In this document: in pieces, positions 1 through 64,000 of the stretch | How the letters are laid out: every line of letters begins with the position of its first letter | Position numbering within the stretch: position 1 is the first letter of the stretch | NCBI GenBank assembly: GCA_964516435.1 | Contig: CAZEZP010000078.1 | Span: 118,707 to 182,706, forward strand | Source: an uncultured Kofleriaceae bacterium | GTDB lineage: Bacteria; Myxococcota_A; Polyangia; HGW-17 | Direction of reading: 5' to 3' | Length of the DNA: 64,000 nucleotides | The notes under the pieces: model-generated | The model's input: only the letters and a program-made list of their open reading frames with translations | The model's database searches: none | What the model was told of the DNA's origin: nothing | Position numbers and translations under genes: made by a program

Positions 1-126
1 CTCGTACAGGGAAACGAAGGCGCGCGCCTGGTCGAAACCGCGCGCGCATTCCTGCAGGAACAGCGCCTGCGCCAGGAGGAAAACTGGCTCACCCTGCTGG
101 TTCCTGGTTTTTCCCCTTCGATTTGA
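1..126 (+). CDS. partial CDS (C-terminal fragment) of unknown protein entering from left edge
   Basis: Frame 1 is open from base 1 to the TGA at 124-126 in high-GC coding-like sequence. No homology recognised. Confidence 0.3.
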   Translation, partial: LVQGNEGARLVETARAFLQEQRLRQEENWLTLLVPGFSPSI

Positions 127-168
127 TTTTTTTGAAAATAGATAATTACAGGGTCCGAATGCCGTGCA

Positions 169-2661
169 TCAGGCGGAAGCGGACCTGGTCATGCCCTTGG
201 ACATCCACCGGGCCGCCGCGATCAGCGCCACGGGGCTCACCAGCGCGATCAGGCCATAGATGAACCAGAGCATCTCGGGATTCTGCGGGCCCACGAGCGG
301 GCAGTACTTGGACAGGAAATACCCGCTGTAGAAGCCGGTCATCACCTTGGTCAAAAACCAGGGGAACTGGGCGATGCCCATGTACGCGCCGGTCTTGCCC
401 TCGGGGGCGATCTGGGCGACCCACTGCAAAAAGCGCGGCTGCCACATGGCTTCGCCGATGGTCATCAGCAGGATGTACAGCAGCAGCATGGCCGGCGAGG
501 GCGGCAGCGCCAGCAGAAACGTGGGCACGGCCATCACCAGCGTTCCCCACACCATCATGGTGTACACGCGCACCTTCGACGTGAGCGCCGCCACGAACGG
601 CGTGAGGAAGAAGATGAGGATGGGATTGAGATTCGAGAACATCTCGAAGTTCTGTCCCACATACGTGCCGCCGAAGGCGCGGTCGATGTAGTACGGCAGC
701 GTCAGCCAGTTGTGCGCGAACAGGGTCTGCACCGGAATCAGGATGAAGATGAAGAATACGAACCGGCCGTTGTGGAACGGATGGTCGGGACGCTTCCTGA
801 GCAGCAGGATTACGAGGAGCACAGTAAAGAAAATTACGGCGGCCAGCGGTACGCCATAGCGCTTCATGAACGAGCCGAAAGCGGTGAGACCCGAAACGTA
901 CACGGCGTTTTCCGCGGCTTTCTTCATGTCACCGGAAAAGGCCGCCTGGAGTCCGAAGTGCATGGACAGGATCGTCCCATTGAGCGGCGTGCTGGCCTTG
1001 GCGGCCAGAAGCGGGGCCACCTGCTTGATCAGGAGCGTGCCGACGCCATAGAACCGGTCGACGAACAGGTTCGCCGCCGCCGGGCCGCCAGCCGTTCTCT
1101 GGGCGGCTTCCCGCAGCAGGCGGGCTTCCAGTTGCAGCGACTGCGAAAGCGCCTGGACGCCATCTCCCAGAAGTTGCACGGCCAGGGCGCCCGTCTCTTC
1201 CGAGAGTTGGGCCAGCGACTCGAACATGCGGGCCCGGTCGGCGGACGTCATCTCCATGATGCGGGCGCGGACGGGTTCTGGAATGGGAATCGTCGCCTCT
1301 TCCGGCAACTTCTGCTGGCGGGCGATGCGTTCCAGCACCTTCGCATCGAAATTGCCCACCAGGCGGTAGGCGGCCGACATGTACGCCAGCCCCAGCGCGC
1401 GCACCTGCGTGCGCACCTGCAGGGCCGCGGGCGTTCCCGTTTCGGCCTTCACGTCCAGTTTGGGCAGCAGCGCGCCCAGGGAGGCGGCGAATTCGGCCTG
1501 ATGGCGCACCACCGCGCGAATCGCCTGATACACTTCCGGATCCAGTTTCGCCCCATCGGGCAGGGTCGAGGGTTCCCGGATGCGATCCGCCAACTGGGAG
1601 ATTTCACCGGCGACCTTCCTGAATTCCTCTTCCGTCGGAGCGGGAGCGGGCTTCTGCGGATCCGCGGGAGCCAGCATGCCCGCCGTGTTTCCCATGTGCC
1701 GGGCGAACGCGTCCATGGGACCGTCGACGGGTCCCGGCGGCGATGTGAACATCAGGTAGAACACGCCTCCGAGCGCGGCGATGACGCCCACGGCCGCAGC
1801 GATGAACCCCGGCGTGAACAGGGGAGCGGGCTTCTCTTCCTCCTTCGCGCCTTCCCCGGCTTCTCCCTCCTTGCCGGAAGGCTTCTTGGAGATGTCCGTC
1901 ACGGTGTCGCGCTCCACCGCCTTCTGGGACATGATGAACAGCACGCACAGGAACGCGAGCACGCTCGAGCCCGCATACACCCAGTACACCGCGCCGATGC
2001 TCAGCGAATTGCGGATGACCGGGCTGAGCAGGCCGGAGAAGAACGCCCCCAGGTTCATCAGCCCGTAAATCATGGCGAACGCCATGGAAGCGTTCTTTTC
2101 GTCGGTGAACTGCTTCACGCCGGAATAGGAAGCCGGCTGGTACATGCCGTACCCCAGCACCACGAAGAGCATCCCGATGACGATGAACAGGAACATCATG
2201 GAGCCGAAACCGCCCCCGCCGGGGAAGAATGTTCCGGATGCGGCGAAGGAGATGCGGCCGAGGATCATCAGCCCCAGGGAAATGAGCAGGGCCTTGCGCA
2301 CGCCGATCCTGTCCGCGACTCCCCCCAGGAAGAGCATGGACAGCGTGATGCCGCCGGTGAAGAAACTGTACACCCAGCCAGCGTGCACGTCGGAGAGTCC
2401 CACGTTCTCGGACAGGTACTTGCCGAAAATGGTCAGGATTCCAAAATACACCATCCCTTCGAGAACATAGGAGAGATACAGGCCCCACAGGGAGCGGCTC
2501 GTATTCGCCAAGCCCTTGAAGGGCTCCACGATTTCCTTGATGGCCTGGCGCAGCGGGCTCGATTTTTCAGTTGTCTGTTCCGGAGCCTCATCGGCCTTCT
2601 TTTCCGGTTCCTGGCTTTCCGTCTTCTTTTCCGGTTCCTGGATGTCGGTGGGGTCGGTCAT
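169..2661 (-). CDS. POT/PTR2-family proton-dependent oligopeptide transporter (MFS) with a large hydrophilic insertion
   Basis: POT signature motifs EGMVYFGI and GGVADRIGVRKALLIS are present, with multiple TM helices in the N and C halves. The likely start is ATG 2659-2661 (MTDPTD), preceded by AAGGAG; the listed ORF runs 57 nt further upstream. A hydrophilic segment of roughly 330 aa is inserted mid-protein. Confidence 0.7.
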   Translation of the reverse strand: MTDPTDIQEPEKKTESQEPEKKADEAPEQTTEKSSPLRQAIKEIVEPFKGLANTSRSLWGLYLSYVLEGMVYFGILTIFGKYLSENVGLSDVHAGWVYSFFTGGITLSMLFLGGVADRIGVRKALLISLGLMILGRISFAASGTFFPGGGGFGSMMFLFIVIGMLFVVLGYGMYQPASYSGVKQFTDEKNASMAFAMIYGLMNLGAFFSGLLSPVIRNSLSIGAVYWVYAGSSVLAFLCVLFIMSQKAVERDTVTDISKKPSGKEGEAGEGAKEEEKPAPLFTPGFIAAAVGVIAALGGVFYLMFTSPPGPVDGPMDAFARHMGNTAGMLAPADPQKPAPAPTEEEFRKVAGEISQLADRIREPSTLPDGAKLDPEVYQAIRAVVRHQAEFAASLGALLPKLDVKAETGTPAALQVRTQVRALGLAYMSAAYRLVGNFDAKVLERIARQQKLPEEATIPIPEPVRARIMEMTSADRARMFESLAQLSEETGALAVQLLGDGVQALSQSLQLEARLLREAAQRTAGGPAAANLFVDRFYGVGTLLIKQVAPLLAAKASTPLNGTILSMHFGLQAAFSGDMKKAAENAVYVSGLTAFGSFMKRYGVPLAAVIFFTVLLVILLLRKRPDHPFHNGRFVFFIFILIPVQTLFAHNWLTLPYYIDRAFGGTYVGQNFEMFSNLNPILIFFLTPFVAALTSKVRVYTMMVWGTLVMAVPTFLLALPPSPAMLLLYILLMTIGEAMWQPRFLQWVAQIAPEGKTGAYMGIAQFPWFLTKVMTGFYSGYFLSKYCPLVGPQNPEMLWFIYGLIALVSPVALIAAARWMSKGMTRSASA

Positions 2662-2735
2662 GTCGTTCTCCTTTGCAGACGGGCGAACTGCCGCGAAGCA
2701 AGAAACTTTTACCGTCAATTTTCCGCCCGAGTAAA

Positions 2736-2764
2736 GAAAAAACCGAATCGTGCCCGACTTTCGG
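2736..2764 (-). terminator. weak hairpin plus U-tract downstream of the 2832-3212 gene
   Basis: CCGAA-N12-TTCGG stem followed by a T-run on the minus strand. The stem is only 5 bp, so this is a low-confidence terminator. Confidence 0.25.
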
Positions 2765-2831
2765 CTGCCTGTCGTTTACCCCTGGGTGGCCGTCCGGTTT
2801 CAATCTTTCATTTTATTTTTTATTTTATTGA

Positions 2832-3212
2832 TTATTTACATCCAGGGAACGAATCGACAAACTTGATCTTGTAATCAGGAAAAGATTCAACGAATTTGAC
2901 CTTGTAATCAGGAAAAGAATCCACGATCTTCCATTTTCCGGGGGCATCGGGGAAGGAATCCACGATCTTGACCTTGATGTCGGGAAAGGATTCCACCACC
3001 TTGACCGTCACGTCGGGGAAGGAATCCACATACTTGATTTTTCCATACAGTTTGCACTTGTCCGGCTTGCCGCTGGCCCAGGCCTCCTCGCAGGCCTTCA
3101 GTTCGATGCCGAAGCGCTCGGATTTCGAGAGGGAGCGGGAATGGGGAGAAGACGGCGCCCACTGCAGGAGGAAAGCGCCCAGAAACGACAGGAGAACGAC
3201 GATTTTCTTCAT
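2832..3212 (-). CDS. secreted repeat protein with 11-aa (V[DE]SFPDxKVK[IVF]) tandem repeats
   Basis: N-terminal signal peptide MKKIVVLLSFLGAFLL, then six tandem VDSFPD/VESFPD repeat units ending in a C-terminal Cys. Confidence 0.6.
   Translation of the reverse strand: MKKIVVLLSFLGAFLLQWAPSSPHSRSLSKSERFGIELKACEEAWASGKPDKCKLYGKIKYVDSFPDVTVKVVESFPDIKVKIVDSFPDAPGKWKIVDSFPDYKVKFVESFPDYKIKFVDSFPGCK
2835..3041 (-). repeat. in-frame 33-bp tandem repeat array (about 6 copies) inside the 2832-3212 CDS
   Basis: Repeated tcaggaaaagattc/aatccacgatctt... units, corresponding to the protein-level VDSFPDxxVKx periodicity. Confidence 0.6.
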
Positions 3213-3242
3213 GATGCACCTCCCGGACCGCGGCCCGGAGAA

Positions 3243-3810
3243 CTAGAAGAACGCCTGGACGCCGAGATACCCGACATCCAGGATGAAACTGTCGTAATTG
3301 GACGCCGCGGGGTGGTCGTTATCACGCCAGATCCGGGTGATTCGCGCACCCACGTCCAGTGCCACGGACGAAGAGAGCGGAATGAGCATGCCCAAGGGAA
3401 AGATCACGCCGAAATCCAGGGTATCCTCGTCGGAAGCCTCGTAAGACGTGAAGAACACGCCCGCCTCGGCCCCGGCATACAGGTGCAGGACCGCCAGCGG
3501 CTGCACCAGCCGAAAGCCGCCGCCAATGGAAAAGACATGGCGCTCCACCGCGTCCCCGGAGATGGACTCGTAGCCCACGCGGCCGACGAAAACCAGGTAT
3601 GAACGGAAAAAGTATCCGAATTCCGGAGAAAAACGGAAGGTCTCGACCGTGGCGTCTCCGGCCGGCGAAGGAAAATCCATCTCGTGGGTCTGGAATTCGA
3701 TGACGCCGCCCGCGCTCATGGTGCCCGGCTGGAAGAGCATCGCCGACTGGGCCAGGGCGGGAACGGGAAAAAGAAGGACTGCGAAAAGAATCCACCACGT
3801 CCTGCGCATG
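3243..3810 (-). CDS. outer-membrane beta-barrel protein (OmpW/OmpA-like small OMP)
   Basis: Signal peptide MRRTWWILFAVLLFPVPALA, alternating amphipathic beta-strand pattern, and a C-terminal aromatic terminus ...GVQAFF. The start is chosen at the internal Met; the ORF finder extends it to 3932. Confidence 0.7.
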
Positions 3811-3926
3811 AAGATCTCCTGTCCGTCATCCCGGGACTTCCCGGGCCGCTGCCAATACGCGGGCAGTATAGAAGCATTCATGACCCGGAGCAAGCCGTGC
3901 AAAAAAATCCATGGCGATTTTCTCCT

Positions 3927-3954
3927 TTGCAAGAAAGGCGGCTTTCCATACTAT
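3927..3954 (+). promoter_or_regulatory. candidate sigma70 promoter for the EBP operon
   Basis: TTGCAA-N16-TACTAT lies about 45 nt upstream of the GTG start at 3996, in the divergent intergenic region that also contains the palindrome CCCGGGActTCCCGGG (3868-3883). Confidence 0.35.
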
Positions 3955-3995
3955 CCCTGCTTGAGCCCATATGCGGGCATTTTCGAGGTACGAGC

Positions 3996-5480
3996 GTGAA
4001 TTTCGATCCCCGGCGCCATCCCATCCTGTACGTGGACGATGAAACGGACAACCTCGACGTGTTCCGCTTCAACTTCCGCTCGCAGTTCACGGTGCTCACC
4101 GCGGCTTCCGGGGAGGAAGCGCTCCAGATCCTGCAGCGCGAGCCCGTGGCGGCCATCGTGTCCGACCAGCGCATGCCGCGCATGTCGGGCCTGGAATTCC
4201 TCTCCGAGGCCCGCAAGGTGCGCCCCCGGGCCATCGGCATCCTGCTGACCGCCTATCGCGACGTGGACGTCCTGATGGAGGCCATCCGGGCAGGAACCGT
4301 CTACCGTTTCGTCACCAAGCCGTGGAATGCCGAGGAACTGCGGACGCTGCTCCTGCAGGTGCTGGAACTGTACCACCTGCGCGAGGAGAACGAGCGCCTG
4401 GAACAGCGCCTGCGCGCCTATGCGGGCTACCTCGACAAGGAAGTCCACCAGGAGTTCAATTTCGGCAACATCATCGGCGAATCTCCGGGACTGGCGCGGG
4501 TGCTGCAGCAGATCGAACGCGTGGCGCCCACGTCGTCCACGGTGCTCATCCGCGGCGAGACGGGAACCGGCAAGGAACTGGTGGCGCATGCCATCCATCT
4601 CAATTCGCCGCGCAGCGACGGGCCCTTCGTGAAGGTGAACTGCGCCGCGCTGAGTCCCGGCGTGCTGGAAAGCGAACTGTTCGGCCACGAGAAGGGCTCG
4701 TTCACCGGCGCCGTCTCCCGCCGCCTGGGCCGCTTCGAACTGGCCGACGGAGGCACCCTCTTCCTCGACGAGGTGGGCGACATTCCGCCGGAAATCCAGG
4801 TGAAGCTCCTGCGCGTCCTGCAGGAGCGCGAATTCGAGCGGGTGGGCGGCGAGGAGACGATCAAGGTGGACGTGCGCGTCATCAGCGCCACGCACCGCAA
4901 CCTCGAGGCGCTGGTGGCGTCCTCGCAGTTCAGGCAGGACCTCTACTACCGGCTCAACGTGTTTCCCATCGAACTGCCGCCCCTGCGGGAGCGCCCCACG
5001 GACATCCCCCTGCTGGTGCAGCATTTCATCGCCCGATTCACCCCCATCACCGGCCGCCGCGTGGTGCGTGTGGACGATTCCTTCATGGATGCGCTCCTGT
5101 CGTATTCATGGCCCGGAAACGTGCGGGAACTGGAGAACCTCGTCGAACGGGCCATGGTGCTGTGCACCGACGGCGTCCTCACGCGGGCGGAACTGCAGTT
5201 CAATCCCGCCATGCCGCCCGAGGGAACGGCCGTGACCCCTCCGCCCGTCCAGGTGACGCCTGTGCCCATCGAAAACCGTCCCCTCTCGGAGCGCCTCCAG
5301 GAGGAGGAACGGCGCAACATCCTCAAGGCCATCGAGTCCGCTTCCGGAAACATGGCCGAAGCCGCCCGCATGCTGGGCATTCCACGCTCCACGCTGTACT
5401 ACCGCATGCGCAAGCACGATCTGCTGCACCTGCTGCCATACAAATGGACCCGCAATGCGGCGGATGAACCCGAGTCATGA
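3996..5480 (+). CDS. sigma-54-dependent Fis-family response regulator (NtrC-like enhancer-binding protein)
   Basis: REC domain (ILYVDDE ... SDQRMPRMSG), AAA+ sigma-54 activation domain (GESPGL..., GETGTGKE Walker A, GSFTGA motif, ESELFGHEKG), and a C-terminal Fis-type HTH (IPRSTLYYRMRKHDL). Start is GTG 3996 after GAGGT. Confidence 0.9.
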   Translation: MNFDPRRHPILYVDDETDNLDVFRFNFRSQFTVLTAASGEEALQILQREPVAAIVSDQRMPRMSGLEFLSEARKVRPRAIGILLTAYRDVDVLMEAIRAGTVYRFVTKPWNAEELRTLLLQVLELYHLREENERLEQRLRAYAGYLDKEVHQEFNFGNIIGESPGLARVLQQIERVAPTSSTVLIRGETGTGKELVAHAIHLNSPRSDGPFVKVNCAALSPGVLESELFGHEKGSFTGAVSRRLGRFELADGGTLFLDEVGDIPPEIQVKLLRVLQEREFERVGGEETIKVDVRVISATHRNLEALVASSQFRQDLYYRLNVFPIELPPLRERPTDIPLLVQHFIARFTPITGRRVVRVDDSFMDALLSYSWPGNVRELENLVERAMVLCTDGVLTRAELQFNPAMPPEGTAVTPPPVQVTPVPIENRPLSERLQEEERRNILKAIESASGNMAEAARMLGIPRSTLYYRMRKHDLLHLLPYKWTRNAADEPES

Positions 5481-6748
5481 AACCGCAGCATGCGCCCATC
5501 CTGTTCTTCGTGCTGGTGTTCGCCGGACTGGTCGTGTTCCTGCTGCTGCGGCCCGATGTCCGGGAAAGCCCGGAACCCTTCTGGCGCCTGGATCTCTCAC
5601 AAAAGAACGATGCGCCCCGGATTCCGGAGAACTGGGGCCGCGAACTGGACCTGAACGCCTTTCGCGAGCGGGATGGCGCCTACTGGCAGAAGACGCCATC
5701 GGGAATTCTCGTGCAGGCTTCGCTGGAGCCGGCTCTCCAGACGTTCTTCGAGCAGGAATTCAAGAAATACGAGTTGCCGTACGCTGCCGCCGTGGTCATC
5801 CACCTTCCGGACGGAGAGGTACGCGCCCTGGCCGGCCATTCCAGCCGGGATCCGCGTCTGACGGCCGGCGAACTGGCCCTGACCCCCTGGGCGCCCGCGG
5901 CCTCCCTGTTCAAGGTCGTGACCGCGCTGGCGCTGCTTTCGGTCCCCGGATTCGACCCGAACGAAACGGTGTGCTTTTCGGGAGGACAATCCGGACTGGC
6001 CGCCAGGCATCTGGAGGAACCGGCGCCGGGCGATCCAAAGGCCGTCTGTGAAAATTTGGAGATGGCTCTGGCCAATTCCTCCAATGCCGTGCTGGCGAAA
6101 CTCGCCCTGCGCCATCTGGACACCCGGCGCCTGCGGGATGCGGCCAGCGCCTGCGGTTTCAACCAGACTCTGCCCTTCGAATTCGAGGTGGGCCGCAGCG
6201 TGTTCCGCCTTCCCGACGACGGAGCCGATCCCATGGCGTTGCCGCTGGCCGCCGCCGGATTCGGGCACACCGCCATGAGCCCTTTCCATGCGGCGTGGCT
6301 TTCCGCCCTGCTGGCGGCCGACGGCGTGGCGGCGCCCGTGCACGTCATCCGCCGGGCGCTGGACCCGGATGGCCGGGAGATTCCCGTGAAGCATCCGCAA
6401 TGGGAAGCGCAGCCCCGCTTTCCCGATGTAAGCAAACTGCGCCGCATGCTCGCGGCGACCGTGGAGACGGGAACCGCCCGGGAGGGTTTCTTCCGCGGCG
6501 AGACGCGCCTGGTGCCGGTTCCCGTGGGCGGCAAGACGGGCACGCTGGCGCGCCAGGAGCCGGAAATCCTTACGTATACGTGGTTCATCGGGTATTTTCC
6601 CGTGGACGGCGCGCGCTGGGCGTTCTCGGTGCTGGTGGTGAACCCGGAGAAATGGCGCACCAAGGCGGCCCACGTATCCGCGCGTCTCGTGAACCGCCTG
6701 CTGGAACTCGAGGAAAAGGTCGCACCGACGAAAAAGACCGGAGAATGA
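5477..6748 (+). CDS. penicillin-binding-protein transpeptidase-fold protein (PBP/beta-lactamase superfamily), membrane-anchored
   Basis: N-terminal TM helix plus the active-site triad SxxK (ASLFK), SxN (NSSNA) and KTG (GGKTGT) at canonical spacings. ATGA overlap with the upstream EBP gene. Confidence 0.75.
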   Translation: MKPQHAPILFFVLVFAGLVVFLLLRPDVRESPEPFWRLDLSQKNDAPRIPENWGRELDLNAFRERDGAYWQKTPSGILVQASLEPALQTFFEQEFKKYELPYAAAVVIHLPDGEVRALAGHSSRDPRLTAGELALTPWAPAASLFKVVTALALLSVPGFDPNETVCFSGGQSGLAARHLEEPAPGDPKAVCENLEMALANSSNAVLAKLALRHLDTRRLRDAASACGFNQTLPFEFEVGRSVFRLPDDGADPMALPLAAAGFGHTAMSPFHAAWLSALLAADGVAAPVHVIRRALDPDGREIPVKHPQWEAQPRFPDVSKLRRMLAATVETGTAREGFFRGETRLVPVPVGGKTGTLARQEPEILTYTWFIGYFPVDGARWAFSVLVVNPEKWRTKAAHVSARLVNRLLELEEKVAPTKKTGE

Positions 6749-6751
6749 GAC

Positions 6752-9079
6752 ATGGGAACGTGGATGTTCGCCCTCCTGCTGACGGGAACGCTCGACTGCG
6801 GTTCGGGCGCACGGCTGGAAACCTCGCCCCGGCTCCGTCTGGTGGCGCCAGCCGGCATCGATTGCCCCCTGCCGCCGGACACGCAGGCGCCGGTGGATTC
6901 CTGCGCATGGCATGCGCCGGGCCGCCTGCTGCACGTGGTCGCGGGAAACCGCCAGACGCTCTTTCTCGTGCATTGCAACAAGAACAGCGGCGCGAACACC
7001 CAAAACGAAGGCATGTCCCAGGTGCGCGAGGGCCGCATCGATGCGGGACATCCCTGGCGTTTCGATGCCGCCCTGGGCGAAGTCTACCAGGAGGCCGGAC
7101 GCCACTGCGACGGCCGGCCGTTTCGGGTGCGCCGGGAGCGCTTCACGACGGCCGGCTGGGTTCCGGCGGAGGAAAACACGGCCAAGACCAGGGCCATCGC
7201 GAAAGAATACCAGGCCGTGCGCGGGCTTCCCCCCGGAATCCTGCGCAGGCCCTGGCTTTCTCCCCCCGTGCCGGATGTGATCGGGCCCGCTTCGGACCCC
7301 GACGAGGAAGCGCCTTCCCCCGTACGCCTTTCCGATGCCGACGCCGAAACGGCCTGGGTGGATGATGCGAAGACTCCAGGAACCACTCTCATCTACAGGC
7401 TGCCGGTTTCCTTTCCGCCCATGCGCGTCCTATCCATCCTGCCGGGACACGGCGGCAGCGAAAATGCCTTCAGGCGCCATGCCCGGCTCAAAAGCCTGCG
7501 GATCACGTCGGGAAACCGGGTTGTGCGCTTGCGCTTCCCGCAGGATCCGGCTTCCACGCCCGGATCGTTCCATGTTCCCTGGCACGTGGAATTCAAGGAA
7601 CCTCCAGGAAACTGCCTCGAAATCACAATCGAGGAACTGTATCCCGGCGAAAACGCCGCCATTTCCGAAATTTCCCTCTATACGGCCATGGATTTCGCGC
7701 CGGATCCGGTGGCGTTCTTCGCAGGGGCGGCGGCTTCGTGGCCCGCCGAAATCACACTGAAGACGGCTGGCGGCTTCACCGATGCCCAACTGGCTCAGGC
7801 ATGGCGCATCCTGCCTCCGGAGCAAAAAATAAAGATTGCAGCCGAAGTGATCCGCCGAACTTCCCCGGAACTGGTGAGCGCCCAACTGGAAATGCTGGCA
7901 TGGGCCGATGCTTCCCTCCTGCCGCGGCTGGCCCGTATCCTGGCGCGGCCGGAAGCCCGCGGCGCACTTCTGGAGAAGATGAAGACCGTCGCAGATGTGG
8001 AAATCCTGGCCCGCATCCTGCCACCGTTCCTTGCGGGCGGGGTTCCCGAAGCCGGCATTCTGGACGGCATTCTCGAAAAACGCCCGGAACTCTCCTCCAT
8101 GGTGCGCGATCACGTCCGCCCCGCCGACCGGGCCGCCCTGGTGGAGGCCTGGTGCGCGATTTTGCCCCAGCGCTCTTTCGTGCTGACCCACTGGGCCAAA
8201 AACGACCCGCGGGTCCACGAAAAAGCCGTGGCGTGCCTGGCGGCGGCGCCGGCGGCGAAAAGCCTGCAGGAGCGGCTGGACCTCCTGCGGGCGGCGTCCA
8301 TCCTGGGCGACCGGAAACTGCGGGCCCGCGTGAAGGAAGAACTCCGCAGGCCGGGTCCGGACGTCGTGCGCCTGCAGGGGCTCGCCACGCTCCTGCATCT
8401 GCAGCCCACGCCCCGCGAACTTTTGGAACTGGCCCGCACGCGGCGTCCCGATGCCCAGTGGGTGCTTCTGACCCACTGGCCCGAAAAGGCGCCCCTGACG
8501 CCCGAAATCGCGGGCCTCGCGAAAAGCCCGTGGCCGCCCGTCGCCCGGCAGGCGCGAAACCTGCTGGCATCCCGCTGCCATCCTTCATTTTTACCCATTG
8601 CTCGCACCATCCTCCTGAAAACTCAGCACGAGGACTGGTTCGACGTGCTGAATCGCGTGAAGGATTGCGGATACGACACCCTGCGCCGGGACCTTTTGGC
8701 CGTGTTCGCCCGCAAGGGGCTTTCGGCGGATGCCTTTGCAGCCCTGGCCCACGTGTTCGCGCTCGAGGGAGAAAGAAAGACGGCCGCCGCCGTGGCGCTC
8801 CGGATGCAGGATTTCTTCTCTCCCCGGCATGGCAGACGCTTCCTGGAGGAACGCGCACCGGAAGGCTCCCGCCTGCTGTGGGCGCTCGCCGCCTACGATC
8901 GCCCGGAAGACACTGCGACCTTCGCCGGCCTGGCGCGCCGCGACCTGCCGGAATCCCACCTGGAAATCCTCGCGTCCATTCTGGCGGCCCGCTGCAGAAA
9001 GCCGGTCGTCGTGCCCGAACGCGTATGGCGGCGGCCAGCCGAGTTTCACGCCTTCATCCGGGACTGCACGGGGTATTGA
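6752..9079 (+). CDS. hypothetical large protein with HEAT-like helical repeats (possible lipoprotein)
   Basis: 775-aa ORF with an N-terminal hydrophobic segment and Cys (LTGTLDCG), and repeated helical LARILARPEARGALLEKM-type HEAT-like segments. No catalytic motifs recognised. Confidence 0.5.
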   Translation: MGTWMFALLLTGTLDCGSGARLETSPRLRLVAPAGIDCPLPPDTQAPVDSCAWHAPGRLLHVVAGNRQTLFLVHCNKNSGANTQNEGMSQVREGRIDAGHPWRFDAALGEVYQEAGRHCDGRPFRVRRERFTTAGWVPAEENTAKTRAIAKEYQAVRGLPPGILRRPWLSPPVPDVIGPASDPDEEAPSPVRLSDADAETAWVDDAKTPGTTLIYRLPVSFPPMRVLSILPGHGGSENAFRRHARLKSLRITSGNRVVRLRFPQDPASTPGSFHVPWHVEFKEPPGNCLEITIEELYPGENAAISEISLYTAMDFAPDPVAFFAGAAASWPAEITLKTAGGFTDAQLAQAWRILPPEQKIKIAAEVIRRTSPELVSAQLEMLAWADASLLPRLARILARPEARGALLEKMKTVADVEILARILPPFLAGGVPEAGILDGILEKRPELSSMVRDHVRPADRAALVEAWCAILPQRSFVLTHWAKNDPRVHEKAVACLAAAPAAKSLQERLDLLRAASILGDRKLRARVKEELRRPGPDVVRLQGLATLLHLQPTPRELLELARTRRPDAQWVLLTHWPEKAPLTPEIAGLAKSPWPPVARQARNLLASRCHPSFLPIARTILLKTQHEDWFDVLNRVKDCGYDTLRRDLLAVFARKGLSADAFAALAHVFALEGERKTAAAVALRMQDFFSPRHGRRFLEERAPEGSRLLWALAAYDRPEDTATFAGLARRDLPESHLEILASILAARCRKPVVVPERVWRRPAEFHAFIRDCTGY

Positions 9080-9102
9080 AATAAAATTGCAATTTATTGT
9101 AA

Positions 9103-9732
9103 TCAGCAGGATTTATATGCGGGGTCTGGAACACCAACGGGTATCACATACAATACCTTTTCGCTGGTGACGGACAACCCCACCAGCGGCTGCAGTTCCT
9201 CTTCCGTGAACGCCCCCACCGGCACCGAGCCGAGCCCTTCCGCCACCGCCTGCAGATGGAGGTTCTGGGCGATGTGGCCGGCCTCCAGGAAAAGATACTG
9301 GACGCTGCGGTCCTTATAGCGCGGCATGATGCGCTCGTGAATGCCGGTGAGAAGAAAGACCGCCGCCCCCTGGCGCACCCACGGCTGGGACAGGCAGGCA
9401 TGCATGAGGTCCTTCGCGATGTCCCGCTCCCTTTCGCAGGACAGGGCATGGCGGGCGTGCCGGTAGCGATACAAGCCGGGCTCAATGCCCTCCACGCGGT
9501 GCGCCGAAACCAGGATTTCCACGGGATAGCAACTGCCCGCGGACGGCGCCGTGCGGCACCCGCGGCCCGCTTCGTCGAACACCCGCCCATCGGCCGCGAA
9601 CAGCAGGTTCGAAAGTTGACGTTGCGTGATGGGATCGGGAGAAAAATGGCGGACGCTTCGGCGCGCCAGCAGGACATTCTTCAAGGGTGTCTCGTTCAAT
9701 TCGGGCGGCGGCAGGGAAATCCATTCATTCAT
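9103..9732 (-). CDS. nitroreductase-family protein (SagB-type/NADH oxidase-like)
   Basis: LLARRSVRHFS motif typical of nitroreductase N-termini, with a conserved C-terminal GxxxQNLxLxAxxLGLG-like segment (GHIAQNLHLQAVAEGLGS). Start chosen at MNEW; the ORF is open to 9792. Confidence 0.7.
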   Translation of the reverse strand: MNEWISLPPPELNETPLKNVLLARRSVRHFSPDPITQRQLSNLLFAADGRVFDEAGRGCRTAPSAGSCYPVEILVSAHRVEGIEPGLYRYRHARHALSCERERDIAKDLMHACLSQPWVRQGAAVFLLTGIHERIMPRYKDRSVQYLFLEAGHIAQNLHLQAVAEGLGSVPVGAFTEEELQPLVGLSVTSEKVLYVIPVGVPDPAYKSC

Positions 9733-9752
9733 TCTTTTCTTCTTTCTCTTCT

Positions 9753-11072
9753 TTATATCTGAAACTTCATGGAATCGATTGCTTTTTTCCATTCATTGCC
9801 ATTGAAATCGATTCCCAGTTCCAATGCAATCAGACGCACAAGAAAATACATGGCTTCCGGTGGGGAGACAATGGAAAACAGGTGGTGCACAAAGGGATGA
9901 TCGAGCGCCAGCGCCCATTCCCCGCAAACATCCGGTTTCGGAAAGCGACGGCATGCCACGCGGCGCGCCACTGGCAGCGCGGTCGCTGGAAAACCGGGAA
10001 GTTTTAGTTCAAAAACCCCCGCAGATGGCGGCATTTCCCGGTCGTCGGATGCAAGGACGAACATGGGCCAGCATTCCATTGGCGCAGGGTCGAGAAAAAC
10101 CAGATGCAGTCGGCCCCCGTTTCCCGGAAGAAACCGCAGGAGGGATGCTCCGATGCGCTCCAGTTCGGAAAACGGCCCCGCAGCCTCCAGCATGTGCGCC
10201 ACACAGGCCGGTTTTTCATCCGCGGGCATGGATTTTTCATCCTGCGCTTTCCTCTCCAGTTTCATGGCGTCCTGAAAGTCGCGCGCCACGGCGGAAGCCG
10301 CATTGCCGGCATCCATGCGGAAGCGGGAATCCCAGTCGAAATGATGGAACGCTACCGGACATGGCTGGCTCTGGACCCAAAAACCCTTATGGAACAGCCG
10401 GATTTCCCCATCGGGATGATCCAGCCGGTACAGGACGCACTCGCCCCACGGACGACTGAGCCTGCAGGCGGAAAGCGCGCCCGCAGGCGTCGAAGGCCAC
10501 GAATGCTCCCTGCCATTGACGAACACCCGAAGTTCCGGCCGCGCGGGACGGCTCTGCAGCACCCTGGCCAGACGACCCTCCAGCGTTTCGGGCGTGAAGC
10601 CGCGCAGAAACCACTGGATGCGCTGCCCCGGCGACGGTTCCGACAACACATGGATCTCGGCCGATCCATCCGACAGCAGCCAGGCTTCCAGCGTGGCGCC
10701 GGCAGCATGCGTTCGCCACAGCGTCAGAATGCACCCATCGGGCGGCCCGACCGGAAGGGAAATCTCCATGCGCGTCCAGTCCGTCGAATCCGTTTCCCAG
10801 ATGCCTTTCTCCAGCAGTTGCTTCAACTGCGTGAAATCGGGACCATCCGCGGCATGCGCGAACTGTGCCACCGCAAAACCGGCCCCGACGGGATCCCAGA
10901 ACGTGCGGATGTCCAGATCCCGCGCGCCGGCGGCCACGGCTCCCTGCAGCACCTGGAAAAGCGCATGCTCCAGGCTCCTCTCGTCCGCATCGGGCGCCTG
11001 CACCGCCTGCAAACCGCCCTCGACACGGGGAAACAGCCATTCCCGCAGAAGGGAGAATCCATCTTCTTCCAT
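9753..11072 (-). CDS. hypothetical protein (last gene of a 4-gene coupled operon)
   Basis: 439-aa ORF with high-GC coding statistics, 3 nt downstream of the AAA gene stop. No recognisable motifs. Confidence 0.5.
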   Translation of the reverse strand: MEEDGFSLLREWLFPRVEGGLQAVQAPDADERSLEHALFQVLQGAVAAGARDLDIRTFWDPVGAGFAVAQFAHAADGPDFTQLKQLLEKGIWETDSTDWTRMEISLPVGPPDGCILTLWRTHAAGATLEAWLLSDGSAEIHVLSEPSPGQRIQWFLRGFTPETLEGRLARVLQSRPARPELRVFVNGREHSWPSTPAGALSACRLSRPWGECVLYRLDHPDGEIRLFHKGFWVQSQPCPVAFHHFDWDSRFRMDAGNAASAVARDFQDAMKLERKAQDEKSMPADEKPACVAHMLEAAGPFSELERIGASLLRFLPGNGGRLHLVFLDPAPMECWPMFVLASDDREMPPSAGVFELKLPGFPATALPVARRVACRRFPKPDVCGEWALALDHPFVHHLFSIVSPPEAMYFLVRLIALELGIDFNGNEWKKAIDSMKFQI

Positions 11073-11075
11073 GGA

Positions 11076-12668
11076 TCACGCTTCCGTTTCCAGTTCGAGC
11101 ATCGCCCGGCGGCGGGCCCGTTCCTCCCGCACCCATTCCCGCACCCGGGCATTCACCAATTCTTCCTCCTCGCGCGCGCTGGCTGCTTTCACGAAATCCA
11201 TAACGTATTGATATTGCTCGAAAAATTCGCGCGCCGAAAGATTGCGTCTGGTTTTGCGAAGCATTTCCCGGCGGGCATCCGGATCGGCTTCGAAAAATCC
11301 ATCGGGATATTCCACGTCGTCCATCAGCGCGCACAGCCGACGGGCGAAATGGGCACAGTCACGGCCCGAAAGCCCGGCTGCGGCTGCCTTTTCACCGAAT
11401 TCTCTCCACTGGCGCGCCGAAAGCCCCGCGTGCGGCGCGTACTCTTCCCCCAGCAGGCGGTCGCGCACCAGCACGGTGTACTGCTGGGGCGTCACCGGGC
11501 CTTCCAGCAGATAGGGCTGCTGCGCCAGACGGCTGATGGTGGCGTCGTCCATCTGCATGTAGTTGGCGTCGCAGATCAGGAACCACTGTCCGTTGCCGGG
11601 AAGAAGCGTGCCATCGAACAGGCCGAACGCCGCCCCCAGGATGCTCTTTTCCTCGGGGCGCAGGTCGCCGCCGGAACGCGTGCCGAACGCCGTGTCGATA
11701 TCCGGCCAGTAGAAGCCCACCACGCCGGGAAACCCCTGCAGTTCGCTGGTGAAACGCTCGATGAGCGCCGAAGCCGAGGCGTTCTGGTATGCCGAGGCCC
11801 AATCGGTGCGCCGGATGACGCAGAACTTGGCTGAAAGCCCCACCGCGGCTGCGCGCTCCAGCAGATGCCGGCCCAGCGCATGCGCGCTGGCCGTCTTGCC
11901 GCATCCCGGCTTTCCCAGCGCGAACAGGATGGGATTGATGCGCTTGGGATTCGTTCCCGAACGGGGATCGTAGGCCAGCACGTCGCGCACCAGGCGGCGC
12001 CCCGCGGCCAGGAATTCCTCGTTGCCCACGATGTCCTCCATCCGGACGGGAAGAATGGGCTGTGGCTGGATTTTTTGAATGTCTCCAAAGGGTGTATAGA
12101 AAAACTCGAACAATTCGAAGGAATTCGATCTGATTCCATTCAATGCCCCGTGGTAGCGCGGATCCATGGATTGCATGATGCAGAAGGACGCCATGAGATG
12201 CGCATATGCACACAGCGCCTCGTCGGCGGCATATCCTTTCTGCACGTGATCCTTCACGAACAGGAATGCGTCCTTCAGGAATACTTCCAGCAGTGGATCC
12301 CGAAGCAGAATGGCGCGGGTTTCGGCCTGTGGAAGCGCGTTGACGGTCCGCACGCGGCCGCGGGTGACCTCGTCCATGCCCCGGGCCAGAAACGATGCGG
12401 CCGCATGCACGGCCACCAGGCGGTTCAGGGGAAGCGGTGCGTCACCGGCGGCATCCCCCGTGCTGCGCTGGAGAAATCCCTGCATGGCCAGCAGCACGCC
12501 GCCGGCGCGCTCCAGCATGCCGAGCACCGCATGGCCCCGGGGTCCCAGCCCATAGGGCCAGCGTTCCCAGGCAACCAGGAATGCCGGCCAGCCGGCCTGC
12601 AGGATGGCGGGTGCCAGGTCGGCCTGCAGCGGTGCGAACTGTTCCACGTGAAACGTGAAGCGCGTCAT
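11076..12668 (-). CDS. AAA+ family ATPase with about 230-aa N-terminal extension
   Basis: Walker A GKPGCGKTASAHAL and a Walker-B-like FYWPDIDTAF segment. ATGA overlap with the upstream gene. Confidence 0.65.
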   Translation of the reverse strand: MTRFTFHVEQFAPLQADLAPAILQAGWPAFLVAWERWPYGLGPRGHAVLGMLERAGGVLLAMQGFLQRSTGDAAGDAPLPLNRLVAVHAAASFLARGMDEVTRGRVRTVNALPQAETRAILLRDPLLEVFLKDAFLFVKDHVQKGYAADEALCAYAHLMASFCIMQSMDPRYHGALNGIRSNSFELFEFFYTPFGDIQKIQPQPILPVRMEDIVGNEEFLAAGRRLVRDVLAYDPRSGTNPKRINPILFALGKPGCGKTASAHALGRHLLERAAAVGLSAKFCVIRRTDWASAYQNASASALIERFTSELQGFPGVVGFYWPDIDTAFGTRSGGDLRPEEKSILGAAFGLFDGTLLPGNGQWFLICDANYMQMDDATISRLAQQPYLLEGPVTPQQYTVLVRDRLLGEEYAPHAGLSARQWREFGEKAAAAGLSGRDCAHFARRLCALMDDVEYPDGFFEADPDARREMLRKTRRNLSAREFFEQYQYVMDFVKAASAREEEELVNARVREWVREERARRRAMLELETEA

Positions 12669-13432
12669 GGACCTGCCTCCGGAAACTCGGGTCTCAGGTA
12701 GGGAAAGGTTTCGCGAAAATGCTCGAAATCACTTGAACTTCCGCTCAGCACCAGCCGTCTCCGGCGCTCCACGCGATATCCCGCGCGGCGCCGGAATGCA
12801 TGCAGACGGTCTGGCGGAAAAATCCCGGGATGCTCGAAAAACGGATCGTCGCAGATATCGGGTCCTTCCATGGCGGACACCATTTCCATCGGAACGTGCA
12901 GCAGCAGCGCATCTGGATGCGATTCGAAGAAACCGCGAAAAGCATCCGGGCAGACCCGTGCGCTCCATATCGGCCCCAGCCGCACCCAGGATGCCGATTC
13001 CATGCGCACACCGGAATTGGCCAGCGCCTGCACGAATCCCAGTTCGGCCTCCTGGAGGAAAGCATTTTCAAAAAAATCCAGAATGGCCGGTTTCACGAAG
13101 TCGGATGCCGGCGGCAGGGAAAACGGATCCGGACCCGCAGTTCCGCGAACCTCGAACACGCATCGATGCCGGCCCCAGACGTGGTGCACGGGGTCCACGC
13201 GATCCCGAATCCATTCCATGCGTGCACTCCCGCCAGTTGCGCCGAGCCAATCCACCCGCGAGCGGGGCGCCGGGGCATGGCGGGAGCCGAAGTGCAGCGG
13301 CATGCCGGAAACGGAATGAGCGAAATTCCCCGCATGCAGGCAGGCATCCGCCGCCGCCCGGGCATCCGGTGCGCGCACATCGGTGCGCAGGTGGTTCAGC
13401 AGATGGGATGCGGCCTGGGAAAAATCGTTCAT
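12665..13432 (-). CDS. hypothetical protein
   Basis: 255-aa ORF, translationally coupled (ATGA overlaps) to both neighbours. No recognised motifs. Confidence 0.5.
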   Translation of the reverse strand: MNDFSQAASHLLNHLRTDVRAPDARAAADACLHAGNFAHSVSGMPLHFGSRHAPAPRSRVDWLGATGGSARMEWIRDRVDPVHHVWGRHRCVFEVRGTAGPDPFSLPPASDFVKPAILDFFENAFLQEAELGFVQALANSGVRMESASWVRLGPIWSARVCPDAFRGFFESHPDALLLHVPMEMVSAMEGPDICDDPFFEHPGIFPPDRLHAFRRRAGYRVERRRRLVLSGSSSDFEHFRETFPYLRPEFPEAGP

Positions 13433-14493
13433 TCCCCGGTTTTTTCACGTTCTTCGAGCGCCTTCTGCAGGATGCGCTCGAGTTGCTGCTGGCGGATTTC
13501 CTTTTCGGCGGCGAGATTGCGTTCCACCAGATCCTCCACCTGCCGGTCGTAGATGTGCATGTCGGCCACGATCTGCTCCACGTTGCGCGTGAGGAACAGC
13601 GAGGTTTCCGATGTGATCACCGCCACCTTGTTCATGCTTTCCTTGAGGCTCTCCATGCTCGCCGTCACCTGCAGCGACAACTGGCCTGCTTCCGCCAGCG
13701 TGGCCAGGCGCGCCGCATGCTGGCGCAGTTCATCGAGCACCAGTTCGGCGGTATCGTGGATGATCGTCATGTTGGCATGCAGATTTTTCGAAATTTCCTC
13801 GAAATGGCGGTTCATCTTCATGATGGAATCGAGATGGGACAGGGCATGGTCGAACATCTGCATTTTTTGTCCATGTTCCCACACCAGGCGGTCCACCTCC
13901 ACCAGTTGCGCTTCCAGGGTGCGGTATTCCTCGGAACTGGCATCCTGAATCTGCGACAAGCGGCTCATGATCTCTTCCCGCGCCTGCTTGAGCTCCAGCA
14001 CCAGATCCACGAACTGCCTCTTGCCCTTGGCCGCCTCCACCTTCTTGGACTGCAGCGTCTTCTGGTCTTCGTGAAGCGCGGAAATGGTCCGCTCCACCCT
14101 GCGCAGGTATTCGGAAATCTTCTTCAGATGACCATCCGCGATGTCGATCTTGGCCGCCAGCAAATCCGCCAGCGGCCGGCGCCGGAAGGGACGCCCCAGC
14201 AGGGGAATCCGGCCCAGCGCGCCGCGCAGGCCCCTGGAGAAGCCTCCCTTCTCTCCGGACGCCATGGTCTTGATTTCATCGAGCAGGCTGCGCTGTTCGG
14301 CGATTTCCCGGTTCATGTCCGCCGCCAGTTTCTCGTGCTCCTCCTGCAGGCGCTTGAGTTCCTGCAATCCATCCTGATGCCGGGCGCGATACTGCTCATC
14401 GATTTGCGCCGTCGCCTCCCGGCTCCACCGGCTGCCGTCGAATTCCACCTGCTTCTTGAGAATTTCCTCGATGTGCGACGCTTCGTCCGTCAT
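13429..14493 (-). CDS. coiled-coil protein (TelA-like? uncertain)
   Basis: Highly charged heptad-rich sequence throughout. Likely start is MTDEAS, preceded by a GAAGGAAGGGAAGG Shine-Dalgarno; the ORF is open to 14598. Confidence 0.55.
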
Positions 14494-14673
14494 GGATGCC
14501 TTCCCTTCCTTCGCCCGCGGGCGGTGCCTGCATTCTAGTGAAACATCCCGGCGCAAATCAATTGCGAAATGCTCCGCCCGCAGTTTCATCTCCTGCAAAT
14601 ACCCGAGGCCTTCCCACTTTCGGGATCGGCGGTTCCCCCTTTCATTTCCCGGGTCTTTGGCATGGACACAATC

Positions 14674-14697
14674 ACCCGTTTCGTTATAGAAACGGGT
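14674..14697 (+). promoter_or_regulatory. 9-bp stem/6-nt loop hairpin in the serS 5' leader
   Basis: ACCCGTTTC-gttata-GAAACGGGT lies about 25 nt upstream of the serS start. There is no U-tract, so a terminator is unlikely. Confidence 0.3.
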
Positions 14698-14720
14698 CTC
14701 GTGAAAGGACGTGTTTCCTC

Positions 14721-16004
14721 ATGATCGACATCCGTTTGCTCGTGGAACAACCCCAGTGGCTGCGGGAGCGTCTTTCCACCCGCGGCGCCAACGCCATTTC
14801 CCGCCTGGACGAACTCGAAGGCGTCCATCTGGAATGGAAAGCCCTCAAGCAGGAAATCGACAACCTCAAGCATGAGCAGAATCAGCGCAGTTCCCGCATG
14901 AAGGAACTCAAGGGCGAAGAGCAGGCCGCCCTGCGCGCGCAACTGCGCGAACTGTCGGACATGATTCGCGATAAACAAAAAATTCTGGCGGAACTCGAGG
15001 AAAAACGGGAAAGACTGCTGCTCTTCATTCCCAACATCCCCCAGGAGGACGTGCCCGTGGGGGACGAGTCCTGCAACCAGGTGGTACGTTCGTGGGGCCA
15101 GCCGCGCACCTTCGATTTCCCCGTGCTGCCGCACTGGGACCTGGGCGCAAGACTGGGAATCCTGGATTTCGACCGGGCCCAGAAGATGTCGGGGTCCCGC
15201 TTTTCCGTACTCATCGGGGCCGGAGCCCGGCTGGAGCGCGCGCTCATCGATTTCATGCTGGATTTCCACCGGAAGGCCGGCTACGTGGAGATTTCCCCGC
15301 CGCTCCTGGTCAAGCGCGAAACCATGGTGGGAACCGGACAGTTGCCAAACCTCGAAGCCGATGCCTACAAGACGGCCGACGAGGATCCCTACTACCTGAT
15401 CCCTACGGCGGAAGTGGTGCTGGTCAACCATCATCGGGAAGAAATACTCGAGCCGCATCAACTGCCCATCCGCTATGCGGCCGCCACGCCCTGCTTCCGT
15501 TCCGAAGCCGGTTCCTACGGGCGCGACGTGCGCGGGCTCATCCGCCAGCACCAGTTCTACAAGGTGGAAATGGTGCAGATCACCACGCCCGAAACGTCGG
15601 CGCAGGCCCTCGAGGACATCACCCGCCAGGCGGAAGGCATCCTGCAGGCGCTGGAACTGCCATACCGCGTCGTACTTCTTTCCACTGGAGACATGGGATT
15701 TTCCAGTTCCAAGACATTCGACCTGGAAGTATGGCTACCGTCCGAAGAACGCTACCGGGAGATTTCCAGTTGCTCCAACTGCGGCGATTTCCAGGCGCGA
15801 CGCGCCCGCATCCGTTTCCGCACCGAAGCCGGAGCAAAGCCGGAACTCGTCCACACGCTCAACGGCAGCGGGCTGGCGGTCGGGCGCACGCTTCTTGCAC
15901 TGCTGGAAAACGGCCAGCAGCCGGATGGCACCATCGTGCTTCCCAGGGCGCTTTCTCCCTATCTGGGCGGAGGCACGCGCATCACATCGAAAGGAATCGA
16001 GTAA
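14721..16004 (+). CDS. serS: seryl-tRNA synthetase
   Basis: N-terminal coiled-coil arm MIDIRLL...[10 protein letters not shown] and a class-II aaRS core with motifs [21 protein letters not shown] and [16 protein letters not shown]. Start is ATG 14721 inside a longer read-through frame. Confidence 0.92.
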
Positions 16005-16027
16005 CTCCTCGAATATGGAGGAAAATC

Positions 16028-16819
16028 ATGCGCTTTCAACGACGTCAATGTGCCGGCATCGAGTACTACGTGCAAATCGATGAGCAGGGAAAGATCCTGG
16101 CCGTATCCCAGTCACTGGAACTGCTCATGCAGGGCCGCGGCATCCAGGCGCGCGTCCTGCTCGACAAGATCGAGACTTCCCAGGGGAAGATCCTGCCGCC
16201 GGTGCCGGTCGGAAAAATCGTGGCCGTCGGCCTCAACTACAAGGCCCATGCCGAGGAGACGGGAAAGGAACTGCCCAGGGAGCCGCTTCTTTTCATGAAG
16301 CCCTCCACGGCCGTCATCGCCCACATGGATCCCATCCTGCTGCCGCCGGACAGCGAGGAAGTCCATTTCGAGGGAGAACTGGCATTCATCATCGGCAAGA
16401 CCGCCAAGGACGTCCCCGTGGAGAAGGCAGCCGATTACATTCTCGGATACACCATCCTCAACGACGTCACCGCGCGCGACATCCAGCGCCGTGAGGGAAA
16501 GTACACGCGGGCCAAGGGCTATGATACCTTCGCGCCGCTGGGTCCGACCGTCGTCACCGACATCGATCCGATGAACTGCGTCATCGAAACCCGCGTCAAC
16601 CATGAACTCAAGCAGCACAGCCCCACGAGCGACATGATTTTCAGTCCATTCCAGTTGCTGAGTTTCATTTCCTCCATCATGACGCTGCAGCCCTTCGACG
16701 TCGTCACGACCGGCACCCCCTGCGGCGTGGGAGCGATCCATCACGGCGATACGGTGCGCATCAGCATTTCCGGCATCGATACGCTGGAAAATCCGGTCCT
16801 TTCCCGCTCCATGCGCTGA
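16028..16819 (+). CDS. fumarylacetoacetate hydrolase (FAH)-family protein
   Basis: FAH-fold motifs VGLNYKAHAEE, FMKPSTA, EGELAFIIGK and TPCGVG. GGAGG sits 8 nt upstream of the ATG. The real start lies inside a 575-aa read-through frame. Confidence 0.85.
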   Translation: MRFQRRQCAGIEYYVQIDEQGKILAVSQSLELLMQGRGIQARVLLDKIETSQGKILPPVPVGKIVAVGLNYKAHAEETGKELPREPLLFMKPSTAVIAHMDPILLPPDSEEVHFEGELAFIIGKTAKDVPVEKAADYILGYTILNDVTARDIQRREGKYTRAKGYDTFAPLGPTVVTDIDPMNCVIETRVNHELKQHSPTSDMIFSPFQLLSFISSIMTLQPFDVVTTGTPCGVGAIHHGDTVRISISGIDTLENPVLSRSMR

Positions 16820-16946
16820 TTCGCCCGGCGGCCCCGGATTGCAAATCCTCCTTCATCCGCATAGCATGCAATTCACACAAAAGGGGAAAAATGCCGCACG
16901 GAGTCCCCGTGCATTGCAAGGCATGCCCCTTTGAAGGAAAATTCCG

Positions 16947-18485
16947 ATGAACATTCCTTTCACTCACATCCAGAGTACCCTGCAACCCTATTCGAAAAAA
17001 ATTTTCTTCGCCCTCACACTGATATTCCTGCATACCCTGGCCGGTTTCCTCCTCATTTTCTTTTCCCGCAAGGTTCAGAGGGACAGTTTTCCCGTCTACA
17101 TCATCTTCATCTTTTCCTTCCACCAGGTTTTTTCCATCTTCGATGACTGGATTCTTTCCGGCCTTTCCCACGCCTGGACGCGCGATACCCGAAGGAACAT
17201 CCTGCAGCAGTACATCCACAAGAAAATGACCATCACCGGAAACAGCCAACACGACTGGAACGAAATCCAGAAAGAAATCTACTGGCTTGGCGAATCCATC
17301 TTTTCCTTCTTTCGGGGCACGTTCCGGCGAGTTCTCCAGATTGCCGTCTTCTCGGCCTTTCTCCTCTATCTTTCACCTGCCCTCTTCCTGTATTGCTTTA
17401 TATTCTTCCTGCTGCTGCTGCTCTTCGGTTTTCTTCATGGCCGGATCATCAATTCCATCCGTTCCCGCTACATCGACACGGAAAGCCGCCTCTCGGTATT
17501 CGAACTGGAGGCGGCCCGTTACCGTGACATCATCGAAATTCACGGCAAAGGTTCGTTCATGGAGAAAATCCACGCATCATTCCTGGATAAATCCATGAAG
17601 AACGCCATGCTTTTCGATCGCATCCGCATGACCCATCATCCCATCCAGGTCATCCTCTTTTTGATTACCGTTGCGTTCATCTTCTACACTGGCAATAACT
17701 GGGTCCAGCAGGGATCCCTGTCTCCCCGGGATTTTCATTCCTTCCTCGCGGGACTTTCGCTTCTGTACACGCCGCTCAGCGGCATTTCGAGCGACGTGGG
17801 AGCTTTCCTGAGCCTGCAGCGGATGAAAAATCTTTCATTCATCCTGCAGCGAAGCGACATTCCGGAATGTTCCTCCATTCGAAATCTCGTGTCCCTCTCC
17901 CGCATATCCATGAAAAATGTTTCTTTTTCCTATGATTCGACTCCCCTCTTCGTCCGGATGAATCTGGAAATCACGGATCCCATTGCAGGTTTTCGCGGCA
18001 GCAACGGTTCCGGAAAAACCACGTTGGCGTTGCTCCTCGCCCGCATCCTTCATCCAAGGGAAGGAAGCATCCGCTTTCTGGACAATCAGAACGAGGAACG
18101 CAGCGACATCGCTATTTCCTATATCGACCAGAATGGTTCCGTATTTTCCCTGAGTCTGGCAGACAATCTCTTTCTCTCCAGAATCGGTGAACTCCACTTC
18201 CTCCAGCATTTCCATGAACTGACGGAAAAAGAATCCGTGGGACCGGAAATTATCTCCGCGGGCCAGAAAAAAGCCGTTTCCATCGAGAGGGCCCTGCAGC
18301 ATCCCTGTTCGCTCCTCATCATCGATGAGCCGGAAAATGCCCTGGATTCCGAAAAAAAACAGATATTGAGAGAAATCCTCCTGGAAAAAAGCCAGAAGGG
18401 CGTCAGGATCATCCTGTTCAGCCACGACGATTTTTTCCTGAAAATTTGCTCAAAAGTCGTGGATATGCAAACCTTGCGGAACTAG
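16947..18485 (+). CDS. ABC transporter permease/ATP-binding fusion protein (exporter type)
   Basis: N-terminal polytopic TM domain, then Walker A GSNGSGKTT, signature ISAGQKK, Walker B LLIIDEPENALD and H-loop FSHD. Noticeably lower GC than its neighbours. Confidence 0.8.
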   Translation: MNIPFTHIQSTLQPYSKKIFFALTLIFLHTLAGFLLIFFSRKVQRDSFPVYIIFIFSFHQVFSIFDDWILSGLSHAWTRDTRRNILQQYIHKKMTITGNSQHDWNEIQKEIYWLGESIFSFFRGTFRRVLQIAVFSAFLLYLSPALFLYCFIFFLLLLLFGFLHGRIINSIRSRYIDTESRLSVFELEAARYRDIIEIHGKGSFMEKIHASFLDKSMKNAMLFDRIRMTHHPIQVILFLITVAFIFYTGNNWVQQGSLSPRDFHSFLAGLSLLYTPLSGISSDVGAFLSLQRMKNLSFILQRSDIPECSSIRNLVSLSRISMKNVSFSYDSTPLFVRMNLEITDPIAGFRGSNGSGKTTLALLLARILHPREGSIRFLDNQNEERSDIAISYIDQNGSVFSLSLADNLFLSRIGELHFLQHFHELTEKESVGPEIISAGQKKAVSIERALQHPCSLLIIDEPENALDSEKKQILREILLEKSQKGVRIILFSHDDFFLKICSKVVDMQTLRN

Positions 18486-18497
18486 GTTATCCGGTCG

Positions 18498-18515
18498 ATG
18501 TTTCACGTGAAACAT
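18498..18515. promoter_or_regulatory. perfect 18-bp palindrome ATGTTTCACGTGAAACAT
   Basis: Located 12 nt after the ABC transporter stop and upstream of the next ORF. Candidate dimeric-regulator site or hairpin. Confidence 0.35.
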
Positions 18516-18546
18516 GACGGAAGAAGTTTTGAAAAAAGGATGAGCG

Positions 18547-19071
18547 ATGCTTCATACATTGATTTTCACGTGTCTGTTTTTTCTGCAGGGAACATCGAAC
18601 GAAACGCCCAAGGATGCCCCGAAGCCCAAGAACGTGGTCGTAGCGAAGTACGATGGCGTATCCCCCCCGAATCCCACACTTCCAAAAGAAATTCCTCCTC
18701 CCGGGGGAAAATGCACGTTGCTGTGGCCGGGTTTCCAATTGCTCGCTTCCCCTGGCGGTTCCCGTTTCTTTTTCCTTTTCAGCGTGCCCTTCCAGTTGCA
18801 AACCCAGGAATTGAGCGCCAATTCCATGCTGGTATATCGCCTGATTGCACCTGGATGCGCTGCATGGGACAAGCACGCATGGCGCGACCTCATCACGCGT
18901 TTTTTCCAGACTCCCATCGAAAAGGTTGGCTTTTACCGGGATGAAAAGGGAACGAAACTTTTCATCGACTTTCTCTTCAAGGATCCGAAATCCACCGTCC
19001 GTCCGAAAATTTCCAATCTCAATTTCATGAACTACTATCTTCTGATCCTGGAATTTCCCCCACAGCCTTGA
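18547..19071 (+). CDS. hypothetical secreted protein
   Basis: AAAGGA Shine-Dalgarno 7 nt upstream. Hydrophobic N-terminus MLHTLIFTCLFFLQG. Confidence 0.45.
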   Translation: MLHTLIFTCLFFLQGTSNETPKDAPKPKNVVVAKYDGVSPPNPTLPKEIPPPGGKCTLLWPGFQLLASPGGSRFFFLFSVPFQLQTQELSANSMLVYRLIAPGCAAWDKHAWRDLITRFFQTPIEKVGFYRDEKGTKLFIDFLFKDPKSTVRPKISNLNFMNYYLLILEFPPQP

Positions 19072-19120
19072 TTATTTCTCGATCCTGAAATTGATTTCGA
19101 TTCCCTGATCAGTTCGATTT

Positions 19121-20155
19121 TTACCCGATTTTGCCGTTTTCCACCTGCCACGCGTGAGAAAAATCCGGATTCTTCCGTCTTCCGGTGATGATCGAATCCA
19201 CACCGAAGTCCTGGATGACACGAACGATGTTGGAAACACGGATTTCATCCATTTCGCTTTCCAGATCATCGAGCAGAACCAGGCAATTTTCGTTCTTCTC
19301 CCGCAACAGGGAAAGGAAGGAAAAATGAAAGGCCAGCAATAGCGCCTTTTTTTCCCCGTTGCTGAAAAAATGGCGGATATCGCGGGAATCCTTCCTGAAA
19401 AGAATCTCATCCTTGTTGCAACCGAACAGGGATTTCTTCTGCATCATCTCCTGCTCGATGGCGTTTTCGGGAATGGAGCGCACCTGATACCGTATTTCCG
19501 TTCCCAGCAACTTCGCGTTCTTTTCGGAAAGGAAGAAATGAAATCTATCCTTCAATGTTTCTTCCAGGAATTTTTTCCGAATGGAGGAAATGGACTGGCT
19601 CGTTTCCGCGAATTCTGCATGATCGATTTGCAGCAATTCCCGCATCTTCCGCGTGCTGGAAAGAAGAATTTGAATGCGCCGGTTGCGCAGATGCTGGTAT
19701 CGATTCAACAAATGGATGTAATGCTCATCCATGTAGGAAATGTATCGGTCGATGATGGAACGGCGGTATTCCAGACTCTGCAGAAAATTTGCCGTATCTT
19801 CAGGTGAAAAATACAGGATGCGCCTGCCGCGGATGAAATCCAGAGCCCCTACGGTCTTTTCATCCCGGAAAAAACTCTTTTTATTTTCTCTTCTCGAGTA
19901 TACGATTTCGCATGAATTTCCGCTGATTTCGGCCTGGATGCGAAAAAAATCCTCCCTGTCTTTCACGCAATCCTGAAAACTCTTCCGGTTGCGGAAACTC
20001 TTGCTCGTGTAGATGGAGAAAACGGCTTCCAGAAAGTTGGTCTTTCCGCTGCCATTGTCTCCATACAGGTAAACGCTTTGAACTTCTTCAGGAAAAGAAA
20101 GATGAAGATGCGCGTAATTGCGGAAATGCGTCAGCGTGATGGATTGCAATTCCAT
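19121..20155 (-). CDS. recF: DNA replication and repair protein RecF
   Basis: N-terminal LTHFRNY...YGDNGSGKTNFLEA Walker A and the SMC-like signature FSNGEKKALLLAF...LLDD near the C-terminus. Confidence 0.92.
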   Translation of the reverse strand: MELQSITLTHFRNYAHLHLSFPEEVQSVYLYGDNGSGKTNFLEAVFSIYTSKSFRNRKSFQDCVKDREDFFRIQAEISGNSCEIVYSRRENKKSFFRDEKTVGALDFIRGRRILYFSPEDTANFLQSLEYRRSIIDRYISYMDEHYIHLLNRYQHLRNRRIQILLSSTRKMRELLQIDHAEFAETSQSISSIRKKFLEETLKDRFHFFLSEKNAKLLGTEIRYQVRSIPENAIEQEMMQKKSLFGCNKDEILFRKDSRDIRHFFSNGEKKALLLAFHFSFLSLLREKNENCLVLLDDLESEMDEIRVSNIVRVIQDFGVDSIITGRRKNPDFSHAWQVENGKIG

Positions 20156-20184
20156 GGAAAGGGAAGAAAAGAAAAAAAGAGAAA

Positions 20185-21297
20185 TCAGTCGATGCGGATG
20201 GGCATGAGAACAGCCAGGAAATTCGACGTATCCACGGGCTTGAAAAGCACGGGACTCTTGGAACTGTGCAGGAACATGGAAAATTCCTTGCCCCTGATTT
20301 TATTGATGATCAGTTCGAAAAATTTGATATTGAAAGCCAATTGCATGGGTTCTCCCACGTAATCGACTTCGATTTCCTCACGGCCCTTCCCTTTGATGGT
20401 ATCGATGCCGCTCATGTGAACGCGGTCCTTCTCTACCTGCAGAATGACGCCGGATTCGGATGAATCGAAGAGCAGACTGATGCGCTTGAGTGCCTGCAGG
20501 AATTCATCCTTGGGCACCACCAGGCGGTTCTCCTTGTATTGCGGAATCACCTGCTCGTAAGGTGGAAACTTGGAATCCACCAGTTTGATATTCATTTTTG
20601 TCGTATCTGTTTTGATTCCAAGAATTTTATTATCACGGTCATAATATAAACCAATATTTATATTATCATCAGACAAGAGTTTGATGATGTCGTTCACTCC
20701 CTTGCGGGGAATGATGATTCCCGAGGATACCTGAAATTTTCCTTCATAAGGATATTCCGCCAAGGCCAGTTTGTGCCCGTCCGTGGCTACCGTTCTGGCG
20801 ATGTTCTTGTCCGTGATGAAATACACGCCGCACAGATGCGGCTTGCTTTCGTCGGTTCCGGAAGAAAACAACGTCAAATCCAGCAGTTCGCGAAGGATGA
20901 ACGCTTCGAAGGAGGTATACAGACTATCTTCGTAAAATGAAAACGTCGGATAATCTTCATCTCTCAAAGATGTAATTTCAAATTGACTTTTTTGACTAAA
21001 TATATTTACTATTGTATCATTTTTTTGAATTTCTATTTCATTTCCAGACAAATTGCTGGCCAGTTGATACAAGAGTTTGCCGTTGACCGTCATCGTGCCG
21101 GGCTGAAACACTTCGCCATTGAATTCCGAAACGACGGAAGTGCTCATATCCGTGGCCTTGCATACGATTTTGCCATCGCTTTGCGCCTGGATCTGGATGT
21201 TGGACAGAATGGGCTGGATGCTCGCGTTTCCTTCGGATATCTTTTGGGGCATGAAAATTCCGTTGAGAAACGTGGACTTGTTCACTGATATTTTCAT
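20185..21297 (-). CDS. dnaN: DNA polymerase III beta sliding clamp
   Basis: 370 aa with the three-domain clamp pattern (MKISVNKSTFLNG...; ...PVLFKPVD...AVLMPIRID). Located immediately upstream of recF as in the canonical order. Confidence 0.92.
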   Translation of the reverse strand: MKISVNKSTFLNGIFMPQKISEGNASIQPILSNIQIQAQSDGKIVCKATDMSTSVVSEFNGEVFQPGTMTVNGKLLYQLASNLSGNEIEIQKNDTIVNIFSQKSQFEITSLRDEDYPTFSFYEDSLYTSFEAFILRELLDLTLFSSGTDESKPHLCGVYFITDKNIARTVATDGHKLALAEYPYEGKFQVSSGIIIPRKGVNDIIKLLSDDNINIGLYYDRDNKILGIKTDTTKMNIKLVDSKFPPYEQVIPQYKENRLVVPKDEFLQALKRISLLFDSSESGVILQVEKDRVHMSGIDTIKGKGREEIEVDYVGEPMQLAFNIKFFELIINKIRGKEFSMFLHSSKSPVLFKPVDTSNFLAVLMPIRID

Positions 21298-21614
21298 GGT
21301 CTACCTCGCCTGCGGCACATTATCCGTTCATTCGGGAGAAATCAACAGGATCCATGAAGATCCATACATGGAGAAGTCTTCTCTGTCGAAAAATGGTGAA
21401 AAGACCAGGATGAAAAGGGAATTTTCATCGACAGGCGGAATAGTCGAAAAAAACGATATCGACATTTTTGCATGGAAACCTGTTCATATCTGGCATGAGT
21501 TGTCATTTTCCTGTTCTTCGGGAGGAAAAATGGGAATAGGGCTACCATCCCCGTTTCTTTCGGAACGATCATGATTTATAACGGCAAGGGAGTCACAACC
21601 CGAAGAGGTCATCC

Positions 21615-24600
21615 ATGATTCGCAAATGTCTGCATTGTGGTTCATCCATTTTCGAAAATGCGACACAGTGTGCCTACTGCTTCAAGGAGTTGGATGAAAA
21701 TTCCATTCGTTTTTCGATAGATGGAATTTCTCATGTCTATGTGAAGAGAGAAAACGAGAAAGTATTCGGTCCTTTTCCCGTCGAAAAGGTCTTGTCGCTG
21801 GTGCGTACCCAGAAACTCAAGGAAACGGAATGGATTTCCGATGACCGCAACGTGTGGGTAGAAGTTTCCAAGATCATCGAATTTCTGCCATCGAAGGATT
21901 CGTCTGTTCTTCCTCATTCTTCTCCGCCGGGCGCCGGTCTGCCAGGGTTGAAGCCGGATTTGCCGGGATTGAAGACCGATTTGCCAGCGATCAAGCCGGA
22001 TTTGCCGGGCATTCGTCCTGACCTGCCGGGATTGAAGACCGATTTGCCAGCGATCAAGCCGGATTTGCCGGGTGTTCGTCCGGATCTGCCGGGTGTTCGT
22101 TCGGACCTGCCGGGTGTTCGTCCGGATCTGCCAGGTGTTCGTCCGGATCTGCCGGGTGTTCGCCCGGATCTGCCGGGTGTTCGCCCGGATCTGCCGGATA
22201 TTCGCCCGGATCTGCCGGAAGAAAAGCAGAAGGAGGAAGAGGAAAGTTCCAGGGAATCGAGAGATTTCTCACTGCCTCCCATCGGTGGTGGCGCTCTTCC
22301 CGAACTCAGAATCGACATGAAATCCAGTCCGCTGGAATTGAAACTCGACGAGTTCATCGGGAAGGCGGAAAATACGCTGAATCCGCAAAATCAGCCGGCC
22401 GGGAATGATATCCGGTCTTCATTGTTCTCTACATCGGAGGGCATCGATTTTTCGGGATTATCTGCTGGAAGCTCACGGGAAAAGGCGGACATGCAGCCAC
22501 TTTCCCTGCAGCCGATGACCGAGGAAAAGACGCTGCCGCTCATGGACGACTCGGATGAAGTGATTCCCGCGACGGCCGAAAAGGCGAAAAAGGAGAGAAC
22601 GAAATCAGAATCCGACCGTGAAAGAAGAGCCTCCCTGCTCCTTCCGCTTCTGCTCCTTCTGGTCGCAGGTGCCGCCGCTGCCGGATTTTTCCTCTTCCAG
22701 AAAAAGGATGCCCGAAAGGAGACGGCTGGACCTTCCATTTCACAGAAAACCGTGACCAAACAGGAAATATCCGACCACGAAAGAAAGATATTGAATCTGG
22801 ATTATCCCGGACTTCTCTCATCCGCATCGGGAAAGGAATTGATCCACTGCGAATCGGCGCTCGCTCTCGTCTGGCTGTTCCATGATTTTTCCAGGGTCGA
22901 AGCCTGTTCGCCTTTCGCTGCCCAGAATCTGGAATCCGGCGGCGCCCCCGCCCTGCGCCGCTACCAGTTCCTGCGCGCCATGGTGCTGGCCAGCCATTCC
23001 AAGGCCTCCTGGATCGACAAGGTCTTTTCATCGAAGAATCCGGTGGATGCCGGGCGCATTGCGGAAGAGATCCTGTCCAGGGCGAAAAGCGAAAATCAAA
23101 ATTCTCCGTTCTGGCGGTTCGTCTGTGGTGTCCGGCAACTGGAACTCGGCAAGAAGGAAAAAGCCCTGGAAGAATTCTCGTTCATTCGCAACACGGAAAC
23201 CACGGTGCCGCCTTCCGTGCTGTTCTTTGCCGCCAAAGCCGGCGACGAGAGCGCGGCGAAGAGCCTCCAGGAAAACCGGGAAGCCGCCTTCTGGAAGGAT
23301 TTGTTCGAAGGCGAGCGCTTCATGAGCGCGCATGAGAAGGATTTCTCGTTCCTGTTCCTGCCGGAGGGCTTTCCTGCGATCGGCAAAGCCGAAAACGGGG
23401 TCGATCACGGTCCGCGCTTCACTTCCCTGCATAGGATGCATGCAGGCATCTCTGCCTGGCAGAAAGGTCTTCTGGACGAGGCCATGACGCTGTGCGAGGA
23501 GGCCTTGAAACTCGATCCGGAATCGGCAAAGCCGTGCAGGAGCCTCCAGGTGTTTCACGGGCAGTTCGGGTGGATCGCCACGCAGGTTCCAGCGCAGCCG
23601 GATGTCGCGCATATCGTTTCGCTTTTGGCCGAAGGCCGCATCCAGACGGCGCTCTCCAACTGGGACGAGTGGAAGAAGGCCAATCCGGAAAAGACATGGG
23701 TGGCCCCGCTGGTGCTGCTGCTTTCCCGCTCCGACCGGGAGGAATGGAAAAAGGCGCTGGATGCCGCGTTGAGCGCAAATATCGAAAAAACACTGGATCT
23801 GCTCTGGGTGGGAATCTGGATTTCGGAGCAGAAAAACTGGATGCGGGAAGACCTGGCTTCCTGGAAGGAAGAAAAGAAACCGCAGGGCGTGTCGATCGAT
23901 GCGTTCCTGGATCTGCTGGATGCCGTTTTGGCTTTCAATCAGGGGGATGCGGAGAATCTCAAAAAGCGTTCGGAATCCGTAAAGGGATCGCCAGCCGTGG
24001 CCCGGATCCTCGAAGGCTTGCAGATGCAGATGGCGATCCAGGCCGACAGGAAGAACGAAAAAGCGGCACGCTGGGCCGAGGAAGCCGCATCATCACTGGT
24101 CGCCGATGCCCGGATAGCCGCTGCGGTCATCCGCATATACACGCTGCTTGGAAAATTGCAGGATGCCCACGTCATTTTGGACAAGGTTCAGGAAAAACTC
24201 ATGGATCCCCAACTGTACCGCGCCGCTGCGCAACTGTACCTGGAGGGCACCCGCATGGACCGCCTCATGCGCGCGCGCTTCTTCGTGGAAAAGGCGCTCA
24301 AGATCAACCCGCAGGATTTCGAGTCGCTGATGGTGACGGGCTTCGTGCAACTGGAGAGCGGACAATTCGACGCCGGCGAGAAATCCCTGGTGCAGGCGGT
24401 TTCCTTCATGGCGCAGCCGGATCCCCGCTGGTTCATGCGCTGGAGCGAACTGGAAAGCCGCCTCAAGCGCTCGCAGATGGCGCTGGCCGCCATGGACATG
24501 GGGTTGCGCAAGATTCCCGACTACACGCCGTTCCTCTTCCGCAAGGCGCAGATTCTCGCGACCCAGGACAAGCCGAAGGAAGCCTTGGAGTTGCTGGAAA

Positions 24601-25052
24601 AGACGAAGAACGCCCAGGGCATCGAAGAGGTGCAGAAGCACATCCTCACGGGACGCTGCCATCTATCCCTGCGCCAGAAGAAGGAAGCCGAGGATGCCTT
24701 CGCAAAGGCCGTCGGGGCGGATGGAGACAACATCCTCGCCCGTTACATGCTCGGAAAGACGGCGCTTTCCAACGGAAACATCCGGATGGCCCTGCCCCAC
24801 CTGGAGGAGGCCGTGAAGAGACTGGAAAAACTCCAGTCGGAACAGCGGATTCCGGAAGAAGCCGCCCACTGGCAGGCGGAAACGGTCGAAAGCATGCTGA
24901 CCGAGAGCTACAGGCTGCTGGGGGGCGCCTACAAGGAAACGGGAAACCGGGCGCAGGCCATCAAGTATTTCAAGAAATACGCAACTCTCGTCCCCGACGG
25001 TCCCATGAAGGACGAGGCCATGCGGATGCTCCTGCTGCTGGGAGGGGAATGA
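21615..25052 (+). CDS. membrane-anchored zinc-ribbon/TPR-repeat protein with a PDLPGVR heptad repeat region
   Basis: N-terminal CxxC...CxxC ribbon, a DUF4339-like segment, 13-14 tandem DLPG[VLI][KR]P heptads, a TM helix LLLPLLLLLVAGAAAAGFFLF, and a long C-terminal TPR-like region. Confidence 0.7.
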   Translation: MIRKCLHCGSSIFENATQCAYCFKELDENSIRFSIDGISHVYVKRENEKVFGPFPVEKVLSLVRTQKLKETEWISDDRNVWVEVSKIIEFLPSKDSSVLPHSSPPGAGLPGLKPDLPGLKTDLPAIKPDLPGIRPDLPGLKTDLPAIKPDLPGVRPDLPGVRSDLPGVRPDLPGVRPDLPGVRPDLPGVRPDLPDIRPDLPEEKQKEEEESSRESRDFSLPPIGGGALPELRIDMKSSPLELKLDEFIGKAENTLNPQNQPAGNDIRSSLFSTSEGIDFSGLSAGSSREKADMQPLSLQPMTEEKTLPLMDDSDEVIPATAEKAKKERTKSESDRERRASLLLPLLLLLVAGAAAAGFFLFQKKDARKETAGPSISQKTVTKQEISDHERKILNLDYPGLLSSASGKELIHCESALALVWLFHDFSRVEACSPFAAQNLESGGAPALRRYQFLRAMVLASHSKASWIDKVFSSKNPVDAGRIAEEILSRAKSENQNSPFWRFVCGVRQLELGKKEKALEEFSFIRNTETTVPPSVLFFAAKAGDESAAKSLQENREAAFWKDLFEGERFMSAHEKDFSFLFLPEGFPAIGKAENGVDHGPRFTSLHRMHAGISAWQKGLLDEAMTLCEEALKLDPESAKPCRSLQVFHGQFGWIATQVPAQPDVAHIVSLLAEGRIQTALSNWDEWKKANPEKTWVAPLVLLLSRSDREEWKKALDAALSANIEKTLDLLWVGIWISEQKNWMREDLASWKEEKKPQGVSIDAFLDLLDAVLAFNQGDAENLKKRSESVKGSPAVARILEGLQMQMAIQADRKNEKAARWAEEAASSLVADARIAAAVIRIYTLLGKLQDAHVILDKVQEKLMDPQLYRAAAQLYLEGTRMDRLMRARFFVEKALKINPQDFESLMVTGFVQLESGQFDAGEKSLVQAVSFMAQPDPRWFMRWSELESRLKRSQMALAAMDMGLRKIPDYTPFLFRKAQILATQDKPKEALELLEKTKNAQGIEEVQKHILTGRCHLSLRQKKEAEDAFAKAVGADGDNILARYMLGKTALSNGNIRMALPHLEEAVKRLEKLQSEQRIPEEAAHWQAETVESMLTESYRLLGGAYKETGNRAQAIKYFKKYATLVPDGPMKDEAMRMLLLLGGE
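21938..22220 (+). repeat. in-frame 21-bp tandem repeat array (about 13.5 copies) inside the TPR protein gene
   Basis: Repeating ccggatctgccgggtgttcgt units coding for PDLPGVR. Confidence 0.7.
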
Positions 25053-25855
25053 GCGTGAAATCCGTGCATGGCAGGGAACTGACCTGGTTTCCGAGCAAGG
25101 CCTTCGGGCAGAACTATCTCATCAATGAGGGTGTGATCCGGAAAATCGTCGATATCGTGTCGGATCATCCAGGGCACGTGGTGGAAATCGGGCCCGGCCC
25201 AGGCGCCCTGACGCAGGAATTGCTCGCCCGCGGCTTTTCGGTGACGGGCATCGAGTTGCATCGCGAGACGGCGGCCGCGCTGCGTGAGAAGTTCGCGGGG
25301 GAGGCACGCTTCGCTCTCGTCGAGGCCGATGCCGCGGAAACCGATTTTTACACTCTGCTTCGATCCCCGAACGATGTGGTGCTAGGCAACCTGCCCTATT
25401 GCGTGGCCTCCCGCATCCTCTTTCAACTGTTCCGGACGGGACGTTCCGCCGCCCGCTGGGTGCTCATGTTCCAGCGCGAGGTCGCCATGCGGATCACGGC
25501 ATCGCCGAAGAGCCGGGATTACGGCCAACTCTCCATCGTTTCCCAACTGGCTTCCTCCCCATCGATGGTATTCCATGTGAGTCCCGGGTCGTTCTTTCCC
25601 GCCCCCGAGGTGGTCTCCACGGTGGTCGCCTTTCGCCCCTTTGCGGAAGCAGATTTGCCCTGGGATGATTTCTCCGCCTGGCTGACGCGGGTCTTTTCCT
25701 TGCGCCGCAAGCAGATGGGCCGCATTCTCGCCACGCTGGCGCCAGGGATCGATGCCGCACGATTGGCCGCCGCCTGCGGCTTCGACCTGAAGCAGCGGCC
25801 AGAGGAACTGCCGGCGCCGGTGCATTGGCGCCTGTTTTGCGAAGTTTTCCCGTGA
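25049..25855 (+). CDS. rsmA: 16S rRNA (adenine1518-N6/adenine1519-N6)-dimethyltransferase
   Basis: KsgA motifs GQNYLINEGVIRKIV, VVEIGPGPGALT, NLPYCVASRIL. The ATG overlaps the stop of the upstream gene (ATGA). Confidence 0.9.
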   Translation: MSVKSVHGRELTWFPSKAFGQNYLINEGVIRKIVDIVSDHPGHVVEIGPGPGALTQELLARGFSVTGIELHRETAAALREKFAGEARFALVEADAAETDFYTLLRSPNDVVLGNLPYCVASRILFQLFRTGRSAARWVLMFQREVAMRITASPKSRDYGQLSIVSQLASSPSMVFHVSPGSFFPAPEVVSTVVAFRPFAEADLPWDDFSAWLTRVFSLRRKQMGRILATLAPGIDAARLAAACGFDLKQRPEELPAPVHWRLFCEVFP

Positions 25856-25907
25856 CAATTTGTCACACGGAACAGCCGCCTTGCATCTTCTCGTGACAAT
25901 TTGTCAT
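25852..25907. promoter_or_regulatory. two copies of the palindromic operator-like motif GTGACAAtTTGTCAC, 41 bp centre to centre, upstream of gspC
   Basis: The first copy is perfect (7-1-7) and overlaps the rsmA stop. The second (GTGACAATTTGTCAt) has one mismatch. TTGCAT lies between them. Confidence 0.4.
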
Positions 25908-26083
25908 GTTTTCGTTTTTTCAATCCCGGCAGGCGCATGGAAAATTCTCGGAAAAACCATGTTTTTTCTTGAAAATTCAATCGAAATCATCATGATGCGG
26001 AATGCTTTTCATCCGGCGCGGTTCTTGCATGCAGAAGGCGCCGGTCCGCATGAGGCAGGAATTTCATCCGCGGGCCCCAATCC

Positions 26084-27019
26084 GTGAAAGATGGCGAAGT
26101 GATGGAAGAACTGAATCGTTTTGCTCCCCATCTCATCCAGGCGCTTTTAGTGCTGGTTCAGGGCGTCGGCGCCGGTGCGCTGGCGGCCAGCGCCGTTTCG
26201 TATTTTTTATACAAAAACCCCACCCATTCCGGAACCGTTCGCCGCCCGGAAACAAAGGCGGCTTCGGCACCGGTCAAACCCCAGTACCAAGCCGATTACA
26301 AGGCGCTTCTCCAGCGCAACATGTTCTGCGCGTCCTGCGATCCCATCCTGGTGGAGGAAACCCCGGCGCCCGGAGACGCGACGGCGGCGGCGGGATCCAG
26401 AGCCGCCACGCTGGAGGGAGCCGCGCTGGTGACCACGATGGTGGCTTCCGATCCGAAGGATTCGCTGGCGACCGTGGTGCTCACGGATCAGTCGGACGCC
26501 AAGTTCGTGCTGCTCTCCGAAGGGGATTCCTTTGGCGACGCCCAGGTGGTTTCCATCGAGCCCAAGCGCGTGGTGTTCATGCAGAACGGGCAGGAGAAGG
26601 TGCTCGAACTGATGGGCGAGCCCAAGAATACGCCGATCGTGGCCACGACGACCCCGCCGCCCGGCATGGGGAACACCGGCCCGGGCGACGACCAGATCCG
26701 CCAGGTGGGACCCAACAAGTACGAGGTGGACCGCTCGGTGATCACGGACTTCATGAAGAACATGGCCACGGCGTCCAGCGGCGCCCGCGTCATGCCGGAT
26801 CCCAACGGCGGCTTCCGCGTCACGTTCGTCCGCTCCTTCTCGATTTTCTACAAACTCGGAATCCGTTCCGGAGACGTCATTTCTTCCGTGAACAACATCC
26901 AACTGGATTCCATCGACCAGACGTTCGCCCTGTACACGAAACTCAAGGACGCCAATCACCTCACGGTGACACTCAACCGCGGCGGCCAGACCATCAACAT
27001 GGATTACTCCATCCGGTAA
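26084..27019 (+). CDS. gspC: type II secretion system protein C
   Basis: N-terminal TM helix and a C-terminal PDZ-like domain (GDVISSVNNIQLDSIDQ...LTVTLNRGGQ), immediately upstream of the secretin gene. Start is GTG 26084 or ATG 26102. Confidence 0.65.
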   Translation: MKDGEVMEELNRFAPHLIQALLVLVQGVGAGALAASAVSYFLYKNPTHSGTVRRPETKAASAPVKPQYQADYKALLQRNMFCASCDPILVEETPAPGDATAAAGSRAATLEGAALVTTMVASDPKDSLATVVLTDQSDAKFVLLSEGDSFGDAQVVSIEPKRVVFMQNGQEKVLELMGEPKNTPIVATTTPPPGMGNTGPGDDQIRQVGPNKYEVDRSVITDFMKNMATASSGARVMPDPNGGFRVTFVRSFSIFYKLGIRSGDVISSVNNIQLDSIDQTFALYTKLKDANHLTVTLNRGGQTINMDYSIR

Positions 27020-27028
27020 GCGTGCCCC

Positions 27029-29704
27029 ATGAAGATGCAGACACTCTCCCTTTCGGTTTTCCTCTCCATCGTTCTGGCGGCTGGATCCGTCTTCGCGCAG
27101 AATCCGCCGATCAACCGTCCTATCAAACCCATGACCCCGGCAGGCCCTTCTGCACCGCCGCCGCCGACACCGCCTCCACCGCCCGGCGGCTACAATCCGC
27201 AGGCCGGAAATCAGCCTGGATCCAAGCAGCCGCCTCCCGGCTCCACGGCGGACGCCGGGTCGGCCAAGGACGACCCCAATTTCAACGAATGCAAGAACAT
27301 CCCGGGTGGCCGCAAACTCAAGGTGACGCTCAAACCGGAGGCCACGCTGGCGGATCTGGTGTCCTGGATTTCCTCCATCACCTGCAAGCGCTTCATCGTG
27401 AGCGCCGGCCTGCGCGCCCAGCGGGTCACCATCTACAGCCCGTCCGAGGTCACGGCATTCGAGGCGTACAAGGCTTTCCTCTCGGCGCTCGAATCCATGA
27501 ACCTGACGATCGTGCAGACGGGATCCTATTACAAGGTGGTGGAAATCCAGGGCGCCAACAGTAATATCATGCCGCTTCGGCGCCCCGGAGAAGACATTCC
27601 CGACAATGAAAGTTTCACGACGGCCATGATCCGCGTGAAGCACGCGAGCGTTCAGGAAATCGCCGAAGTCCTCGGGAAATTCAAGTCGAAGTATGGTGAT
27701 ATTACAACATATGCGCCGACGAATCTTTTAATCATTACAGATCTGGGAACGAGTATCAACCGTTTGCTCAAGATCCTGAAGCAACTCGACGTGGAAGGCG
27801 TGCACGACGAACGCGTGTGGGTGCTCAAGGTCAAGCACGCGGATGCCGAGGAAATCGCAGGGAAACTGCTGGAAGTCTTCGAAATTTCGGATTCGGGATC
27901 CAGCGGGTCATCGCCATCCTTCGGCGGCCGTCAAACTGCGGGCGGCCCCAAGGTGTACAATCCCGGCGGCCAGCCGCAGGGGGGCGGCGGCGTGCAGAAC
28001 GTCGGAACCAAGAGTTCCATTTCCAAGATCATCGCCGAGCCGCGCACCAACAGCCTGATCGTGGTGGCCAACGACAAGGCGTATCTGGAATTGTTGGCAC
28101 TGTTCAATAAACTTGATGTCCCGTTGCCGGGCGGTGAGGAAAAAATCAACATCATCTATCTCGAGAATGCCATGGCCGAAGACATGGCCTCGCTGCTCAC
28201 CGCGCTCACGGGTGGCTCGTCCATGGGCCGTACCAGCACTACGCGCAGCACGCGCAGCACGCGCACGTCCACGTCGCGCAACACCAACACCCGCCAGCCG
28301 CAGCAGAATTTCAATCCTGGCGCCAATCCCTGGGGTGCCGGTGGAACCGACAGCATCTTCCAGGGCCCGGTGCAGGTGCAGCCCGACACGGCCACCAACT
28401 CGCTCGTGATCGTGGCGTCCAACAAGGATTTCCTGGCGCTCAAGCGCGTCATCAAGGAACTCGACCGGCCGCGCCGGCAGGTGTTCGTGGAAGTGACCAT
28501 CCTCGAGGTGTCCCTCGACAAGACGCGCAATCTGGGGCTTTCCATGCATGCCGGAGACCCTATCGGTTCCGGAGATAAGCAATCTATCCTGTTTGGCGGA
28601 TCCATCACCAATTCCTCGCTCAACTCCATCGTGCTCAATCCGCTTTCCCTGATGGGCCTGGCCGTGGGCCTGCGCGGGCCTGAAATCAAGGATGCCGAAT
28701 CCCTGCTGGGCATTCCGGGGCTCACCCTCCCTTCCTTCGGCGTCATGTTCCAGGCGCTGCAGACGGACAATGCCGTCAACGTCATCTCCTCGCCGCACAT
28801 CCTGACCACCGACAACGAGGAGGCCGAGATCACCGTGGGCGAGAACGTGCCGTTCCAGAGCGGCTACAGTTCCATCTCCTCGCTTCTGGGCAGTTCCTCC
28901 ACGTCGCTGACTTCGCTTCCCATGGTTTCCGTGCAGCGCCAGGACGTGGCCCTGCGCCTGAAGCTCACCCCGCACGTGAACCAGAGCGATTTCGTGCGCA
29001 TGGAGGTGGAGCAGGAAATCAATGAAGTGAAATCCATCGACCCGATCGTGGGACCCACCACGTCCAAGCGCAAGGCCACGACGGTGGTGGTGGTCAAGGA
29101 TCAGCAGACCGTGGTCATCGGCGGCCTGATCACCGAGAAGACCAAGGAGAATGTGCAGAAGGTGCCGCTTCTGGGCGACATGCCGATTCTGGGATACCTG
29201 TTCAAGACGACGACGCGCGTCAACGAGAAGACCAACCTGCTCATCTTCATCACGCCCTACATCATCCGCGACGAGAGCGACCTGCGCCGGATCTTCATGG
29301 AAAAGGTCAAGTTGCGCAAGGAATTCATCGACAAGTATTCTTCCTTCAAGGACCACGATTTCGAGGCCGACATCAATTACAAGCACAAGCACGGCTTCTT
29401 CGAGGAGATCAACCGTACGGCCGCCCGCATGGAAGAGGAAGTGGTGCAGCGCAAGAAGGCCATGGACGAATACAAGGTGGTGGATTCCTCTGGGCCCGTG
29501 GGGGTGAGCAAGACAGACGTCAGGAAATTGCAGGATATGCTGCAGAAACTGCGCGAGGAACAGGAAGCCGAGCCCGTGGATCCGGGCGCGGAGGATGGCG
29601 GCAAAACGGACGCGCCGCCCGCCGACGCGGTCCGGCCGGATTCGAAGGACGAGAAGAAACCGGCCGATTCCGGCTCGAAGAAACCGAAATCCCTCCAGCG
29701 GTAA
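27029..29704 (+). CDS. gspD: type II secretion system secretin
   Basis: Signal peptide, N0/N1 domains, and the secretin core (VPLLGDMPILGYLFKTTTRVNEKTNLLIFITPYII). Contains low-complexity Pro-rich and STRSTRSTRTS stretches. Confidence 0.92.
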   Translation: MKMQTLSLSVFLSIVLAAGSVFAQNPPINRPIKPMTPAGPSAPPPPTPPPPPGGYNPQAGNQPGSKQPPPGSTADAGSAKDDPNFNECKNIPGGRKLKVTLKPEATLADLVSWISSITCKRFIVSAGLRAQRVTIYSPSEVTAFEAYKAFLSALESMNLTIVQTGSYYKVVEIQGANSNIMPLRRPGEDIPDNESFTTAMIRVKHASVQEIAEVLGKFKSKYGDITTYAPTNLLIITDLGTSINRLLKILKQLDVEGVHDERVWVLKVKHADAEEIAGKLLEVFEISDSGSSGSSPSFGGRQTAGGPKVYNPGGQPQGGGGVQNVGTKSSISKIIAEPRTNSLIVVANDKAYLELLALFNKLDVPLPGGEEKINIIYLENAMAEDMASLLTALTGGSSMGRTSTTRSTRSTRTSTSRNTNTRQPQQNFNPGANPWGAGGTDSIFQGPVQVQPDTATNSLVIVASNKDFLALKRVIKELDRPRRQVFVEVTILEVSLDKTRNLGLSMHAGDPIGSGDKQSILFGGSITNSSLNSIVLNPLSLMGLAVGLRGPEIKDAESLLGIPGLTLPSFGVMFQALQTDNAVNVISSPHILTTDNEEAEITVGENVPFQSGYSSISSLLGSSSTSLTSLPMVSVQRQDVALRLKLTPHVNQSDFVRMEVEQEINEVKSIDPIVGPTTSKRKATTVVVVKDQQTVVIGGLITEKTKENVQKVPLLGDMPILGYLFKTTTRVNEKTNLLIFITPYIIRDESDLRRIFMEKVKLRKEFIDKYSSFKDHDFEADINYKHKHGFFEEINRTAARMEEEVVQRKKAMDEYKVVDSSGPVGVSKTDVRKLQDMLQKLREEQEAEPVDPGAEDGGKTDAPPADAVRPDSKDEKKPADSGSKKPKSLQR

Positions 29705-29715
29705 GGAATGCACCC

Positions 29716-31464
<1,749 letters not shown>

Positions 31465-31478
31465 CACGAGGAGCCGCC

Positions 31479-32714
31479 ATGCCGCTGTATGCCTACAAAT
31501 GCCTGGATGCCAAGGGAAAGACGGTCAAGGGCACCCGGGATGCCGACACCGAGAAGGCCCTGCGGGCGCTTTTGCGCAAGGAAGGCCTTTTCCTGCAGGA
31601 AGTGCGTCTGGCCACGGAGAAAAAAGGCAGAGGACTCCAGCGCGAGGTGGATTTATCTTTTTTAAACAAGGTATCTTCCGCCTCCGTGGCCGTGTTCACC
31701 CGCCAGTTGGCTACCCTGCTCAAGGCGGGCGTGCCGCTGACCGAAAGCCTGGCGGCCATCGCGGATCAGTTGCAGAGTGACAAAGGACAGAGAAAACTCG
31801 CGGCGCTGGTGGCCGATGTGCGCCGGGTGGTCAACGAGGGCCGCTCGCTGGCGGAAGCCCTGCAGCAGCATCCCAGGGAATTCAATGAATTCTACGTATC
31901 CATGGTGCGTTCCGGCGAAGCCGCCGGCAATCTCGATTCCGTGCTCTTCACGCTGGCGGATTTCCTGGAGCGCCAGCGCCGCCTCAAGGACAAGGTGTCC
32001 TCGGCCATGACCTATCCCGTCATCATGATGTTCATCACGGCGGGCATGGTGGGGCTGCTCATGACCACGGTCGTGCCCAATGTGGTGACGGTATTCGAGG
32101 ACAGCGGCCAGGTGCTGCCCATCTATACGCGCCTGCTCATCGGTGTGAGCCATTTCGTGGGCTCCTACTGGTTCTGGATGCTTCTGTTCCTTGCCGCGGC
32201 CATCTACGGCTTCCGCAAATGGAAGAATTCCCCATCCGGGCGGCGGCGCTGGGATCGCTTCGTGCTCAAGGCTCCGCTGGCGGGCAATCTCGCGCGCATC
32301 CTGGCCGTGTCGCGCTTCTCGAGCACGCTGGGCACCATGCTGCGCTCCGGGGTGCCCATCCTGCAGTCCCTGGAGATCGCCAAGAGCGTCATGGGCAACA
32401 CGCGCCTGCAGGAGGTGGTCGACGACGTGGCCGTGGCCGTGCGCGAAGGCGAGAGCATGGCGCGCGTCATGGAGCGCTCCGGCGAGTTTCCGCCGCTGGT
32501 GAGCCACATGGTCGCCATCGGCGAGAAATCCGGGCAACTCGACCAGATGCTGCACAACGTGGCCCAGGCCTACGACAACGAACTGGAAACGAGCCTCTCC
32601 CGGCTCACCTCCGTGCTCGAACCGCTCATGATTCTTTTCATGGGTGGTATGGTTGCTTTTATTGTATTTTCAATACTCATGCCGATCATGCAAATGAATA
32701 ATATTGGTTTCTGA
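31479..32714 (+). CDS. gspF: type II secretion system inner-membrane platform protein
   Basis: Duplicated GspF/PilC cytoplasmic domains with three TM segments. GAGGAG Shine-Dalgarno before MPLYAYKCLD. Confidence 0.9.
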   Translation: MPLYAYKCLDAKGKTVKGTRDADTEKALRALLRKEGLFLQEVRLATEKKGRGLQREVDLSFLNKVSSASVAVFTRQLATLLKAGVPLTESLAAIADQLQSDKGQRKLAALVADVRRVVNEGRSLAEALQQHPREFNEFYVSMVRSGEAAGNLDSVLFTLADFLERQRRLKDKVSSAMTYPVIMMFITAGMVGLLMTTVVPNVVTVFEDSGQVLPIYTRLLIGVSHFVGSYWFWMLLFLAAAIYGFRKWKNSPSGRRRWDRFVLKAPLAGNLARILAVSRFSSTLGTMLRSGVPILQSLEIAKSVMGNTRLQEVVDDVAVAVREGESMARVMERSGEFPPLVSHMVAIGEKSGQLDQMLHNVAQAYDNELETSLSRLTSVLEPLMILFMGGMVAFIVFSILMPIMQMNNIGF

Positions 32715-32730
32715 TTCAAGGAGATAACTC

Positions 32731-33171
32731 ATGGAAAACACCGAAATCACCCTCGAAAATACCGCTTCTCCCGCCCGGAACGAAAAGCCCCGCCGCAAGC
32801 CGTACGGCATGACGCTCATCGAAATCATGGTGGTCATCGTCATCATGGGTATGGTCATGGGTGCCGTGACGGTGGGTGTGATGTCGTACCTCAAGAAGGC
32901 CAAGAAGAAGACCACGCAGACCCAGGTCAACCGCATCGCGGCCACCATCAACGCGGAAGCCGCCGAGCCCGAGAACAAGGGCAAGGACGCCAAGGCCATC
33001 CTGGAGGGGCTGGTTTCCGACGGCTCCTTCAAGAAGAAGGATCTGCTCGATGCCTGGGGCAACGAAATCCGCGTGGAGAAGCAGGATCGCACGTTCTGCG
33101 TGATTTCGGCCGGCGCCGACGAGAGTTTCGGCACGGGCGACGACATCAAGGACGAGGACTGCGGTGAGTGA
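32731..33171 (+). CDS. gspG: major pseudopilin
   Basis: Prepilin motif G|MTLIEIMVVIVIMG with Glu at +5. AAGGAG Shine-Dalgarno before the ATG. The leader peptide is unusually long at 26 aa. Confidence 0.85.
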   Translation: MENTEITLENTASPARNEKPRRKPYGMTLIEIMVVIVIMGMVMGAVTVGVMSYLKKAKKKTTQTQVNRIAATINAEAAEPENKGKDAKAILEGLVSDGSFKKKDLLDAWGNEIRVEKQDRTFCVISAGADESFGTGDDIKDEDCGE

Positions 33172-33943
33172 ACCCTTCCCGGATGGAATGCCCCGAAAAG
33201 CGCGAAACTGCCGGCTGGAGAGGACCGGGTTGCATGAAACTGGCTTCACGCTGGTGGAAGTACTCACGGTCGTCATCATCGCGGCGCTGCTGTCGGCCGC
33301 CGTGGCCGCGGGCTTTTCCCAGGTGCCCCGCATGAAACTGCGCGAGGCCGCCCGCAAGATGTCCGGCATCATCCGCTTCGTTTCGGGGCGTGCGCGCACG
33401 TCGCGCACCATCCTGCGCCTGGTCATGGATCTGGACCGCGAGGGCTCCACGGTCACCCTGCAGCAGTATCCGCCGGGACAGCCGGCCCCGGTGCGGGACC
33501 CGCGAATCGAGGAGGAAACCGCGGAAAACCTGGAATGGCGCTATGAGAACTGGGTGCGTTTCGACCCGGCCAATCCGGTGGGCCCACTGGGGCCGGCGGA
33601 TACCGGAAAACCGTTCCTGCCGCCTGTAAGCCAGTGGGAAGAGTTGAAGACCGGACTCAAGGCGAGTTTCGCCCTGGAGGACGTGCGCATCGCCCGCGTG
33701 GTGTTTCCCTGCCTCGGTCAGGAATTCGAGGAAGGCAAGGTGGGGCTCGTCTTCCATCCCGACGGCACCAACGAGGGCGCGGTGATCCTGCTGCGCTCCT
33801 CGGGGGATCACGAAATCAGCCTCATCGTGGATCCCATGGACGGCTCCATCCGCTACGAATCCGGATTCACGGTCCCATCCGACCTGTGCGTGGATGCCGC
33901 GGGCAACGAACTGCCGGCAGGAGGCGAAGACGATGCGCAATGA
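33164..33943 (+). CDS. gspH: minor pseudopilin (GspH-like)
   Basis: Prepilin motif G|FTLVEVLTVVII. The listed ORF starts at GTG 33164. An in-frame TTG at 33230 with a GGAGAGG Shine-Dalgarno would give a canonical 5-aa leader (MHETG), so the true start is uncertain. Confidence 0.6.
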   Translation: MSEPFPDGMPRKARNCRLERTGLHETGFTLVEVLTVVIIAALLSAAVAAGFSQVPRMKLREAARKMSGIIRFVSGRARTSRTILRLVMDLDREGSTVTLQQYPPGQPAPVRDPRIEEETAENLEWRYENWVRFDPANPVGPLGPADTGKPFLPPVSQWEELKTGLKASFALEDVRIARVVFPCLGQEFEEGKVGLVFHPDGTNEGAVILLRSSGDHEISLIVDPMDGSIRYESGFTVPSDLCVDAAGNELPAGGEDDAQ

Positions 33944-34658
33944 ATCCGGCTTCACCCTGCTGGAAGTGATGGTCGCGCTGACCATCCTGGGCATGTCGCT
34001 TTTGTGGCTGCTCAAGGGACAGGCGGATTCGCTCGCGCGCAACATCGGCGCGCGCATGCGCCTGCAGGGAATCCATCTGGCCAACTATAAAATGCTGGAA
34101 ACGGAGCAGTTGATGCGCAAGGAGGGATGCGGCACGTTCGAGGGAGAGACGTGCGGGGATTTCGAATCCGATCACCTCGAGGGCGTGGAGCAGTTCCGCT
34201 ACTGTGTTTCCATCGAGAAAATCGAATTGCCCGATTTGTCCATGTTCACCCAGCAACTCTCCGGCGCCCTGGGGGGCTCGGACACCACGGGCGCGGCCGA
34301 TGCGGCAGCCGCCGGCGACATGCAGTTGCCGCCCTTCTTCCAGGACATCCTCTCCCAGTTGATTCCCGGCGGGGGCGGCGACGTGCTTTCGGGACTCTCC
34401 GGCATGATGGGCAACATATTGACCATGGCCATTTCGACCATCCAGAACGTGCTCGAGCAGGCCGTGCGCCGCGTCCGGGTGACGGTGTTCTGGAACCTGG
34501 GAAAACGTCAAAAATCCTATGAACTGATAGCCTTTTTCACGGATCCCACGGTGCTCGACCAGAACATCCTCGATCTTTCGGGACTGGCTGGTTCTCTGAC
34601 GGGAGGATCCTCCCCGTCCGGCGGAACAAATCCCGCTTCCGGAGGCCGAATTCCATGA
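33933..34658 (+). CDS. gspI: minor pseudopilin (GspI-like, extended)
   Basis: MRNESG|FTLLEVMVALTILG prepilin N-terminus. At 241 aa it is longer than a typical GspI. Confidence 0.6.
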   Translation: MRNESGFTLLEVMVALTILGMSLLWLLKGQADSLARNIGARMRLQGIHLANYKMLETEQLMRKEGCGTFEGETCGDFESDHLEGVEQFRYCVSIEKIELPDLSMFTQQLSGALGGSDTTGAADAAAAGDMQLPPFFQDILSQLIPGGGGDVLSGLSGMMGNILTMAISTIQNVLEQAVRRVRVTVFWNLGKRQKSYELIAFFTDPTVLDQNILDLSGLAGSLTGGSSPSGGTNPASGGRIP

Positions 34659-35485
34659 AACGGCCGCTCGGTTTCACCCTGGTGGAAATGATCGTAGCCA
34701 TGACGCTGGTGGCGTTCATGTCCTTCCTGCTCATTTCCACGGTGCGCACCACGCGCGCGGCCCAGGCCGTTTCCGAGGAGCGCTCCGAGCGCACGTTCGC
34801 CGCCGCCGCCGCCCTGGACATGCTGGTTTCGGATATCAATATGGCCTACCTGTCCATGGCCGAAGACGCCACGGTGGAGTTCAAACGCACTTTTTTCAAG
34901 GCTGTCTTCGACCTGGGCGGCATGGACGTGATGTTTTCCACGCTCTCGCACCGTCCTTCTTCGCGCAATGCCAAGGAATCCGATTCCTGCGTGGTGCATT
35001 ACCGCCTGGAGAGGGATCCGGAGAGCAAGGGCCGCTATTCCCTCGTGCGCAGCGAGTCCTACCGGCTGGAAGCCTCCGACCCGCTCAATCTGCCGGCCCG
35101 TACCCGCCGCCTCGTGCGCGGCGTGGCCGTTTTCGAGATGTGGTTTTTCGATCCGACGCGCGACGAATGGATCGACACCTGGGACACCACCACGCTCGAC
35201 GGCCAGAACCAGCGGCTGCCTTCGCTCGTGCGCATCCATCTGGGCGTGGATACGGGCACCGGCTTCATCATGCATTTCCACACCATGGCGCGGCCGCACA
35301 TCCAGGAGCCGCTCAACCTGCTTCCGGCGACGGGCCGCGTGACGCAGTTCAAGACCCAGGAAGGAACCCGCGGCGGCAGCAGCGACGGGTCCAGGCCTTC
35401 GGATGGCTCCTCGCGCCCGTCGCGCCCCGACGGCGGCGGCCCGTCGCGCCCGGTGCGGCCCATCGAAATGCCCAAGGTGCAGTGA
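34655..35485 (+). CDS. gspJ: minor pseudopilin (GspJ-like)
   Basis: MKRPLG|FTLVEMIVAMTLVAF prepilin N-terminus. ATGA overlap with the previous gene. Confidence 0.6.
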   Translation: MKRPLGFTLVEMIVAMTLVAFMSFLLISTVRTTRAAQAVSEERSERTFAAAAALDMLVSDINMAYLSMAEDATVEFKRTFFKAVFDLGGMDVMFSTLSHRPSSRNAKESDSCVVHYRLERDPESKGRYSLVRSESYRLEASDPLNLPARTRRLVRGVAVFEMWFFDPTRDEWIDTWDTTTLDGQNQRLPSLVRIHLGVDTGTGFIMHFHTMARPHIQEPLNLLPATGRVTQFKTQEGTRGGSSDGSRPSDGSSRPSRPDGGGPSRPVRPIEMPKVQ

Positions 35486-35487
35486 CC

Positions 35488-36747
35488 ATGCGCAGCGCGA
35501 CGCCTTTCTCCCGTCCCTCCCCTTCCCGCGGCCAGCGGGGCGTGGCCCTGCTGGTGGTGGCGTTCGGCCTGTCGCTGGTGGCGGTGCTTGTCCAGATCTT
35601 CATCTATCGCAGCCAGATCCACCACCGCAGTGCGATCGCCGAGGGGGAACGGCTGCGCGCCCGCTACTACGCCTATTCCACGCTGGAGATCGCGCGCATC
35701 TTCCTGCGGGTGCAGGCCAAGTTCATCGACAACAATTCCATGGCCCAGAATCTGGGTCTGGACATGACGCAACTGGTGCCCACGATCATTCCGCTCTTCT
35801 TCGACGAAGGACTTGCATCGAAGATGCTGGGCGGGGAAGCACTCGGACTGGGCGCCTTGCCGGAAAAGGGTTCGGGCGTGCTCGACGTGTTCCGCCCGGA
35901 GGAAGGCCGCATCAATGTCAATTGCGCCTACAACTCCACACAACTGGAGCGCTTCAACCAGTTGACGCTGGGCCTCTTTCTGGACCGCCGCTACGACGAA
36001 CTCTTCGGACGTGTGCTCGACGACGGCCAGACGCTGGACCGGCCGTCACAGGTGGCCGCCATCGTGGATTACATCGATCTGGATCAGAGTTCCACGGGAA
36101 GCACCGAAGATGAAAACTCGTATTACAAGAATCTTCCACAACCCAGCCTGTCTCGAAACAATCTGCTGGATACGGTGAGCGATCTTCGCCTGATTCGCGG
36201 CGTGGACGACATCTTCTGGGCCAATTTCGGCTCCAGTTTCAGCGTCTACGGCGGCTGCCAACTGCACCTGTGCGCCATGGATCCCGAAAACTGGCAACTG
36301 CTCGCGGCCCTCATCGTGCTTACGGCGGTCAATCCCAACGATCCCGTCATCACGGACCCCGTGAAACTCAAACTGCTGGCCGCGACCGTGGCGCCGCAAA
36401 TCCCCGTGCTGTGCCAGGACCTGCAGGCGTTCGTGCAGGCAGTGGCCAATCCGGGCGCGGCGTCCACGCTCATCTCGGGCCTCACGCAGACGTCGGTCGA
36501 GGATTCCGGCGACCTGGGCGGGGATGGCATCGCGGACGCCCAGGTACAGGGCGTGGAACTGGATGCGGCCAAACTGCGCTCGCTCGTGGTGGGCGGCCAG
36601 AAGCGCTATTACCGTCTGCGGGCCGTCGGCGTTTCAGACCAGGCCGCCTTTTCCATCGAGGCCGTCTGGGACCAGTTGGCCGTCTCCACGCAGGCGAACG
36701 CCTCGGCATCGGGTCCGGGCGCCTACATTTACTGGAAAGAAGATTGA
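35488..36747 (+). CDS. gspK: type II secretion system protein K (minor pseudopilin, no E+5)
   Basis: Hydrophobic N-terminus GVALLVVAFGLSLVAV without Glu+5, and a GspK-type EGRINVNCA helix-hairpin-helix region. The real start lies inside a 535-aa read-through frame. Confidence 0.7.
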   Translation: MRSATPFSRPSPSRGQRGVALLVVAFGLSLVAVLVQIFIYRSQIHHRSAIAEGERLRARYYAYSTLEIARIFLRVQAKFIDNNSMAQNLGLDMTQLVPTIIPLFFDEGLASKMLGGEALGLGALPEKGSGVLDVFRPEEGRINVNCAYNSTQLERFNQLTLGLFLDRRYDELFGRVLDDGQTLDRPSQVAAIVDYIDLDQSSTGSTEDENSYYKNLPQPSLSRNNLLDTVSDLRLIRGVDDIFWANFGSSFSVYGGCQLHLCAMDPENWQLLAALIVLTAVNPNDPVITDPVKLKLLAATVAPQIPVLCQDLQAFVQAVANPGAASTLISGLTQTSVEDSGDLGGDGIADAQVQGVELDAAKLRSLVVGGQKRYYRLRAVGVSDQAAFSIEAVWDQLAVSTQANASASGPGAYIYWKED

Positions 36748-36756
36748 GGTCGGCTC

Positions 36757-38505
36757 ATGACATTGTGCGGATCCATCGATATCGGCTCCTCCACCCTGGC
36801 CGGGTGCGTCGTGGAAAAGAATCGCGCGGGCGTGCGCGTGCTGCGCTATGAAGTCCTTCCCCGTCCCGCCGATGCGGAAGGCTTTTCCGCGGCCCTGCGG
36901 GAACTGGCCGCGCGCCTGGATTTCTCCCATGTGCGGCACGTGGCGGCCAACGTGGACGGTCCCCTGTTCGTGCGCAACCTGGAATTTCCATTCGCGGACC
37001 TGAAGAAGGTGGAGCCCCTGGTGAACTACGAGCTCGACGAGCAGATTCCCGGGGACGTGGAAGACATGGTGGTGGTGACGGTGCCCACGGTTCTCAGGGA
37101 GAAGACCGAGGTGCTGGCGGCGGCCGTCCCGCGGGAGACCATTTCTGCCCAACTGCAGGCGTTTGCGCAGGCGGGCATCCAGCCGTACCGCCTGGTGCAT
37201 CCCGCCGCGCGCGCCGCGATTCTGGCGGGTGCGGAAAAAGGCTGCACGGCGGTCATCGACATCGGGGCCACCCTGACCCATCTGGCCGCCGTTGTGGACG
37301 GCCGCCTGCGTTCCGTGCGGACATGGGCCGAAGGCATGGAATCCCTGGTCAGCGCGCTGGCTGCCTACAGTTCACAGAATCCAGAACAGATTCGTTCCTG
37401 GCTCTCTTCTTCGGGGCACATCCAGCCGCCCGTTCCCGGCGAGGAAGGGTACGAGGAGGTCATCCGTTCGTCCATGGGCCGCGCCTTCGAAGAATGGCGG
37501 CGTTTCCTGCTGCAGGCGCAGGCCCGCCACGGCGTGCCGGTCTCCCGGCTGGTGCTGTGCGGCGCCGGCGCGCGGTTGGCCGGATTGGCCGCTGTGGCGG
37601 CTTCCTTCTTCGAGATTCCCGTGCAGATCGCCCAGATTCCAGGCGACGTCCCGGATCCCAAGCGCGCATCCGTGGCCGCGCAGGCGCTGTCGTGCCTGCA
37701 GCCGGAAATCCTCAATTTCCGCCGTGGCGAATTCGCGTATGGCTCCGGGGAGAGCCTCGTCAAGAAGAAGGCTCTGGCCATCGCGTGGGGATTGAGCCTC
37801 TTCTTCCTGATGACCTCCGTATCCGCCCTGTTCACCCTGTGGCGCCTCGAGAGGGAAGAGAAGGATGCGCTCGAGCGCCTGGGGCGGATCAGCGGGGAAG
37901 TGCTAGGCAAGACCACCTACAATCCGGCTTCCGTGCGCAAGCAGGTCAAGCAGCGTTCCCAGAAGGGCGCGCGCGCTTCCTCCGGTGCCCAGTTGCCTTC
38001 CATGAGCGCCTGGACGCTTCTGAGCCTGATTTCCCAGAACCTGCCGGAAAATGCCCTGCGCGCATCCGGAAATCCGGCGCCGGAGGCTCCGGGAACAGCG
38101 GAAAAGAAAGAGGAAAAGAAGGAAGAATCGCCGGAAACCGCCAAGACCGAGGCCGCCAGGCCGGCGGATTCGGGCAGTCCATCGGGTTCGGATGCGAAAG
38201 CCGGCGTTCCGGGCGAAAGCGCCGAAAACAAGCCGGATTCCGGCAAGGAGGGCGACAGGAAGGAAGAAAAGAAGGAAGAGCCCATTTCCCCGGTCGTGGT
38301 GGACATCCAGAAACTGCACATCCGCTCCGGCAAGGTGACCCTGGGCGGCGTCGTCACCAAGGCCCAGGAGGTGGATGAAATCGTGCGCGCGCTCAAGCGC
38401 ATCCCCTGCTTCCAGGAGATTGCTCCGGGCGCCATCAAGACGGTGGGTTCGGGAGCGGACGAAAAGCGCGAATTCTCCATCGAAATCACGATGGACTGCC
38501 TGTAG
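36757..38505 (+). CDS. gspL: type II secretion system protein L (actin-like cytoplasmic domain + TM + periplasmic domain)
   Basis: N-terminal GSIDIGSSTL PilM/GspL actin-like fold, a single TM helix (LAIAWGLSLFFLMTSVSALFTLW), and a K/E-rich linker. Confidence 0.65.
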   Translation: MTLCGSIDIGSSTLAGCVVEKNRAGVRVLRYEVLPRPADAEGFSAALRELAARLDFSHVRHVAANVDGPLFVRNLEFPFADLKKVEPLVNYELDEQIPGDVEDMVVVTVPTVLREKTEVLAAAVPRETISAQLQAFAQAGIQPYRLVHPAARAAILAGAEKGCTAVIDIGATLTHLAAVVDGRLRSVRTWAEGMESLVSALAAYSSQNPEQIRSWLSSSGHIQPPVPGEEGYEEVIRSSMGRAFEEWRRFLLQAQARHGVPVSRLVLCGAGARLAGLAAVAASFFEIPVQIAQIPGDVPDPKRASVAAQALSCLQPEILNFRRGEFAYGSGESLVKKKALAIAWGLSLFFLMTSVSALFTLWRLEREEKDALERLGRISGEVLGKTTYNPASVRKQVKQRSQKGARASSGAQLPSMSAWTLLSLISQNLPENALRASGNPAPEAPGTAEKKEEKKEESPETAKTEAARPADSGSPSGSDAKAGVPGESAENKPDSGKEGDRKEEKKEEPISPVVVDIQKLHIRSGKVTLGGVVTKAQEVDEIVRALKRIPCFQEIAPGAIKTVGSGADEKREFSIEITMDCL

Positions 38506-38523
38506 CCGGGGGGAGGTGGACAC

Positions 38524-39171
38524 ATGAATTTCACGCAACGCATCGAAAACGCCTATGACCAACTCGCCCCACGGGAACGCCGCGTGGTGGTGGCGCTTTT
38601 GTTCGTGGTCGTATTTTTCATTTTCTCGGTGTTCGCATTCTTCATCATCGATGCTTTCGATGAGCGCCGGGAACGCATCCGGGCCATCGAGGACGCCATT
38701 TCGCTTCTCCAGAAGAATGCGCCGCAACTGCAGGAGAAGCAGGAGAGTCTGGGCAGCCTGGAATTCAAGGCCGTACAGAAGCCGCCCTCCCTGCAGGGGC
38801 ATCTGGACCAGTTGGCCACCCAGGTGGGCCTTTCGCCCAACTTCACGCCCCAGAAGCCCAAGGATCTGGGCGACAACCAGGAATACCAGGTGGAAAGCGT
38901 GGAAGTGCGCTTCAACGACGCCCCGATCGCGAGTTTCATCCAGTTTCTCGACAGCATCGAGAAAGGCGCCAGCCTGATTCTGGTCACCGAGATCAAGCTC
39001 AACACGCGCCGCGGGCAGCCGGATCGCATCGATCCTACGATAGTTGTAAGTAGTTATTACAAGAGAAGTGCTGAAGAATTGAAACAATTGCATGAAAAAG
39101 CCTTGGATGAAAAAAACAAAGGCAAGAGTAGTGACAGCAAAGACGAAAAACCCGTGACCGATGAGATTTGA
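38524..39171 (+). CDS. gspM: type II secretion system protein M
   Basis: Bitopic protein with an N-terminal TM helix (VVVALLFVVVFFIFSVFAFFII) and the position and size typical of GspM. The C-terminal 45 aa are encoded by an AT-rich K-rich tail. Confidence 0.6.
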   Translation: MNFTQRIENAYDQLAPRERRVVVALLFVVVFFIFSVFAFFIIDAFDERRERIRAIEDAISLLQKNAPQLQEKQESLGSLEFKAVQKPPSLQGHLDQLATQVGLSPNFTPQKPKDLGDNQEYQVESVEVRFNDAPIASFIQFLDSIEKGASLILVTEIKLNTRRGQPDRIDPTIVVSSYYKRSAEELKQLHEKALDEKNKGKSSDSKDEKPVTDEI

Positions 39172-39219
39172 CATGGCTTGTAAGAAGCCCGTCCACATCG
39201 GGAAGGGAGTTGGACCCTC

Positions 39220-40347
39220 ATGCTCAAGAAAATCGCAATCAGAGTGGCCGTGGCCTTCGGGTATTCGCTGCTGGGAGGGCTGGCGTTCTACCTGGCCTTC
39301 GACGGATTCATGGACTGGAACCTCGTGCGCCAGCGCGTGGCGTACGAACTGGAGCGCTCCACGGGCTACGACGTGAAGCTCTCCTCCGTGTCTCTGTCGG
39401 GATTTTCGGGCATGACGCTCGAAGGACTGGTCCTGGAAGAGAGGAATCCCAAGGATCCCGAAAAGCCCACCCGCATCAAGGTGGCGCAACTGGATCTGAA
39501 GATGGGAATCTGGGGCATGCTGCGCGGCCGGCGCGAGGTGGATTTCGACGCCGAGGCTCTGGGCGGCCAGATTCGCGGGCGTTTCGTGGAATCCAGAAAG
39601 TCGCGCCACGTGGACCTGGACATCGACGGCATCAGGGTGGACCAGATTCCAGGGATGGCCTCCGCCATCACGCTGCCGCTCACCGGCCGCCTGGACGTGA
39701 AGGGCTACCTGGACATGCCTCCCGACGGTCTCAAGTCCGCCGACGGAAAGATCCATCTCTCCTGCCGCAAGTGCGTCATGGGCGACGGCAAGGCCAAGGT
39801 CAAGGCATCCTTCGTGGCCACCCCCAACAATCCGGGTTCCGCCGCGTGGGCCAAGGAAGGCTTCACGCTGCCGCCGCTGTCGCTGGGCAAGTTCGCGGGC
39901 GAGGTGGAAATAAAAAAAGGCAAGGCCACGTTCCGCGACATCTCGGCATCGAGCCCCGACGGCGAGGCGGAACTGAGCGGCTTCATCACGTTCCGCACGC
40001 CGGTGAAGATTTCCTCCACGAACCTGTACTTCCGCTTCAAGTTCTCCGACGAGGTGAAGAAGCGCCATCCCAACCTCGAGGGCATCGAGATGTCGCTTTC
40101 GGCCCGCGGCAAGCGCGCCGACGGCTATTTCGGCATTTCCATGACGGGCCAACTCGGTTCCATGCGCTTCATGCCGGCCAAGACGGGCGTCAAGGATTTC
40201 GCGCGGCCCGAGGGCGAGCCCGGAATCGAACTCAAGCCCGGCGGCACGCGTTTCGAGAAGCCCGACAAGTCTGCGCCCGACAAGCCCCCGCGCACCCGGC
40301 GCGAGCGCCCTTCCACTCCGCTTCCGGAAGGCGAGAAATGGGAATGA
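39220..40347 (+). CDS. gspN: type II secretion system protein N
   Basis: N-terminal TM helix and a GspN-like periplasmic domain. Last gene of the gsp operon; C-terminal Pro/Arg-rich tail. Confidence 0.6.
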   Translation: MLKKIAIRVAVAFGYSLLGGLAFYLAFDGFMDWNLVRQRVAYELERSTGYDVKLSSVSLSGFSGMTLEGLVLEERNPKDPEKPTRIKVAQLDLKMGIWGMLRGRREVDFDAEALGGQIRGRFVESRKSRHVDLDIDGIRVDQIPGMASAITLPLTGRLDVKGYLDMPPDGLKSADGKIHLSCRKCVMGDGKAKVKASFVATPNNPGSAAWAKEGFTLPPLSLGKFAGEVEIKKGKATFRDISASSPDGEAELSGFITFRTPVKISSTNLYFRFKFSDEVKKRHPNLEGIEMSLSARGKRADGYFGISMTGQLGSMRFMPAKTGVKDFARPEGEPGIELKPGGTRFEKPDKSAPDKPPRTRRERPSTPLPEGEKWE

Positions 40348-40394
40348 TACAGGTGGATACCGAAATATTGTTTTATTGAAAAAGGATATTAAAA

Positions 40395-41552
40395 ATGTTT
40401 CCTTTTATTTATTACAATCCAGTTCGCATATTGTTTGGTCAAAATGCATTGGAAAAACTGGATGGGAAATGGCTGGGCGAAGGACCGGTCCTGGTGCTTT
40501 CCGCCGGCCGCTCGTTTGCGGAAAGCGGCGCGCGCGCGGCGGTGCTCGCAAAACTGGCCGGCCGGGATTTCGTGGAATTTCCGGGCATCCGGCCCAACCC
40601 GCACCTGGACCAGTTGCTCGATGCCGTGGCCCTCGTGCGCGAAAAGCGCGTCGGGTTCATCCTGGCGTGCGGCGGCGGCTCCGTCATCGACGCGGCCAAG
40701 TTCATCGCGGCCGCGGCCGTGCACGAGGGTTCGGATCCATGGGATCTGGTCATCGGCAAGGCCAAGATCCGCAATGCCCTGCCGCTGGGCGCCGTGCTCA
40801 CGCTGCCGGGCACGGGCTCCGAGCACAACGATGGCGCCGTGATTTCCCGCAGTTCCCCCACGGACAAGCAGGCTTTCCGCAATGAAAGGCTCTATCCGCG
40901 CTTCGCCGTGCTGGATCCCGCCTTCACGCTGAGCCTGCCCTGGCGGCAAACGGCCAACGGCATCGCGGACGCCTTCGTGCACGTGATGGAGCAGTACGCC
41001 ACGCGCCCGGATTTCGCGCCGCTGCAGAACCGTCTGGCCGAATCCATCCTGGCCACGCTGGTGGAGACGGCGCCGCTCGTGCGCGCCCGGCCGCAGGATC
41101 TGGCGGTGCGCGGGGAAATCATGTGGTGCGCAAGCCTGGCGCTCAACCGGCTCATCGGCTGCGGCGTGGCGCAGGATTGGACGACACACCTGATCGGCCA
41201 CGCGGTCACGGCCGTCACCGGCATGGATCACGCCCGCACACTCACGGCGATTCTGCCGCAACTGCTGCGCGACCGCCTGGAATCCAAGCGTGCACGCCTG
41301 GCGCAGATGGGCCGGCGCGTCTTTTCCATCGCCGAGGCCGACGACACCCGCGCCGCCTTGGCCTGCATCGAAGCCATCGAATCCTTCTTCCTTTCGCTGG
41401 ACATGCCGGTGCGCCTGCCTGCCGACGAATGCCCGCCCTCGTCTCTACCCGCCATTCTTGAGATCTGCTCGCGCTACCGCTTCGGCCTGGGCGAAAACCG
41501 CGACCTCTTCCTCCCCGACCTCTCCCGCATCCTCACCTCCAGCCTGCAGTAA
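40395..41552 (+). CDS. iron-containing alcohol dehydrogenase (YqhD/BdhA-like)
   Basis: Fe-ADH motifs GGGSVIDAAK, TLPGTGSE, and the His-rich metal site HLIGHAVTAVTGMDHA. Confidence 0.88.
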   Translation: MFPFIYYNPVRILFGQNALEKLDGKWLGEGPVLVLSAGRSFAESGARAAVLAKLAGRDFVEFPGIRPNPHLDQLLDAVALVREKRVGFILACGGGSVIDAAKFIAAAAVHEGSDPWDLVIGKAKIRNALPLGAVLTLPGTGSEHNDGAVISRSSPTDKQAFRNERLYPRFAVLDPAFTLSLPWRQTANGIADAFVHVMEQYATRPDFAPLQNRLAESILATLVETAPLVRARPQDLAVRGEIMWCASLALNRLIGCGVAQDWTTHLIGHAVTAVTGMDHARTLTAILPQLLRDRLESKRARLAQMGRRVFSIAEADDTRAALACIEAIESFFLSLDMPVRLPADECPPSSLPAILEICSRYRFGLGENRDLFLPDLSRILTSSLQ

Positions 41553-41646
41553 GGTCCAATACAGCCTGCAGTAAGACATAACTTGGCCCGGCCGGTGACG
41601 TTGCCCAACGGGTCCCCCAAATCCTCGCCTACAGTCTGCAGTAGGA
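41541..41646. repeat. three phased copies of CAGyCTGCAGTAgG (23-nt phase: offsets 0, 23, 92)
   Basis: Copies at 41541-41554 (overlapping the ADH stop), 41564-41577 and 41633-41646. Each contains the CTGCAG palindrome. Confidence 0.3.
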
Positions 41647-41738
41647 ATCGGAACCTTTGAAAAATTCTGCAATTTGTTGATTTTCCAATAAAAAAAGTTC
41701 TTGACAAAACATTTGGTTCTCTGTACAAAGGAAATGCC

Positions 41739-41831
41739 ATGACTTCATGGTCTGATTGTTTCCAGGTTCTACAAGAGGCCCTGCAGTATAAAGAATTGCC
41801 ACTTTTTCCATGGCATGAACCTAAGCAGTGA
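41739..41831 (+). CDS. candidate 30-aa small ORF in the AT-rich intergenic region
   Basis: AAAGGAAA Shine-Dalgarno 4-6 nt before the ATG. Peptide MTSWSDCFQVLQEALQYKELPLFPWHEPKQ. No homology recognised, so this is speculative. Confidence 0.2.
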   Translation: MTSWSDCFQVLQEALQYKELPLFPWHEPKQ

Positions 41832-42118
41832 AAATAGAGACACAAACAAAACAAAACAACATTACACAATTTTTTTCATTTTTTTTGCTCCTTGTTATTG
41901 TTTGAAAATTTCAAAAAAAACCGAACAAATCAACGATAGATAAAATCAAAACTTTGTAAATTAAAATTAATAAAAATGTATAGGTTTGTCAAGCCGGTTT
42001 TTTCATTAAAAATTTTTCAGCGTGAGAAACACGAATACCGGAACTTCTGTCAGATGCAGGAAAAACTTCCGTCTTTCAGCGAAGAAGACCATTTTGCGGT
42101 CTTCAGAAAGGATTGCTC

Positions 42119-43231
42119 ATGAAAACGATGAACGAACAGGAAATGCGCCGGCAATTTGAGGCCGAATACCAGAAAACCCGCCAGAAGAACTTCAAGCGTC
42201 CCAACATTCTGGTGATCGGCTATACGGGAGCCGGAAAAACATCCCTGATCCAGACGATCCTGGGCAATGACCTGGTGCCGGAAAGCAAGATCGGCAGCGG
42301 AAAGCCCGTCACCCAGGGATACGAATACTTCGAAAACGAACTGATTCGCCTCTGGGATTCCAAGGGCTTCGAACTCGGCCACACGGAAGCGGAGTTCATG
42401 GAGAACACGCGCCGCTTCCTGCGGGAGCGCCAGAACGATCCGGACGTGGACAATCACATCCACCTGATCTGGTATCTCATCCAGGGGCCTTCCGCCCGCG
42501 TCACGGATTGCGACCGCAGTCTGATCCAGAACATTCTCCCGAAAAACCGCACGCTCGTGGCGATCAGCAAGGTCGACATCACGCGTCCCCAGCAGGAAGC
42601 CGCCATCCGTGAAATCGTCGAATCCTGCGGAATTCCGGCCAGCCAGATCTTTGCGGTATCCGATGCGCAGGCGAGATCCATCGGCGTCAGGGAGTTGGTG
42701 GCGCGCTCGTATGAGATGCTTCCGGACGCCTACCGGGCCGCTTTCGTGGATGCGCAGATCGTGGACCGCGAGATGAAGATTGCCGAAATCCGAAGCCGCA
42801 AGGGCAAGGCTTCGGCCATAATCTCTACCGCCACGGCGGCCGCAGCGGCCATTGGCGCCACTCCCATCCCCGTTTCCGATGCACCGATCCTGATGGGCGT
42901 GCAGGTGAGTCTGATCGGTTCCCTGGCGGCCCTGTACGATTTGCCGAAAGAAGGACTGAAACAACTCGCCTATCCCCTGCTTCTTCGTATGGTCGGCATA
43001 TACACGGCTTCCAGTCTGCTGAAACTCTTTCCTTTTCTGGGTTCTGCGATCAACGCGGCCGTCGCGGGCACGCTCACCGGTGCCCTGGGCTGGTACGTCG
43101 CCAATAAGTTCGAGAAAGCCGCCATCGCCCGCATCGAATCGAACTCACAGTATTATATCGACAACATCGATTTCGATATCGATGAATTCATGAACTTCAA
43201 GAATCAATACGAAAAGGAGCAGGGCAGATGA
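42119..43231 (+). CDS. GTPase-domain protein with C-terminal membrane/DUF697-like region
   Basis: G1 GYTGAGKTS, G3 DSKG, G4 SKVD. The C-terminal hydrophobic Gly/Ala-rich segment resembles YcjF/DUF697. AAAGGA Shine-Dalgarno. Confidence 0.7.
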   Translation: MKTMNEQEMRRQFEAEYQKTRQKNFKRPNILVIGYTGAGKTSLIQTILGNDLVPESKIGSGKPVTQGYEYFENELIRLWDSKGFELGHTEAEFMENTRRFLRERQNDPDVDNHIHLIWYLIQGPSARVTDCDRSLIQNILPKNRTLVAISKVDITRPQQEAAIREIVESCGIPASQIFAVSDAQARSIGVRELVARSYEMLPDAYRAAFVDAQIVDREMKIAEIRSRKGKASAIISTATAAAAAIGATPIPVSDAPILMGVQVSLIGSLAALYDLPKEGLKQLAYPLLLRMVGIYTASSLLKLFPFLGSAINAAVAGTLTGALGWYVANKFEKAAIARIESNSQYYIDNIDFDIDEFMNFKNQYEKEQGR

Positions 43232-44250
43232 AACCCAACATTCTCGTATGTGGAAAGACGGGGTCCGGAAAAACCTCGCTCATACAGGCGATCACCGATG
43301 ACGGGACCGTTCCGGAAAGCGCCATCGGCCATGGTGCGCCCGCCACGCGGGGATTCCAGGTGTATTCGACCCCGGCTGCCAATTTCATCGATACGGAGGG
43401 CTTTGTGCCCGGGCAGTCCCTGGAAGAAATGGTCGAATTCATCCGTGCGGAAATGCGGCGCCGGCTGGCAAGCGACTCGCCCGAATTTCTGGTGCATTGC
43501 ATCTGGTTCTGTGTGGACGGCAGCGGCGCCCGCATCACGGATGCGGAAATGCAGGTGATTCGGCATTTTTCGTCGCGATGCCTCCTGGTCCTCACCAAGA
43601 TGGACCTGCTCGAGGGGAGTGACCGCGGCAGGAAACAACGGGAAGAACTGCATGCCGCGGCGCAATCCTGCCTGGATGCCTCCCGCATCGTGATCGTATC
43701 GGCGAAGGACAGGACGGGATTGAAAACGCTCGTTGAGCAATCGGAAAATCTGGCCCGGGAAACCATGCTGGGCGCGCAGGAGGAATTGCGCCGTTTCTGG
43801 CAGACCTGGGAAGGATATTTCCGGGAACGCCGCCAGCAGTGGCTGGCGCGTGCCGCACAACGGGCCGATGAAGCCATCAGATGGGCAGCCGGCCGGGCGG
43901 CGGCCATTGCCATCGTTCCCATTCCGCTGGCCGACGTGGGACCGCTGGTGCTCAATGAAATCTACATGATCCACCGGATTGGAAATGCATATGGCATCAG
44001 TGTCACGCAGTCCATGGTGGCCATGTTGCTGGGCGCCAGTGCGGCCAGCACTCTGGGAAAAATCCTGGCCAGTTTCCTGCCGGGCTTCAAGATCCCCATC
44101 GCCGCCGCCATCACCTACGGTCTGGGCAAGGGCGTCAAGGCGTATTTCGAATCCGGCATGGAACTCAGTCCGGAAGAACTGAAGATACTCGTCCAGGAAG
44201 AAACGGAAAAAGCCAGGAAAAATGATTTTCAACCCATTCGGGAAGAATGA
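43228..44250 (+). CDS. GTPase-domain protein, paralogue of the upstream gene
   Basis: G1 GKTGSGKTS, G3 DTEG, G4 TKMD, and a similar C-terminal DUF697-like region. ATGA overlap with the upstream paralogue. Confidence 0.7.
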   Translation: MKPNILVCGKTGSGKTSLIQAITDDGTVPESAIGHGAPATRGFQVYSTPAANFIDTEGFVPGQSLEEMVEFIRAEMRRRLASDSPEFLVHCIWFCVDGSGARITDAEMQVIRHFSSRCLLVLTKMDLLEGSDRGRKQREELHAAAQSCLDASRIVIVSAKDRTGLKTLVEQSENLARETMLGAQEELRRFWQTWEGYFRERRQQWLARAAQRADEAIRWAAGRAAAIAIVPIPLADVGPLVLNEIYMIHRIGNAYGISVTQSMVAMLLGASAASTLGKILASFLPGFKIPIAAAITYGLGKGVKAYFESGMELSPEELKILVQEETEKARKNDFQPIREE

Positions 44251-44346
44251 AATTTTGCTGTAGAGTTCCTGCTTTTTAATAATCTTCCAAAAAAATGGTT
44301 GTCTGATTTGAAAAGTTGTGAAAATACTCAGTCAAAGGGGTTTGTC

Positions 44347-46803
44347 ATGACACAATCAAAAAACATGGAAATCCTCCTTTTGTATAACAAAATTATCAAG
44401 CGGCTGGTTCGTTCTGGTCGCAACAAATATCCACACCCCTATTTAAAAAATTTGATTAAAGAAATAAAAATTTATGGATTGAATCTTGATCCACTTGTGG
44501 TGTGGATTCCTGATTCAGATTGTATTTTTAGATTGAAATTTCTCGTTATTTTTATTGGAAAATTATTTGATCTTTATAGAAAAAGCATAGAGTTGGATGC
44601 CTATGAAAAATTTGTAAGGTATATTGATTTTTTTGAAAATTTAAAAAAAGATTGTTTTTATCCATTAAAAAATATTCTGGATAAAGAAATAGAAGAGAGA
44701 AAAATAACCTTCAAAGAGTCTTTAGAAAAGAAAAAGAAACGTGAGAGAAAGAGTCAGATTCAAAACGGTCCAAAAGACAAAAATCCATTCAAAAGCAACC
44801 AAGCATTGCAGTCAGGTGAAAACCCAGAATCGAAACAACCGCGGAAATTGTTCTTGAAACCGCGGCCCATCAATGTGGGATTCCGGGAAAAACTCAATAA
44901 AATCATATCGATATACGTTGATGAATCCTGGCCGCATGAGGAAATTGCCGGAATTCTGGCTGGCATCGTATGGCTCGGAGAAAAACCGGATCCCCAGGTT
45001 CTGCCGATTCCTCCGCAGCATACTCGCGGAACTGACAATATGCGGCATTATCTCGAAAGACTCGATGCCTGCGACCGGGCCATTCCGTTTTTCGTGGAAT
45101 TCGAGCCGCCTCCGGAAATATCGCGCGGATTGGCCTATGAACAGATGGTGCATGAGACGCTTCTGGTGGTTTTGGGATGGCTGCTGCCGGAAAAACTGGA
45201 ACTGAAGGCTGGGGAAACCGTAGGGGTGAACGTCGTTTGCGAGGCGATTGCCGGATACGAGCATGGAACCGATCATACGCGGGAATTTCAGGGAATTCTG
45301 ACCCAGGCGGCCCGGCGCAACCCTTCCCTGTTCCAGAGGTGGCGGATCCAGAAATTCCAGTGGGTGCAAAAAATTGGAGGACTGCCAAATAAATTTTCGG
45401 ATTCCCAGATCGAGGAACAGGGATACCTGGCGTACGGGGATTTGCTGGCATACCTGGCGTTCCGCAACACCAATGACAATGCCGCCGCCGTGGCCAGACG
45501 AATTGGCTTCGACAGTTTTCCCAACCGGATGCGCATTTCCCCCGGGTTGCTCTCGACGCTGGAGTTTCTGCAGTCCCATCAGACTTTCCGTCCGGACGTG
45601 TTTCTGGATCAGATGGCGCCCAACCAGCATCTGCCCTTCCTGCAGGCGTTTTTCGACAATGTGCGGCAAGCGCTTGCACAGGACAAAAAAGCACGGCTTT
45701 CCCTGCTGGAGGAACTGGACCGGCGCTATCAGGAGAAAGTGCGCGATCTGCACGCGTTGTCCCGACAGTTTTCCCTCGTGCAGCGGGTGGTAGGCGAACT
45801 CTCCGAAGATGCGCCGCGACGTCTTCGCCTGCTGGACCTGGGAATCCGGCTGCAGCATGCCAACCATTTCGGAGATCCGGAAAAACTGGGAAACCTGGAG
45901 GCCAACTACGCGCAACTGCGTGAGATCGCCCTGGAAAACGGCGATGCCGACCTGGTGGCGCACGTGGATCTGAATCTGGCCGTCCGGGCCGCGGACCGTT
46001 TCGAGCCCGAGGAAGCCCTGTCGATCGTGGAGGAACTGCTCGAAGAGGAGCACCGCCTTTCCCTTCTTTTCAGGGGCCGGGCCCATTCGGCACGCGGCCA
46101 GTACCTTTCGATGATGGAAGACCATGAGGAAGCCCGCCGCGAGTTCGAACGGGCGATTTCGCTCTTCGAGCGGGCCGACCTGAGCCCCGGGGAGCGTCTC
46201 GGGGAACTCGATCAGACGGGCATTTACCGCGCGTTCGCGGCCATCGATGCCGAGGATCCGGATGCGGAAACGCTGGTCGCCGCCCTGATGCGACCTGGAG
46301 AACCGAACCTGTCGCTGGAGAACCAGTTTCGCCATCACCTGTATGTGCGCTGGCTGGATTCGCTCGACGAGTACGCGGAAAAACGCCGGGCATACATGGA
46401 AAACGTCACACGCGAAATCCTGCCGGATACGCACCCGTGGCAGTTGATCGCCATGTATCGCGGTCTTTTCGCCCTGGAGCAGGAAAAGGACGAAGATGCC
46501 ATTTTCTGGCTGCGCCAGGCCATCGACATCGCCAGCCAGGGAGCGGGAGGCAGCCATGGCGCCACCTTGCGCATGATGGCCGCCGTCATTGCCACGCTGG
46601 CCTGGGTGACCACGGAAGAAGAAGAATTCCACAGGCGTGCCCTGGTGCTTCTCGACGGTGAAGCGCCGAATCCCGTCCGGCTCGAGGACGTGCTTCCTGT
46701 TGTGCGTGAAAAAACCGGATTTCTGCGGGAGGTGCTCGAGCGATATCCGCCTGCCGATTCGCTGGACGATGTCCTTTCGGTATTGACATTCAACTACAGG
46801 TAG
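44347..46803 (+). CDS. large hypothetical protein with TPR-like helical C-terminal half
   Basis: AAAGGGG Shine-Dalgarno before MTQSKN; the ORF is open from 44299. The N-terminal 180 aa are K-rich and AT-rich, the rest GC-rich and helical-repeat-like. Confidence 0.5.
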   Translation: MTQSKNMEILLLYNKIIKRLVRSGRNKYPHPYLKNLIKEIKIYGLNLDPLVVWIPDSDCIFRLKFLVIFIGKLFDLYRKSIELDAYEKFVRYIDFFENLKKDCFYPLKNILDKEIEERKITFKESLEKKKKRERKSQIQNGPKDKNPFKSNQALQSGENPESKQPRKLFLKPRPINVGFREKLNKIISIYVDESWPHEEIAGILAGIVWLGEKPDPQVLPIPPQHTRGTDNMRHYLERLDACDRAIPFFVEFEPPPEISRGLAYEQMVHETLLVVLGWLLPEKLELKAGETVGVNVVCEAIAGYEHGTDHTREFQGILTQAARRNPSLFQRWRIQKFQWVQKIGGLPNKFSDSQIEEQGYLAYGDLLAYLAFRNTNDNAAAVARRIGFDSFPNRMRISPGLLSTLEFLQSHQTFRPDVFLDQMAPNQHLPFLQAFFDNVRQALAQDKKARLSLLEELDRRYQEKVRDLHALSRQFSLVQRVVGELSEDAPRRLRLLDLGIRLQHANHFGDPEKLGNLEANYAQLREIALENGDADLVAHVDLNLAVRAADRFEPEEALSIVEELLEEEHRLSLLFRGRAHSARGQYLSMMEDHEEARREFERAISLFERADLSPGERLGELDQTGIYRAFAAIDAEDPDAETLVAALMRPGEPNLSLENQFRHHLYVRWLDSLDEYAEKRRAYMENVTREILPDTHPWQLIAMYRGLFALEQEKDEDAIFWLRQAIDIASQGAGGSHGATLRMMAAVIATLAWVTTEEEEFHRRALVLLDGEAPNPVRLEDVLPVVREKTGFLREVLERYPPADSLDDVLSVLTFNYR

Positions 46804-47119
46804 TTTTTCAAGATTCAAGAAATTTTTCGAAATGAATGAAATAACCTTTTTTCGATTTCGATTTTTGTTGAAATCCCTGTGACTTCAAAGGCGAACATCG
46901 GTGGAACCCAACTTTCCTTTTGACCATCAGAACCAGAAAGCCCGTAAAAACGTGGATTTCACGGCATCCAGCGTGCTTCTCTGCACATTGGGTACAACAT
47001 GGACGGTTATACCGGAAGTTGCAGGCATGATGTGCAGGGAGATGTTTGGCTGAGTCGTCAGAAAAGCCCGGGCATTCCGTCCGCGAAACGGAAGTTCGGG
47101 AGAATCTTGGAGGCACGAA

Positions 47120-48331
47120 ATGAGCGGACGCAAGGATTACCCGGTGTATTCGAGCCAGTTGGAACAAGTGGTGGGCCGATTGCGCGGTCAGATGCAAAAC
47201 CAGCGGCAGGAACTGAAACGGCAGATGGATGCGAAGATTTCCAGCATGCAGAGCCAGATGCAGGGATATGTGAAACAGCGGGTGAATTTTTTGCATCAAA
47301 ACATCCAGCAGGTGGAAGCGAATTTTCAACGTGATCTGCAAAACATGCAAGGCAGATTGCAATCGTCCATAGATGCTGTACGGCGTCACGTGGATGCTTC
47401 CATTGGAAAGTTGCGCCAAGAACTGCGTCTCGAGCGTGAAAACAGGCAGAAAACTGCAGAAGAATGGATGCGGGTACAGGAGTTTCTGCTCACGGAGCTC
47501 GATCGGCTCCAGGCAGGCCGTTTTCGTCCGGTGGAAGCGCAGAAGCATGTGCAGATGCGGGAGTTGATGCAACAGAACATGGCCAGCGGGAATTTCGAAG
47601 CCGTCATTGGTCAGGTGCAGGCCCTCTACGTCGATTCCTTCGCCCTGCGCGCGGAACTGGAAATCGTCAACCAGCAGGCGGCGCAGATGGAAATGGAAAT
47701 CCGGCAGGGCATGGAGTTTCTTGCGCAGGCGCTCCAGAATCCGGTTTTGCGGCAGGAATACGGCACATCCGAAGGCGGGAAGGAACCGGTGGAAATCGAC
47801 CTGCGCTTCTGGGCCGAGGAAGCCTGGAAGGATTTGGAGTCGAGACAGGTCCAGTTGCAGGATGCCGTGCGGGACATGTCCCGGTTCGATATCGATGCGC
47901 TCCGGCAACTTCGCGAGAGCGTCGAAGCCACCTTGCAACTGCATGCGGAAGCGATGGAAGAAGGCTTGCGTCGCCATTTTCTGCACATAGCTAGCATGGA
48001 TCGGCAGGAAAGCATCGTCGAGGCGCTGGCACGCCAGGGCTTCGAGGTCATCGACAACTTCTTCGAGCAGGATGACGAGCGAAAAGCCAATGTACTGCTG
48101 CTGGAAAACGCCTCGGGAGAAAAGATCCTGGTGCGGGTGGTGCCCACCAGGGATGGAGAGAACATCAAGATCAGTTTCAGTTCGCTCAATCCCGTGACTC
48201 ATGGTTCCCGCATGCGGGCACTCAACCAGGCCATCGGCGTTCAGCCGAGGGAAGAACCCGGCTACGAGACACGGCCGGCGCCGCCCGAGGATTTCGATTT
48301 GGAGCGCTATCGCGTGAAACAGAAGGCATGA
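47120..48331 (+). CDS. Gln-rich coiled-coil protein
   Basis: GGAGG Shine-Dalgarno. Long heptad-repeat N-terminal two-thirds (MQNQRQELKRQMDAK...). No catalytic motifs. Confidence 0.55.
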   Translation: MSGRKDYPVYSSQLEQVVGRLRGQMQNQRQELKRQMDAKISSMQSQMQGYVKQRVNFLHQNIQQVEANFQRDLQNMQGRLQSSIDAVRRHVDASIGKLRQELRLERENRQKTAEEWMRVQEFLLTELDRLQAGRFRPVEAQKHVQMRELMQQNMASGNFEAVIGQVQALYVDSFALRAELEIVNQQAAQMEMEIRQGMEFLAQALQNPVLRQEYGTSEGGKEPVEIDLRFWAEEAWKDLESRQVQLQDAVRDMSRFDIDALRQLRESVEATLQLHAEAMEEGLRRHFLHIASMDRQESIVEALARQGFEVIDNFFEQDDERKANVLLLENASGEKILVRVVPTRDGENIKISFSSLNPVTHGSRMRALNQAIGVQPREEPGYETRPAPPEDFDLERYRVKQKA

Positions 48332-48903
48332 TCATGACTTTTTTGCGTGTGGCCGATTTTTGCCACAAAACCACGGCGTTCGGTCCGCAGCCCGCCTGTG
48401 TGCTGTGGCTGCAGGGCTGCACCCGCACCTGCCCGGGCTGCATCGCTCCGATGTGGCAGGATCCGGCCGGCGGTCAGGAGCATTCCGTGGCAAAGGTGCA
48501 TTCCTGGATCGAGCAGTCTGATATGCCCGTGCTGGTGGTCTCGGGGGGAGAGCCCCTGGATCAATGGCAAGGATTGCATGAACTCATGCGCACAACGTCC
48601 CGGGACGCACGAAGCGCCATTTTATATACGGGATACACCTATACGGAATTATTGCAGCATTCAGGCTTTCAATCGCTCATTCCATTTTTTGATTTGCTCA
48701 TTTGCGGCCCATACATCGAGGAATTGAACGATTCGAAAGGCCTTCGGGGTTCTTCCAACCAGGAGTTGATATTCCGGACGGCGCGCTTCGAGGCATGGCG
48801 GGAATGGTTCGTTTCCGGTGCGCGCACGCTGGAAGTGGAAATCCGCTCCGATTTCGTGCGCATGACGGGGATTCCCCCGGCAGGCATGCACCTGAATTTC
48901 TGA
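48328..48903 (+). CDS. NrdG-family radical-SAM activating enzyme homologue (anaerobic RNR activase-like), orphan
   Basis: CxxxCxxC cluster motif LQGCTRTCPGC, SAM-binding SGGEPL, and NrdG-like C-terminal blocks YTGYTYTELL and LRGSSNQELIF. Compare E. coli NrdG WTGYKLDELN and WRGSSNQVV. Confidence 0.75.
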   Translation: MIMTFLRVADFCHKTTAFGPQPACVLWLQGCTRTCPGCIAPMWQDPAGGQEHSVAKVHSWIEQSDMPVLVVSGGEPLDQWQGLHELMRTTSRDARSAILYTGYTYTELLQHSGFQSLIPFFDLLICGPYIEELNDSKGLRGSSNQELIFRTARFEAWREWFVSGARTLEVEIRSDFVRMTGIPPAGMHLNF

Positions 48904-48919
48904 GAGGCGGTGAGATTCG

Positions 48920-51469
48920 ATGGCACAGTCCCAGGAACAGGCATTTGCGCTATTGAGTGATTATTCCCGGCGCATCTTTTTGTTCAACGGAAAAACCAAG
49001 GATTATTTCCTCATGCCCGATGGGCGTTACATGCGCTTTGAATTGGTACTTCATGAATATCTCAAAAAAGAATTGAATTATGATATTGTCGCTTTTGTTG
49101 ATCATAATGGGCTCTTTTTCTGGGATGAAGAATCTGCCAGAGAAGCCATGCAGGCCAAAAGCCGCCGGGAGAAACCGCGCCCGGCATCCATTCGCGGCCT
49201 CATGAAACGCCCGAAAGGAATCACGACGCGTCCGCCAGCGGAAGCGGAAGCGCCAGCCCCCGTGCAGTGGCGCTATGATTTTGCGGGCGATGCGCGCATG
49301 CTGCTGCCGCAGGTGATGGGCATCCTCCAGCGGGACATTTCGGCGGCCGTGGTGGTGCTGGAGCGCAGCCTGCTGTTCAACATCCACCCGCAGGATCCCG
49401 TTTTTTTCAATTTTCGCGGCTTCCTGTGCGATACGATGACGTTTTTCCCGCACGATAACCGCAATCTCATGATATTTGCAGAAAACACCGAAAACATTCA
49501 GGACCTGGCGCGCCAGTTTGGAGAAATGGGTCTGGGAGACCTGTTTTTTACCCGGGAAAACAGCCAGAGCGACGGCAAGGCTGGATTCGCCTACATCGGT
49601 CCGCCGGGAAGAGAGGAATGCCGGCGGCTTTTTTCCTGGTTCCGGGTGGTCAAACAGCGGCCTGTCCACCTGCCGGATGCCGATGCCATGGGGGTGCTGG
49701 CAGCGTCGTGGTCAAAAGAAAAAAATCAAGGTCTGCATGTTCTAGCGGCGAGACTGGAAAAGGTTCGGGAGTTTCGCCTGGATTCAGTTGAGGAAAAATT
49801 GGAGATGAAGGCCGAAAAGAGCGCGCAGGAATTGCTCGACGACCTGGTAGGCATGGAGGAAGTCAAGAAACAGGTTCTGTTGCAACTGGCCACCCTGAAC
49901 CGGGAGGAAGCGAAAAAGGAGGATGCCAAAAAAGAAGAGATGTTCTGGCCGAAAAGGCTGGGCGCACAGAAAACCACCGGAACCCACCCTTACCTGGATC
50001 ATTTCGCATTGCTTGGCAATCCGGGAACCGGCAAGACCACTGTGGCCCGCATCATCGGAAAACTTTTGCAGGAACGGGGGCTTCTGGAAACGGGGCATTT
50101 CATCGGCGTGACACGGGGAGACCTGGTGGGGGAATACGTGGGAAGCACGGCCGTGAAGACCCGCCAGGTGCTGGAGCGGGCCATGGGAGGCGTGCTCTTC
50201 ATCGATGAGGCGTACTCCCTGTACAAAGGTGAGAGCGATACATTCGGGCAGGAGTGCATCGATACGCTCATCGAGGCGATGGAGACGCAGCGCGGGCGTT
50301 TCGTGATGATCCTGGCCGGCTATCCCAACGAGATGCGCAGACTGATCGCCTCCAATCCCGGCTTCAGGAGGCGCGTAAAGGAAATCGTGATTCCGGATTA
50401 TACGGATGCGCAACTGGCTGAAATCATGCGCCGGATGCTGGCGAAGGATGCCTGCGAATCCGACGTTCGGGAAAACCTCGATTTTTATGTGAAGAATCTG
50501 CTGGCCAACCGGACGGTGAGGAACGACTGGGGCAATGCAGGCGAAATCCGCCGGATTTGCGAAGATGCCCGCAAACGATGCGATGCCCGCAGGGGGAAGG
50601 AACTGTGTGCCCAGGATTTCGAGCATCCGGAATATTTCCAGCCGACTTCGGTCAGGACGGAAACGACGCTCGATGACCTGATTGGCATGGCGTCTCTCAA
50701 GCAGCATCTGAAGAAACTGTTCGTGAGTTTCAAGAGCAAGCAGAATCGGGGGCAGAAGGTGGACGTGGGGCATTATTTCTTCATTGGCAATCCGGGAACG
50801 GGGAAAACCACGGTCGCCCAGATTCTGGCCCGGGAACTGTATGCGCGCGGACTTTTGCGGACACCACGCTGTCTGGAGCATACGGCAATGGACTTCATTG
50901 GCCGGTACGTGGGGGAAACCGAAAACAGGACCCGGGAGATTTTCGAAAAGGCTTTGGGCGGCGTGCTGTTCATCGACGAGGCCCACCAGTTGGTGGATGC
51001 CACCCCCAGAGGTGAAACGTATTCCTATGGACAAGCGGTTCTCAAGACACTGGTGCCCTTGATGGAAAATCACCGGCATGAAATTTCGGTCGTCTTTGCA
51101 GGCTATCCGCAGCAGATGAAGCGTTTGCTGGAATACGACCCCGGGATGAAGAGTCGCATTAAAAGTACAATTCGATTTGAAGATTATAGTAATGAAGAAC
51201 TTCTTCAAATATTTTTAATACAATTTAAAAAAGAATATCCAGACATGTCTTTCCCCCTGGAAATGCAGGCGCCGCTGGCGGATTTCTTTGGAAAAGTGCG
51301 TGCCCTGGAAAGGGAGAAGTTCGGCAATGCACGCATGGTGCGCAATTTCGTGGGAAAACTGGTGGACACTTTGGAGTCGCGCTGGAACGAAGAGTCCGAA
51401 AGTGAAAAAAACATCTCAATGGCAGATCTGGAAAACGCCATGCAGGAATACATGCACCAGAATATGTGA
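48920..51469 (+). CDS. tandem AAA+ ATPase of the CbbX/SpoVK family
   Basis: Two modules, each with GNPGTGKTTVA[RQ]I Walker A, ...GGVLFIDEA[YH] Walker B and sensor regions. The first module is near-identical to the CbbX consensus. 849 aa. Confidence 0.8.
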   Translation: MAQSQEQAFALLSDYSRRIFLFNGKTKDYFLMPDGRYMRFELVLHEYLKKELNYDIVAFVDHNGLFFWDEESAREAMQAKSRREKPRPASIRGLMKRPKGITTRPPAEAEAPAPVQWRYDFAGDARMLLPQVMGILQRDISAAVVVLERSLLFNIHPQDPVFFNFRGFLCDTMTFFPHDNRNLMIFAENTENIQDLARQFGEMGLGDLFFTRENSQSDGKAGFAYIGPPGREECRRLFSWFRVVKQRPVHLPDADAMGVLAASWSKEKNQGLHVLAARLEKVREFRLDSVEEKLEMKAEKSAQELLDDLVGMEEVKKQVLLQLATLNREEAKKEDAKKEEMFWPKRLGAQKTTGTHPYLDHFALLGNPGTGKTTVARIIGKLLQERGLLETGHFIGVTRGDLVGEYVGSTAVKTRQVLERAMGGVLFIDEAYSLYKGESDTFGQECIDTLIEAMETQRGRFVMILAGYPNEMRRLIASNPGFRRRVKEIVIPDYTDAQLAEIMRRMLAKDACESDVRENLDFYVKNLLANRTVRNDWGNAGEIRRICEDARKRCDARRGKELCAQDFEHPEYFQPTSVRTETTLDDLIGMASLKQHLKKLFVSFKSKQNRGQKVDVGHYFFIGNPGTGKTTVAQILARELYARGLLRTPRCLEHTAMDFIGRYVGETENRTREIFEKALGGVLFIDEAHQLVDATPRGETYSYGQAVLKTLVPLMENHRHEISVVFAGYPQQMKRLLEYDPGMKSRIKSTIRFEDYSNEELLQIFLIQFKKEYPDMSFPLEMQAPLADFFGKVRALEREKFGNARMVRNFVGKLVDTLESRWNEESESEKNISMADLENAMQEYMHQNM

Positions 51470-51478
51470 AGGTGAATC

Positions 51479-52072
51479 ATGTCGGATCCGAAACAGGCCT
51501 TTTTTCAGGAAATACGGAAAAGAATCCGCAACCATCCGGAAGGTGGCGTGCTGGAGGTCATGGATGCCATCCTGAAACTTTTCAACATGCTTCCGCCGAG
51601 TCATTCCTGGGGGCAATCCGATGCCTGGATGGAAAAGTTCCAGAAATTGATCGTAGCCATCGATTTTTGCGTGCATTCGGCGGGAATGGAAACGGAAAAG
51701 CAGAAAATCGCGCAGTTGCAGGAAAAGATTGAAAAAAACCAGAATGAGAAAAAAGCACTTGAAGATACGATTCAAAATTTGGAAAATACGCTGGGATTGG
51801 AAAACAAGACGCTGGCCGATTTGCGCGCACTCCTGGAGCAATTGCAGAGCATCGAATTCTTTTTGTCAGCAAACGAGTCCGTGCGCGTCTTGAGAGATCG
51901 GCTCAAGGACGACCAGCAGTTTTGCGTTTCGCTTCCGCAATGGCGCAAGGAGTATGAGAAAGACATGGAAAAAGCCCTGCAGCATCTCACGGAAGCCGAA
52001 AAGATCGTGCAAGTCATCAGCGAGGAATTCGAGCGGCATACCCGGGAAATCCAGGAACGCAACGGAAGGTAA
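51479..52072 (+). CDS. hypothetical coiled-coil protein
   Basis: AAGGTGA Shine-Dalgarno. 197 aa with a central KQKIAQLQEKIEKNQNEKKALEDTIQNLEN heptad region. Confidence 0.5.
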   Translation: MSDPKQAFFQEIRKRIRNHPEGGVLEVMDAILKLFNMLPPSHSWGQSDAWMEKFQKLIVAIDFCVHSAGMETEKQKIAQLQEKIEKNQNEKKALEDTIQNLENTLGLENKTLADLRALLEQLQSIEFFLSANESVRVLRDRLKDDQQFCVSLPQWRKEYEKDMEKALQHLTEAEKIVQVISEEFERHTREIQERNGR

Positions 52073-52081
52073 GGAGAAAGA

Positions 52082-53854
52082 ATGCTATTCGAGATGAAAG
52101 AACTCAGTGCTGAAGAATTTGAAGAGCGGGTCGCCTTCTGGAGTGAGCGGCTGAATAGCAATCGGGTGAAATGTACGCCCGGCCATATGCGCTATTACAT
52201 CGCCGCGCCCCGGCAATCGGAACTGGTGCTGGTCCAGAATGTGGCGGGTTTTTCCCAATGTTTTCTGGAAAAAGCAGATTTTTCACCCCTTTCCAGGATT
52301 CTTCCCACGGGAAAGGAACTCATTCGCCGGCTACTCGATGGGGATTCCGAAGAACGCCGGATTCTGGAAACGCTGGCGGATGCGCTGGATCAACTCGGTT
52401 CATACAACCGGCATGTTTTCTGGCTGGATCCCGATCTGATCCTGTGGGATGGCAGCCGCATCCTGTTTCATCCTTTCGCGTGGCCCCAGATGTTCGTTTC
52501 CGACGAAACCGTCGTCAATCCGGAAATCCGGAACCAGTATGGCTACAAGATGGCCGTAAAAAATCCACGGATTGCCGCAGGCCAGATCGACAGCGACCTG
52601 GAGCGGGTCGCCTTCCTGTATTTTTTGCTGGAGTTGCTTTTCCCCGAGGTTCCATTCCGGAAAATGGACCGGACCATGATCCCCAAATTCCTCAAGTATT
52701 TTTCGAGGGCAGGTGTGTTTATGAAAAAATTTTTGTCGCGCTGGTTTGGAAAATCGCAAAATGAAAAGATTGCGGAAAAACCGCGGGAGATGCTTCAGGG
52801 CATCATCGGCGCGGCCAAGAACAATCCGCTGGCGCCACTTCCCTATCAGGAAGCGCGATATGAATGCGAGTATGATGTGCGCCGCGGGAGACACAAGAAG
52901 GGAACGCACAGCGAAGACGAATATGAAGTGATTGAATCCGGAAAGCACGAGAAGAGCCGGTATTTCATCTTCGTGAGCGATGGCGTGAGCACGGCGGATT
53001 TCGGGGATGGGGACGGCATGGTCCGTTTCCTGCGCGATCAGGTGCAAAATCAGAAGGAACAGATTGCATCCTTCCTGGATTCATTGCCCACGGATGATGC
53101 AAGGAAGTTTGCGGAAGAAAGCCGCTCTTTTCTGCTTGATTTGTGCCGCAAATTGAATGAGGCCGCTATTGAAAAACTCAATGAGCAACTGAAAAAGGAA
53201 AGCAAATCGGCCGAAGACATCCAGCATCCCATGAGCGCCACGCTCGTGCTGGGCGTGGTGTGCGGCAACTGGGTGCATTTCGTTCACATGGGCGACAGCG
53301 AGGTGATTTTCGTGCGGGGTGCAGATGCGTACATTCTGAATACGCCGCACAACGGGCTGCGCGACCGGCTTCTCGAAGAAGCGGCCCATGCGCAGGAAAT
53401 CCGCTCCCGCGTCGATGGGGACGAAGAACTGACGCTCGTCATTCCGGAATTTTCCATCGAGCAGGGGCGATTCGTCTCCAGTCTGGATGCCAATGCCCTG
53501 GAAAGTGTTTCCCTGTATCTGCAGAAGGGGGATTTGCTGCTGTTCTGCACGGATGGCCTGCTCAGTTGTCTGGGACACAATCCCGCCCAGCGGGAGGATG
53601 CCCTTCCGGAGTTGCTTCGCATCCTGCGGGAAACCGATGCGCTTCCTTTCTATGACCGGATCCAGAAGTTGCTCGATGAAGCCAAGAAAACGGGGGAAGA
53701 CGACGTGGCCGTGGTGGGACTGAAGAACATGGGACTGCCCGTTGCAACTTTGGCATCGGGGCAGGAAAAGGAAAGGGAGAAGCCAGGTTCCAGGGAAAAG
53801 GAATCCAGTATTTCTATTACAATCAGGGATTCAAAAAAAGAACGTAAATTATAA
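52082..53854 (+). CDS. PP2C-family Ser/Thr phosphatase with about 270-aa N-terminal extension
   Basis: PPM motifs FVSDGVSTADFGDGDG, HMGDSEVIF, FCTDGLLS and DDVAVVGL in the C-terminal half. TAAGGAGA Shine-Dalgarno. Confidence 0.75.
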   Translation: MLFEMKELSAEEFEERVAFWSERLNSNRVKCTPGHMRYYIAAPRQSELVLVQNVAGFSQCFLEKADFSPLSRILPTGKELIRRLLDGDSEERRILETLADALDQLGSYNRHVFWLDPDLILWDGSRILFHPFAWPQMFVSDETVVNPEIRNQYGYKMAVKNPRIAAGQIDSDLERVAFLYFLLELLFPEVPFRKMDRTMIPKFLKYFSRAGVFMKKFLSRWFGKSQNEKIAEKPREMLQGIIGAAKNNPLAPLPYQEARYECEYDVRRGRHKKGTHSEDEYEVIESGKHEKSRYFIFVSDGVSTADFGDGDGMVRFLRDQVQNQKEQIASFLDSLPTDDARKFAEESRSFLLDLCRKLNEAAIEKLNEQLKKESKSAEDIQHPMSATLVLGVVCGNWVHFVHMGDSEVIFVRGADAYILNTPHNGLRDRLLEEAAHAQEIRSRVDGDEELTLVIPEFSIEQGRFVSSLDANALESVSLYLQKGDLLLFCTDGLLSCLGHNPAQREDALPELLRILRETDALPFYDRIQKLLDEAKKTGEDDVAVVGLKNMGLPVATLASGQEKEREKPGSREKESSISITIRDSKKERKL

Positions 53855-53877
53855 TAAATATAAAGGAGATTTGAAGC

Positions 53878-55182
53878 ATGTCGGAAGGAAAAGTCATTCT
53901 CACCATGTATTCCAACCCGGATTACCTTCCGGGCAACCAGGTAGACCAGGTCATCGAGGGGGTGCTGGTCGTGGAGCCGCCGACGTCCAGCCAGAACGTC
54001 CAGACGGGCACGGATCTCGTGCTGCTGCTCGACTCCAGCGGTTCCATGAATGAAGCCTACTATGACGTGGGCATGTCCAAGCGCCAGAAGGTGGTGGAAG
54101 CCGTCCGTTCGCTTCTGCCGCTCATGTCGGATCTGGATACGCTGACATTCATCAGTTTCAATACAGGCGCTACTTTGTTGCTGGATCATGAGCGCAGGTC
54201 GGCATCCACCCGCATCGAAACCTGCCTGCAGGAATACATGGGCCAGGATGGCGGCACCAATTTCGAAGCCGCCATGCAGGTAGCCAGCACGGTGTGCCAG
54301 AACCGGGTCAACCCCGTTACCCGGCTCATTTTTTTGACGGATGGGCACGCATATGGCGGCAACCCCCAGCGGGCCGTTGAAATTGCCGGGCGTATGGCCA
54401 GTCAGGGAATCATGATCGATTCCATGGGCATTGGCGCCGAATTCAATTTCGATTACATGCGTCAGTTTTCCGCCCTCTGTGCTGGCATCACGGAAAACCT
54501 CGCCCGGGAGGCCAATCCGCAGGTGATATTCCGCAACATCCTGCGTTCCGGCCAGCGCACGATAGCTGCCAACCTCCAGTTGCAGGTGTTTTTCGGGAAT
54601 CACGTGCGCGACGTGGAAATCTACCAGTGCGCGCCCGAAAAGCGCTCGCTGTCCGCCTCTTCCACCACGAGTGCCCATGGGACGTTCTACCAGATGCTCA
54701 TCGGGGATTTGTCCATGGGAAATCCCAAGCAGTTCGTCATGCGCTGCCATGCGGACCTGCCGGATGCCTCCTATGTCAAACTGGCGGATATCCTGGTTAC
54801 CTACCGGGATCCCGCGACCGGCAACCCGGGAAAGATGGAAATCGCCTGGACGATCAACCTGTCGAAAGACGACAAAAACGTGCGCTATGACAGTTTCGTG
54901 CGCGACTGCCTGCGGGAAGTGGAACTGCTCATTGGTCTGGAACAGGCCTTGCGCCTCTACCAGAATGGCAACATCGCCGAGTGCCTGAAGAAAATGGACG
55001 GTCTGATCAAGGATGCCCGGAGCCTGGGCGACGTGGAGCAGGAGCGCATGCTGAGAAAGGCTTTTGAAAAGGTTCAGCGCAACGAGAATCTTTCCCAGGA
55101 GGAACTCAACCGGATGCTACATCGCTCCTCGCGATCGAGCCGGGTGCGCACGACACAGCCGAAGAATACATCCACGTTGTAA
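53878..55182 (+). CDS. von Willebrand factor type A (vWA) domain protein
   Basis: MIDAS motif DLVLLLDSSGSM, plus GGTNF and IFLTDGHAYGG. AAAGGAG Shine-Dalgarno. Confidence 0.75.
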   Translation: MSEGKVILTMYSNPDYLPGNQVDQVIEGVLVVEPPTSSQNVQTGTDLVLLLDSSGSMNEAYYDVGMSKRQKVVEAVRSLLPLMSDLDTLTFISFNTGATLLLDHERRSASTRIETCLQEYMGQDGGTNFEAAMQVASTVCQNRVNPVTRLIFLTDGHAYGGNPQRAVEIAGRMASQGIMIDSMGIGAEFNFDYMRQFSALCAGITENLAREANPQVIFRNILRSGQRTIAANLQLQVFFGNHVRDVEIYQCAPEKRSLSASSTTSAHGTFYQMLIGDLSMGNPKQFVMRCHADLPDASYVKLADILVTYRDPATGNPGKMEIAWTINLSKDDKNVRYDSFVRDCLREVELLIGLEQALRLYQNGNIAECLKKMDGLIKDARSLGDVEQERMLRKAFEKVQRNENLSQEELNRMLHRSSRSSRVRTTQPKNTSTL

Positions 55183-55194
55183 TCGAGGTGTTGC

Positions 55195-56250
55195 ATGACG
55201 CAGAAAGCCTTTCTTTGTGCGGGCACTTCATCGAACAACTATTTATTCAACCCATTTTATCCAGAAACGGACGTAGAATGGACCATTCCGGAGAACTTTC
55301 CGGAAGAAAACGTTCAACTTCACAAGGATGAGAACGGACATCTGCACATCCAGTGCAAGGAAGCCGATGATGTCTATGTTTTCATCTGCAACCGGGGGGA
55401 CATGAAACAGGAAATCGAGAGCCGGTTTGTACGGTTGCCGGAAGTCCTGGAGATTCCCGTGAATGGTTCCTGGCAGTTCCCGCTTTTGGACGGTGCCGTT
55501 TCTCTGCAATGCGAGATGCTGCCGGAAATCGGTCGTCTGGAGCGTTCGCAGGCCGGAAATGAATGGAAACTGATGCCTTTGCAAGAAGGATATGCCACAT
55601 GCACCTGCGTATGGGGTGAAGAAAAAAAATATAAAGTGCAGTCCCAGTTCCGGCTGCGTATCATCCAGGTATCCACGTACTTCGCTCCGTCCGAATCGAG
55701 CCGTCCCGGAATTTTGGCTTCCCCGGACAATGCGAGGGATTCCCTTTCGGCGGCCGCAGATTCTCGGCAAACGGGGCAGGAAGCATCCGGAAAAACCGGG
55801 ATACAGGCGCAGGATTCCGATTCTCCGGCGGATTCCCTGGCATCCCCCAATTCTTTATCGGGAAGTTGGACGGGAAGCATCGATGCCGTTCCAGAGTTGC
55901 GCGGCCCCGTTTTTCTGGTCGTGCGGAAAAAAAATGGAACGGAAGAAATTTCGCGCCATTCCGTGGGATTGGGAAAGAGTCTCGTCGTGGGTAGGGCTTC
56001 CGGATCGGCGCCGCTGGCCGTGGATGTGGATCTCGCTCCCCATCTTTCCAGGGAGAACCGGGACCTGTGTTCCCGCAACCAGTTGCGCGTATTCATTTCC
56101 AACAACCGGGTATACGTGAAAAACATTGGAAGCGTGGATGTCGAACTGGATGACGGAAAACTGCTGCCGGCCGGACAGGGGATGTTTCTGGCCGTTGGCC
56201 GACAGTTGGAAATCGCAGGAGAGATTGCGCTGACGCTGCAGGAAGGATGA
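55195..56250 (+). CDS. FHA-domain protein
   Basis: C-terminal FHA fold (GKSLVVGRASGS...SRNQLRVFISNNRVYVKNIGSVDVELDDGKL). N-terminal 200 aa unknown, with a Ser-rich linker. Confidence 0.7.
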   Translation: MTQKAFLCAGTSSNNYLFNPFYPETDVEWTIPENFPEENVQLHKDENGHLHIQCKEADDVYVFICNRGDMKQEIESRFVRLPEVLEIPVNGSWQFPLLDGAVSLQCEMLPEIGRLERSQAGNEWKLMPLQEGYATCTCVWGEEKKYKVQSQFRLRIIQVSTYFAPSESSRPGILASPDNARDSLSAAADSRQTGQEASGKTGIQAQDSDSPADSLASPNSLSGSWTGSIDAVPELRGPVFLVVRKKNGTEEISRHSVGLGKSLVVGRASGSAPLAVDVDLAPHLSRENRDLCSRNQLRVFISNNRVYVKNIGSVDVELDDGKLLPAGQGMFLAVGRQLEIAGEIALTLQEG

Positions 56251-56251
56251 C

Positions 56252-58582
56252 ATGCTGCCCACCATCAGGACCTTCGAGAACAAGGGCGTACAGTACCAGA
56301 TTCCAGAAACCCTGCAGCAGGGCCGCTACCGAGTCACCGGGGTGCTGGCCCGCGGGGGAATGGGAATCATCTACAAGGCGCTGGATACGCGTCTGCACAA
56401 CAAGATGGTGCTGATCAAGAGCCTCATCTACAAACCATCCATTTTCCAGTACAAAAGCGACAAGGCGCGTGATGAGGAAATCCTCGCCCGGCGGGAGCAG
56501 ATGCGTTCCGAGAAGGTCGTATTGCAATACTTGTGGGAACGCGGTATTGGTGGGGTTCCAATCGTCCTGGATGCATTCGAGGATTTCAATCCCATGCTCC
56601 ACGGTCCGCACCGGGACGAATCCACGGGCGATCTGTACACGTGCAGTGAGTTTTCAACTTCGGATCCCTATCTGGTGCTCAATTATTTCGACGGGGTTCC
56701 CGTTGGCGACTGGGTGTTGGCAGACCCGACGCAACGGCAGAATTTTGCCAAAAGGATTCTGGTCAGCATCACCAAGATTCTGGAGGTGTTGCATCAACCC
56801 TACCGGATGACACTGACGGATGGCCGGGAAATCGTCCTGCAATGCATCTATGGCGACATGAAGCCGGGAAACATCATTCACACCACGGACAAGTCCATCG
56901 TGCTGATCGATCTGGGCAGCGTCGTCAAGAAAATCAATGGCAATATCGAAGGCATCATCACCACCACGCCGGGCTACTGCGCGCCCGAGGTCAACGAGCA
57001 GCTGCAGAATTCCATCCTTGCGGCGGATGTCACTCCTGCGGTGGATGTCTACTCGCTGGCCGCCACGCTCTACGAAATCCTGGCCCGGCAGCCCCCGGCA
57101 GTTTCCATGGGCCACAACCAGTTCGATTTTTCCTTGATTCGCAGGGATTTTCCGGCATGGGAAAAATTTTTACTCACAGCGCTCGATGAACTTCCACAGA
57201 ACCGGTTTCAGAACATGGCGCAGATGCGTGCGGCTTACTATGCCATGGTGGAAGGAAAAACACAGGCAAGTCCACCCGTTGATCGCGGCGAGATTTCCCG
57301 CCGGCTCATGCCGCCGCAGCGGCGGGTTTTCTTTGCTTTTCCGGGCTGGGAAACCCGCCATGAACATTGGGAGCAGAGAATCTTCCTGATGGCCACCCTG
57401 CAGAAGTTGGCCGGCAATTTCTATCTCAATGCCCAAGGGCTGTATGTAGACGCTTCCCGGTTGACTCCTTTGATACCGTTGACTTCCGTGGAAAGAACGA
57501 TGTATTTTCCTTCCTTGAAGTTGCAGTTGCAACAGGTATCGAAGATTTTATGCAAAAACAAGGTTTATTTGCCTGAATTGCTGGAAGAGTATTTTTCAGA
57601 TGAATATTTTTATATAATTTATAAAAGCAAGCAGGGGAATTCCATCAACAAGGATAACCCGGATAAAAATTACATATACAAGAGAATTTCCAGGATCATC
57701 AATACATTCATCGACATGCATGCCAGCGGCATTCTCCTGCCCGAGATTTCCTGGGATGAAATCCGGTTCGACATCACGGATGCGCCGTTGTTCACCCATG
57801 TTTCCCGCCTTACCCATTTGGAGCATCCGCAGCAAGCCTTTCCGCAGTTCCTGCTGCGGATGCTCCAGCCGCGGCATTCGGCGCCGGAAATCGTGCAACT
57901 CAATGAATTCAACGAAAAAACCTACAGCTACCTGGTGGGCCGGCTGCTGCTGGAATTTTTGGCCGATGCCCGCCGGATTTCGTTGGATGACATATATCGG
58001 GGACAGGATTTTCTGGAAAAAGATGCGCTCGAGTCCTGGGCAGGACATCTTACGAACGATCCCGTGCTGCAGAAGTTTCTGTTGCATTCCCTGGCCATTC
58101 CATTGAATTTCCGGGCGTCCCTGTGGGATCTTCGCAGCCTGCTGGCCGACGGAGATATAAACACCCATCAGAGAGCGGGACACGCCGCCGCCGTGCAGGG
58201 GAATCTGATTACGATCCTCTCCAATTTCCATTTGGATTATCAACGGATCTATGCACGGGCTCTCGAGGTTTTTGGAAAGAGGATTCTGTATCAATCATTT
58301 GCCGTCCGGAGAAATGGCGGTACGACCAAATTACCCTCCTTCGTGCAAGTCGTTGTGCATGCCCAGCCGGAAGTCGCCCTGCAGCAAATTCTCCAGCAGC
58401 ATGCCCAGCCGTATCTGATCCTGTGCATCAATTCGCACCACGATGCATGTTTTCAGGTCATCGATCGTCATGCCCGGAATTTTAAGGGGATATTCATCCT
58501 GACAGACAATTTCAATTATTCCTTCCGGCATGCCAACGTGCATGTTCAGACGCTGCTCGAATTTCAGAAGAGGGGAACATGA
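56252..58582 (+). CDS. Ser/Thr protein kinase (non-RD; catalytic motif YGDMKPGN) with about 450-aa C-terminal extension
   Basis: G-loop ARGGMGIIYKA, beta3 Lys VLIK, catalytic loop IYGDMKPGNIIH, DLG (in place of DFG), and TTPGYCAPE. Confidence 0.8.
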   Translation: MLPTIRTFENKGVQYQIPETLQQGRYRVTGVLARGGMGIIYKALDTRLHNKMVLIKSLIYKPSIFQYKSDKARDEEILARREQMRSEKVVLQYLWERGIGGVPIVLDAFEDFNPMLHGPHRDESTGDLYTCSEFSTSDPYLVLNYFDGVPVGDWVLADPTQRQNFAKRILVSITKILEVLHQPYRMTLTDGREIVLQCIYGDMKPGNIIHTTDKSIVLIDLGSVVKKINGNIEGIITTTPGYCAPEVNEQLQNSILAADVTPAVDVYSLAATLYEILARQPPAVSMGHNQFDFSLIRRDFPAWEKFLLTALDELPQNRFQNMAQMRAAYYAMVEGKTQASPPVDRGEISRRLMPPQRRVFFAFPGWETRHEHWEQRIFLMATLQKLAGNFYLNAQGLYVDASRLTPLIPLTSVERTMYFPSLKLQLQQVSKILCKNKVYLPELLEEYFSDEYFYIIYKSKQGNSINKDNPDKNYIYKRISRIINTFIDMHASGILLPEISWDEIRFDITDAPLFTHVSRLTHLEHPQQAFPQFLLRMLQPRHSAPEIVQLNEFNEKTYSYLVGRLLLEFLADARRISLDDIYRGQDFLEKDALESWAGHLTNDPVLQKFLLHSLAIPLNFRASLWDLRSLLADGDINTHQRAGHAAAVQGNLITILSNFHLDYQRIYARALEVFGKRILYQSFAVRRNGGTTKLPSFVQVVVHAQPEVALQQILQQHAQPYLILCINSHHDACFQVIDRHARNFKGIFILTDNFNYSFRHANVHVQTLLEFQKRGT

Positions 58583-60024
58583 ACTCGCCGGTTTATGAGG
58601 AAACCCGGAAAAAGGCGCTCGAGGCGCTCCGGAACAAGGACTACGAGTCGTCATTTCTGCTGCACCTCCAGCAACTCGAATGGTTGCGGCGGGAACCGGT
58701 GGACGTGGAGAATCTCCAGGAACGCCAGCGGGTGCTCAACAACCTGCTGGTGAGCCTGCATGGCCGCATCCAGCGCGGGCAGGCGGAAAATCCACGGGAA
58801 TCCTGCCGGTTGTTCCAGGATTTTCTGAAGGAATACCTGGACGTATCCGGAAACATTCCATTCGAACAGCGCCGCCGGGGAGCCGATAATGTCATTTCGG
58901 ACCTCTACCGCCATGCCCTGCGCGTGACGCTGCTGCAGGTAACGGAAGACGATGGCATTTCCCTGCAGGAACAGGAAAGGCAACTCAAGTGGCATGTGCG
59001 GGATATTTACGACCGGTTCTTCCAGGTATTTTGCCGTGATGGCGCTTTCCCATATGAAATTTTGCTCGATCCATCTATGGATATGTTGTATTTTGAACGT
59101 CGAAATATTTTGCGTAAAGGTCATTTGCAGCAAAATTATTATAATACAATCTGGATGGCAGAGGTGTTCCTGCAATTTTTCTCGGGAGAGCATATGGCAC
59201 GGGTGCGCTCCGAGATCCTGCTGCTGTGCAGTGATGTGAGCCAGTTTCTGCCGCCGCCCCCTGAACATTCCCGGATGCGGTTTGCCGCCGAAATGCAGGC
59301 GATTTCGTGGCTGGACAAAAGTCTGGCGGAATATCCGGAAAACCGGGTGGCACGCGAACGCCGCCAGCAACTGGTTTCGTTCCTCACGGCGGCCGAGCAG
59401 ATCAACCGTTTCCGCCATGATGTCGTTTCCAAGATCGAATCCATCCGGGGAATCCTGGGGAAACTGCAGGAAAGGAATCCCGATGGGGAAAGCCGGCAGC
59501 AACTGCAGGCCGCCATGGTCCACGTGCGCACCATTCTGGGTTCGTTCCGCCTGACCATGCGCGAGCGACCCTCTTTGCGGGGCGTAGCGTCCATGGAATC
59601 GTTCCTGGAACGCTTCGCGGATGCAGATGTCACGGCCAAACTGCAGGGAACTCCGCGGCCGGTGGTGACGGACGAGGAATATCTGGCTCTCGTGGTGCAG
59701 AACCTGGTGCAAAATGCCCGGGAGGCCTATGCCCGGAACCGGATTTCCGGCGGGCAGGTGCATGTCGTGTTCGATTACGACCGTCTGGCGCTGGAAGTTC
59801 GGGATTGGGCCGGCGGCATTCCGGAGGAATTGCGTGCCAATGACAAATTGTTTGAGCCCTATGCCTCTTCCAAGGGCATCCAGCAGAATGCTGGTCTTGG
59901 TCTGGCCAATGTGCGGGAAGCCTGCCGGCTGCTGGAAGCTTCGATACGGTACGAAATCCTGAAACAGGATGGCCATACAGGTACGGTTTTCATTATCACA
60001 CTGAAAGAACCAGAAAGGGATTGA
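58579..60024 (+). CDS. GHKL/histidine-kinase-like ATPase (cytoplasmic, degenerate H-box)
   Basis: C-terminal HATPase_c N-box LVQNLVQNAREA, G1 VRDWAGGIP and G2 GLGLA. FRHDVVSKIESIRG is a possible divergent phosphoacceptor box. ATGA overlap with the kinase gene. Confidence 0.7.
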   Translation: MNSPVYEETRKKALEALRNKDYESSFLLHLQQLEWLRREPVDVENLQERQRVLNNLLVSLHGRIQRGQAENPRESCRLFQDFLKEYLDVSGNIPFEQRRRGADNVISDLYRHALRVTLLQVTEDDGISLQEQERQLKWHVRDIYDRFFQVFCRDGAFPYEILLDPSMDMLYFERRNILRKGHLQQNYYNTIWMAEVFLQFFSGEHMARVRSEILLLCSDVSQFLPPPPEHSRMRFAAEMQAISWLDKSLAEYPENRVARERRQQLVSFLTAAEQINRFRHDVVSKIESIRGILGKLQERNPDGESRQQLQAAMVHVRTILGSFRLTMRERPSLRGVASMESFLERFADADVTAKLQGTPRPVVTDEEYLALVVQNLVQNAREAYARNRISGGQVHVVFDYDRLALEVRDWAGGIPEELRANDKLFEPYASSKGIQQNAGLGLANVREACRLLEASIRYEILKQDGHTGTVFIITLKEPERD

Positions 60025-60027
60025 AAC

Positions 60028-61020
60028 ATGCGTTCACTCAAAATCTTGATCATGGACGATGAAATCTTTGCCAATGACCAGAATCCGGCTATCCAGGCCG
60101 CCCAGCGCCTGCTTGAGGAAGGGCATCTTGTGCAGGTGACCGACCGGATGTCGGAAGTGCTGGGGGGCCTGCAGAAGAAGTTTTTCGATGTCTATGTGCT
60201 GGATATCGACATGTCCCTGGTGCAGGACATCGACAATGCCAGCGGTTCCAATGTCGGCCGGGCGCTTCGGAAATTCAGTTCGCTGACCAACATCGTCGTC
60301 TTCAGTGCGCGCGGCGAGGTGCCCGACTGGTTCACGGCCGCCAACTACCATTTCCAGGGATACGTATTCAAGGGCGATGACGGTGTGGAGAATCTGGCCC
60401 GCCATATCCGGGAACTGGCCGAGCGTCCGATTCCGGTGCCCCGCTTCGATCTCGGAGAACTCGAGCCGCCTTCGCGGGTTCTCGTGTACCGCCATCCCAG
60501 CCTGGGAGAACGCTTTGCGCCCGAGCGCATCCGTCCCTGGATCCAAGCCGTTTATCCCGATGCGGAAATCCATGTTTGCACGCAGTTGCAGGAAGTCGTG
60601 GATTTCCAGCAGGAATGCGGCTGCATTCTGCTCTTGCACACCATGTTCCGGGACCAGGAGAGCACCTGGAGCGATTTGGAGCGGATTTTTGGGCGCCAGC
60701 CCAGACCGCATGTCATCGTGGCCGTGGATAGTTCCGGGGATACGCCCCAGACGCATCGCGGCACCATTCTGAATCTGGTAAACCGGCATCCGTTCCGCCT
60801 TCTGGACCTTGCGGATCCCCGTTTCGAATCCAGTCTGCAGCAGGCCATCGAACGCTCCCGTTTCTGGTATGGCCGCCAGGAAGTATTCGAATATCCCGAG
60901 GAATTCCGGGATCGCATCGGCATGCCACTGACGGCAGAAGACGTGGCCTTGATCCGCGAGCAGGATGAGCGTTTCGATGAACTTTCAATGCAGGACGAGG
61001 GGGATGATCATGAAGCATGA
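60028..61020 (+). CDS. response-regulator receiver (REC) domain protein with uncharacterised C-terminal domain
   Basis: REC motifs ILIMDDE, phospho-Asp YVLDIDM, VVFSA, YVFKG. The C-terminal 200 aa are of unknown function. Confidence 0.7.
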   Translation: MRSLKILIMDDEIFANDQNPAIQAAQRLLEEGHLVQVTDRMSEVLGGLQKKFFDVYVLDIDMSLVQDIDNASGSNVGRALRKFSSLTNIVVFSARGEVPDWFTAANYHFQGYVFKGDDGVENLARHIRELAERPIPVPRFDLGELEPPSRVLVYRHPSLGERFAPERIRPWIQAVYPDAEIHVCTQLQEVVDFQQECGCILLLHTMFRDQESTWSDLERIFGRQPRPHVIVAVDSSGDTPQTHRGTILNLVNRHPFRLLDLADPRFESSLQQAIERSRFWYGRQEVFEYPEEFRDRIGMPLTAEDVALIREQDERFDELSMQDEGDDHEA

Positions 61021-61702
61021 AATTTTCCTTCTGGATACGAACGTCCTGTATGAAATCATTACCCTCTACAGTCCAGAGCCTTCGTCTCTGGCCAAGAAAA
61101 TCGACGGATTTTTGAAAGGCAGAAAACTCGTCTATATTCCGGATATCGTGTGGACGGAATTTACGGCTTCCATATTTCAAAAGAAAATTGATTATAGCGA
61201 TTACAACTCGTGGCATCAAAGAGTTCTATCTTCATATCTTCATGTGTATCAATATCTGCTTGAACATAAAGTAAGAGATTACAAAACCTCCGGAATCGCA
61301 TCCGTCGTGAACATCGATTTCATCGGCTTGGCCCGCGATTTCGCATTCATCCGGCCGGAAGATGATTTCATCCAGTCTCTGGTTGGTGAAACCAGCCAGA
61401 AACTGCAGGCTGCACTGGCGCAGGAGAATCCCGACCCGGCGACCCTGGAATTCATTGAGCGGCAGCGCCACAACCTGGCATCCGGAAAACTCATGGATGG
61501 CTGCGATACCATGATTCTGGCCAGCGCCATCGTGTTTGCCATCCAGCGTGCCGATTCCCGCGTGATTCTTCTGTCCAACGACCGCTGGATGGGCAGGGTC
61601 GCCAACCATTTATTGCAAAATCTGAACAAATATGGCCTGGAAGACCTGAAAAACCGGAGTTTTTCCTTGACAGTGGAAAACCCGAAAAACTTTCGCTTTT
61701 GA
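61010..61702 (+). CDS. PIN-domain nuclease (VapC-like fold, extended)
   Basis: N-terminal IFLLDTNVLYEI and the downstream acidic residues (DGCDTMILASAI) of the PIN fold. GAGGGGG Shine-Dalgarno. The start overlaps the REC gene stop. Confidence 0.7.
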   Translation: MKHEIFLLDTNVLYEIITLYSPEPSSLAKKIDGFLKGRKLVYIPDIVWTEFTASIFQKKIDYSDYNSWHQRVLSSYLHVYQYLLEHKVRDYKTSGIASVVNIDFIGLARDFAFIRPEDDFIQSLVGETSQKLQAALAQENPDPATLEFIERQRHNLASGKLMDGCDTMILASAIVFAIQRADSRVILLSNDRWMGRVANHLLQNLNKYGLEDLKNRSFSLTVENPKNFRF

Positions 61703-61718
61703 TGAGAAAGGAGCATCC

Positions 61719-61955
61719 ATGAATCAATGGAATTATTATTATGTTTTTTCATCAAAAAGTCTTCAAAAATACATTTTACATGGAAATAAATTGCAGTTTC
61801 TGGTAGGCGCAAGCAATCTGATTGAAGGCATTCCAACAAAAGTGATTCCCGCGGTTCTGGATTCGATGGGATTGCAGGCAGACACTGACTACCAGATTCT
61901 TTCTGCCTCGGCAGGCAGTACCCGCATCCTGTTTGCTTCGAAAGCGTCCGCATGA
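61719..61955 (+). pseudogene. 78-codon ORF with strong Shine-Dalgarno, probably the 5' remnant of a gene truncated by an IS256 insertion
   Basis: AAAGGAG Shine-Dalgarno 7 nt upstream. The ORF stops exactly where the high-GC IS-like sequence begins. The N-terminus MNQWNYYYVFSSKSLQKYILHGN... was not recognised. Confidence 0.4.
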
Positions 61956-62159
61956 GTCAAAGTCCAAATGTTGCTGTAAATGCCTTCGGTCCAGTATGCG
62001 CTTGAGTTCTCCAGGCGCCGGTTCCGGTCCTCGACCTCTTCATGTCATCTTCTCCGCCTTGCCGAGGTCGGGGGCAGGGCGTTGGCGTCCAGGTCAGGTT
62101 GTACCCGGCTCTCCAGGGCACCCATGGCAGGTGCCCGTGCCGAGTGCGGCCTGACCCGA

Positions 62160-63425
62160 TCAGGAGGATTCTGTATTCGTCAGGGCAAGTTCACAGCGCC
62201 TGCCCGCAGCCCGGCACCTCCTCTCTCTGGCCCCCTTCACGACCCACCCACTCCCAGAATTCTCCCATTCCAGGCAGCGCAGTTCAAGCCAGGTTTCATG
62301 CGGCTCCATCAGCAGCGCGCCGGTCAACCGCCCGGCGGACGCATTGTTGGGGAAGATCCGGATCACCCGCTCCCGGTGCCGCACTTCCGGATTCATGCGC
62401 TCCTGCATGTTCGTGCTGCGCATGCGTTTGCGGTACTTCTCCGGCAGGGCCATCAGAAGCCATGGCGTCATCGAACCCCTCCTCCAGGCAGGCCACGGAC
62501 TTCTGCGCGAACTTCTCGTATTTATTGCGAAATGCTTCCAGACGGCGGCGTGCCTCTGGAAGGTCCGATGCGTGAAGAACCAGGTTGGCGTCCGGGCCAC
62601 CGCCTCCCGGTGACGGACACTGCAACTGCCGAGGATGTCGCTCAGCAGATGAACCTGGCAGCGCTGCCATGTCATTCCCTGGAAGTTCTTGCGAATCGCC
62701 TCCCGCAAGCCATGATGGGCATCCGAAATGACGAACATCGTACCCCGCAGGCCCACGCCCCTTCAATCACCGGGCCCCTTCAATCACCGGAACGTCTCAT
62801 CCCAGGTGGCAAAACTCTCCGTATCACCGGTCTGGAGCCCGAACACCTCCCGGTAGCCGTCCTCGCGGATGCCGCTCACGATCAAGGCCGCCCGTGACAC
62901 CACCCGCTCATGCTCCCAGCTCTTGAAGAACATGGCGTCGACCAGAACGAATGGGAACGCCGCTTCCTCCAGGCGACGGCTGTTGAAGCCCTTCACCGGC
63001 AGTTCCAGCCACGCGCACAGCGCGCCCACCGTCGACTTCGAAAAAACTCGCTCCGCATAATTGCTCTGTGATTTCCGTGACTTTCCGGGTGGAGACCCCA
63101 TTGACGACCATCTCCATCAACGCCAGCAAGAACGCCTGCAGATGCGTTGATACCGCTGGAATATCTCCACGGAGAACGACCTAACCCGCGTTTGAGACAC
63201 CCGCAGGTTCAGTGGACCCACGCGCGAAAACAGCATCCGCTACCGATACCCGTTCCGGTACCCGGCCCGCTCCCCGGTGCGCTCGTGTTTCCCGGCACCC
63301 AAGGCTTCGGTCGGTTTTCCAGTATTTGATTCAATACCTCTTCCACCAACTGCGCCAATCCATCCCGGCTCGATAAAAGATGGCAAAAACTCCTGGTTCA
63401 CGCCAACTTCATATCCGGCCATCTA
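62160..63425 (-). pseudogene. IS256-family transposase, multiply frameshifted
   Basis: Hallmark segments lie in three frames: AGYRNGYR (63240-63422 ORF), LMEMVVNGVSTRKVTEITEQLCG (62908-63129), FVLVDAMFFKSWEHERVVSRAALIVSGIREDGYREV (62784-63101), and VISDAHHGLREAI...WQRCQVHLLSDIL...NMQERMNPEVRHRERVIRIFPN (62160-62756). Confidence 0.75.
62757..62790. repeat. 17-bp perfect tandem duplication ccccttcaatcaccggg/a inside the transposase pseudogene
   Basis: Two adjacent copies. A 17-bp length is not a multiple of three, which accounts for one of the frameshifts. Confidence 0.5.
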
Positions 63426-63579
63426 TTCCTCCTCTAGCGAATCAAAAACCTTGGCAATCTTGAATTTACAAAACCGAAGTGGTGGCCTCCACCTCTTTAC
63501 AGCACTCTATGAACTCGATCTTGAAAGTCGCGTCGGATTTTTATGAACCGTCAGGATTAGCAGGAATTCGATGGAAGGC

Positions 63580-64000
63580 TCATGAAATGAGCTCGATACG
63601 CGTGATTTTTACATTGTTTCCATCGATGGCAATAGTAATTTTTCCTTCGACCTCTTTCTTGCTTTCCTTGATTTTCTGCGCGAATTCAGCAGATATTTGT
63701 TGTTCTTTCACCAACTCCTCGAGGTCTGCTTCCACAGAAGTTTTTTTTGTTTTTTCAGATTTGATTTGAATACTAATTTTTTTATTTCCCTTATTGTAAT
63801 TTATTGTTTGTTGAAATGTTTCTTCGGTGCTTGAAGAGCCTGAAGTTGCAGCCGAAGAATTCCTGGATTTGCTTACAGAAATAAGGCGGCCATAACCTGC
63901 CACCGTTTTGGCTCCCACTCCCCATTCTTCGAGGGCATCGAGCAAGAGCGCCATTGCCAGATCGACCCAGTCTGAAGGGCCGGAGAGGCAGACCAGAAAC
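63580..64000 (-). CDS. partial CDS (continues beyond right edge) with a glycine-rich GhGxxxxxGhG loop and an AT-rich S/K/E-rich C-terminal tail
   Basis: The frame is open to the window end (…FLVCLSGPSDWVDLAMALLLDALEEWGVGAKTVAGYGRL...). The G-loop resembles Cas6/RAMP glycine-rich loops but is not diagnostic. Confidence 0.4.
   Translation of the reverse strand, partial: FLVCLSGPSDWVDLAMALLLDALEEWGVGAKTVAGYGRLISVSKSRNSSAATSGSSSTEETFQQTINYNKGNKKISIQIKSEKTKKTSVEADLEELVKEQQISAEFAQKIKESKKEVEGKITIAIDGNNVKITRIELIS

Follow-up and report, generated by a model that had tools for sequence, protein, structure and literature searches.

The locus at 42119-44250 of the window (the whole 64,000-nucleotide stretch of DNA that was analysed, from an uncultured Kofleriaceae bacterium) carries two overlapping genes for small GTPases with hydrophobic tails, here called A and B, and raises the question of what the two proteins form together, whether they work with the genes that follow them and in what process they act. 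The reading preferred here, to which a probability of about 60% was assigned, is that A and B constitute a self-contained accessory cassette encoding a heterodimeric, membrane-associated GTPase of the GTP-binding DUF697 family. The features of the locus are as follows.

41553-42118, + strand: AT-rich spacer 5' of gene A, presumed promoter and leader of the pair
42119-43231, + strand: gene A (ORF call, ATG start, 370 aa), with an N-terminal helix, a TRAFAC G domain (~aa 27-200; G1 34-42, G3 80-83, G4 150-153) and a helical DUF697-type tail (~aa 228-341)
43214-43231, + strand: A/B coupling junction, with AAGGAG at 43214-43219, an 8-nt spacer and the overlapping start and stop codons
43228-44250, + strand: gene B (ORF call, 340 aa), with a TRAFAC G domain (~aa 2-180; G1 9-17, G3 55-58, G4 123-126), a long helix (183-227) and a DUF697 helical-hairpin tail (~aa 213-308)
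44251-44800, no strand assigned: AT-rich stretch 3' of gene B, closing the cassette and overlapping the start of the next ORF
44299-46803: next ORF, a TPR protein, outside the GTPase module

Gene organisation and sequence features

The ORF sizes and the 4-nt overlap given in an earlier note on this DNA were read directly from the sequence, the ATGA at 43228-43231 containing both the start codon of B (ATG, 43228-43230) and the stop codon of A (TGA, 43229-43231). Together with the AAGGAG of the junction, which is the ribosome-binding site of B, this overlap suits the translational coupling proposed in that note, and in relatives the A/B junctions are likewise tight, overlapping or replaced by in-frame fusions. 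The AT-rich region said to precede A was also found, spanning ~500 bp with a GC content of 27-43% at 41600-42100. It contains a sigma-70-like match (TTGTCA-16-AAAAAT) at 41986-42013 and a Shine-Dalgarno-like AAAGGA at 42107-42112, 6 nt before the A start; an alternative TTG start for A lies at 42113. No RNA element was matched in this leader by Rfam at E <= 1. After gene B, the GC content is 26-33% at 44200-44800.

Sequence inspection and alignments identified the motifs GYTGAGKTS (G1), DSKG (G3) and SKVD (G4) in A and GKTGSGKTS, DTEG and TKMD in B. The nucleotide-binding motifs are complete in both proteins, and G1-G4 are conserved across 66 A-type and 70 B-type sequences; there are B orthologues with TKxE. 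BLASTP aligned A with B at 29% identity over 319 aa (E 5e-31), C-terminal tails included; judged by this similarity, which is far beyond chance, A and B are paralogues. The Pfam model MMR_HSR1 was passed by both (26.3 and 25.7 bits for the two proteins, cut-off 21.9) and DUF697 (PF05128) by B (33.9 bits, cut-off 27.7). The A tail scored 21.6 bits against DUF697, under the cut-off, but still aligns to the B tail, and PF05128 is carried by many gene A orthologues. The description of the two proteins as small GTPases, paralogous and with hydrophobic DUF697-like tails, thus stands.

Both tails are helical, of DUF697 type and rich in Gly, Ala and Pro, with hydrophobic segments arranged as helix-break-helix and Kyte-Doolittle maxima (19-residue window) that reach 1.99 in B and 1.64 in A. 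The tails are moderately hydrophobic, and within their hydrophobic helices lie conserved Arg, Asp, Asn, Glu and Lys residues; from sequence, a membrane tail is plausible in each protein. Confident AF2 monomer models (pLDDT 88.8 and 87.5) displayed the G domain, the long helix and the helical hairpins.

Family assignment

A and B have the domain architecture and length of the GTP-binding DUF697 proteins (MMR_HSR1 + PF05128), and full-length orthologues, which align with them over 94-100% of the length (40-53% identity), are named 'GTP-binding DUF697 domain-containing protein' or 'DUF697 domain-containing protein'. By these matches the pair belongs to the GTPase-DUF697 family, whose entries in the databases are lone proteins with no assigned function, whereas A and B form a heteropair. 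The nearest profile and fold matches of the G domain appear to be septins, Toc34/159, AIG1/GIMAP and also IRG proteins; the domain probably belongs in the EngB/septin/GIMAP neighbourhood. Pfam Septin was passed by neither protein (25.0 and 20.8 bits, cut-off 26.2) and Pfam AIG1 gave no match to A or B; in the septin-type stretch that follows G3, WYCIDGSGxR aligns with HCCLYFISPTGHSLR. Membrane association, predicted for A and B, would be shared with septin-like GTPases, and the heterotypic pairing of paralogues in that group is expected of A and B as well.

The earlier note had compared the pair with the tandem GTPases LeoA/LeoBC (Eleos), a likeness that reduced to analogy. PADLOC matches to these (E 4e-5 to 2e-4, ~1e-4) were confined to ~90 residues round the P-loop, covering only profile positions ~40-150 of models of ~560-600 positions that include stalk and paddle, and a dynamin-type G domain was rejected (Pfam Dynamin_N 17.9 bits, cut-off 27). 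LeoA/LeoBC and DynA also come as GTPase pairs, tandem or fused, and act on membranes; however, dynamin-like proteins exceed 550 aa against 340-370 aa here, as the same note had remarked in calling the pair much smaller, and A and B have neither stalk nor paddle and differ in their membrane element. In fold they appear to lie nearer EngB and septins than bacterial dynamin. With PADLOC-DB 2.0.0, no defence model was matched beyond the generic P-loop, the only matches being LeoA, LeoBC, mad8 and PDC-M16B (E 4e-5 to 1.4e-3); orthologues and one fused form likewise gave P-loop-level matches only.

That A and B are housekeeping ribosome-assembly GTPases is suggested by the MMR_HSR1 match and by several orthologues named '50S ribosome-binding GTPase' in NCBI records, but this name is merely the generic title of Pfam MMR_HSR1. 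Scores of housekeeping GTPase models spanned 16-27 bits against NCBIfam cut-offs of 124-307 (Der/EngA 27.4 against 306.7, YsxC/EngB 25.6 against 124.45, HflX 22.9 against 216.75, Era 22.7 against 237). Neither protein has a KH or other RNA-binding domain, their tails being hydrophobic and of DUF697 type, and the family has a patchy, accessory distribution (129 clusters at E <= 1e-30 among 1.84 billion representatives). This explanation is therefore most improbable. YcjF was rejected too, since TIGR01620 gave 19.7 bits where its cut-off is 160. Among the NCBIfam matches there was none of YcjX type. Assignment to a housekeeping or YcjX/YcjF family, which the earlier note had named as the outcome contrary to its view, accordingly failed.

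Distribution, gene order and fusion

Orthologues of both genes were found chiefly in Lentisphaeria/Victivallales; others belong to Planctomycetota, Kiritimatiellia, Verrucomicrobia, Fusobacteriaceae and Oligoflexia. A and B are anciently diverged paralogues, each with an orthologue set of its own at 40-53% identity, as against ~29% between A and B. Gene A lies directly 5' of gene B in 35 of 45 species-representative loci, an adjacency that is maintained over several phyla; the other ten comprise one locus with the order B-A, one with several copies, three with B alone and five at a contig edge. The species representatives scanned do not include the window's own genome. Since B occurs alone in three loci, the pair is not obligatory. 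In 17 of the 35 A-B loci both genes are joined in frame into one ORF with two P-loops 330-350 residues apart, one natural fusion being that at 8570-11011 of locus L010, and fused forms also exist as database proteins (P0241, 833 aa; P0242, 685 aa). Because of this gene order and these fusions, we infer that A and B probably form a heterodimeric complex.

A distant single-gene relative (23-30% identity) resides on 5-kb mobilisable enterobacterial plasmids, where it is the sole annotated gene besides those for replication and mobilisation. A phage origin of the pair was rejected, with no tblastn match in 50,697 phage records and only giant-virus G domains in a BFVD search. The cassette was apparently acquired by horizontal transfer.

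DUF697 and fused GTPases are already catalogued in databases. What is new is that one GTPase-DUF697 branch is a conserved heteropair of paralogues, that this heteropair has repeatedly been turned into a single two-headed protein, and that it constitutes an independent cassette in variable genome regions, often with a BrxR-type WYL repressor. Literature searches on DUF697, GTPase-DUF697, paraseptin and GIMAP/anti-phage terms returned no functional study of the GTPase-DUF697 family, and neither the heteropair nor its frequent fusion or WYL linkage was found described there.

Genomic context

The island downstream of the pair encodes TPR and coiled-coil proteins, an NrdG-like radical SAM protein, tandem AAA+ proteins, PP2C and vWA proteins and, further, a Ser/Thr kinase, a histidine kinase, a response regulator and a PIN protein. 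The earlier note had the pair open this island, and A and B could be its first operonic component, working jointly with the rest: all of these genes are on the same strand, the gap from the B stop to the next ORF, taken at its longest possible start, is only 48 nt, and the region 42.1-62.9 kb is lower in GC than the upstream DNA throughout. However, a 550-bp AT-rich stretch lies between the GTPase pair and the TPR unit, and the co-occurrence test failed in both directions. When 14 window proteins were compared by tblastn (E <= 1e-5) with 84 other loci, the window's own metagenome contig (L001) being set apart, an AAA+ query gave a single match (L021) and the remaining downstream proteins gave none. 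Conversely, homologues of the TPR protein (41-51% identity) adjoin NACHT/SLFN, vWA+PP2C or HATPase_c + Fer4_12 genes, and in these contexts A and B are never present. The operonic link is thereby largely refuted, and joint work with the island is considered very unlikely; both results argue instead for the pair as a self-contained cassette.

In relatives, a divergent upstream WYL+WCX regulator of BrxR type is present in 19 of the 37 loci with enough upstream sequence, and no WYL gene is found within the window. A Victivallis cassette consists of WYL, a small ORF, A and B. Regulators of the BrxR family are co-localised with a defence system about half the time (PMC9122601). The neighbourhoods are variable and include, as a qualitative list, restriction-modification genes, UvrD/NERD helicases, AbiEii, integrases and PDC candidates.

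Proposed mechanism and role

Septin, Toc and GIMAP GTPases are G proteins activated by dimerisation that pair across their nucleotide sites. In the cassette reading, coupled translation would supply equal amounts of A and B, whose two cytoplasmic G domains would pair in the same manner. The A tail is predicted to have both ends facing the cytoplasm, because the G domain of B comes after it in natural fusions. GTP binding and hydrolysis would then change how the two DUF697 helical hairpins pack in or on the inner membrane, and membrane remodelling, clustering or permeabilisation could result. In relatives, expression would be switched on through the divergent BrxR-type WYL repressor.

The most likely role of such a protein is that of an effector in conflict or stress. 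Anti-phage or abortive-infection defence is a tentative proposal, held at less than even odds, in which A and B are linked to defence through guilt by association, from the qualitative list of neighbours. Defence by DynA against phages requires its membrane binding (PMC12998192). A further possibility, rather doubtful, is that A/B and their fused, WYL-regulated relatives make up an unrecognised two-component anti-phage or anti-plasmid system, an infection-sensing septin/GIMAP-like heterodimer whose hairpins depolarise or remodel the inner membrane. If this last possibility were true, the pair would be a counterpart in prokaryotes of the immune GTPases that target membranes in eukaryotes (GIMAP, IRG, septin cages). 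The role of the pair may also bear on whether septin-class GTPases were already at work on membranes during bacterial conflict or stress, ahead of their use in eukaryotic immunity. A function for A/B could also assign a role to DUF697 and by extension illuminate YcjF; if the pair serves merely in membrane housekeeping, the annotation gain would be modest.

Envelope-stress repair is the other role considered, and an unlikely though credible one. DynA-type dynamins seal damaged membranes, and A/B could act similarly or as a GTPase-fused analogue of YcjX/YcjF in a membrane-maintenance module (sigma-32, Psp). YcjX/YcjF likewise combine a P-loop NTPase with a DUF697 membrane protein; in A and B, unlike there, the NTPase is fused to DUF697 and the whole is duplicated. 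DUF697 is common to A/B and YcjF (Pfam match, with a weak TIGR01620 match), and ycjX and ycjF are almost always adjacent, often beside psp operons, with a sigma-32 (heat-shock) promoter reported for ycjX and a link of the pair to stress (PMC3041696). The combination of NTPase and DUF697 therefore recurs, as two genes or as one. Genes for DUF445 membrane proteins and for lipase-like alpha/beta-hydrolases also recur near some relatives, at 7 loci each. Nevertheless, A and B fall outside the YcjF family and have no YcjX-like protein with them, and the annotated flanks showed no psp genes and no tyrR. Their occurrence is sporadic across phyla in changing surroundings, and the WYL regulators and carriage on small plasmids are more in keeping with accessory genes of conflict than with a core stress regulon.

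Gene Organisation and Paralogy of the GTPase Pair

The pair and its immediate DNA setting comprise the following features:
42113/42119-43231, + strand: gene A (370 aa from the ATG at 42119; six-frame ORF list)
43228-44250, + strand: gene B (340 aa; six-frame ORF list)
41600-42100: AT-rich stretch 5' of the pair (GC 27-43%)
44200-44800: AT-rich stretch 3' of the pair (GC 26-33%)

An AAAGGA lies 6 nt 5' of the gene A ATG, the stop codon of A (TGA, 43229-43231) is overlapped by the start codon of B (ATG, 43228-43230) and an AAGGAG (43214-43219) is found 8 nt ahead of the latter, a layout that would suit translational coupling. The ORF list and the ATGA junction bear out the two ORFs with a 4-nt overlap described in an earlier note on this DNA, and the G1, G3 and G4 motifs listed there are all present (GYTGAGKTS, DSKG and SKVD in A; GKTGSGKTS, DTEG and TKMD in B). 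The proposed paralogy was confirmed by BLASTP (E 5e-31, 29% identity across 319 residues), with an alignment running from the P-loop through to the end of the hydrophobic tails; the P-loop regions share 75% DNA identity across 60 nt. In Pfam searches, MMR_HSR1 passes its cut-off in both proteins, DUF697 passes in B (33.9 bits vs 27.7) and falls under the same cut-off in A (21.6 bits), and Septin, RsgA, PduV-EutP and Dynamin_N give weak sub-threshold matches.

The GC content of the pair is 55-62%. Upstream, a 14-nt direct repeat, CAGCCTGCAGTAAG, occurs in three copies in the window (41540, 41562 and 41632, the last 86% identical), of which the first straddles the stop codon of an Fe-alcohol-dehydrogenase gene (40395-41552). 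The repeats (41540-41645) coincide exactly with a fall in GC from ~65% to ~30% and look like a duplicated gene end or an att-like scar.

Family Assignment and Structural Comparison

The NCBIfam equivalog models for Der/EngA, YsxC/EngB, HflX, Era and HydF scored 15-27 bits where cut-offs of 124-326 apply, the YcjF-family model TIGR01620 reached 19.7 bits (cut-off 160) and the slr1306 family model 20.4 bits (cut-off 490), so that the HMM check returned neither a housekeeping GTPase nor a YcjX/YcjF assignment, either of which would have contradicted the earlier note. Its comparison with dynamin-like LeoA/LeoBC amounts to an analogy, as PADLOC aligned LeoA, LeoBC and mad8 only around the P-loop (~90 residues, E 4e-5 to 2e-4) and Dynamin_N stays under the Pfam threshold; orthologues of A and B and one fused form likewise gave only P-loop-level PADLOC matches. 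Because the NCBIfam scores are far under cut-off and the PADLOC matches reach only P-loop level, the pair is placed, on profile comparison, outside the housekeeping GTPase families, YcjXF and every PADLOC-2.0.0 defence family. Some orthologues are labelled "50S ribosome-binding GTPase", which simply repeats the generic Pfam title for MMR_HSR1.

When a profile built from 18 B-type sequences was run against all PDB sequences, septins ranked first (SEPT3, E 2.6e-7, then SEPT9, SEPT2 and SEPT7) and YsxC/EngB and Der next, with the best alignment including a septin-typical segment past G3 (WYCIDGSGxR.. vs HCCLYFISPTGHSLR..). The AlphaFold2 models were confident (pLDDT 88.8 for B and 87.5 for A), and Foldseek against the PDB returned GIMAP2/7, IRG proteins, EngB and septins at E ~1e-6, over the G domain only. 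The profile search and the Foldseek neighbours thus place the G domain in the EngB/septin-like part of the TRAFAC GTPases, with strict septin-clade membership no more than possible; published septin phylogenies take YihA/EngB as their outgroup and place Toc and AIG1/GIMAP together with the septins.

In both models the G domain is followed by a long helix (residues 183-227 in B), behind which lie four or five shorter ones parted by Pro/Gly-rich breaks with a conserved PxPxxD motif (P231-P233-D236 in B, P249-P251-D254 in A); no solved structure matched this tail. Because tail hydrophobicity is moderate (19-residue KD maxima of 1.99 in B and 1.64 in A) and invariant polar residues lie within the B tail (e.g. 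R223, D236, N243, E244, K278 and K288), membrane association is graded as likely rather than proven. Classical single-pass anchors seem less likely than helical hairpins or re-entrant segments.

Cysteines adjoining the P-loop and within the WYCIDG strand show complete or almost complete conservation (C8 and C95 in B, C131 in A); position 33 of A is Cys in 61/66 A-type sequences and Ile in the window. G4 of B orthologues mostly reads TK[SA]E (Glu in 54/70, Asp in 15/70, Asp126 in the window), Glu being unusual for this guanine-specificity motif.

Conservation, Gene Order and Fusions

Database searches returned at least 173 relatives of B and at least 264 of A; among the matches listed, identity peaks at only ~50-54%, and Lentisphaeria/Victivallales metagenome genomes supply the majority. 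Scanning a single genome for each species yielded 76 loci, in which A-type regions are 37-53% identical to A and only ~23-32% to B, the pattern being reversed in B-type regions. Because each type matches its own gene better, the duplication is judged older than the spread of the pair. Arrangement was counted in the 45 species-representative loci carrying a B orthologue:
A directly 5' of B: 35 loci
B then A: 1 locus
A, A, B, B: 1 locus
B alone: 3 loci
Contig edge, uninformative: 5 loci

In 17 of the 35 loci with A upstream of B, the junction is in frame without a stop, giving a single ORF of ~800-945 aa in which 330-350 residues separate the two P-loops. The Victivallis vadensis fusion (locus L010, 8570-11011) reads ...ETYQQGAR-MKPNILVCGKTG... 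and retains the internal AAGGAG. An exhaustive representative search (129 clusters at E <= 1e-30, 1228 at E <= 1e-10) also contained the two-domain proteins P0241 (833 aa) and P0242 (685 aa). Fusion of adjacent genes is a classical sign that their products work as a complex. Given the fusions, both ends of the A tail must therefore be cytoplasmic; in fused forms the A tail is much less hydrophobic and the hydrophobicity of the B tail is kept. More distant GTPase-DUF697 genes are likewise tandem in Deferribacterales, Acetobacter, Gluconobacter and Succinivibrio. A Fusobacteriaceae MAG locus (L004/L034, 225-8219) holds a row of A, A, fragment, B, B, a sign that the family may have amplified and diverged locally.

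Independence from the Downstream Cluster

The genes 3' of the pair are:
44299-62897, + strand: long co-directional cluster, comprising the rows below
+ strand: TPR protein (834 aa)
+ strand: coiled-coil protein (403 aa)
48328-48903, + strand: NrdG-like small radical SAM protein (Fer4_12, E 3e-22)
48920-51469, + strand: tandem CbbX/SpoVK/EccA-like AAA+
+ strand: coiled-coil protein (197 aa)
52082-53854, + strand: PP2C
53878-55182, + strand: vWA
+ strand: unknown protein (351 aa)
56252-58582, + strand: Ser/Thr kinase
End of cluster, + strand: HATPase_c kinase, then response regulator, then PIN

Fourteen window proteins (Fe-ADH upstream; TPR, coiled-coil, NrdG-like radical SAM, tandem AAA+, PP2C, vWA, kinase, histidine kinase, response regulator, PIN and two without recognised domain downstream) were searched by tblastn against all 85 loci, and matches were limited to L001, a metagenome contig of the same organism, plus one generic AAA+ match. 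Conversely, homologues of the TPR protein (41-51% identity) adjoin NACHT/SLFN-AlbA, vWA+PP2C or HATPase_c plus Fer4_12 radical SAM genes, and none carried an A or B homologue beside it. Co-occurrence with the downstream genes therefore fails in both directions, the pair does not "open" an island as the earlier note had it, and A/B is a separate cassette adjoining another, probably conflict-related, gene cluster. In itself, that cluster could be a signalling or conflict system not yet characterised. PADLOC gave it kinase-level matches only (PD-T4-6, E 9e-21), and its vWA, PP2C and kinase trio shares its domain make-up with the TerY-P triad. An indel between window 44571-44593 and L001 3099-3122 (an independent assembly of the locus, SRR6186653) breaks the TPR ORF into 74 + 736 aa, reflecting a frameshift in one assembly, a polymorphic gene or a pseudogene.

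Associated Genes and Proposed Role

Clustering of 628 adjoining ORFs identified a single widely recurrent neighbour, a ~330-aa gene on the opposite strand ~1-2 kb 5' of A, in 19 of the 37 loci with enough upstream sequence. It encodes a WYL + WCX protein (PADLOC WYL models, E 1e-25) with the architecture of BrxR, for whose family of repressors co-localisation with known defence systems is given as 48-61% (PMC9122601). Lentisphaeria-type cassettes (L003 6898-9999, L005, L006, L015, L027 and others) carry this divergent regulator, a 126-aa ORF with a 4-nt overlap at the A start and a 125-aa N-terminal extension of A, the last two without a Pfam or PADLOC match. All three elements are absent from the window, which has the minimal core also seen in Kiritimatiellia, Planctomycetota, Verrucomicrobia and Oligoflexia loci. 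Other neighbours vary by locus (UvrD/NERD helicase, AbiEii, MjaI-type restriction enzyme with methyltransferases, integrases, KAP NTPase, PDC-S01/PDC-S20 candidates, DUF7379 lipase-like hydrolases and DUF445) and include ordinary metabolic genes; this content, read without a background rate, is no more than suggestive. No relatives were found in 50,697 phage records.

The MMR_HSR1 + DUF697 architecture is already catalogued, a search for functional literature on it found none, and the heteropair, fusions and WYL linkage appear so far undescribed. A and B are read as a kind of paired membrane-acting GTPases, the functional side of which we infer. G1-G4 are conserved in both subfamilies, giving two active-looking G domains. 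To these the comparisons add a near-constant A-B adjacency with many fusions, a conserved helical tail bearing hydrophobic hairpins, and a lack of ties to the adjoining genes. Septins, Toc and GIMAP proteins are GTPases activated by nucleotide-dependent dimerisation; by analogy, A and B would dimerise via the G domains, with the GTP cycle controlling the position of both DUF697 tails in or on the inner membrane. A role in conflict or defence is ranked first, at a probability of roughly one in three, because of the WYL/BrxR linkage, the patchy cross-phylum spread, the variable islands and the plasmid cargo. Ranked second, at a somewhat lower probability, is envelope-stress maintenance, because of the parallel to YcjX/YcjF, also an NTPase + DUF697 duo, which has links to heat-shock and Psp loci (PMC3041696).

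The plasmid cargo behind the conflict reading is a distant MMR_HSR1 + DUF697 relative (~23-25% identity to B, 30% to A) on ~5-kb mobilisable ColE1-type plasmids of E. coli and Klebsiella, where it is the only annotated gene beyond those for replication and mobilisation, and it would offer an easy experimental entry to the superfamily. In one example (L086, NZ_CP142048.1, 2083-3258) it encodes 391 aa with MMR_HSR1 at E 8.5e-12 and DUF697 at E 1e-6, and similar ~5-kb plasmids occur in E. coli, Klebsiella, Leclercia and Raoultella.

Follow-up and report, generated by a model that had tools for sequence, protein, structure and literature searches.

As far as we are aware, every known glycyl-radical activase serves an enzyme of anaerobic metabolism. 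The window analysed here, by which we mean the whole stretch of 64,000 nucleotides from an uncultured Kofleriaceae bacterium, encodes a small radical-SAM (rSAM) protein that resembles NrdG, the activase of the anaerobic ribonucleotide reductase NrdD, and lies among coiled-coil, AAA+ ATPase and protein phosphatase genes. The first-pass annotation of this sequence described the gene as an orphan and suggested that its product might generate a radical on a partner other than a ribonucleotide reductase (RNR). The locus thus raises the question of what an NrdG-like enzyme is doing in such company. Literature searches returned no paper that describes an NrdG-like rSAM protein associated with AAA+ ATPases or with the TerY-P triad discussed below; the sole possible mention they turned up is one sentence in a 2020 study by Kaur et al., and such terms as NrdG, orphan, standalone and phage are absent from a 2026 GRE review.

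The NrdG-like protein and the search for its partner

Two adjacent genes are at the centre of this question:

47120..48331, forward strand: partner protein, 403 aa, a Q/E/R-rich coiled coil encoded directly upstream of the rSAM gene
48328..48903, forward strand: long-form NrdG-like rSAM protein, 191 aa (or 189 aa from 48334), assigned from HMM matches, motifs, an AF2 model and Foldseek

The rSAM open reading frame was confirmed as real. Its product contains the cysteine triad of the [4Fe-4S] CxxxCxxC motif (C31-x3-C35-x2-C38), the SAM-binding SGGEP motif at residues 72-76, and two NrdG-type blocks, YTGYTYTEL (100-108) and RGSSNQ (140-145), which line up with their counterparts in 13 short-form NrdG proteins, 11 of them linked to nrdD. 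D122 and the C-terminal G181 and P183 are intact as well. Pfam assigns the protein to Fer4_12 (E=2.8e-22), and its best NCBIfam match is NrdG (TIGR02491, E=3e-19), at 69.4 bits, below the cut-off of 126.1. The original identification of an NrdG-like rSAM protein is borne out. The gene overlaps the upstream one by ATGA at 48328-48331, as first noted; because a second ATG at 48334, chosen by one gene caller to give a 189-aa form (P0001), has AGAAGG 7 nt upstream, this overlap may instead be a 2-nt gap.

The AF2 model of the protein has a pLDDT of 93.9, and a Foldseek search of the PDB with this model places the activase of pyruvate formate-lyase (PFL-AE) on top (3cb8, 8fo0 and 3c8f, E=1e-6 to 2e-5), followed by QueE and then by the viperins. 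The protein has a PFL-AE-like partial TIM-barrel rSAM fold, with a TM score of 0.52 over about 131 columns of the best match, the peptide-bound structure 3CB8 (E=1e-6), and shares with PFL-AE an open partial barrel of a kind fit for macromolecular substrates. Past RGSSNQ the chain continues for 46 residues, forming a helix (152-163) and a beta-hairpin (168-181) and ending in a GIPP motif.

The first-pass annotation had reported neither NrdD nor a glycyl-radical protein in the window, and all searches agree. An HMM for NrdD, trained on control loci and matching 11 of them at about 1100-1330 bits, gave no match at E<=10 among 377 six-frame window ORFs; no cluster protein contains the glycyl-radical motif RVxG[YFW]; and Pfam scans of the large window ORFs submitted returned neither an NRDD nor a Gly_radical domain. 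The further suggestion, a glycyl radical formed on a partner other than an RNR, fares worse, because no neighbour with an invariant glycine motif was found and the residues that contact the substrate glycine in activases are replaced here, by F18 and A40. Two glycines of the partner protein were considered. Gly3 lies in a motif, M-S-[G/A]-x-[K/H], that has alanine in 2 of 14 representatives, which weakens its candidacy, and it was not adopted; the glycine at the tip of an internal beta-hairpin, a conceivable 'glycine finger', is absent from P0124, P0138 and L005 and was rejected.

The partner protein begins with MSGRK and continues as a long coiled coil or three-helix scaffold, interrupted by the hairpin (209-227), into a C-terminal domain of a beta-meander plus helix (309-371); its model resembles an EzrA/spectrin-like scaffold. 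Across the family, partners start with 'MSGxK' and continue through a coiled coil to a C-terminal domain, and the window protein may serve the rSAM enzyme as substrate or scaffold. The partner of the window subfamily is rare: single-sequence phmmer against 1.84 billion representatives finds 22 relatives. A homologue search with the full-length partner gave 2 matches and was swamped by coiled-coil candidates, and one with the C-terminal domain alone returned none, not even the query itself. Homology of this domain to DUF1257, plausible by eye, was rejected at hhalign probabilities of 1-9% with raw and coiled-coil-deleted constructs.

Long-form and short-form proteins

Comparison of the window protein with its relatives separates two groups, which we call the long form and the short form. 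In none of the 73 long-form loci is nrdD linked to the rSAM gene, whereas the NrdD HMM detects it in 11 of the 13 short-form controls. NrdG proper, with which the window protein shares CxxxCxxC, GGEP, TGY..E, RGSxNQ and a minimal rSAM core of about 150 aa, and which is its closest sequence family, ends shortly after RGSxNQ at some 150-185 aa; the long form adds a helix-plus-hairpin extension of about 40-60 aa, which every long-form member keeps and every nrdD-linked protein lacks. On a 196-position profile, all nrdD-linked proteins stop at positions 154-169 and all long-form proteins reach at least position 174. NrdG is the best family match for the window protein and the other long-form proteins tested, followed by other GRE activases, and the scores against TIGR02491 (cut-off 126.1) are graded, from that of the window protein through 91-120 bits for five other long-form proteins to 121-152 bits for five nrdD-linked controls.

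The two groups also differ at the positions expected to meet the substrate. The substrate glycine of PFL-AE is held by Asp16, in the DGxGxR loop, and Asn38, two residues after the third cysteine (PMC9326890), and neither contact is conserved in the window protein. At the three corresponding columns of the alignment, true NrdG proteins have D (12 of 13), H (13 of 13) and N (13 of 13), the aspartate belonging to V-D-GPGxR and the other two residues to C-H-N; the long form has L/N/F, I/V/F/M/C and A/S/N/T/V, with D or H in 0 of 73 sequences. The resulting signature, which allows long-form proteins to be told apart from true NrdG, has three elements: the extension at the C-terminus, C-[IVF]-[ASN]-P where NrdG has C-H-N, and L/N-GPGxR where it has D-GPGxR. 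Some sources mislabel long-form proteins as 'anaerobic ribonucleoside-triphosphate reductase activating protein'. In the window protein the GPGxR loop itself is degenerate (FGPQPA), and it is likewise lost in L001 and L008, whereas the remaining 70 long-form sequences and all 13 of NrdG keep it; to judge from this loss, substrate binding by the window protein may differ from what we propose below, or the enzyme may be impaired.

Our genome scan found the long form in filamentous cyanobacteria, actinomycetes including Streptomyces, myxobacteria, planctomycetes, Chloroflexota, Bacteroidota, Clostridia and other lineages, some of which are known as aerobes. Complete genomes that carry the gene include those of Streptomyces sp. 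NBC_00996 (CP108723), Schlesneria sp. DSM 10557 (CP124747) and Methylotuvimicrobium sp. KM2 (CP150634). Identity between family members is just 33-46%. In a neighbour-joining tree of the rSAM proteins, built without support values or an outgroup, the subclades track the type of ATPase encoded nearby. The best reading of these sequence comparisons is that the long form represents a distinct, widespread branch of the NrdG/glycyl-radical-activase lineage and does not activate NrdD. The first-pass annotation asked whether the protein forms a clade apart from bona fide NrdG; its extension and contact columns point to a distinct long-form clade.

The operon and its counterparts in other genomes

The rSAM gene is the second gene of an operon of about 14.6 kb and 12 genes, whose order runs from the MSGxK partner and the rSAM protein through a tandem AAA+ ATPase, a coiled-coil protein, a PP2C phosphatase, a vWA protein, a protein of no assigned function, a Ser/Thr kinase, a HATPase and a receiver protein to a PIN protein. 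Since promoter and terminator scans of the window stayed at chance level, the operon is called from gene spacing. The immediate surroundings are those first described, with a Q-rich coiled coil upstream, a tandem CbbX-type AAA+ ATPase downstream and a PP2C fusion thereafter. Besides the two genes given above, the features are:

42113-43231 and 43228-44250, forward strand: two paralogous genes for GTPase+DUF697 proteins; with the next gene, they lie upstream of the partner gene
44299-46803, forward strand: 834-aa TPR protein, 317 nt upstream of the partner gene
48920..51469, forward strand: tandem AAA+ ATPase of SpoVK/CbbX/EccA type, 849 aa, with an uncharacterised N-terminal domain of about 330 aa (HMM, motifs)
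51479..52072, forward strand: coiled-coil protein, 197 aa (weak coiled-coil-type matches)
52082..53854, forward strand: PP2C-type Ser/Thr phosphatase, 590 aa, with an uncharacterised N-terminal domain of about 260 aa (Pfam PP2C_2 5e-10, SpoIIE 6e-9)
53878..55182, forward strand: vWA protein (TerY-like), 434 aa, with intact MIDAS DSSGS (Pfam VWA_2 1e-12, vWA-TerF-like 8e-7)
55195..56250, forward strand: protein without assigned function, 351 aa (no Pfam or PHROG match)
56252..58582, forward strand: Ser/Thr protein kinase, 776 aa, with catalytic loop D-M-K-P-G-N, DLG and APE (Pfam Pkinase 6e-14)
58579..60024, forward strand: HATPase_c protein (histidine-kinase-like ATPase), 481 aa (counterpart in L001 and L005)
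60028..61020, forward strand: receiver-domain (REC) protein, 330 aa (Pfam Response_reg 6.5e-9)
60965..61702, forward strand: PIN-domain protein, 245 aa (Pfam PIN_12, PIN_4 and PIN at about 1e-4, weak and below cut-offs)

The AAA+ ATPase scores 378 bits against SpoVK, 329 against CbbX and 319 against EccA, all below the respective cut-offs; both of its AAA modules are intact, with Walker A GNPGTGKT and Walker B VLFIDEA, and the lid is AAA_lid_6. The same ATPase family adjoins the rSAM gene in 20 loci. Several of the downstream genes recur in three other loci, L001, L005 and L044. The PP2C and vWA genes are conserved side by side in all three, the 351-aa protein in L001 (phmmer 1e-6) and L044 (8e-12), and a protein of similar size occupies the position of the 197-aa coiled-coil gene in L001 and L005. 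The PIN protein is a possible RNase effector, and its true start is probably downstream of 60965; the variant locus L006 has a PIN protein too. The GTPase+DUF697 and TPR genes are not conserved in L001 or L005, and it is uncertain whether they are part of the system.

A survey of the 73 long-form neighbourhoods shows that this association is not peculiar to the window. Counting as system components AAA+ ATPases (SpoVK-, ClpB- or Cdc48-type), Hsp70-like proteins, FGE-domain proteins and the partner protein, we found at least one in 58 of the 73 loci and in 39 of the 43 that have at least 5 kb on both sides. An AAA+ ATPase is encoded within 7 kb of the rSAM gene in 38 of the 73 loci, and a coiled-coil partner, DUF1257 or cc6 gene is present in 43; stop codons overlap the next start codon or lie almost against it. 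About 15 of the 73 loci display none of the recurring neighbours, among them L002, L043, L051 and L085, which have full flanks. The label 'orphan' is accordingly misleading, given that conserved partners, the AAA+ ATPase and the coiled coil, accompany the gene across many phyla.

Variant loci encode TIR, trypsin-like peptidase, PIN, FHA and MoxR domains, the system in L005 adjoins CRISPR-Cas, and IS elements are found near systems too. Against PADLOC-DB v2, the AAA+ ATPase, the 197-aa coiled coil and the second GTPase gave weak generic matches, and the rSAM, partner, PP2C, vWA and TPR proteins gave none. Because no PADLOC model matches the rSAM, partner, PP2C or vWA protein, the assignment to defence is drawn from genomic context.

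Proposed role, alternatives and known systems

We propose, with a probability of roughly 0.55, that the long-form rSAM protein belongs, as a dedicated component, to a phospho-regulated, chaperone-centred conflict (defence-like) system and acts on a protein substrate rather than on NrdD; both the substrate and the chemistry are inferred. In such a system, the trio of vWA, PP2C and kinase, a phospho-switch of the TerY-P type, would sense or threshold a signal, for example infection or stress, and the AAA+ ATPase would remodel or present a protein substrate. The rSAM enzyme, as its motifs and predicted fold suggest, would reductively cleave SAM at the [4Fe-4S] cluster, and the resulting 5'-deoxyadenosyl radical could take a hydrogen from a protein or peptide, the prime candidate being the translationally coupled partner, perhaps its disordered conserved N-terminal tail. 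Such abstraction would activate, cross-link, modify or cleave the substrate. Under the proposed role, a sister branch of NrdG would have been recruited into chaperone-centred, phospho-regulated conflict systems across many phyla, adding to radical-SAM enzymology a new compact enzyme with a probably macromolecular substrate and to phage-defence research a candidate system outside PADLOC coverage. A bolder version, which we regard as speculative and rather unlikely, gives the enzyme an immune role, as effector or trigger: it would place a carbon-centred radical on a protein, whether the MSGxK partner or one of the invader's own, which the AAA+ or Hsp70 machine would bring to it, and in oxygen-exposed cells this radical would cleave or cross-link the polypeptide; if true, protein-directed radical chemistry would be a new defence principle outside anaerobic metabolism.

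A simple operon split, with a bona fide NrdG separated from an nrdD located elsewhere in the genome, is largely refuted and in our view very improbable. It can appeal to NrdG being the best family match and to the signature blocks, but it has to contend with a score far below the equivalog cut-off, the C-terminal extension, the loss of the D and H-N contacts, the difference in nrdD linkage between long-form and short-form loci, partner/AAA+ synteny conserved across phyla, and the presence of the family in Streptomyces and other actinomycetes, which use class I/II RNRs. The operon split that the first-pass annotation named as an outcome that would undo its proposal thus does not explain a gene that belongs to a distinct long-form clade. 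An equally slight chance attaches to the protein being a catalytically degenerate rSAM fold kept as a structural or adaptor subunit in the window subclade: the GPGxR loop is gone from the window protein, L001 and L008, and the NrdG-model score of the window protein is the lowest of those tested, against which stand the intact cysteine triad, SGGEP, TGY, D122, RGSSNQ and G181/P183 and a fold predicted with high confidence.

Two further readings deserve more weight, while both seem unlikely to us. If, like QueE or the viperins, the enzyme modified a nucleotide or another small molecule and so made a toxic or signalling product, the AAA+ ATPase and the partner would merely regulate or scaffold it. 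QueE is the second-best structural match (6nhl, E=4e-4) with viperins next, there are weak QueE family matches (phrog_2076 and TIGR04349, the latter at only 22 bits against a cut-off of 300, which places the protein outside that family), the activase glycine-contact residues are replaced, and rSAM nucleotide chemistry is established in defence by the prokaryotic viperins and Ophion (bioRxiv 10.1101/2025.09.30.679545). Yet the top sequence matches are always to NrdG and protein-directed activases, never to QueE, and the NrdG-specific blocks are kept; moreover, nucleotide-metabolism genes (kinases, PRTases) are not recurrent in long-form neighbourhoods, where the recurrent neighbours are protein remodellers, namely AAA+ and Hsp70-like proteins. 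Still somewhat less probable is a housekeeping, developmental or proteostasis system of bacteria with complex lifestyles, in which the rSAM protein would mature a structural, cytoskeleton-like coiled coil under Ser/Thr phospho-control. The EzrA/spectrin-like model of the partner, the upstream GTPase+DUF697 and TPR genes, the enrichment of the family in filamentous and multicellular lineages and the lack of a PADLOC match all fit such a role; a patchy distribution across phyla at low identity, variable gene content, the TIR, PIN and trypsin effector domains of variant loci, the nearby CRISPR-Cas and IS elements and the rarity of the window-subfamily partner do not.

The conflict-system reading that we favour can be set beside several known systems. 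From NrdG the long form is set apart, in addition to its sequence features, by adjoining AAA+ ATPases and a coiled-coil partner and never nrdD, and from PFL-AE by having no RVxG[YFW] glycyl-radical partner among the cluster proteins and by occurring in lineages known as aerobes. The prokaryotic viperins and Ophion likewise use rSAM enzymes in immunity, and viperins match the predicted fold distantly, but they belong to another rSAM clade, act on nucleotide substrates and have no partners (viperins) or a PHP plus PRTase pair (Ophion).

Anantharaman et al. (2012), according to the summary in PMC4978471, connected the TerY-P triad of vWA/TerY, PP2C and Ser/Thr kinase with anti-phage or suicidal responses. 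All three members are present in the window with intact motifs (vWA 53878-55182, PP2C 52082-53854, kinase 56252-58582), and the kinase is detected in L001 and L005 as well, although not in L044, where the downstream flank is short. According to the same summary, the triads described are associated with DNA-processing modules, T7SS-like components or McrBC, whereas the one in the window is linked to the rSAM protein, its partner and the tandem AAA+ ATPase.

The closest precedent may be that of Kaur, Burroughs, Iyer and Aravind (2020, eLife; PMC7159879, section 21), who devote one sentence to a 'distinctive radical SAM' effector in MoxR-vWA 'FtsH ternary systems' and predict that it modifies the product of a neighbouring gene. 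Their FtsH-type AAA+ ATPase has an inactive first module, unlike the SpoVK/CbbX-type ATPase of the window with its two intact modules, and MoxR is matched by no Pfam-scanned window ORF. The sentence gives no family assignment, and their rSAM protein may or may not belong to the long-form family. In both cases an rSAM gene is found together with vWA and AAA+ genes in a conflict system, in bacteria of multicellular type, and the Schlesneria variant of the long-form family (L003/L004) has bpMoxR. The long form offers a testable case for the identity of the gene that Kaur et al. noted in passing.

The radical-SAM gene and its putative operon

The open reading frame at 48328-48903 (+) is real, and its 191-aa product carries every motif ascribed to it in the first-pass annotation: the cluster C31-x3-C35-x2-C38, the SAM motif SGGEP (72-76) and the NrdG blocks YTGYTYTEL and RGSSNQ. 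This radical-SAM (rSAM) protein matches Pfam Fer4_12 (E=2.8e-22), and its top NCBIfam model is that of NrdG, TIGR02491 (E=3e-19), although the 69.4 bits obtained are far under the curated cut-off of 126.1 bits. A PDB sequence search gave no match, and none of the PADLOC models matches the protein. The upstream gene does overlap the rSAM gene by ATGA, but a further ATG, at 48334, lies at a better distance from a Shine-Dalgarno motif than the first, and start calls differ, with one gene caller using 48334 (P0001, the 189-aa form) and NCBI the 191-aa form.

The rSAM gene belongs to a same-strand run with spacings of -4 to +23 nt, the PIN gene excepted. The PIN reading frame as called shares 56 nt with the receiver gene; its actual start probably lies downstream. 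Promoter and terminator scans remained at chance level, so the operon is a prediction from gene spacing.

Genes of the run around the rSAM gene, in order
Gene 1: 47120-48331 (+), coiled-coil protein, 403 aa (the partner)
Gene 2: 48328-48903 (+), rSAM protein
Gene 3: tandem AAA+ ATPase of the SpoVK/CbbX/EccA type, 849 aa, both Walker A/B pairs intact
Gene 4: coiled-coil protein, 197 aa
Gene 5: PP2C phosphatase
Gene 6: vWA protein, MIDAS motif intact
Gene 7: protein of unassigned family, 351 aa
Gene 8: Ser/Thr kinase, catalytic motifs present
Gene 9: HATPase_c protein
Gene 10: receiver protein
Gene 11: PIN-domain protein (weak match)
Upstream of gene 1, across a 317-nt gap: two GTPase+DUF697 genes and a TPR protein gene

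The immediate neighbours are thus as previously read, a coiled-coil protein upstream and a tandem AAA+ ATPase downstream. The vWA, PP2C and kinase genes match the definition of the TerY-P triad (PMC4978471), placing this rSAM copy in a TerY-P-type phospho-signalling operon.

A long-form branch apart from nrdD-linked NrdG

The first-pass annotation had described an activase with no NrdD or RVSGY-type glycyl-radical protein in the window, and both absences hold. A hidden Markov model made from genuine NrdDs, which scores control loci at ~1100-1330 bits, returned nothing at E<=10 from 377 six-frame window ORFs; no cluster protein contains RVxG[YFW], and Pfam scans of the large window ORFs submitted detected neither an NRDD nor a Gly_radical domain.

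Homologues of the rSAM protein are numerous (33-46% identity, 180-240 aa) and mostly unnamed or labeled '4Fe-4S single cluster domain-containing protein'. A few JGI entries (P0030, P0063 and P0090; 206-237 aa) are named 'anaerobic ribonucleoside-triphosphate reductase activating protein'; they exceed nrdD-linked NrdGs (150-185 aa) in length, and the label is probably a similarity-based misannotation. Scanning a single genome for each species gave 80 loci, spread over filamentous cyanobacteria, Streptomyces, Nocardia, Kribbella, Amycolatopsis, Chloroflexota, Myxococcales, Planctomycetes, Lentisphaeria/Victivallaceae, Clostridia and others.

Clustering of neighbour genes split the set cleanly into two forms. 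The short form (13 proteins of ~150-185 aa, from Clostridia, Exiguobacterium and Flavonifractor) ends at profile position 154-169 of 196. NrdD, identified by Pfam NRDD (3e-178) and RVTGY, is encoded in 11 of these 13 loci, and in 10 of them its gene immediately precedes that of the rSAM protein; the short-form group consists of true NrdGs, which were used as controls. The long form comprises 73 proteins including that of the window, all reaching position 174 or further, and the NrdD model found nothing in any of the 73 loci (each up to ~20 kb). At least one of the neighbours listed below, or the partner family, occurs in 58 of the 73, and in 39 of the 43 with both flanks of at least 5 kb.

Neighbours of long-form rSAM genes (number of loci)
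SpoVK-type tandem or triple AAA+: 20
ClpB-like AAA_2: 10
Cdc48/FtsH-like AAA: 9
Hsp70-like protein: 20
FGE-sulfatase-domain protein: 14
DUF1257 protein: 10
Cyanobacterial coiled-coil protein (cc6): 10

In a neighbor-joining tree (midpoint root, no support values), the short forms make up one clade; the long-form subclades track ATPase type, and the window protein clusters with those of loci L001 and L008. Under TIGR02491, five nrdD-linked proteins score 121-152 bits, five long forms 91-120 and the window protein 69. The best family is nonetheless NrdG for all proteins scored and QueE for none, with PFL-AE, YjjW and other activases next. The C-terminal extension is conserved in the long form (G181 invariant, P183 near-invariant) and, in a confident AF2 model of the window protein (pLDDT 93.9), consists of a helix (152-163) and a hairpin (168-181).

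In PFL-AE, Asp16 of the DGPGIR loop and Asn38 of C-H-N hold the substrate glycine (PMC9326890). The contact columns read D (12/13), H (13/13) and N (13/13) in true NrdGs, versus L/N/F, I/V/F/M/C and A/S/N/T/V in the long form, with D or H in 0/73. The corresponding residues of the window protein are F18, I39 and A40; its loop, FGPQPA, is degenerate, as it is otherwise only in L001 and L008. The suspicion that this is not a normal NrdG is supported by score, extension, contacts and lack of nrdD, and extends to the whole family. The window protein retains intact cluster and SAM motifs on an rSAM fold derived from NrdG, and belongs to a separate branch, never nrdD-linked in the loci examined, that is conserved beside protein-remodelling ATPases and a specific partner.

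A subclade linked to DUF1257 proteins starting with MSHF[ST]xxKT (L038, L042, L046, L050, L066, L067, L075, L076 and L079) encodes a single-module Cdc48/FtsH-like AAA+ ATPase in 7/9 loci and an Hsp70-like protein in 8/9; its rSAMs retain N-GPGxR and C-F-N-P.

Partner family, candidate substrate and possible role

BLASTP and alignment of the common C-terminal domain assign the genes abutting rSAM in SpoVK-type and Clp-type loci to a single family. Its members begin with M-S-G-x(1,2)-K and a short strand-like stretch, followed by a long coiled coil and an alpha/beta C-terminal domain. In ~26 long-form loci, and in no nrdD locus, rSAM adjoins a same-strand ORF of 100 aa or more that begins with MSG, a type of ORF seldom met in other parts of the loci. 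Searched exhaustively by phmmer with the C-terminal domain of the window partner, 1.84 billion representatives yielded no more than 22 relatives; among 14 full-length relatives, 12 begin with MSG (one VSG, with a GTG start) and two with MSA. The search also matched two very large proteins, P0134 (4340 aa) and P0142 (1477 aa, six matched stretches).

The nearest relative with genomic context, P0002 (46% identity), shows the same synteny as the window. In remoter members from Schlesneria, a Bacteroidaceae MAG and a JGI metagenome contig, a 300-500 aa uncharacterised protein and an AAA+ ATPase adjoin rSAM. In Methylotuvimicrobium sp. KM2 (L005, CP150634), the same rSAM/AAA+/TerY-P system directly adjoins a type III CRISPR-Cas locus (L005:1-5400; Cmr2, RAMP, two Cas2, Cas1 and a reverse transcriptase). 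Variant long-form loci also contain TIR, AAA+-fused trypsin-like peptidase, PIN, vWA-FHA and bpMoxR. The peptidase is the C-terminal part of the rSAM-adjacent tandem ATPase in Bacteroidaceae (L006:12236-15583 and L012), with a PIN-domain protein downstream. In Schlesneria sp. DSM 10557, a TIR_2 gene (L003:9418-9804 / L004:3058-3441) lies directly upstream of the long-form rSAM, which is followed by a triple-AAA+ ATPase and bpMoxR.

The activase lineage and fold, together with the chaperone and AAA+ company, suggest a protein or peptide as the target of the rSAM. The partner would be the prime candidate substrate, given translational coupling, strict adjacency and a conserved disordered N-terminal tail. 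The changed contact residues speak against a canonical glycine loop as the substrate. The proposed glycyl radical on a new partner finds no support in any conserved glycine. A small-molecule substrate is a serious rival: the closest structural neighbours are, in order, PFL-AE with peptide (3cb8, E=1e-6, TM 0.52), E. coli QueE and viperins, and the latter two speak for it. That the protein is simply an NrdG from a split operon is very unlikely; NrdG is the closest family, but the window protein departs from it in score, length, contact residues and nrdD linkage.

We infer a conflict or defence system from the patchy phyletic spread, the effector-type domains of variant loci, the CRISPR-Cas and IS elements nearby and the precedent set by TerY-P triads. 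The rSAM clades of Ophion and the pViperins differ from that of the window protein, and our literature search found no paper on an NrdG-like rSAM with AAA+/TerY-P modules. The closest described system is a single sentence in Kaur et al. 2020 on a 'distinctive radical SAM' in MoxR-vWA 'FtsH ternary systems' (PMC7159879). The Schlesneria variant, with TIR_2, triple-AAA+ and bpMoxR, resembles these and may correspond to that rSAM, for which the paper gives no sequences (PMC7159879), whereas the window system has no MoxR and another AAA+ type. The enzyme, of a familiar type but in a new form, belongs to a system that has scarcely been described, and is of interest mainly as a concrete lead for experiments.

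Other features of the window

Translations just past the PIN gene point to frameshifted IS256/mutator-type transposase fragments (62160-63101, -), flanked by an ORF reading like a Cas10-type N-terminus (61719-61955, +) and one with a RAMP-like glycine-rich loop, WGVGAKTVAGYGRL (63580-63954, -); the stretch 61719-63954 is possibly a type III CRISPR-Cas locus that has been disrupted. Putative recF (19121-20155, -) and dnaN (20185-21297, -), read from N-terminal translations, lie in a GC trough (18000-22000; 45-48% vs ~60% for the window overall) that may be a replication-origin neighbourhood. Tandem 21-nt repeats (21933-22218; 7.6 copies, 92% matches) encode heptapeptide repeats within the gene for a 1145-aa TPR protein (21615-25052), and two adjacent arrays of 33-nt tandem repeats (2843-3037; 2.5 and 2.8 copies) occupy intergenic DNA between an MFS transporter gene and the next ORF.

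Follow-up and report, generated by a model that had tools for sequence, protein, structure and literature searches.

TerY-P triads, made up of vWA, PP2C and kinase proteins, have a role in defence and are associated with SpoVK-like AAA+ ATPases (PMC11090510), and TerY-P-like modules defend on their own, as far as the account of Gao 2020 given in PMC11090510 goes. A structure of the vWA protein ArnB is available as 8S05 (PMC12852372), and the kinase family C3a189 stands among the listed type III accessory genes (PMC6546367). The literature that we searched contained no account of the cassette described here, and its relatives are all uncultured.

We analysed a stretch of 64,000 nucleotides (the window), in which the original prediction had placed a PP2C, vWA, FHA and Ser/Thr-kinase module. 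This module proved real, with four plus-strand ORFs of 590, 434, 351 and 776 aa, all with ATG starts, at the coordinates predicted. The true unit goes beyond these four genes: they form the core of an 11-gene operon at positions 47120-61702, which has a conserved type III CRISPR-Cas neighbourhood, and which runs as follows.

47120-48331, plus strand: gene A, 403 aa, which opens the cassette; coiled coil at the N-terminus, conserved domain of about 120 aa at the C-terminus
48328-48903, plus strand: gene B, 191 aa; small radical-SAM enzyme of NrdG (glycyl-radical activase) type
48920-51469, plus strand: gene C, 849 aa; tandem AAA+ ATPase of SpoVK/CbbX/EccA type with an N-terminal region of about 330 aa
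51479-52072, plus strand: gene D, 197 aa; coiled-coil protein
52082-53854, plus strand: gene E, 590 aa; N-terminal domain of about 260 aa, then PP2C phosphatase (about aa 265-560)
53878-55182, plus strand: gene F, 434 aa; ArnB-like vWA protein with vWA domain, conserved region of about 190 aa and conserved Ser/Thr-rich C-terminal tail
55195-56250, plus strand: gene G, 351 aa; N-terminal domain (about aa 1-165), linker and divergent C-terminal FHA domain
56252-58582, plus strand: gene H, 776 aa; non-RD Ser/Thr kinase, pseudokinase and alpha/beta domain
58579-60024, plus strand: gene I, 481 aa; soluble histidine kinase whose DHp and CA domains follow about 270 aa of helical, TPR-like sequence at the N-terminus
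60028-61020, plus strand: gene J, 330 aa; response regulator with REC, a further domain that weakly resembles CheY, and an acidic tail
60965-61702, plus strand: gene K, 245 aa when started at the first ATG; PIN-like nuclease

The tight packing claimed for the core, with gaps of 1 to 24 nt, held except for its upper figure, as the measured gaps are 23 (PP2C-vWA), 12 (vWA-FHA) and 1 nt (FHA-kinase). Throughout the window cassette, the spacing ranges from a 17 nt overlap to a 23 nt gap, with 4 nt overlaps between the gene A stop and the gene B start and between the kinase stop and the gene I start, and an RBS-like sequence precedes most of the genes. The predicted setting among AAA+ ATPases and a nuclease was also found, but the ATPases are one protein with two modules (48920-51469), and the nuclease is the PIN-like protein at about 61004-61702. 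Alignment with the orthologues suggests that gene K truly starts at about 61004-61010, which would give an overlap of 11-17 nt with gene J. The chromosomal surroundings of the window copy are ordinary, with dnaN/recF about 26 kb away and a type II secretion cluster 9-20 kb upstream.

We then compared the cassette with its relatives. Sixteen divergent loci, all metagenomic, carry the gene set. Pairwise identities are 26-66% between their vWA proteins and 23-56% between their kinases, and as we read the identity matrix, the loci make up about four clades. Gene content and order are conserved, and such recurrence in 16 divergent loci is more than chance. Alignments further show that the predicted catalytic residues are kept by every cassette enzyme, namely the kinase, PP2C, vWA MIDAS, histidine kinase, REC, PIN, radical-SAM and both AAA+ modules.

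Ten of the 11 relatives with readable flanks carry the cassette inside or beside type III CRISPR-Cas loci, in varied arrangements and in all four clades. The linked features include Cmr genes, Cas6, Cas1/Cas2, CRISPR arrays, Csm6, Csx1 and CARF-deaminases, and the cas genes are often co-oriented with the cassette at gaps of 2-72 nt.

L001: cassette flanked by two co-oriented CRISPR arrays; Lon_C and Csa3_N (CARF) proteins downstream
L002: Cas_APE2256 upstream; Cas6-like, RAMP, Cmr2, Cmr3 and Cmr5 downstream, from 24 nt past the PIN gene
L173: Cas6-like, RAMP and Cas10 genes, beginning 2 nt past the PIN gene
L167: RAMP, Csx19, RAMP and Cas6 upstream; Csm6 downstream
L176: Csx1-like and Csm6 upstream
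L088: Cas6-RT-Cas1 fusion and CARF-deaminase upstream
L171: Cas2 and deaminase upstream
L174: CARF-deaminase downstream
L091: Cas1 downstream
L169: CRISPR array downstream

The cassette is thus repeatedly embedded in type III CRISPR loci. Neighbourhood alone is nevertheless no proof of functional dependence, since defence genes cluster in islands, and the window copy has neither a cas gene nor a CRISPR array within 64 kb, so that the cassette can occur apart from CRISPR, at least at that distance. This copy agrees with a TerY-P-like abortive-infection or defence system that stands alone, would sense infection itself and would share islands with type III loci with no dependence on Cas10. Its composition of vWA, PP2C and kinase is indeed that of TerY-P, with TerY-P-like modules defending alone, and its domain set is complete from input to output (kinases, receiver, PIN). 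Furthermore, when the domain-less regions of all members were searched by sequence, none of the known cyclic-oligoadenylate sensors, CARF and SAVED included, was detected, and hence no Cas10-to-cassette route was identified. On the other hand, the flanks in those ten loci are specifically type III or CARF genes and no mixture of defence systems, the cas genes are closely spaced and co-oriented as described above, and L001 places the cassette between two arrays. Moreover, TerY-P kinases have a zinc ribbon or OB fold, which the cassette kinase does not, and matches to the PADLOC defence models were confined to generic kinase and AAA ones, with none for the PP2C or vWA proteins. We therefore regard a stand-alone system as possible but doubtful.

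The same flanks and the base composition bear on a housekeeping stress or developmental operon, in which nutrient or DNA-damage signalling (cf. ArnA/ArnB and Deinococcus DRA0331-0334) would be the function and the CRISPR link incidental. The GC content of the cassette, at 47-58%, is below that of the host (60-65% in the opening 16 kb of the window), which points to a horizontally acquired island. The family is also extremely rare and patchy (2 of 185,579 species-representative genomes, in several phyla), and the CRISPR context of ten of 11 loci together with a PIN nuclease marks a mobile defence module. Thus, although the vWA/FHA pair has its nearest characterised relatives in regulators of motility and of the DNA-damage response, and the window copy has an ordinary chromosomal setting, a housekeeping role is very unlikely.

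Modules of this kind had been compared with the PpkA/PppA/Fha pathway of T6SS in the original prediction, which nonetheless saw the module as detached from such a system. The detachment was borne out, since in the 11 relatives whose flanks could be read no T6SS or envelope genes lie beside the cassette, and the comparison itself found no support, as the 11 window cassette proteins also have no transmembrane-like segment. A T6SS-type threonine-phosphorylation pathway, or another regulator of secretion or the cell envelope, would share the domain types (Hanks kinase, PP2C, FHA, vWA) and could draw on the type II secretion cluster of the window, but those genes are not kept beside the cassette in relatives, the FHA domain stands at the C-terminus, and the vWA domain belongs to an ArnB-like protein of its own and is no periplasmic domain of the kinase; we give this reading almost no credence.

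Turning to the core proteins, the PP2C protein matched PP2C_2 (aa 272-519, E 5e-10) and SpoIIE (E 6e-9), and its metal-binding motifs (N/S)ED, ADGVS, GDS, TDGL and D(N/D)(I/V)(T/A) are conserved in 12 orthologues. Its predicted 270-aa N-terminal extension was confirmed at about 260-270 aa, with no match in Pfam, NCBIfam or PDB, and the in-register similarity of this domain to a kinase C-lobe was not significant (hhalign P 0.05-0.08). The vWA protein matched VWA_2 (aa 47-157, E 1e-12) and vWA-TerF-like (E 8e-7), and its MIDAS is intact in 12 orthologues (DxSxS, T and D invariant), in which the tail LTQxDLN..[ST]S[ST]R[SA][ST] is likewise conserved. The top PDB match of its family profile was 8S05_A (E 3.6e-13, profile positions 17-243), showing an ArnB-like protein, which also has the conserved Ser/Thr tail.

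The FHA protein has the same order as ArnA, namely an N-terminal domain, a linker and a C-terminal FHA domain. Its window copy had no Pfam match even at E<=10. However, three of eight orthologues matched FHA PF00498 (best E 4e-4) and two of eight the FHA-like Yop-YscD_cpl, the top PDB matches of the family profile at the C-terminus were FHA domains (3gqs, E 0.12; 6hc0 and 6hc1, about 0.7), and the motifs G-R (GR/GK)...S-R-N-(H/Q)...N-I-G-S are conserved, with Q replacing the conserved FHA His in the window copy. The original FHA call is therefore right, if for a divergent domain (about aa 240-351, nt 55912-56247); ahead of it, where a 200-aa N-terminal domain had been proposed, lie a domain of some 165 aa and a Ser/Pro/Ala linker of low complexity, about 70 aa long.

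The kinase (Pkinase, E 6e-14) reads IYGDMKPGN and IDLGS, so that the predicted YGD (for HRD) and DLG (for DFG) are correct, but these are not an oddity of one gene, since Y-[C/G/T]-D-[L/M]-K-x-x-N and D-[M/F/L]-G recur across 11 orthologues. The G-loop, VLIK lysine, alphaC glutamate and TPGYxAPE are conserved in the same set, so that the family is apparently a catalytically intact non-RD kinase with YGD/DLG as family traits and no decay. The region C-terminal to the catalytic domain (about aa 20-340) is large as claimed (about 436 aa, for 450), but it is not uncharacterised, for it resolves into a pseudokinase (about 405-640) and a small alpha/beta domain of Rossmann- or flavodoxin-like type (about 650-770), showing a kinase-pseudokinase tandem. 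This ruled out a PASTA or TPR sensor in that region. The combination named as counting against the module, common sensor-domain extensions with a T6SS or envelope context in relatives, was looked for and did not turn up.

The histidine kinase (HATPase_c, E 2e-14) keeps an invariant H-box RFxHD (H280), N-box, G1 (DxAGGI) and G2 (GLGL) in 11 orthologues. A pooled scan of domain-less regions from eight proteins gave TPR_2 matches in six members, and we place these tentatively in its N-terminal region, as the scan did not name the matching members. The response regulator matched Response_reg (E 6.5e-9) and, by PDB profile, REC (E 1e-6), with CheY structures at E about 0.4 for the second domain; DDE, D59, S93 and K115 do not vary among 11 orthologues, and no DNA-binding output domain was found. 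The last protein matched PIN_12, PIN_4 and PIN at E 2e-4 to 9e-4, all under gathering scores, and its PIN assignment combines these sub-threshold scores with conserved acidic residues (D24 in DTN and E65 invariant, D178, D181 and D206 at least 90%, in 11 orthologues). It is the probable effector of the cassette. L085 lacks the histidine kinase gene, and L088 has the PIN gene as two tandem paralogues.

This effector bears on a further possibility, that the Ser/Thr and His-Asp phosphorylation and AAA+ remodelling control the type III complex or CARF effectors (their activity, assembly or turnover) as a safeguard, not as an effector. The cassette is probably co-transcribed with cmr genes (2-nt and 24-nt gaps), adjoins CARF effectors that are toxic (Csm6, Csx1 and CARF-deaminase), and contains many regulators (PP2C, FHA, two types of kinase, an AAA+ unfoldase), and ArnA/ArnB is a regulatory switch. 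However, a conserved PIN nuclease of its own with intact acidic residues suggests an effector, the window copy persists with no nearby cas genes, and the response regulator lacks a detected DNA-binding output; a safeguard role is thus quite unlikely.

We consider it reasonably probable that the PP2C/vWA/FHA/kinase set is the Ser/Thr phospho-switch of a cytoplasmic operon that serves type III CRISPR-Cas immunity as an accessory or companion module, with the PIN-family RNase as its likely output. The CRISPR linkage suggests an undescribed phosphorylation-based arm of antiviral defence, likely a CRISPR-associated phospho-relay controlling the PIN RNase, by a mechanism that we infer, its order of signalling steps purely so. 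An infection-linked cue, either a Cas10 product or a consequence of neighbouring CARF effectors (e.g. an ITP-forming CARF-deaminase), would be read by one of the cassette domains with no recognised family and would activate the non-RD kinase. The kinase may then phosphorylate the conserved Ser/Thr tail of the vWA protein, and the FHA protein would bind this phospho-tail (cf. ArnA-ArnB) to form a complex. The signal might be relayed by the soluble histidine kinase to the receiver protein, freeing or activating the translationally coupled PIN nuclease, whose activity would cause dormancy or abortive infection, and the PP2C would reset the switch.

Separately, the radical-SAM enzyme may modify protein A, and the tandem AAA+ ATPase may remodel it. 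The radical-SAM protein matched Fer4_12 (E 3e-22), PHROG 626 (E 3e-22) and NrdG TIGR02491 (E 3e-19, under that model's cut-off), and its CX3CX2C cluster (C31, C35, C38), SGGEP and RGSxNQ are invariant in seven orthologues. The ATPase matched AAA across two stretches (E 2.5e-36), AAA_lid_6, and SpoVK (E 2e-113), CbbX (E 3e-98) and EccA (E 5e-95), each under its equivalog cut-off; Walker A (GNPGTGKT) and Walker B (IDEA) are kept in both modules in seven orthologues, and the N-terminal region of about 330 aa had no match in PDB or Pfam. Protein A had only coiled-coil/apolipoprotein-like matches and ends in the conserved motif G[YFT]E-x3-AP-x3-F[DN][LV]xx[YV]; for its C-terminal half, a search of 1.84 billion representative proteins gave only 53 relatives at E<=1e-3, and its orthologues occur in L001, L002, L091, L167, L169, L171 and L176. 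Gene D had only tropomyosin/SMC-like coiled-coil matches, and a gene of 193-209 aa takes its place in L001, L002, L167, L171, L173, L174, L176 and L169. Genes A-D would form a separable sub-module, as they are absent from the L088 contig, and in L169 genes A and B have relocated jointly to a position after the PIN gene.

The PP2C, vWA, FHA and Ser/Thr-kinase genes at 52082-58582 (the four-gene module, genes E-H) belong to a larger unit, an operon of 11 genes, A-K, on the + strand at 47120-61702 of the window, here called the cassette. The original prediction of four tightly packed ORFs at these positions held, with all four on the + strand, ATG starts throughout and gaps of 23, 12 and 1 nt. 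Their embedding among AAA+ and nuclease genes was likewise borne out, in that a tandem AAA+ ATPase gene and a PIN-like gene are parts of the conserved operon. Across the whole cassette, the intergenic spacing ranges from a 17 nt overlap to a 23 nt gap.

Genes of the cassette (window coordinates)
47120-48331, + strand: gene A, coiled-coil protein with a conserved C-terminal domain
48328-48903, + strand: gene B, NrdG-like radical-SAM enzyme
48920-51469, + strand: gene C, tandem AAA+ ATPase of the SpoVK/CbbX/EccA type
51479-52072, + strand: gene D, coiled-coil protein
52082-53854, + strand: gene E, PP2C, 590 aa, ATG start
53878-55182, + strand: gene F, vWA protein, 434 aa, ATG start
55195-56250, + strand: gene G, FHA protein, 351 aa, ATG start
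56252-58582, + strand: gene H, kinase, 776 aa, ATG start
58579-60024, + strand: gene I, histidine kinase
60028-61020, + strand: gene J, response regulator
about 61004-61702, + strand: gene K, PIN-like nuclease

Kinases of this family are extremely rare. Only five full-length relatives, including the window's own protein, came out of 5.8 billion proteins searched, and only 2 of 185,579 species-representative genomes carried the family, one a Cloacimonadota MAG and the other an uncultured Desulfospira MAG. We gathered loci from the DNA around kinase relatives, from relatives found in a metagenome scan, and from homologues of the vWA and PP2C proteins, and thereby obtained 16 distinct loci that share the gene set, its order normally kept. 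Pairwise identity between loci is 26-66% for the vWA protein, 23-56% for the kinase and 17-53% for PP2C, and on our reading of the identity matrix the loci appear to group into about four clades. The departures from the common arrangement are informative. The histidine kinase gene is missing from L085; L088 has the order PP2C-FHA-vWA-kinase, carries two PIN paralogues and lacks A-D on its contig; the FHA gene is displaced to the end in L091; and genes A and B are jointly relocated downstream of the PIN gene in L169. In both L091 and L169, the kinase gene is split exactly at the boundary between its kinase and pseudokinase parts. In L084, the closest relative of the window (59-65% identity), the vWA gene (27-1334) is broken into two ORFs of 111 and 303 aa, which could reflect a frameshift, a pseudogene or an assembly error. 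At present, the cassette is known only from uncultured organisms, including the Desulfospira and Cloacimonadota MAGs and sediment samples; no family member was found among PLSDB plasmids, INPHARED phages or IMG/VR. A promoter and terminator scan and Rfam gave nothing above chance, and PHROGs gave no informative match.

The kinase domain was recognised within aa about 20-340 of the gene H product by the Pfam Pkinase model (E 6e-14, above the gathering score). The predicted replacement of HRD by YGD and of DFG by DLG was indeed found in the window protein ('IYGDMKPGN' and 'IDLGS'), and both are family traits: all 11 orthologues carry the catalytic-loop motif Y-[C/G/T]-D-[L/M]-K-x-x-N together with D-[M/F/L]-G, the exact forms YGD and DLG being confined to the window and L084. 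None of the 11 has an Arg before the catalytic Asp (YGD in the window, YCD or YTD in the relatives), and all of them keep the GGMG G-loop, the VLIK lysine, the alphaC Glu and TPGYxAPE. Because these motifs are conserved family-wide, we regard the protein as a non-RD kinase with a complete catalytic apparatus, and its sequence has the features expected of an active Hanks-type Ser/Thr protein kinase. The non-RD type is typical of innate-immune receptor kinases. An N-lobe insert of ~60 aa between the beta3 lysine and the hinge is also conserved, its fold being predicted with low confidence; at window 56588-56620 (aa 113-122), N113, P114, L116, G118, P119, H120 and D122 are invariant in the five closest members, and G118, P119, H120 and D122 remain so across eight members of the family.

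The large C-terminal region of the kinase, described in the original prediction as uncharacterised, is present and is no longer featureless. Residues 345-640 aligned with the protein's own kinase domain (hhalign P 4e-4), with APE and the subdomain XI Arg in register. Moreover, the second half of the split gene in L091 matched the Pkinase C-lobe (E 7e-4), and two isolated C-terminal halves matched Pkinase in the pooled Pfam scan of unassigned regions. The G-loop, HRD and DFG motifs were not seen by eye in this second kinase fold, and for that reason the extension is taken to hold a pseudokinase domain. The last ~130 aa are predicted to form an alternating beta/alpha domain, Rossmann- or flavodoxin-like. 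Comparison of this domain with REC domains gave hhalign P values of 0.008-0.013, not significant after 45 comparisons; in fold searches, pseudokinase matches filled the hit lists and the terminal domain gave no identification. The tandem recalls the JAK family in fold only, at 8-17% identity. In contrast to the JH1/JH2 tandem of that family, the domain order is reversed, with the kinase first in the cassette protein, which also has the additional C-terminal alpha/beta domain.

The phosphatase domain of the gene E product was located at aa 272-519 by the Pfam PP2C_2 model, above the gathering score, and the PP2C metal-binding motifs (N/S)ED, ADGVS, GDS, TDGL and D(N/D)(I/V)(T/A) are kept in 12 orthologues. 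Its N-terminal extension, also anticipated from the sequence, spans ~260 aa and gave no significant match by any method (Pfam, PDB). A pseudokinase was considered for this region as well; it aligned in register with the kinase C-lobe, and the match was not significant (hhalign P 0.05-0.08).

The vWA domain of the gene F product (VWA_2, aa 47-157; also the vWA-TerF-like Pfam family, E 8e-7) has a MIDAS motif (DxSxS...T...D) that is invariant in 12 orthologues. When the family profile was compared with all solved structures, the best match was ArnB 8S05_A (E 3.6e-13), over the N-terminal strands and the vWA domain only. This structure is ArnB of Sulfolobus acidocaldarius (PMC12852372); in the ArnB architecture, the vWA domain is inserted in a beta-sandwich and is followed by a C-terminal helical bundle with the phospho-sites. 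Thus, the vWA protein appears ArnB-like over its N-terminal strands and vWA domain, with an intact MIDAS. Its C-terminal region gave no convincing PDB sequence match, and a Ser/Thr-rich cluster at the C-terminal tail is conserved among the orthologues.

The gene G product of the window has no Pfam match even at E<=10, and the assignment of an FHA domain comes from its family: FHA (PF00498) was matched by 3 of 8 orthologues (best E 4e-4) and the FHA-like Yop-YscD_cpl by 2 of 8, the best PDB matches of the family profile in the C-terminal region are the FHA domains 3gqs, 6hc0 and 6hc1 (E 0.12-0.75), and the motifs GR/GK, SRN(H/Q) and NIGS are conserved, the window protein having Gln for the conserved His. 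On balance, gene G probably encodes a divergent, C-terminal FHA domain. The FHA domain of the original prediction thus probably stands, in divergent form; the N-terminal domain claimed with it at 200 aa comes to ~165 aa and had no significant Pfam or PDB match. No conserved Cys occurs in the family, and the protein hence has no zinc finger.

Among known phosphorylation switches, the module resembles the Arn system of Sulfolobus. There, the ArnA-ArnB-ArnC/ArnD-PP2A switch regulates the archaellum and the DNA-damage response; ArnC phosphorylates C-terminal threonines of ArnB, the FHA domain of ArnA binds and the complex tightens, and a phosphatase reverses the phosphorylation (PMC6509490, PMC12852372). 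Both systems combine a separate vWA protein with a Hanks kinase, a Ser/Thr phosphatase and a partner whose FHA domain, a probable and divergent one in the cassette, is C-terminal, and the cassette vWA protein has its Ser/Thr tail where ArnB carries the phosphothreonines bound by ArnA. However, the cassette is bacterial and uses PP2C, whereas Sulfolobus uses PP2A; its FHA protein has no zinc finger; its kinase carries the pseudokinase and alpha/beta domain instead of OB and TPR domains; and it adds radical-SAM, AAA+, histidine kinase, response regulator and PIN genes, within CRISPR loci.

TerY-P triads (a TerY-like vWA protein, PP2C and a Ser/Thr kinase; Anantharaman 2012, Gao 2020) are described as proposed phospho-switches of defence islands with a role in defence, and their partners in CoCoNuT loci include CARF nucleases and tandem AAA+ ATPases of the SpoVK-like type (PMC11090510). 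One operon likewise holds these three enzymes here. In contrast, the C-terminus is a zinc ribbon or OB fold in the TerY-P kinase, and a pseudokinase and alpha/beta domain in the cassette kinase; an FHA partner is absent from TerY-P, as are genes for a histidine kinase, response regulator, PIN protein or radical-SAM enzyme; and the CoCoNuT-linked ATPases keep Walker motifs in the second module only, whereas the cassette ATPase keeps both. An assignment as a TerY-P system was rejected on the kinase C-terminus, the FHA partner and the seven further genes. By analogy, the four-gene module would work like ArnA/ArnB/ArnC plus a phosphatase, and like TerY-P.

The type VI secretion PpkA-PppA-Fha1 pathway, to which the module had been likened, also uses a Hanks kinase, PP2C and an FHA adaptor as a reversible post-translational switch. 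That likeness did not survive. T6SS or envelope genes flank none of the relatives with readable flanks, and none of the 11 window cassette proteins has a transmembrane-like segment (maximum 19-residue hydropathy <1.5 in each). The cassette proteins are all soluble, unlike the membrane-spanning PpkA of the T6SS pathway with its periplasmic domain; the vWA domain is a separate cytoplasmic protein and the probable FHA domain stands at the C-terminus. We accordingly rejected the T6SS threonine phosphorylation pathway, as no T6SS gene lies in any relative's flank and there is no membrane-spanning kinase, only the domain types being common to both. A further operon with the four domain families, DRA0331-DRA0334 of Deinococcus radiodurans (vWA, STPK, FHA and PP2C), is described in bioRxiv 10.64898/2026.01.23.701218. 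By that description, gene order and architecture differ, the PP2C there bearing a kinase-interacting FHA domain; the operon is tied to the DNA-damage response, not to CRISPR, and the other seven cassette genes are absent from it.

Among the neighbouring genes, A-D may form a sub-module, which includes the radical-SAM and AAA+ enzymes. The radical-SAM enzyme conserves the activase features CX3CX2C, GGEP and an NrdG-like RGSxNQ. Protein A, the product of gene A, has a conserved tail, G[YFT]E-x3-AP-x3-F[DN][LV], which resembles a docking or modified peptide. Its G[YFT]E motif lies ~20 residues from the end and is not preceded by RV, and some distant relatives lack the Gly; with no RVxG motif and no universal Gly, a role of protein A as a glycyl-radical protein is judged to be of low probability. 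Its C-terminal half has 53 relatives at E<=1e-3 among 1.84 billion representative proteins, and the protein gave no convincing PDB sequence match. The AAA+ ATPase has two modules, each with Walker A GNPGTGKT and Walker B IDEA, and AAA_lid_6 (E 5e-9); SpoVK, CbbX and EccA models matched at E 1e-95 to 1e-113, under their equivalog cut-offs, and the protein is of the SpoVK/CbbX/EccA type. Its N-terminal region (aa 1-330, window 48920-49909) has no Pfam or PDB match; the segments 'RIFLxxGKTxD' and 'AVVVxE' within it look like Walker A and B remnants, and the region may be a degenerate third P-loop module.

Downstream of the kinase, RFxHD (H280), N375/N379, DxAGGI (G1) and GLGL (G2) of the histidine kinase are invariant among orthologues, as are D10-D11-E12, D59, S93 and K115 of the response regulator, whose REC domain matches PDB at E 1e-6 and in which no DNA-binding output domain was found. 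Together, they have the hallmarks of a two-component system. The gene K protein matched PIN_12, PIN_4 and PIN at E 2e-4 to 9e-4, all under the Pfam gathering scores; D24 (DTN) and E65 are invariant, and D178, D181 and D206 nearly so, in 11 orthologues. If it began at its first ATG, the PIN gene would share 56 nt with the response-regulator gene (window 60965-61020). The orthologue alignment suggests that the true start is about 61004 or 61010, and the resulting overlap of 11-17 nt would imply translational coupling with the response regulator. In every cassette enzyme, the catalytic residues appear intact.

The genomic surroundings of the cassette copies point to type III CRISPR-Cas. Of the 11 copies whose flanks could be read, 10 have CRISPR components directly beside the cassette, as follows.

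CRISPR components and neighbouring genes beside cassette copies
L001 (Desulfospira MAG), 248-1023 and 15888-16865: co-oriented arrays that bracket the whole cassette, of 11 and 14 near-identical repeats with a 36-nt unit ending in ATTGAGAC
L001, downstream: 696-aa Lon_C protein and a Csa3_N (CARF) protein
L002, upstream: Cas_APE2256 protein
L002, from 24 nt past the PIN gene: Cas6-like, RAMP, Cmr2, Cmr3, RAMP, Cmr5, RAMP
L173, from 2 nt past the PIN gene: Cas6-like, RAMP, Cas10/Cmr2
L167, upstream: RAMP, Csx19, RAMP, Cas6; downstream: Csm6
L176, upstream: Csx1-like gene, PolyA_pol/HD gene, Csm6
L088, 517-3165, upstream: Cas6-reverse transcriptase-Cas1 fusion, 882 aa
L088, 3496-5604, upstream: CARF-adenosine deaminase
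L171, upstream: Cas2 and adenosine deaminase (1180-3240)
L174, 11722-13905, downstream: CARF-adenosine deaminase
L091, downstream: Cas1
L169, downstream: CRISPR array

The linkage occurs in all four clades in differing arrangements, indicating that it has been kept through rearrangement and is not one inherited accident; the cassette thus co-localises with type III systems as an accessory (ancillary) module does. The window is the single exception, with no array or cas gene in its 64 kb, only 2.3 kb of which lies past the cassette. Its cassette has a GC content of 47-58%, against 60-65% in the first 16 kb, which fits horizontal acquisition. An adenosine-deaminase gene adjoins the cassette in three divergent loci (L088, L174 and L171), at gaps of about 60-190 nt; the deaminase carries a CARF domain in L088 and L174, and only the deaminase domain was detected in the L171 product. 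This neighbour may hint at the nature of the input, for example the formation of ITP or the depletion of ATP.

Like the type III ancillary effectors (Csm6/Csx1, Can1/2, Cad1, CalpL, CorA and NucC, among others), the cassette lies inside or beside type III loci (10 of 11), has a probable nuclease output (PIN-like) and often adjoins Csm6, Csx1 or CARF-deaminase genes. CARF-PIN proteins exist among type III accessory genes, and one kinase family, C3a189, was reported there by Shah et al. 2018 (PMC6546367); the cassette kinase matched the C3a189 model weakly (E 3.5e-6), over the generic catalytic core. However, a CARF, SAVED or comparable ligand sensor is the core of the known ancillary effectors, each of which consists of one protein or a small set, whereas the cassette has 11 genes. 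Among the families reported by a pooled Pfam scan of 84 unassigned regions (E<=0.05), drawn from every member, there was neither CARF nor SAVED nor another known family of nucleotide sensors, and the cassette accordingly lacks a recognisable sensor of the type III accessory kind. Only TPR and Pkinase were reported. The extensions of the four proteins did not resolve into common sensor domains, nor was there a T6SS or envelope context in the relatives. In PADLOC, the PP2C and vWA proteins matched no model at E<=0.01, the kinase (PD-T4-6, mad6, C3a189) and the AAA protein (IetA, mad8, TRIP13) gave generic matches only, and there was no system-level match. We found no description of the 11-gene cassette in the full-text literature, many subscription papers being outside that coverage and an earlier mention possible.

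Taken as a whole, the cassette is probably a type III-associated phospho-signalling or defence cassette, a reading that we hold with moderate confidence; each single step of the mechanism proposed here is held with less. The established part rests on the conserved composition, the intact active sites, the ArnB-like vWA protein, the kinase-pseudokinase tandem and the position in CRISPR loci. In the proposed scheme, an infection-linked cue would activate the kinase; it could be a product of Cas10 that is sensed by a new fold, or could arise from the action of the CARF effectors nearby. The kinase would then phosphorylate the vWA tail, on which the FHA protein would dock. From there the histidine kinase, soluble and apparently TPR-bearing, could relay the signal to the receiver protein, which would control the translationally coupled PIN RNase, with PP2C resetting the switch. 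A-D would constitute a separable arm, in which the radical-SAM enzyme may modify protein A and the AAA+ ATPase remodel it; CbbX-type AAA+ ATPases pull on the C-terminal tail of their substrate.

Known type III accessory effectors are essentially one-step, their toxin domain being joined directly to its receptor (CARF, SAVED or similar). The cassette would combine a type III accessory module with a switch of vWA, FHA, kinase and phosphatase, both of them known kinds, and we see a substantial chance that it is something categorically new, a phosphorylation-based form of CRISPR signalling. A bolder and rather doubtful version would make it an unrecognised type III branch run by phosphorylation, in which the kinase-pseudokinase, PP2C, FHA and ArnB-like vWA proteins feed a His-Asp relay with no CARF or SAVED receptor. 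A new sensor fold would read either a Cas10 product or the damage caused by CARF effectors (e.g. ITP), and the outputs would be the PIN RNase and an oxygen-sensitive arm of radical-SAM enzyme, protein A and AAA+ ATPase, where the NrdG-type enzyme would install a radical or other modification on protein A and the CbbX-like tandem AAA+ ATPase would remodel it.

The cassette joins eukaryote-like Ser/Thr signalling to a two-component relay, and adds a glycyl-radical-type activase and an AAA+ remodeller. If its link with CRISPR is functional, the CRISPR alarm in some bacteria would pass through a multi-layer, resettable cascade, and the cassette would be a tractable case for how the timing and reversal of abortive responses are controlled, for what non-CARF accessory genes sense, and for TerY-P-like and ArnA/ArnB-like vWA-FHA switches in defence. 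Even if autonomous, it would be a new, large defence-island system.

The conserved unit excludes the two tandem GTPase-DUF697 genes and the 834-aa TPR protein directly upstream of the cassette (window 42113-46803, + strand), as well as a downstream 305-aa ORF. The GTPase-DUF697 pair and TPR protein also occur in L166, a Logan contig of the same organism, and are absent beside every other copy of the cassette. In actinobacteria, GTPase-centred conflict systems include a kinase, PP2C and vWA (PMC7159879), and by analogy a link between the GTPase-DUF697 genes and the cassette is possible. Farther upstream, window 21615-38505 holds a 1145-aa TPR protein followed by a type II secretion cluster (GspD secretin, GspE, GspF, GspK- and GspL/PilM-like), which lies near none of the cassette's relatives. 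Finally, recF-like (SMC_N) and dnaN genes (window 19121-21297, - strand) lie in a low-GC trough at 16000-22000, of 45-48% against 60-65% on either side, and the window may lie close to the chromosomal replication origin.
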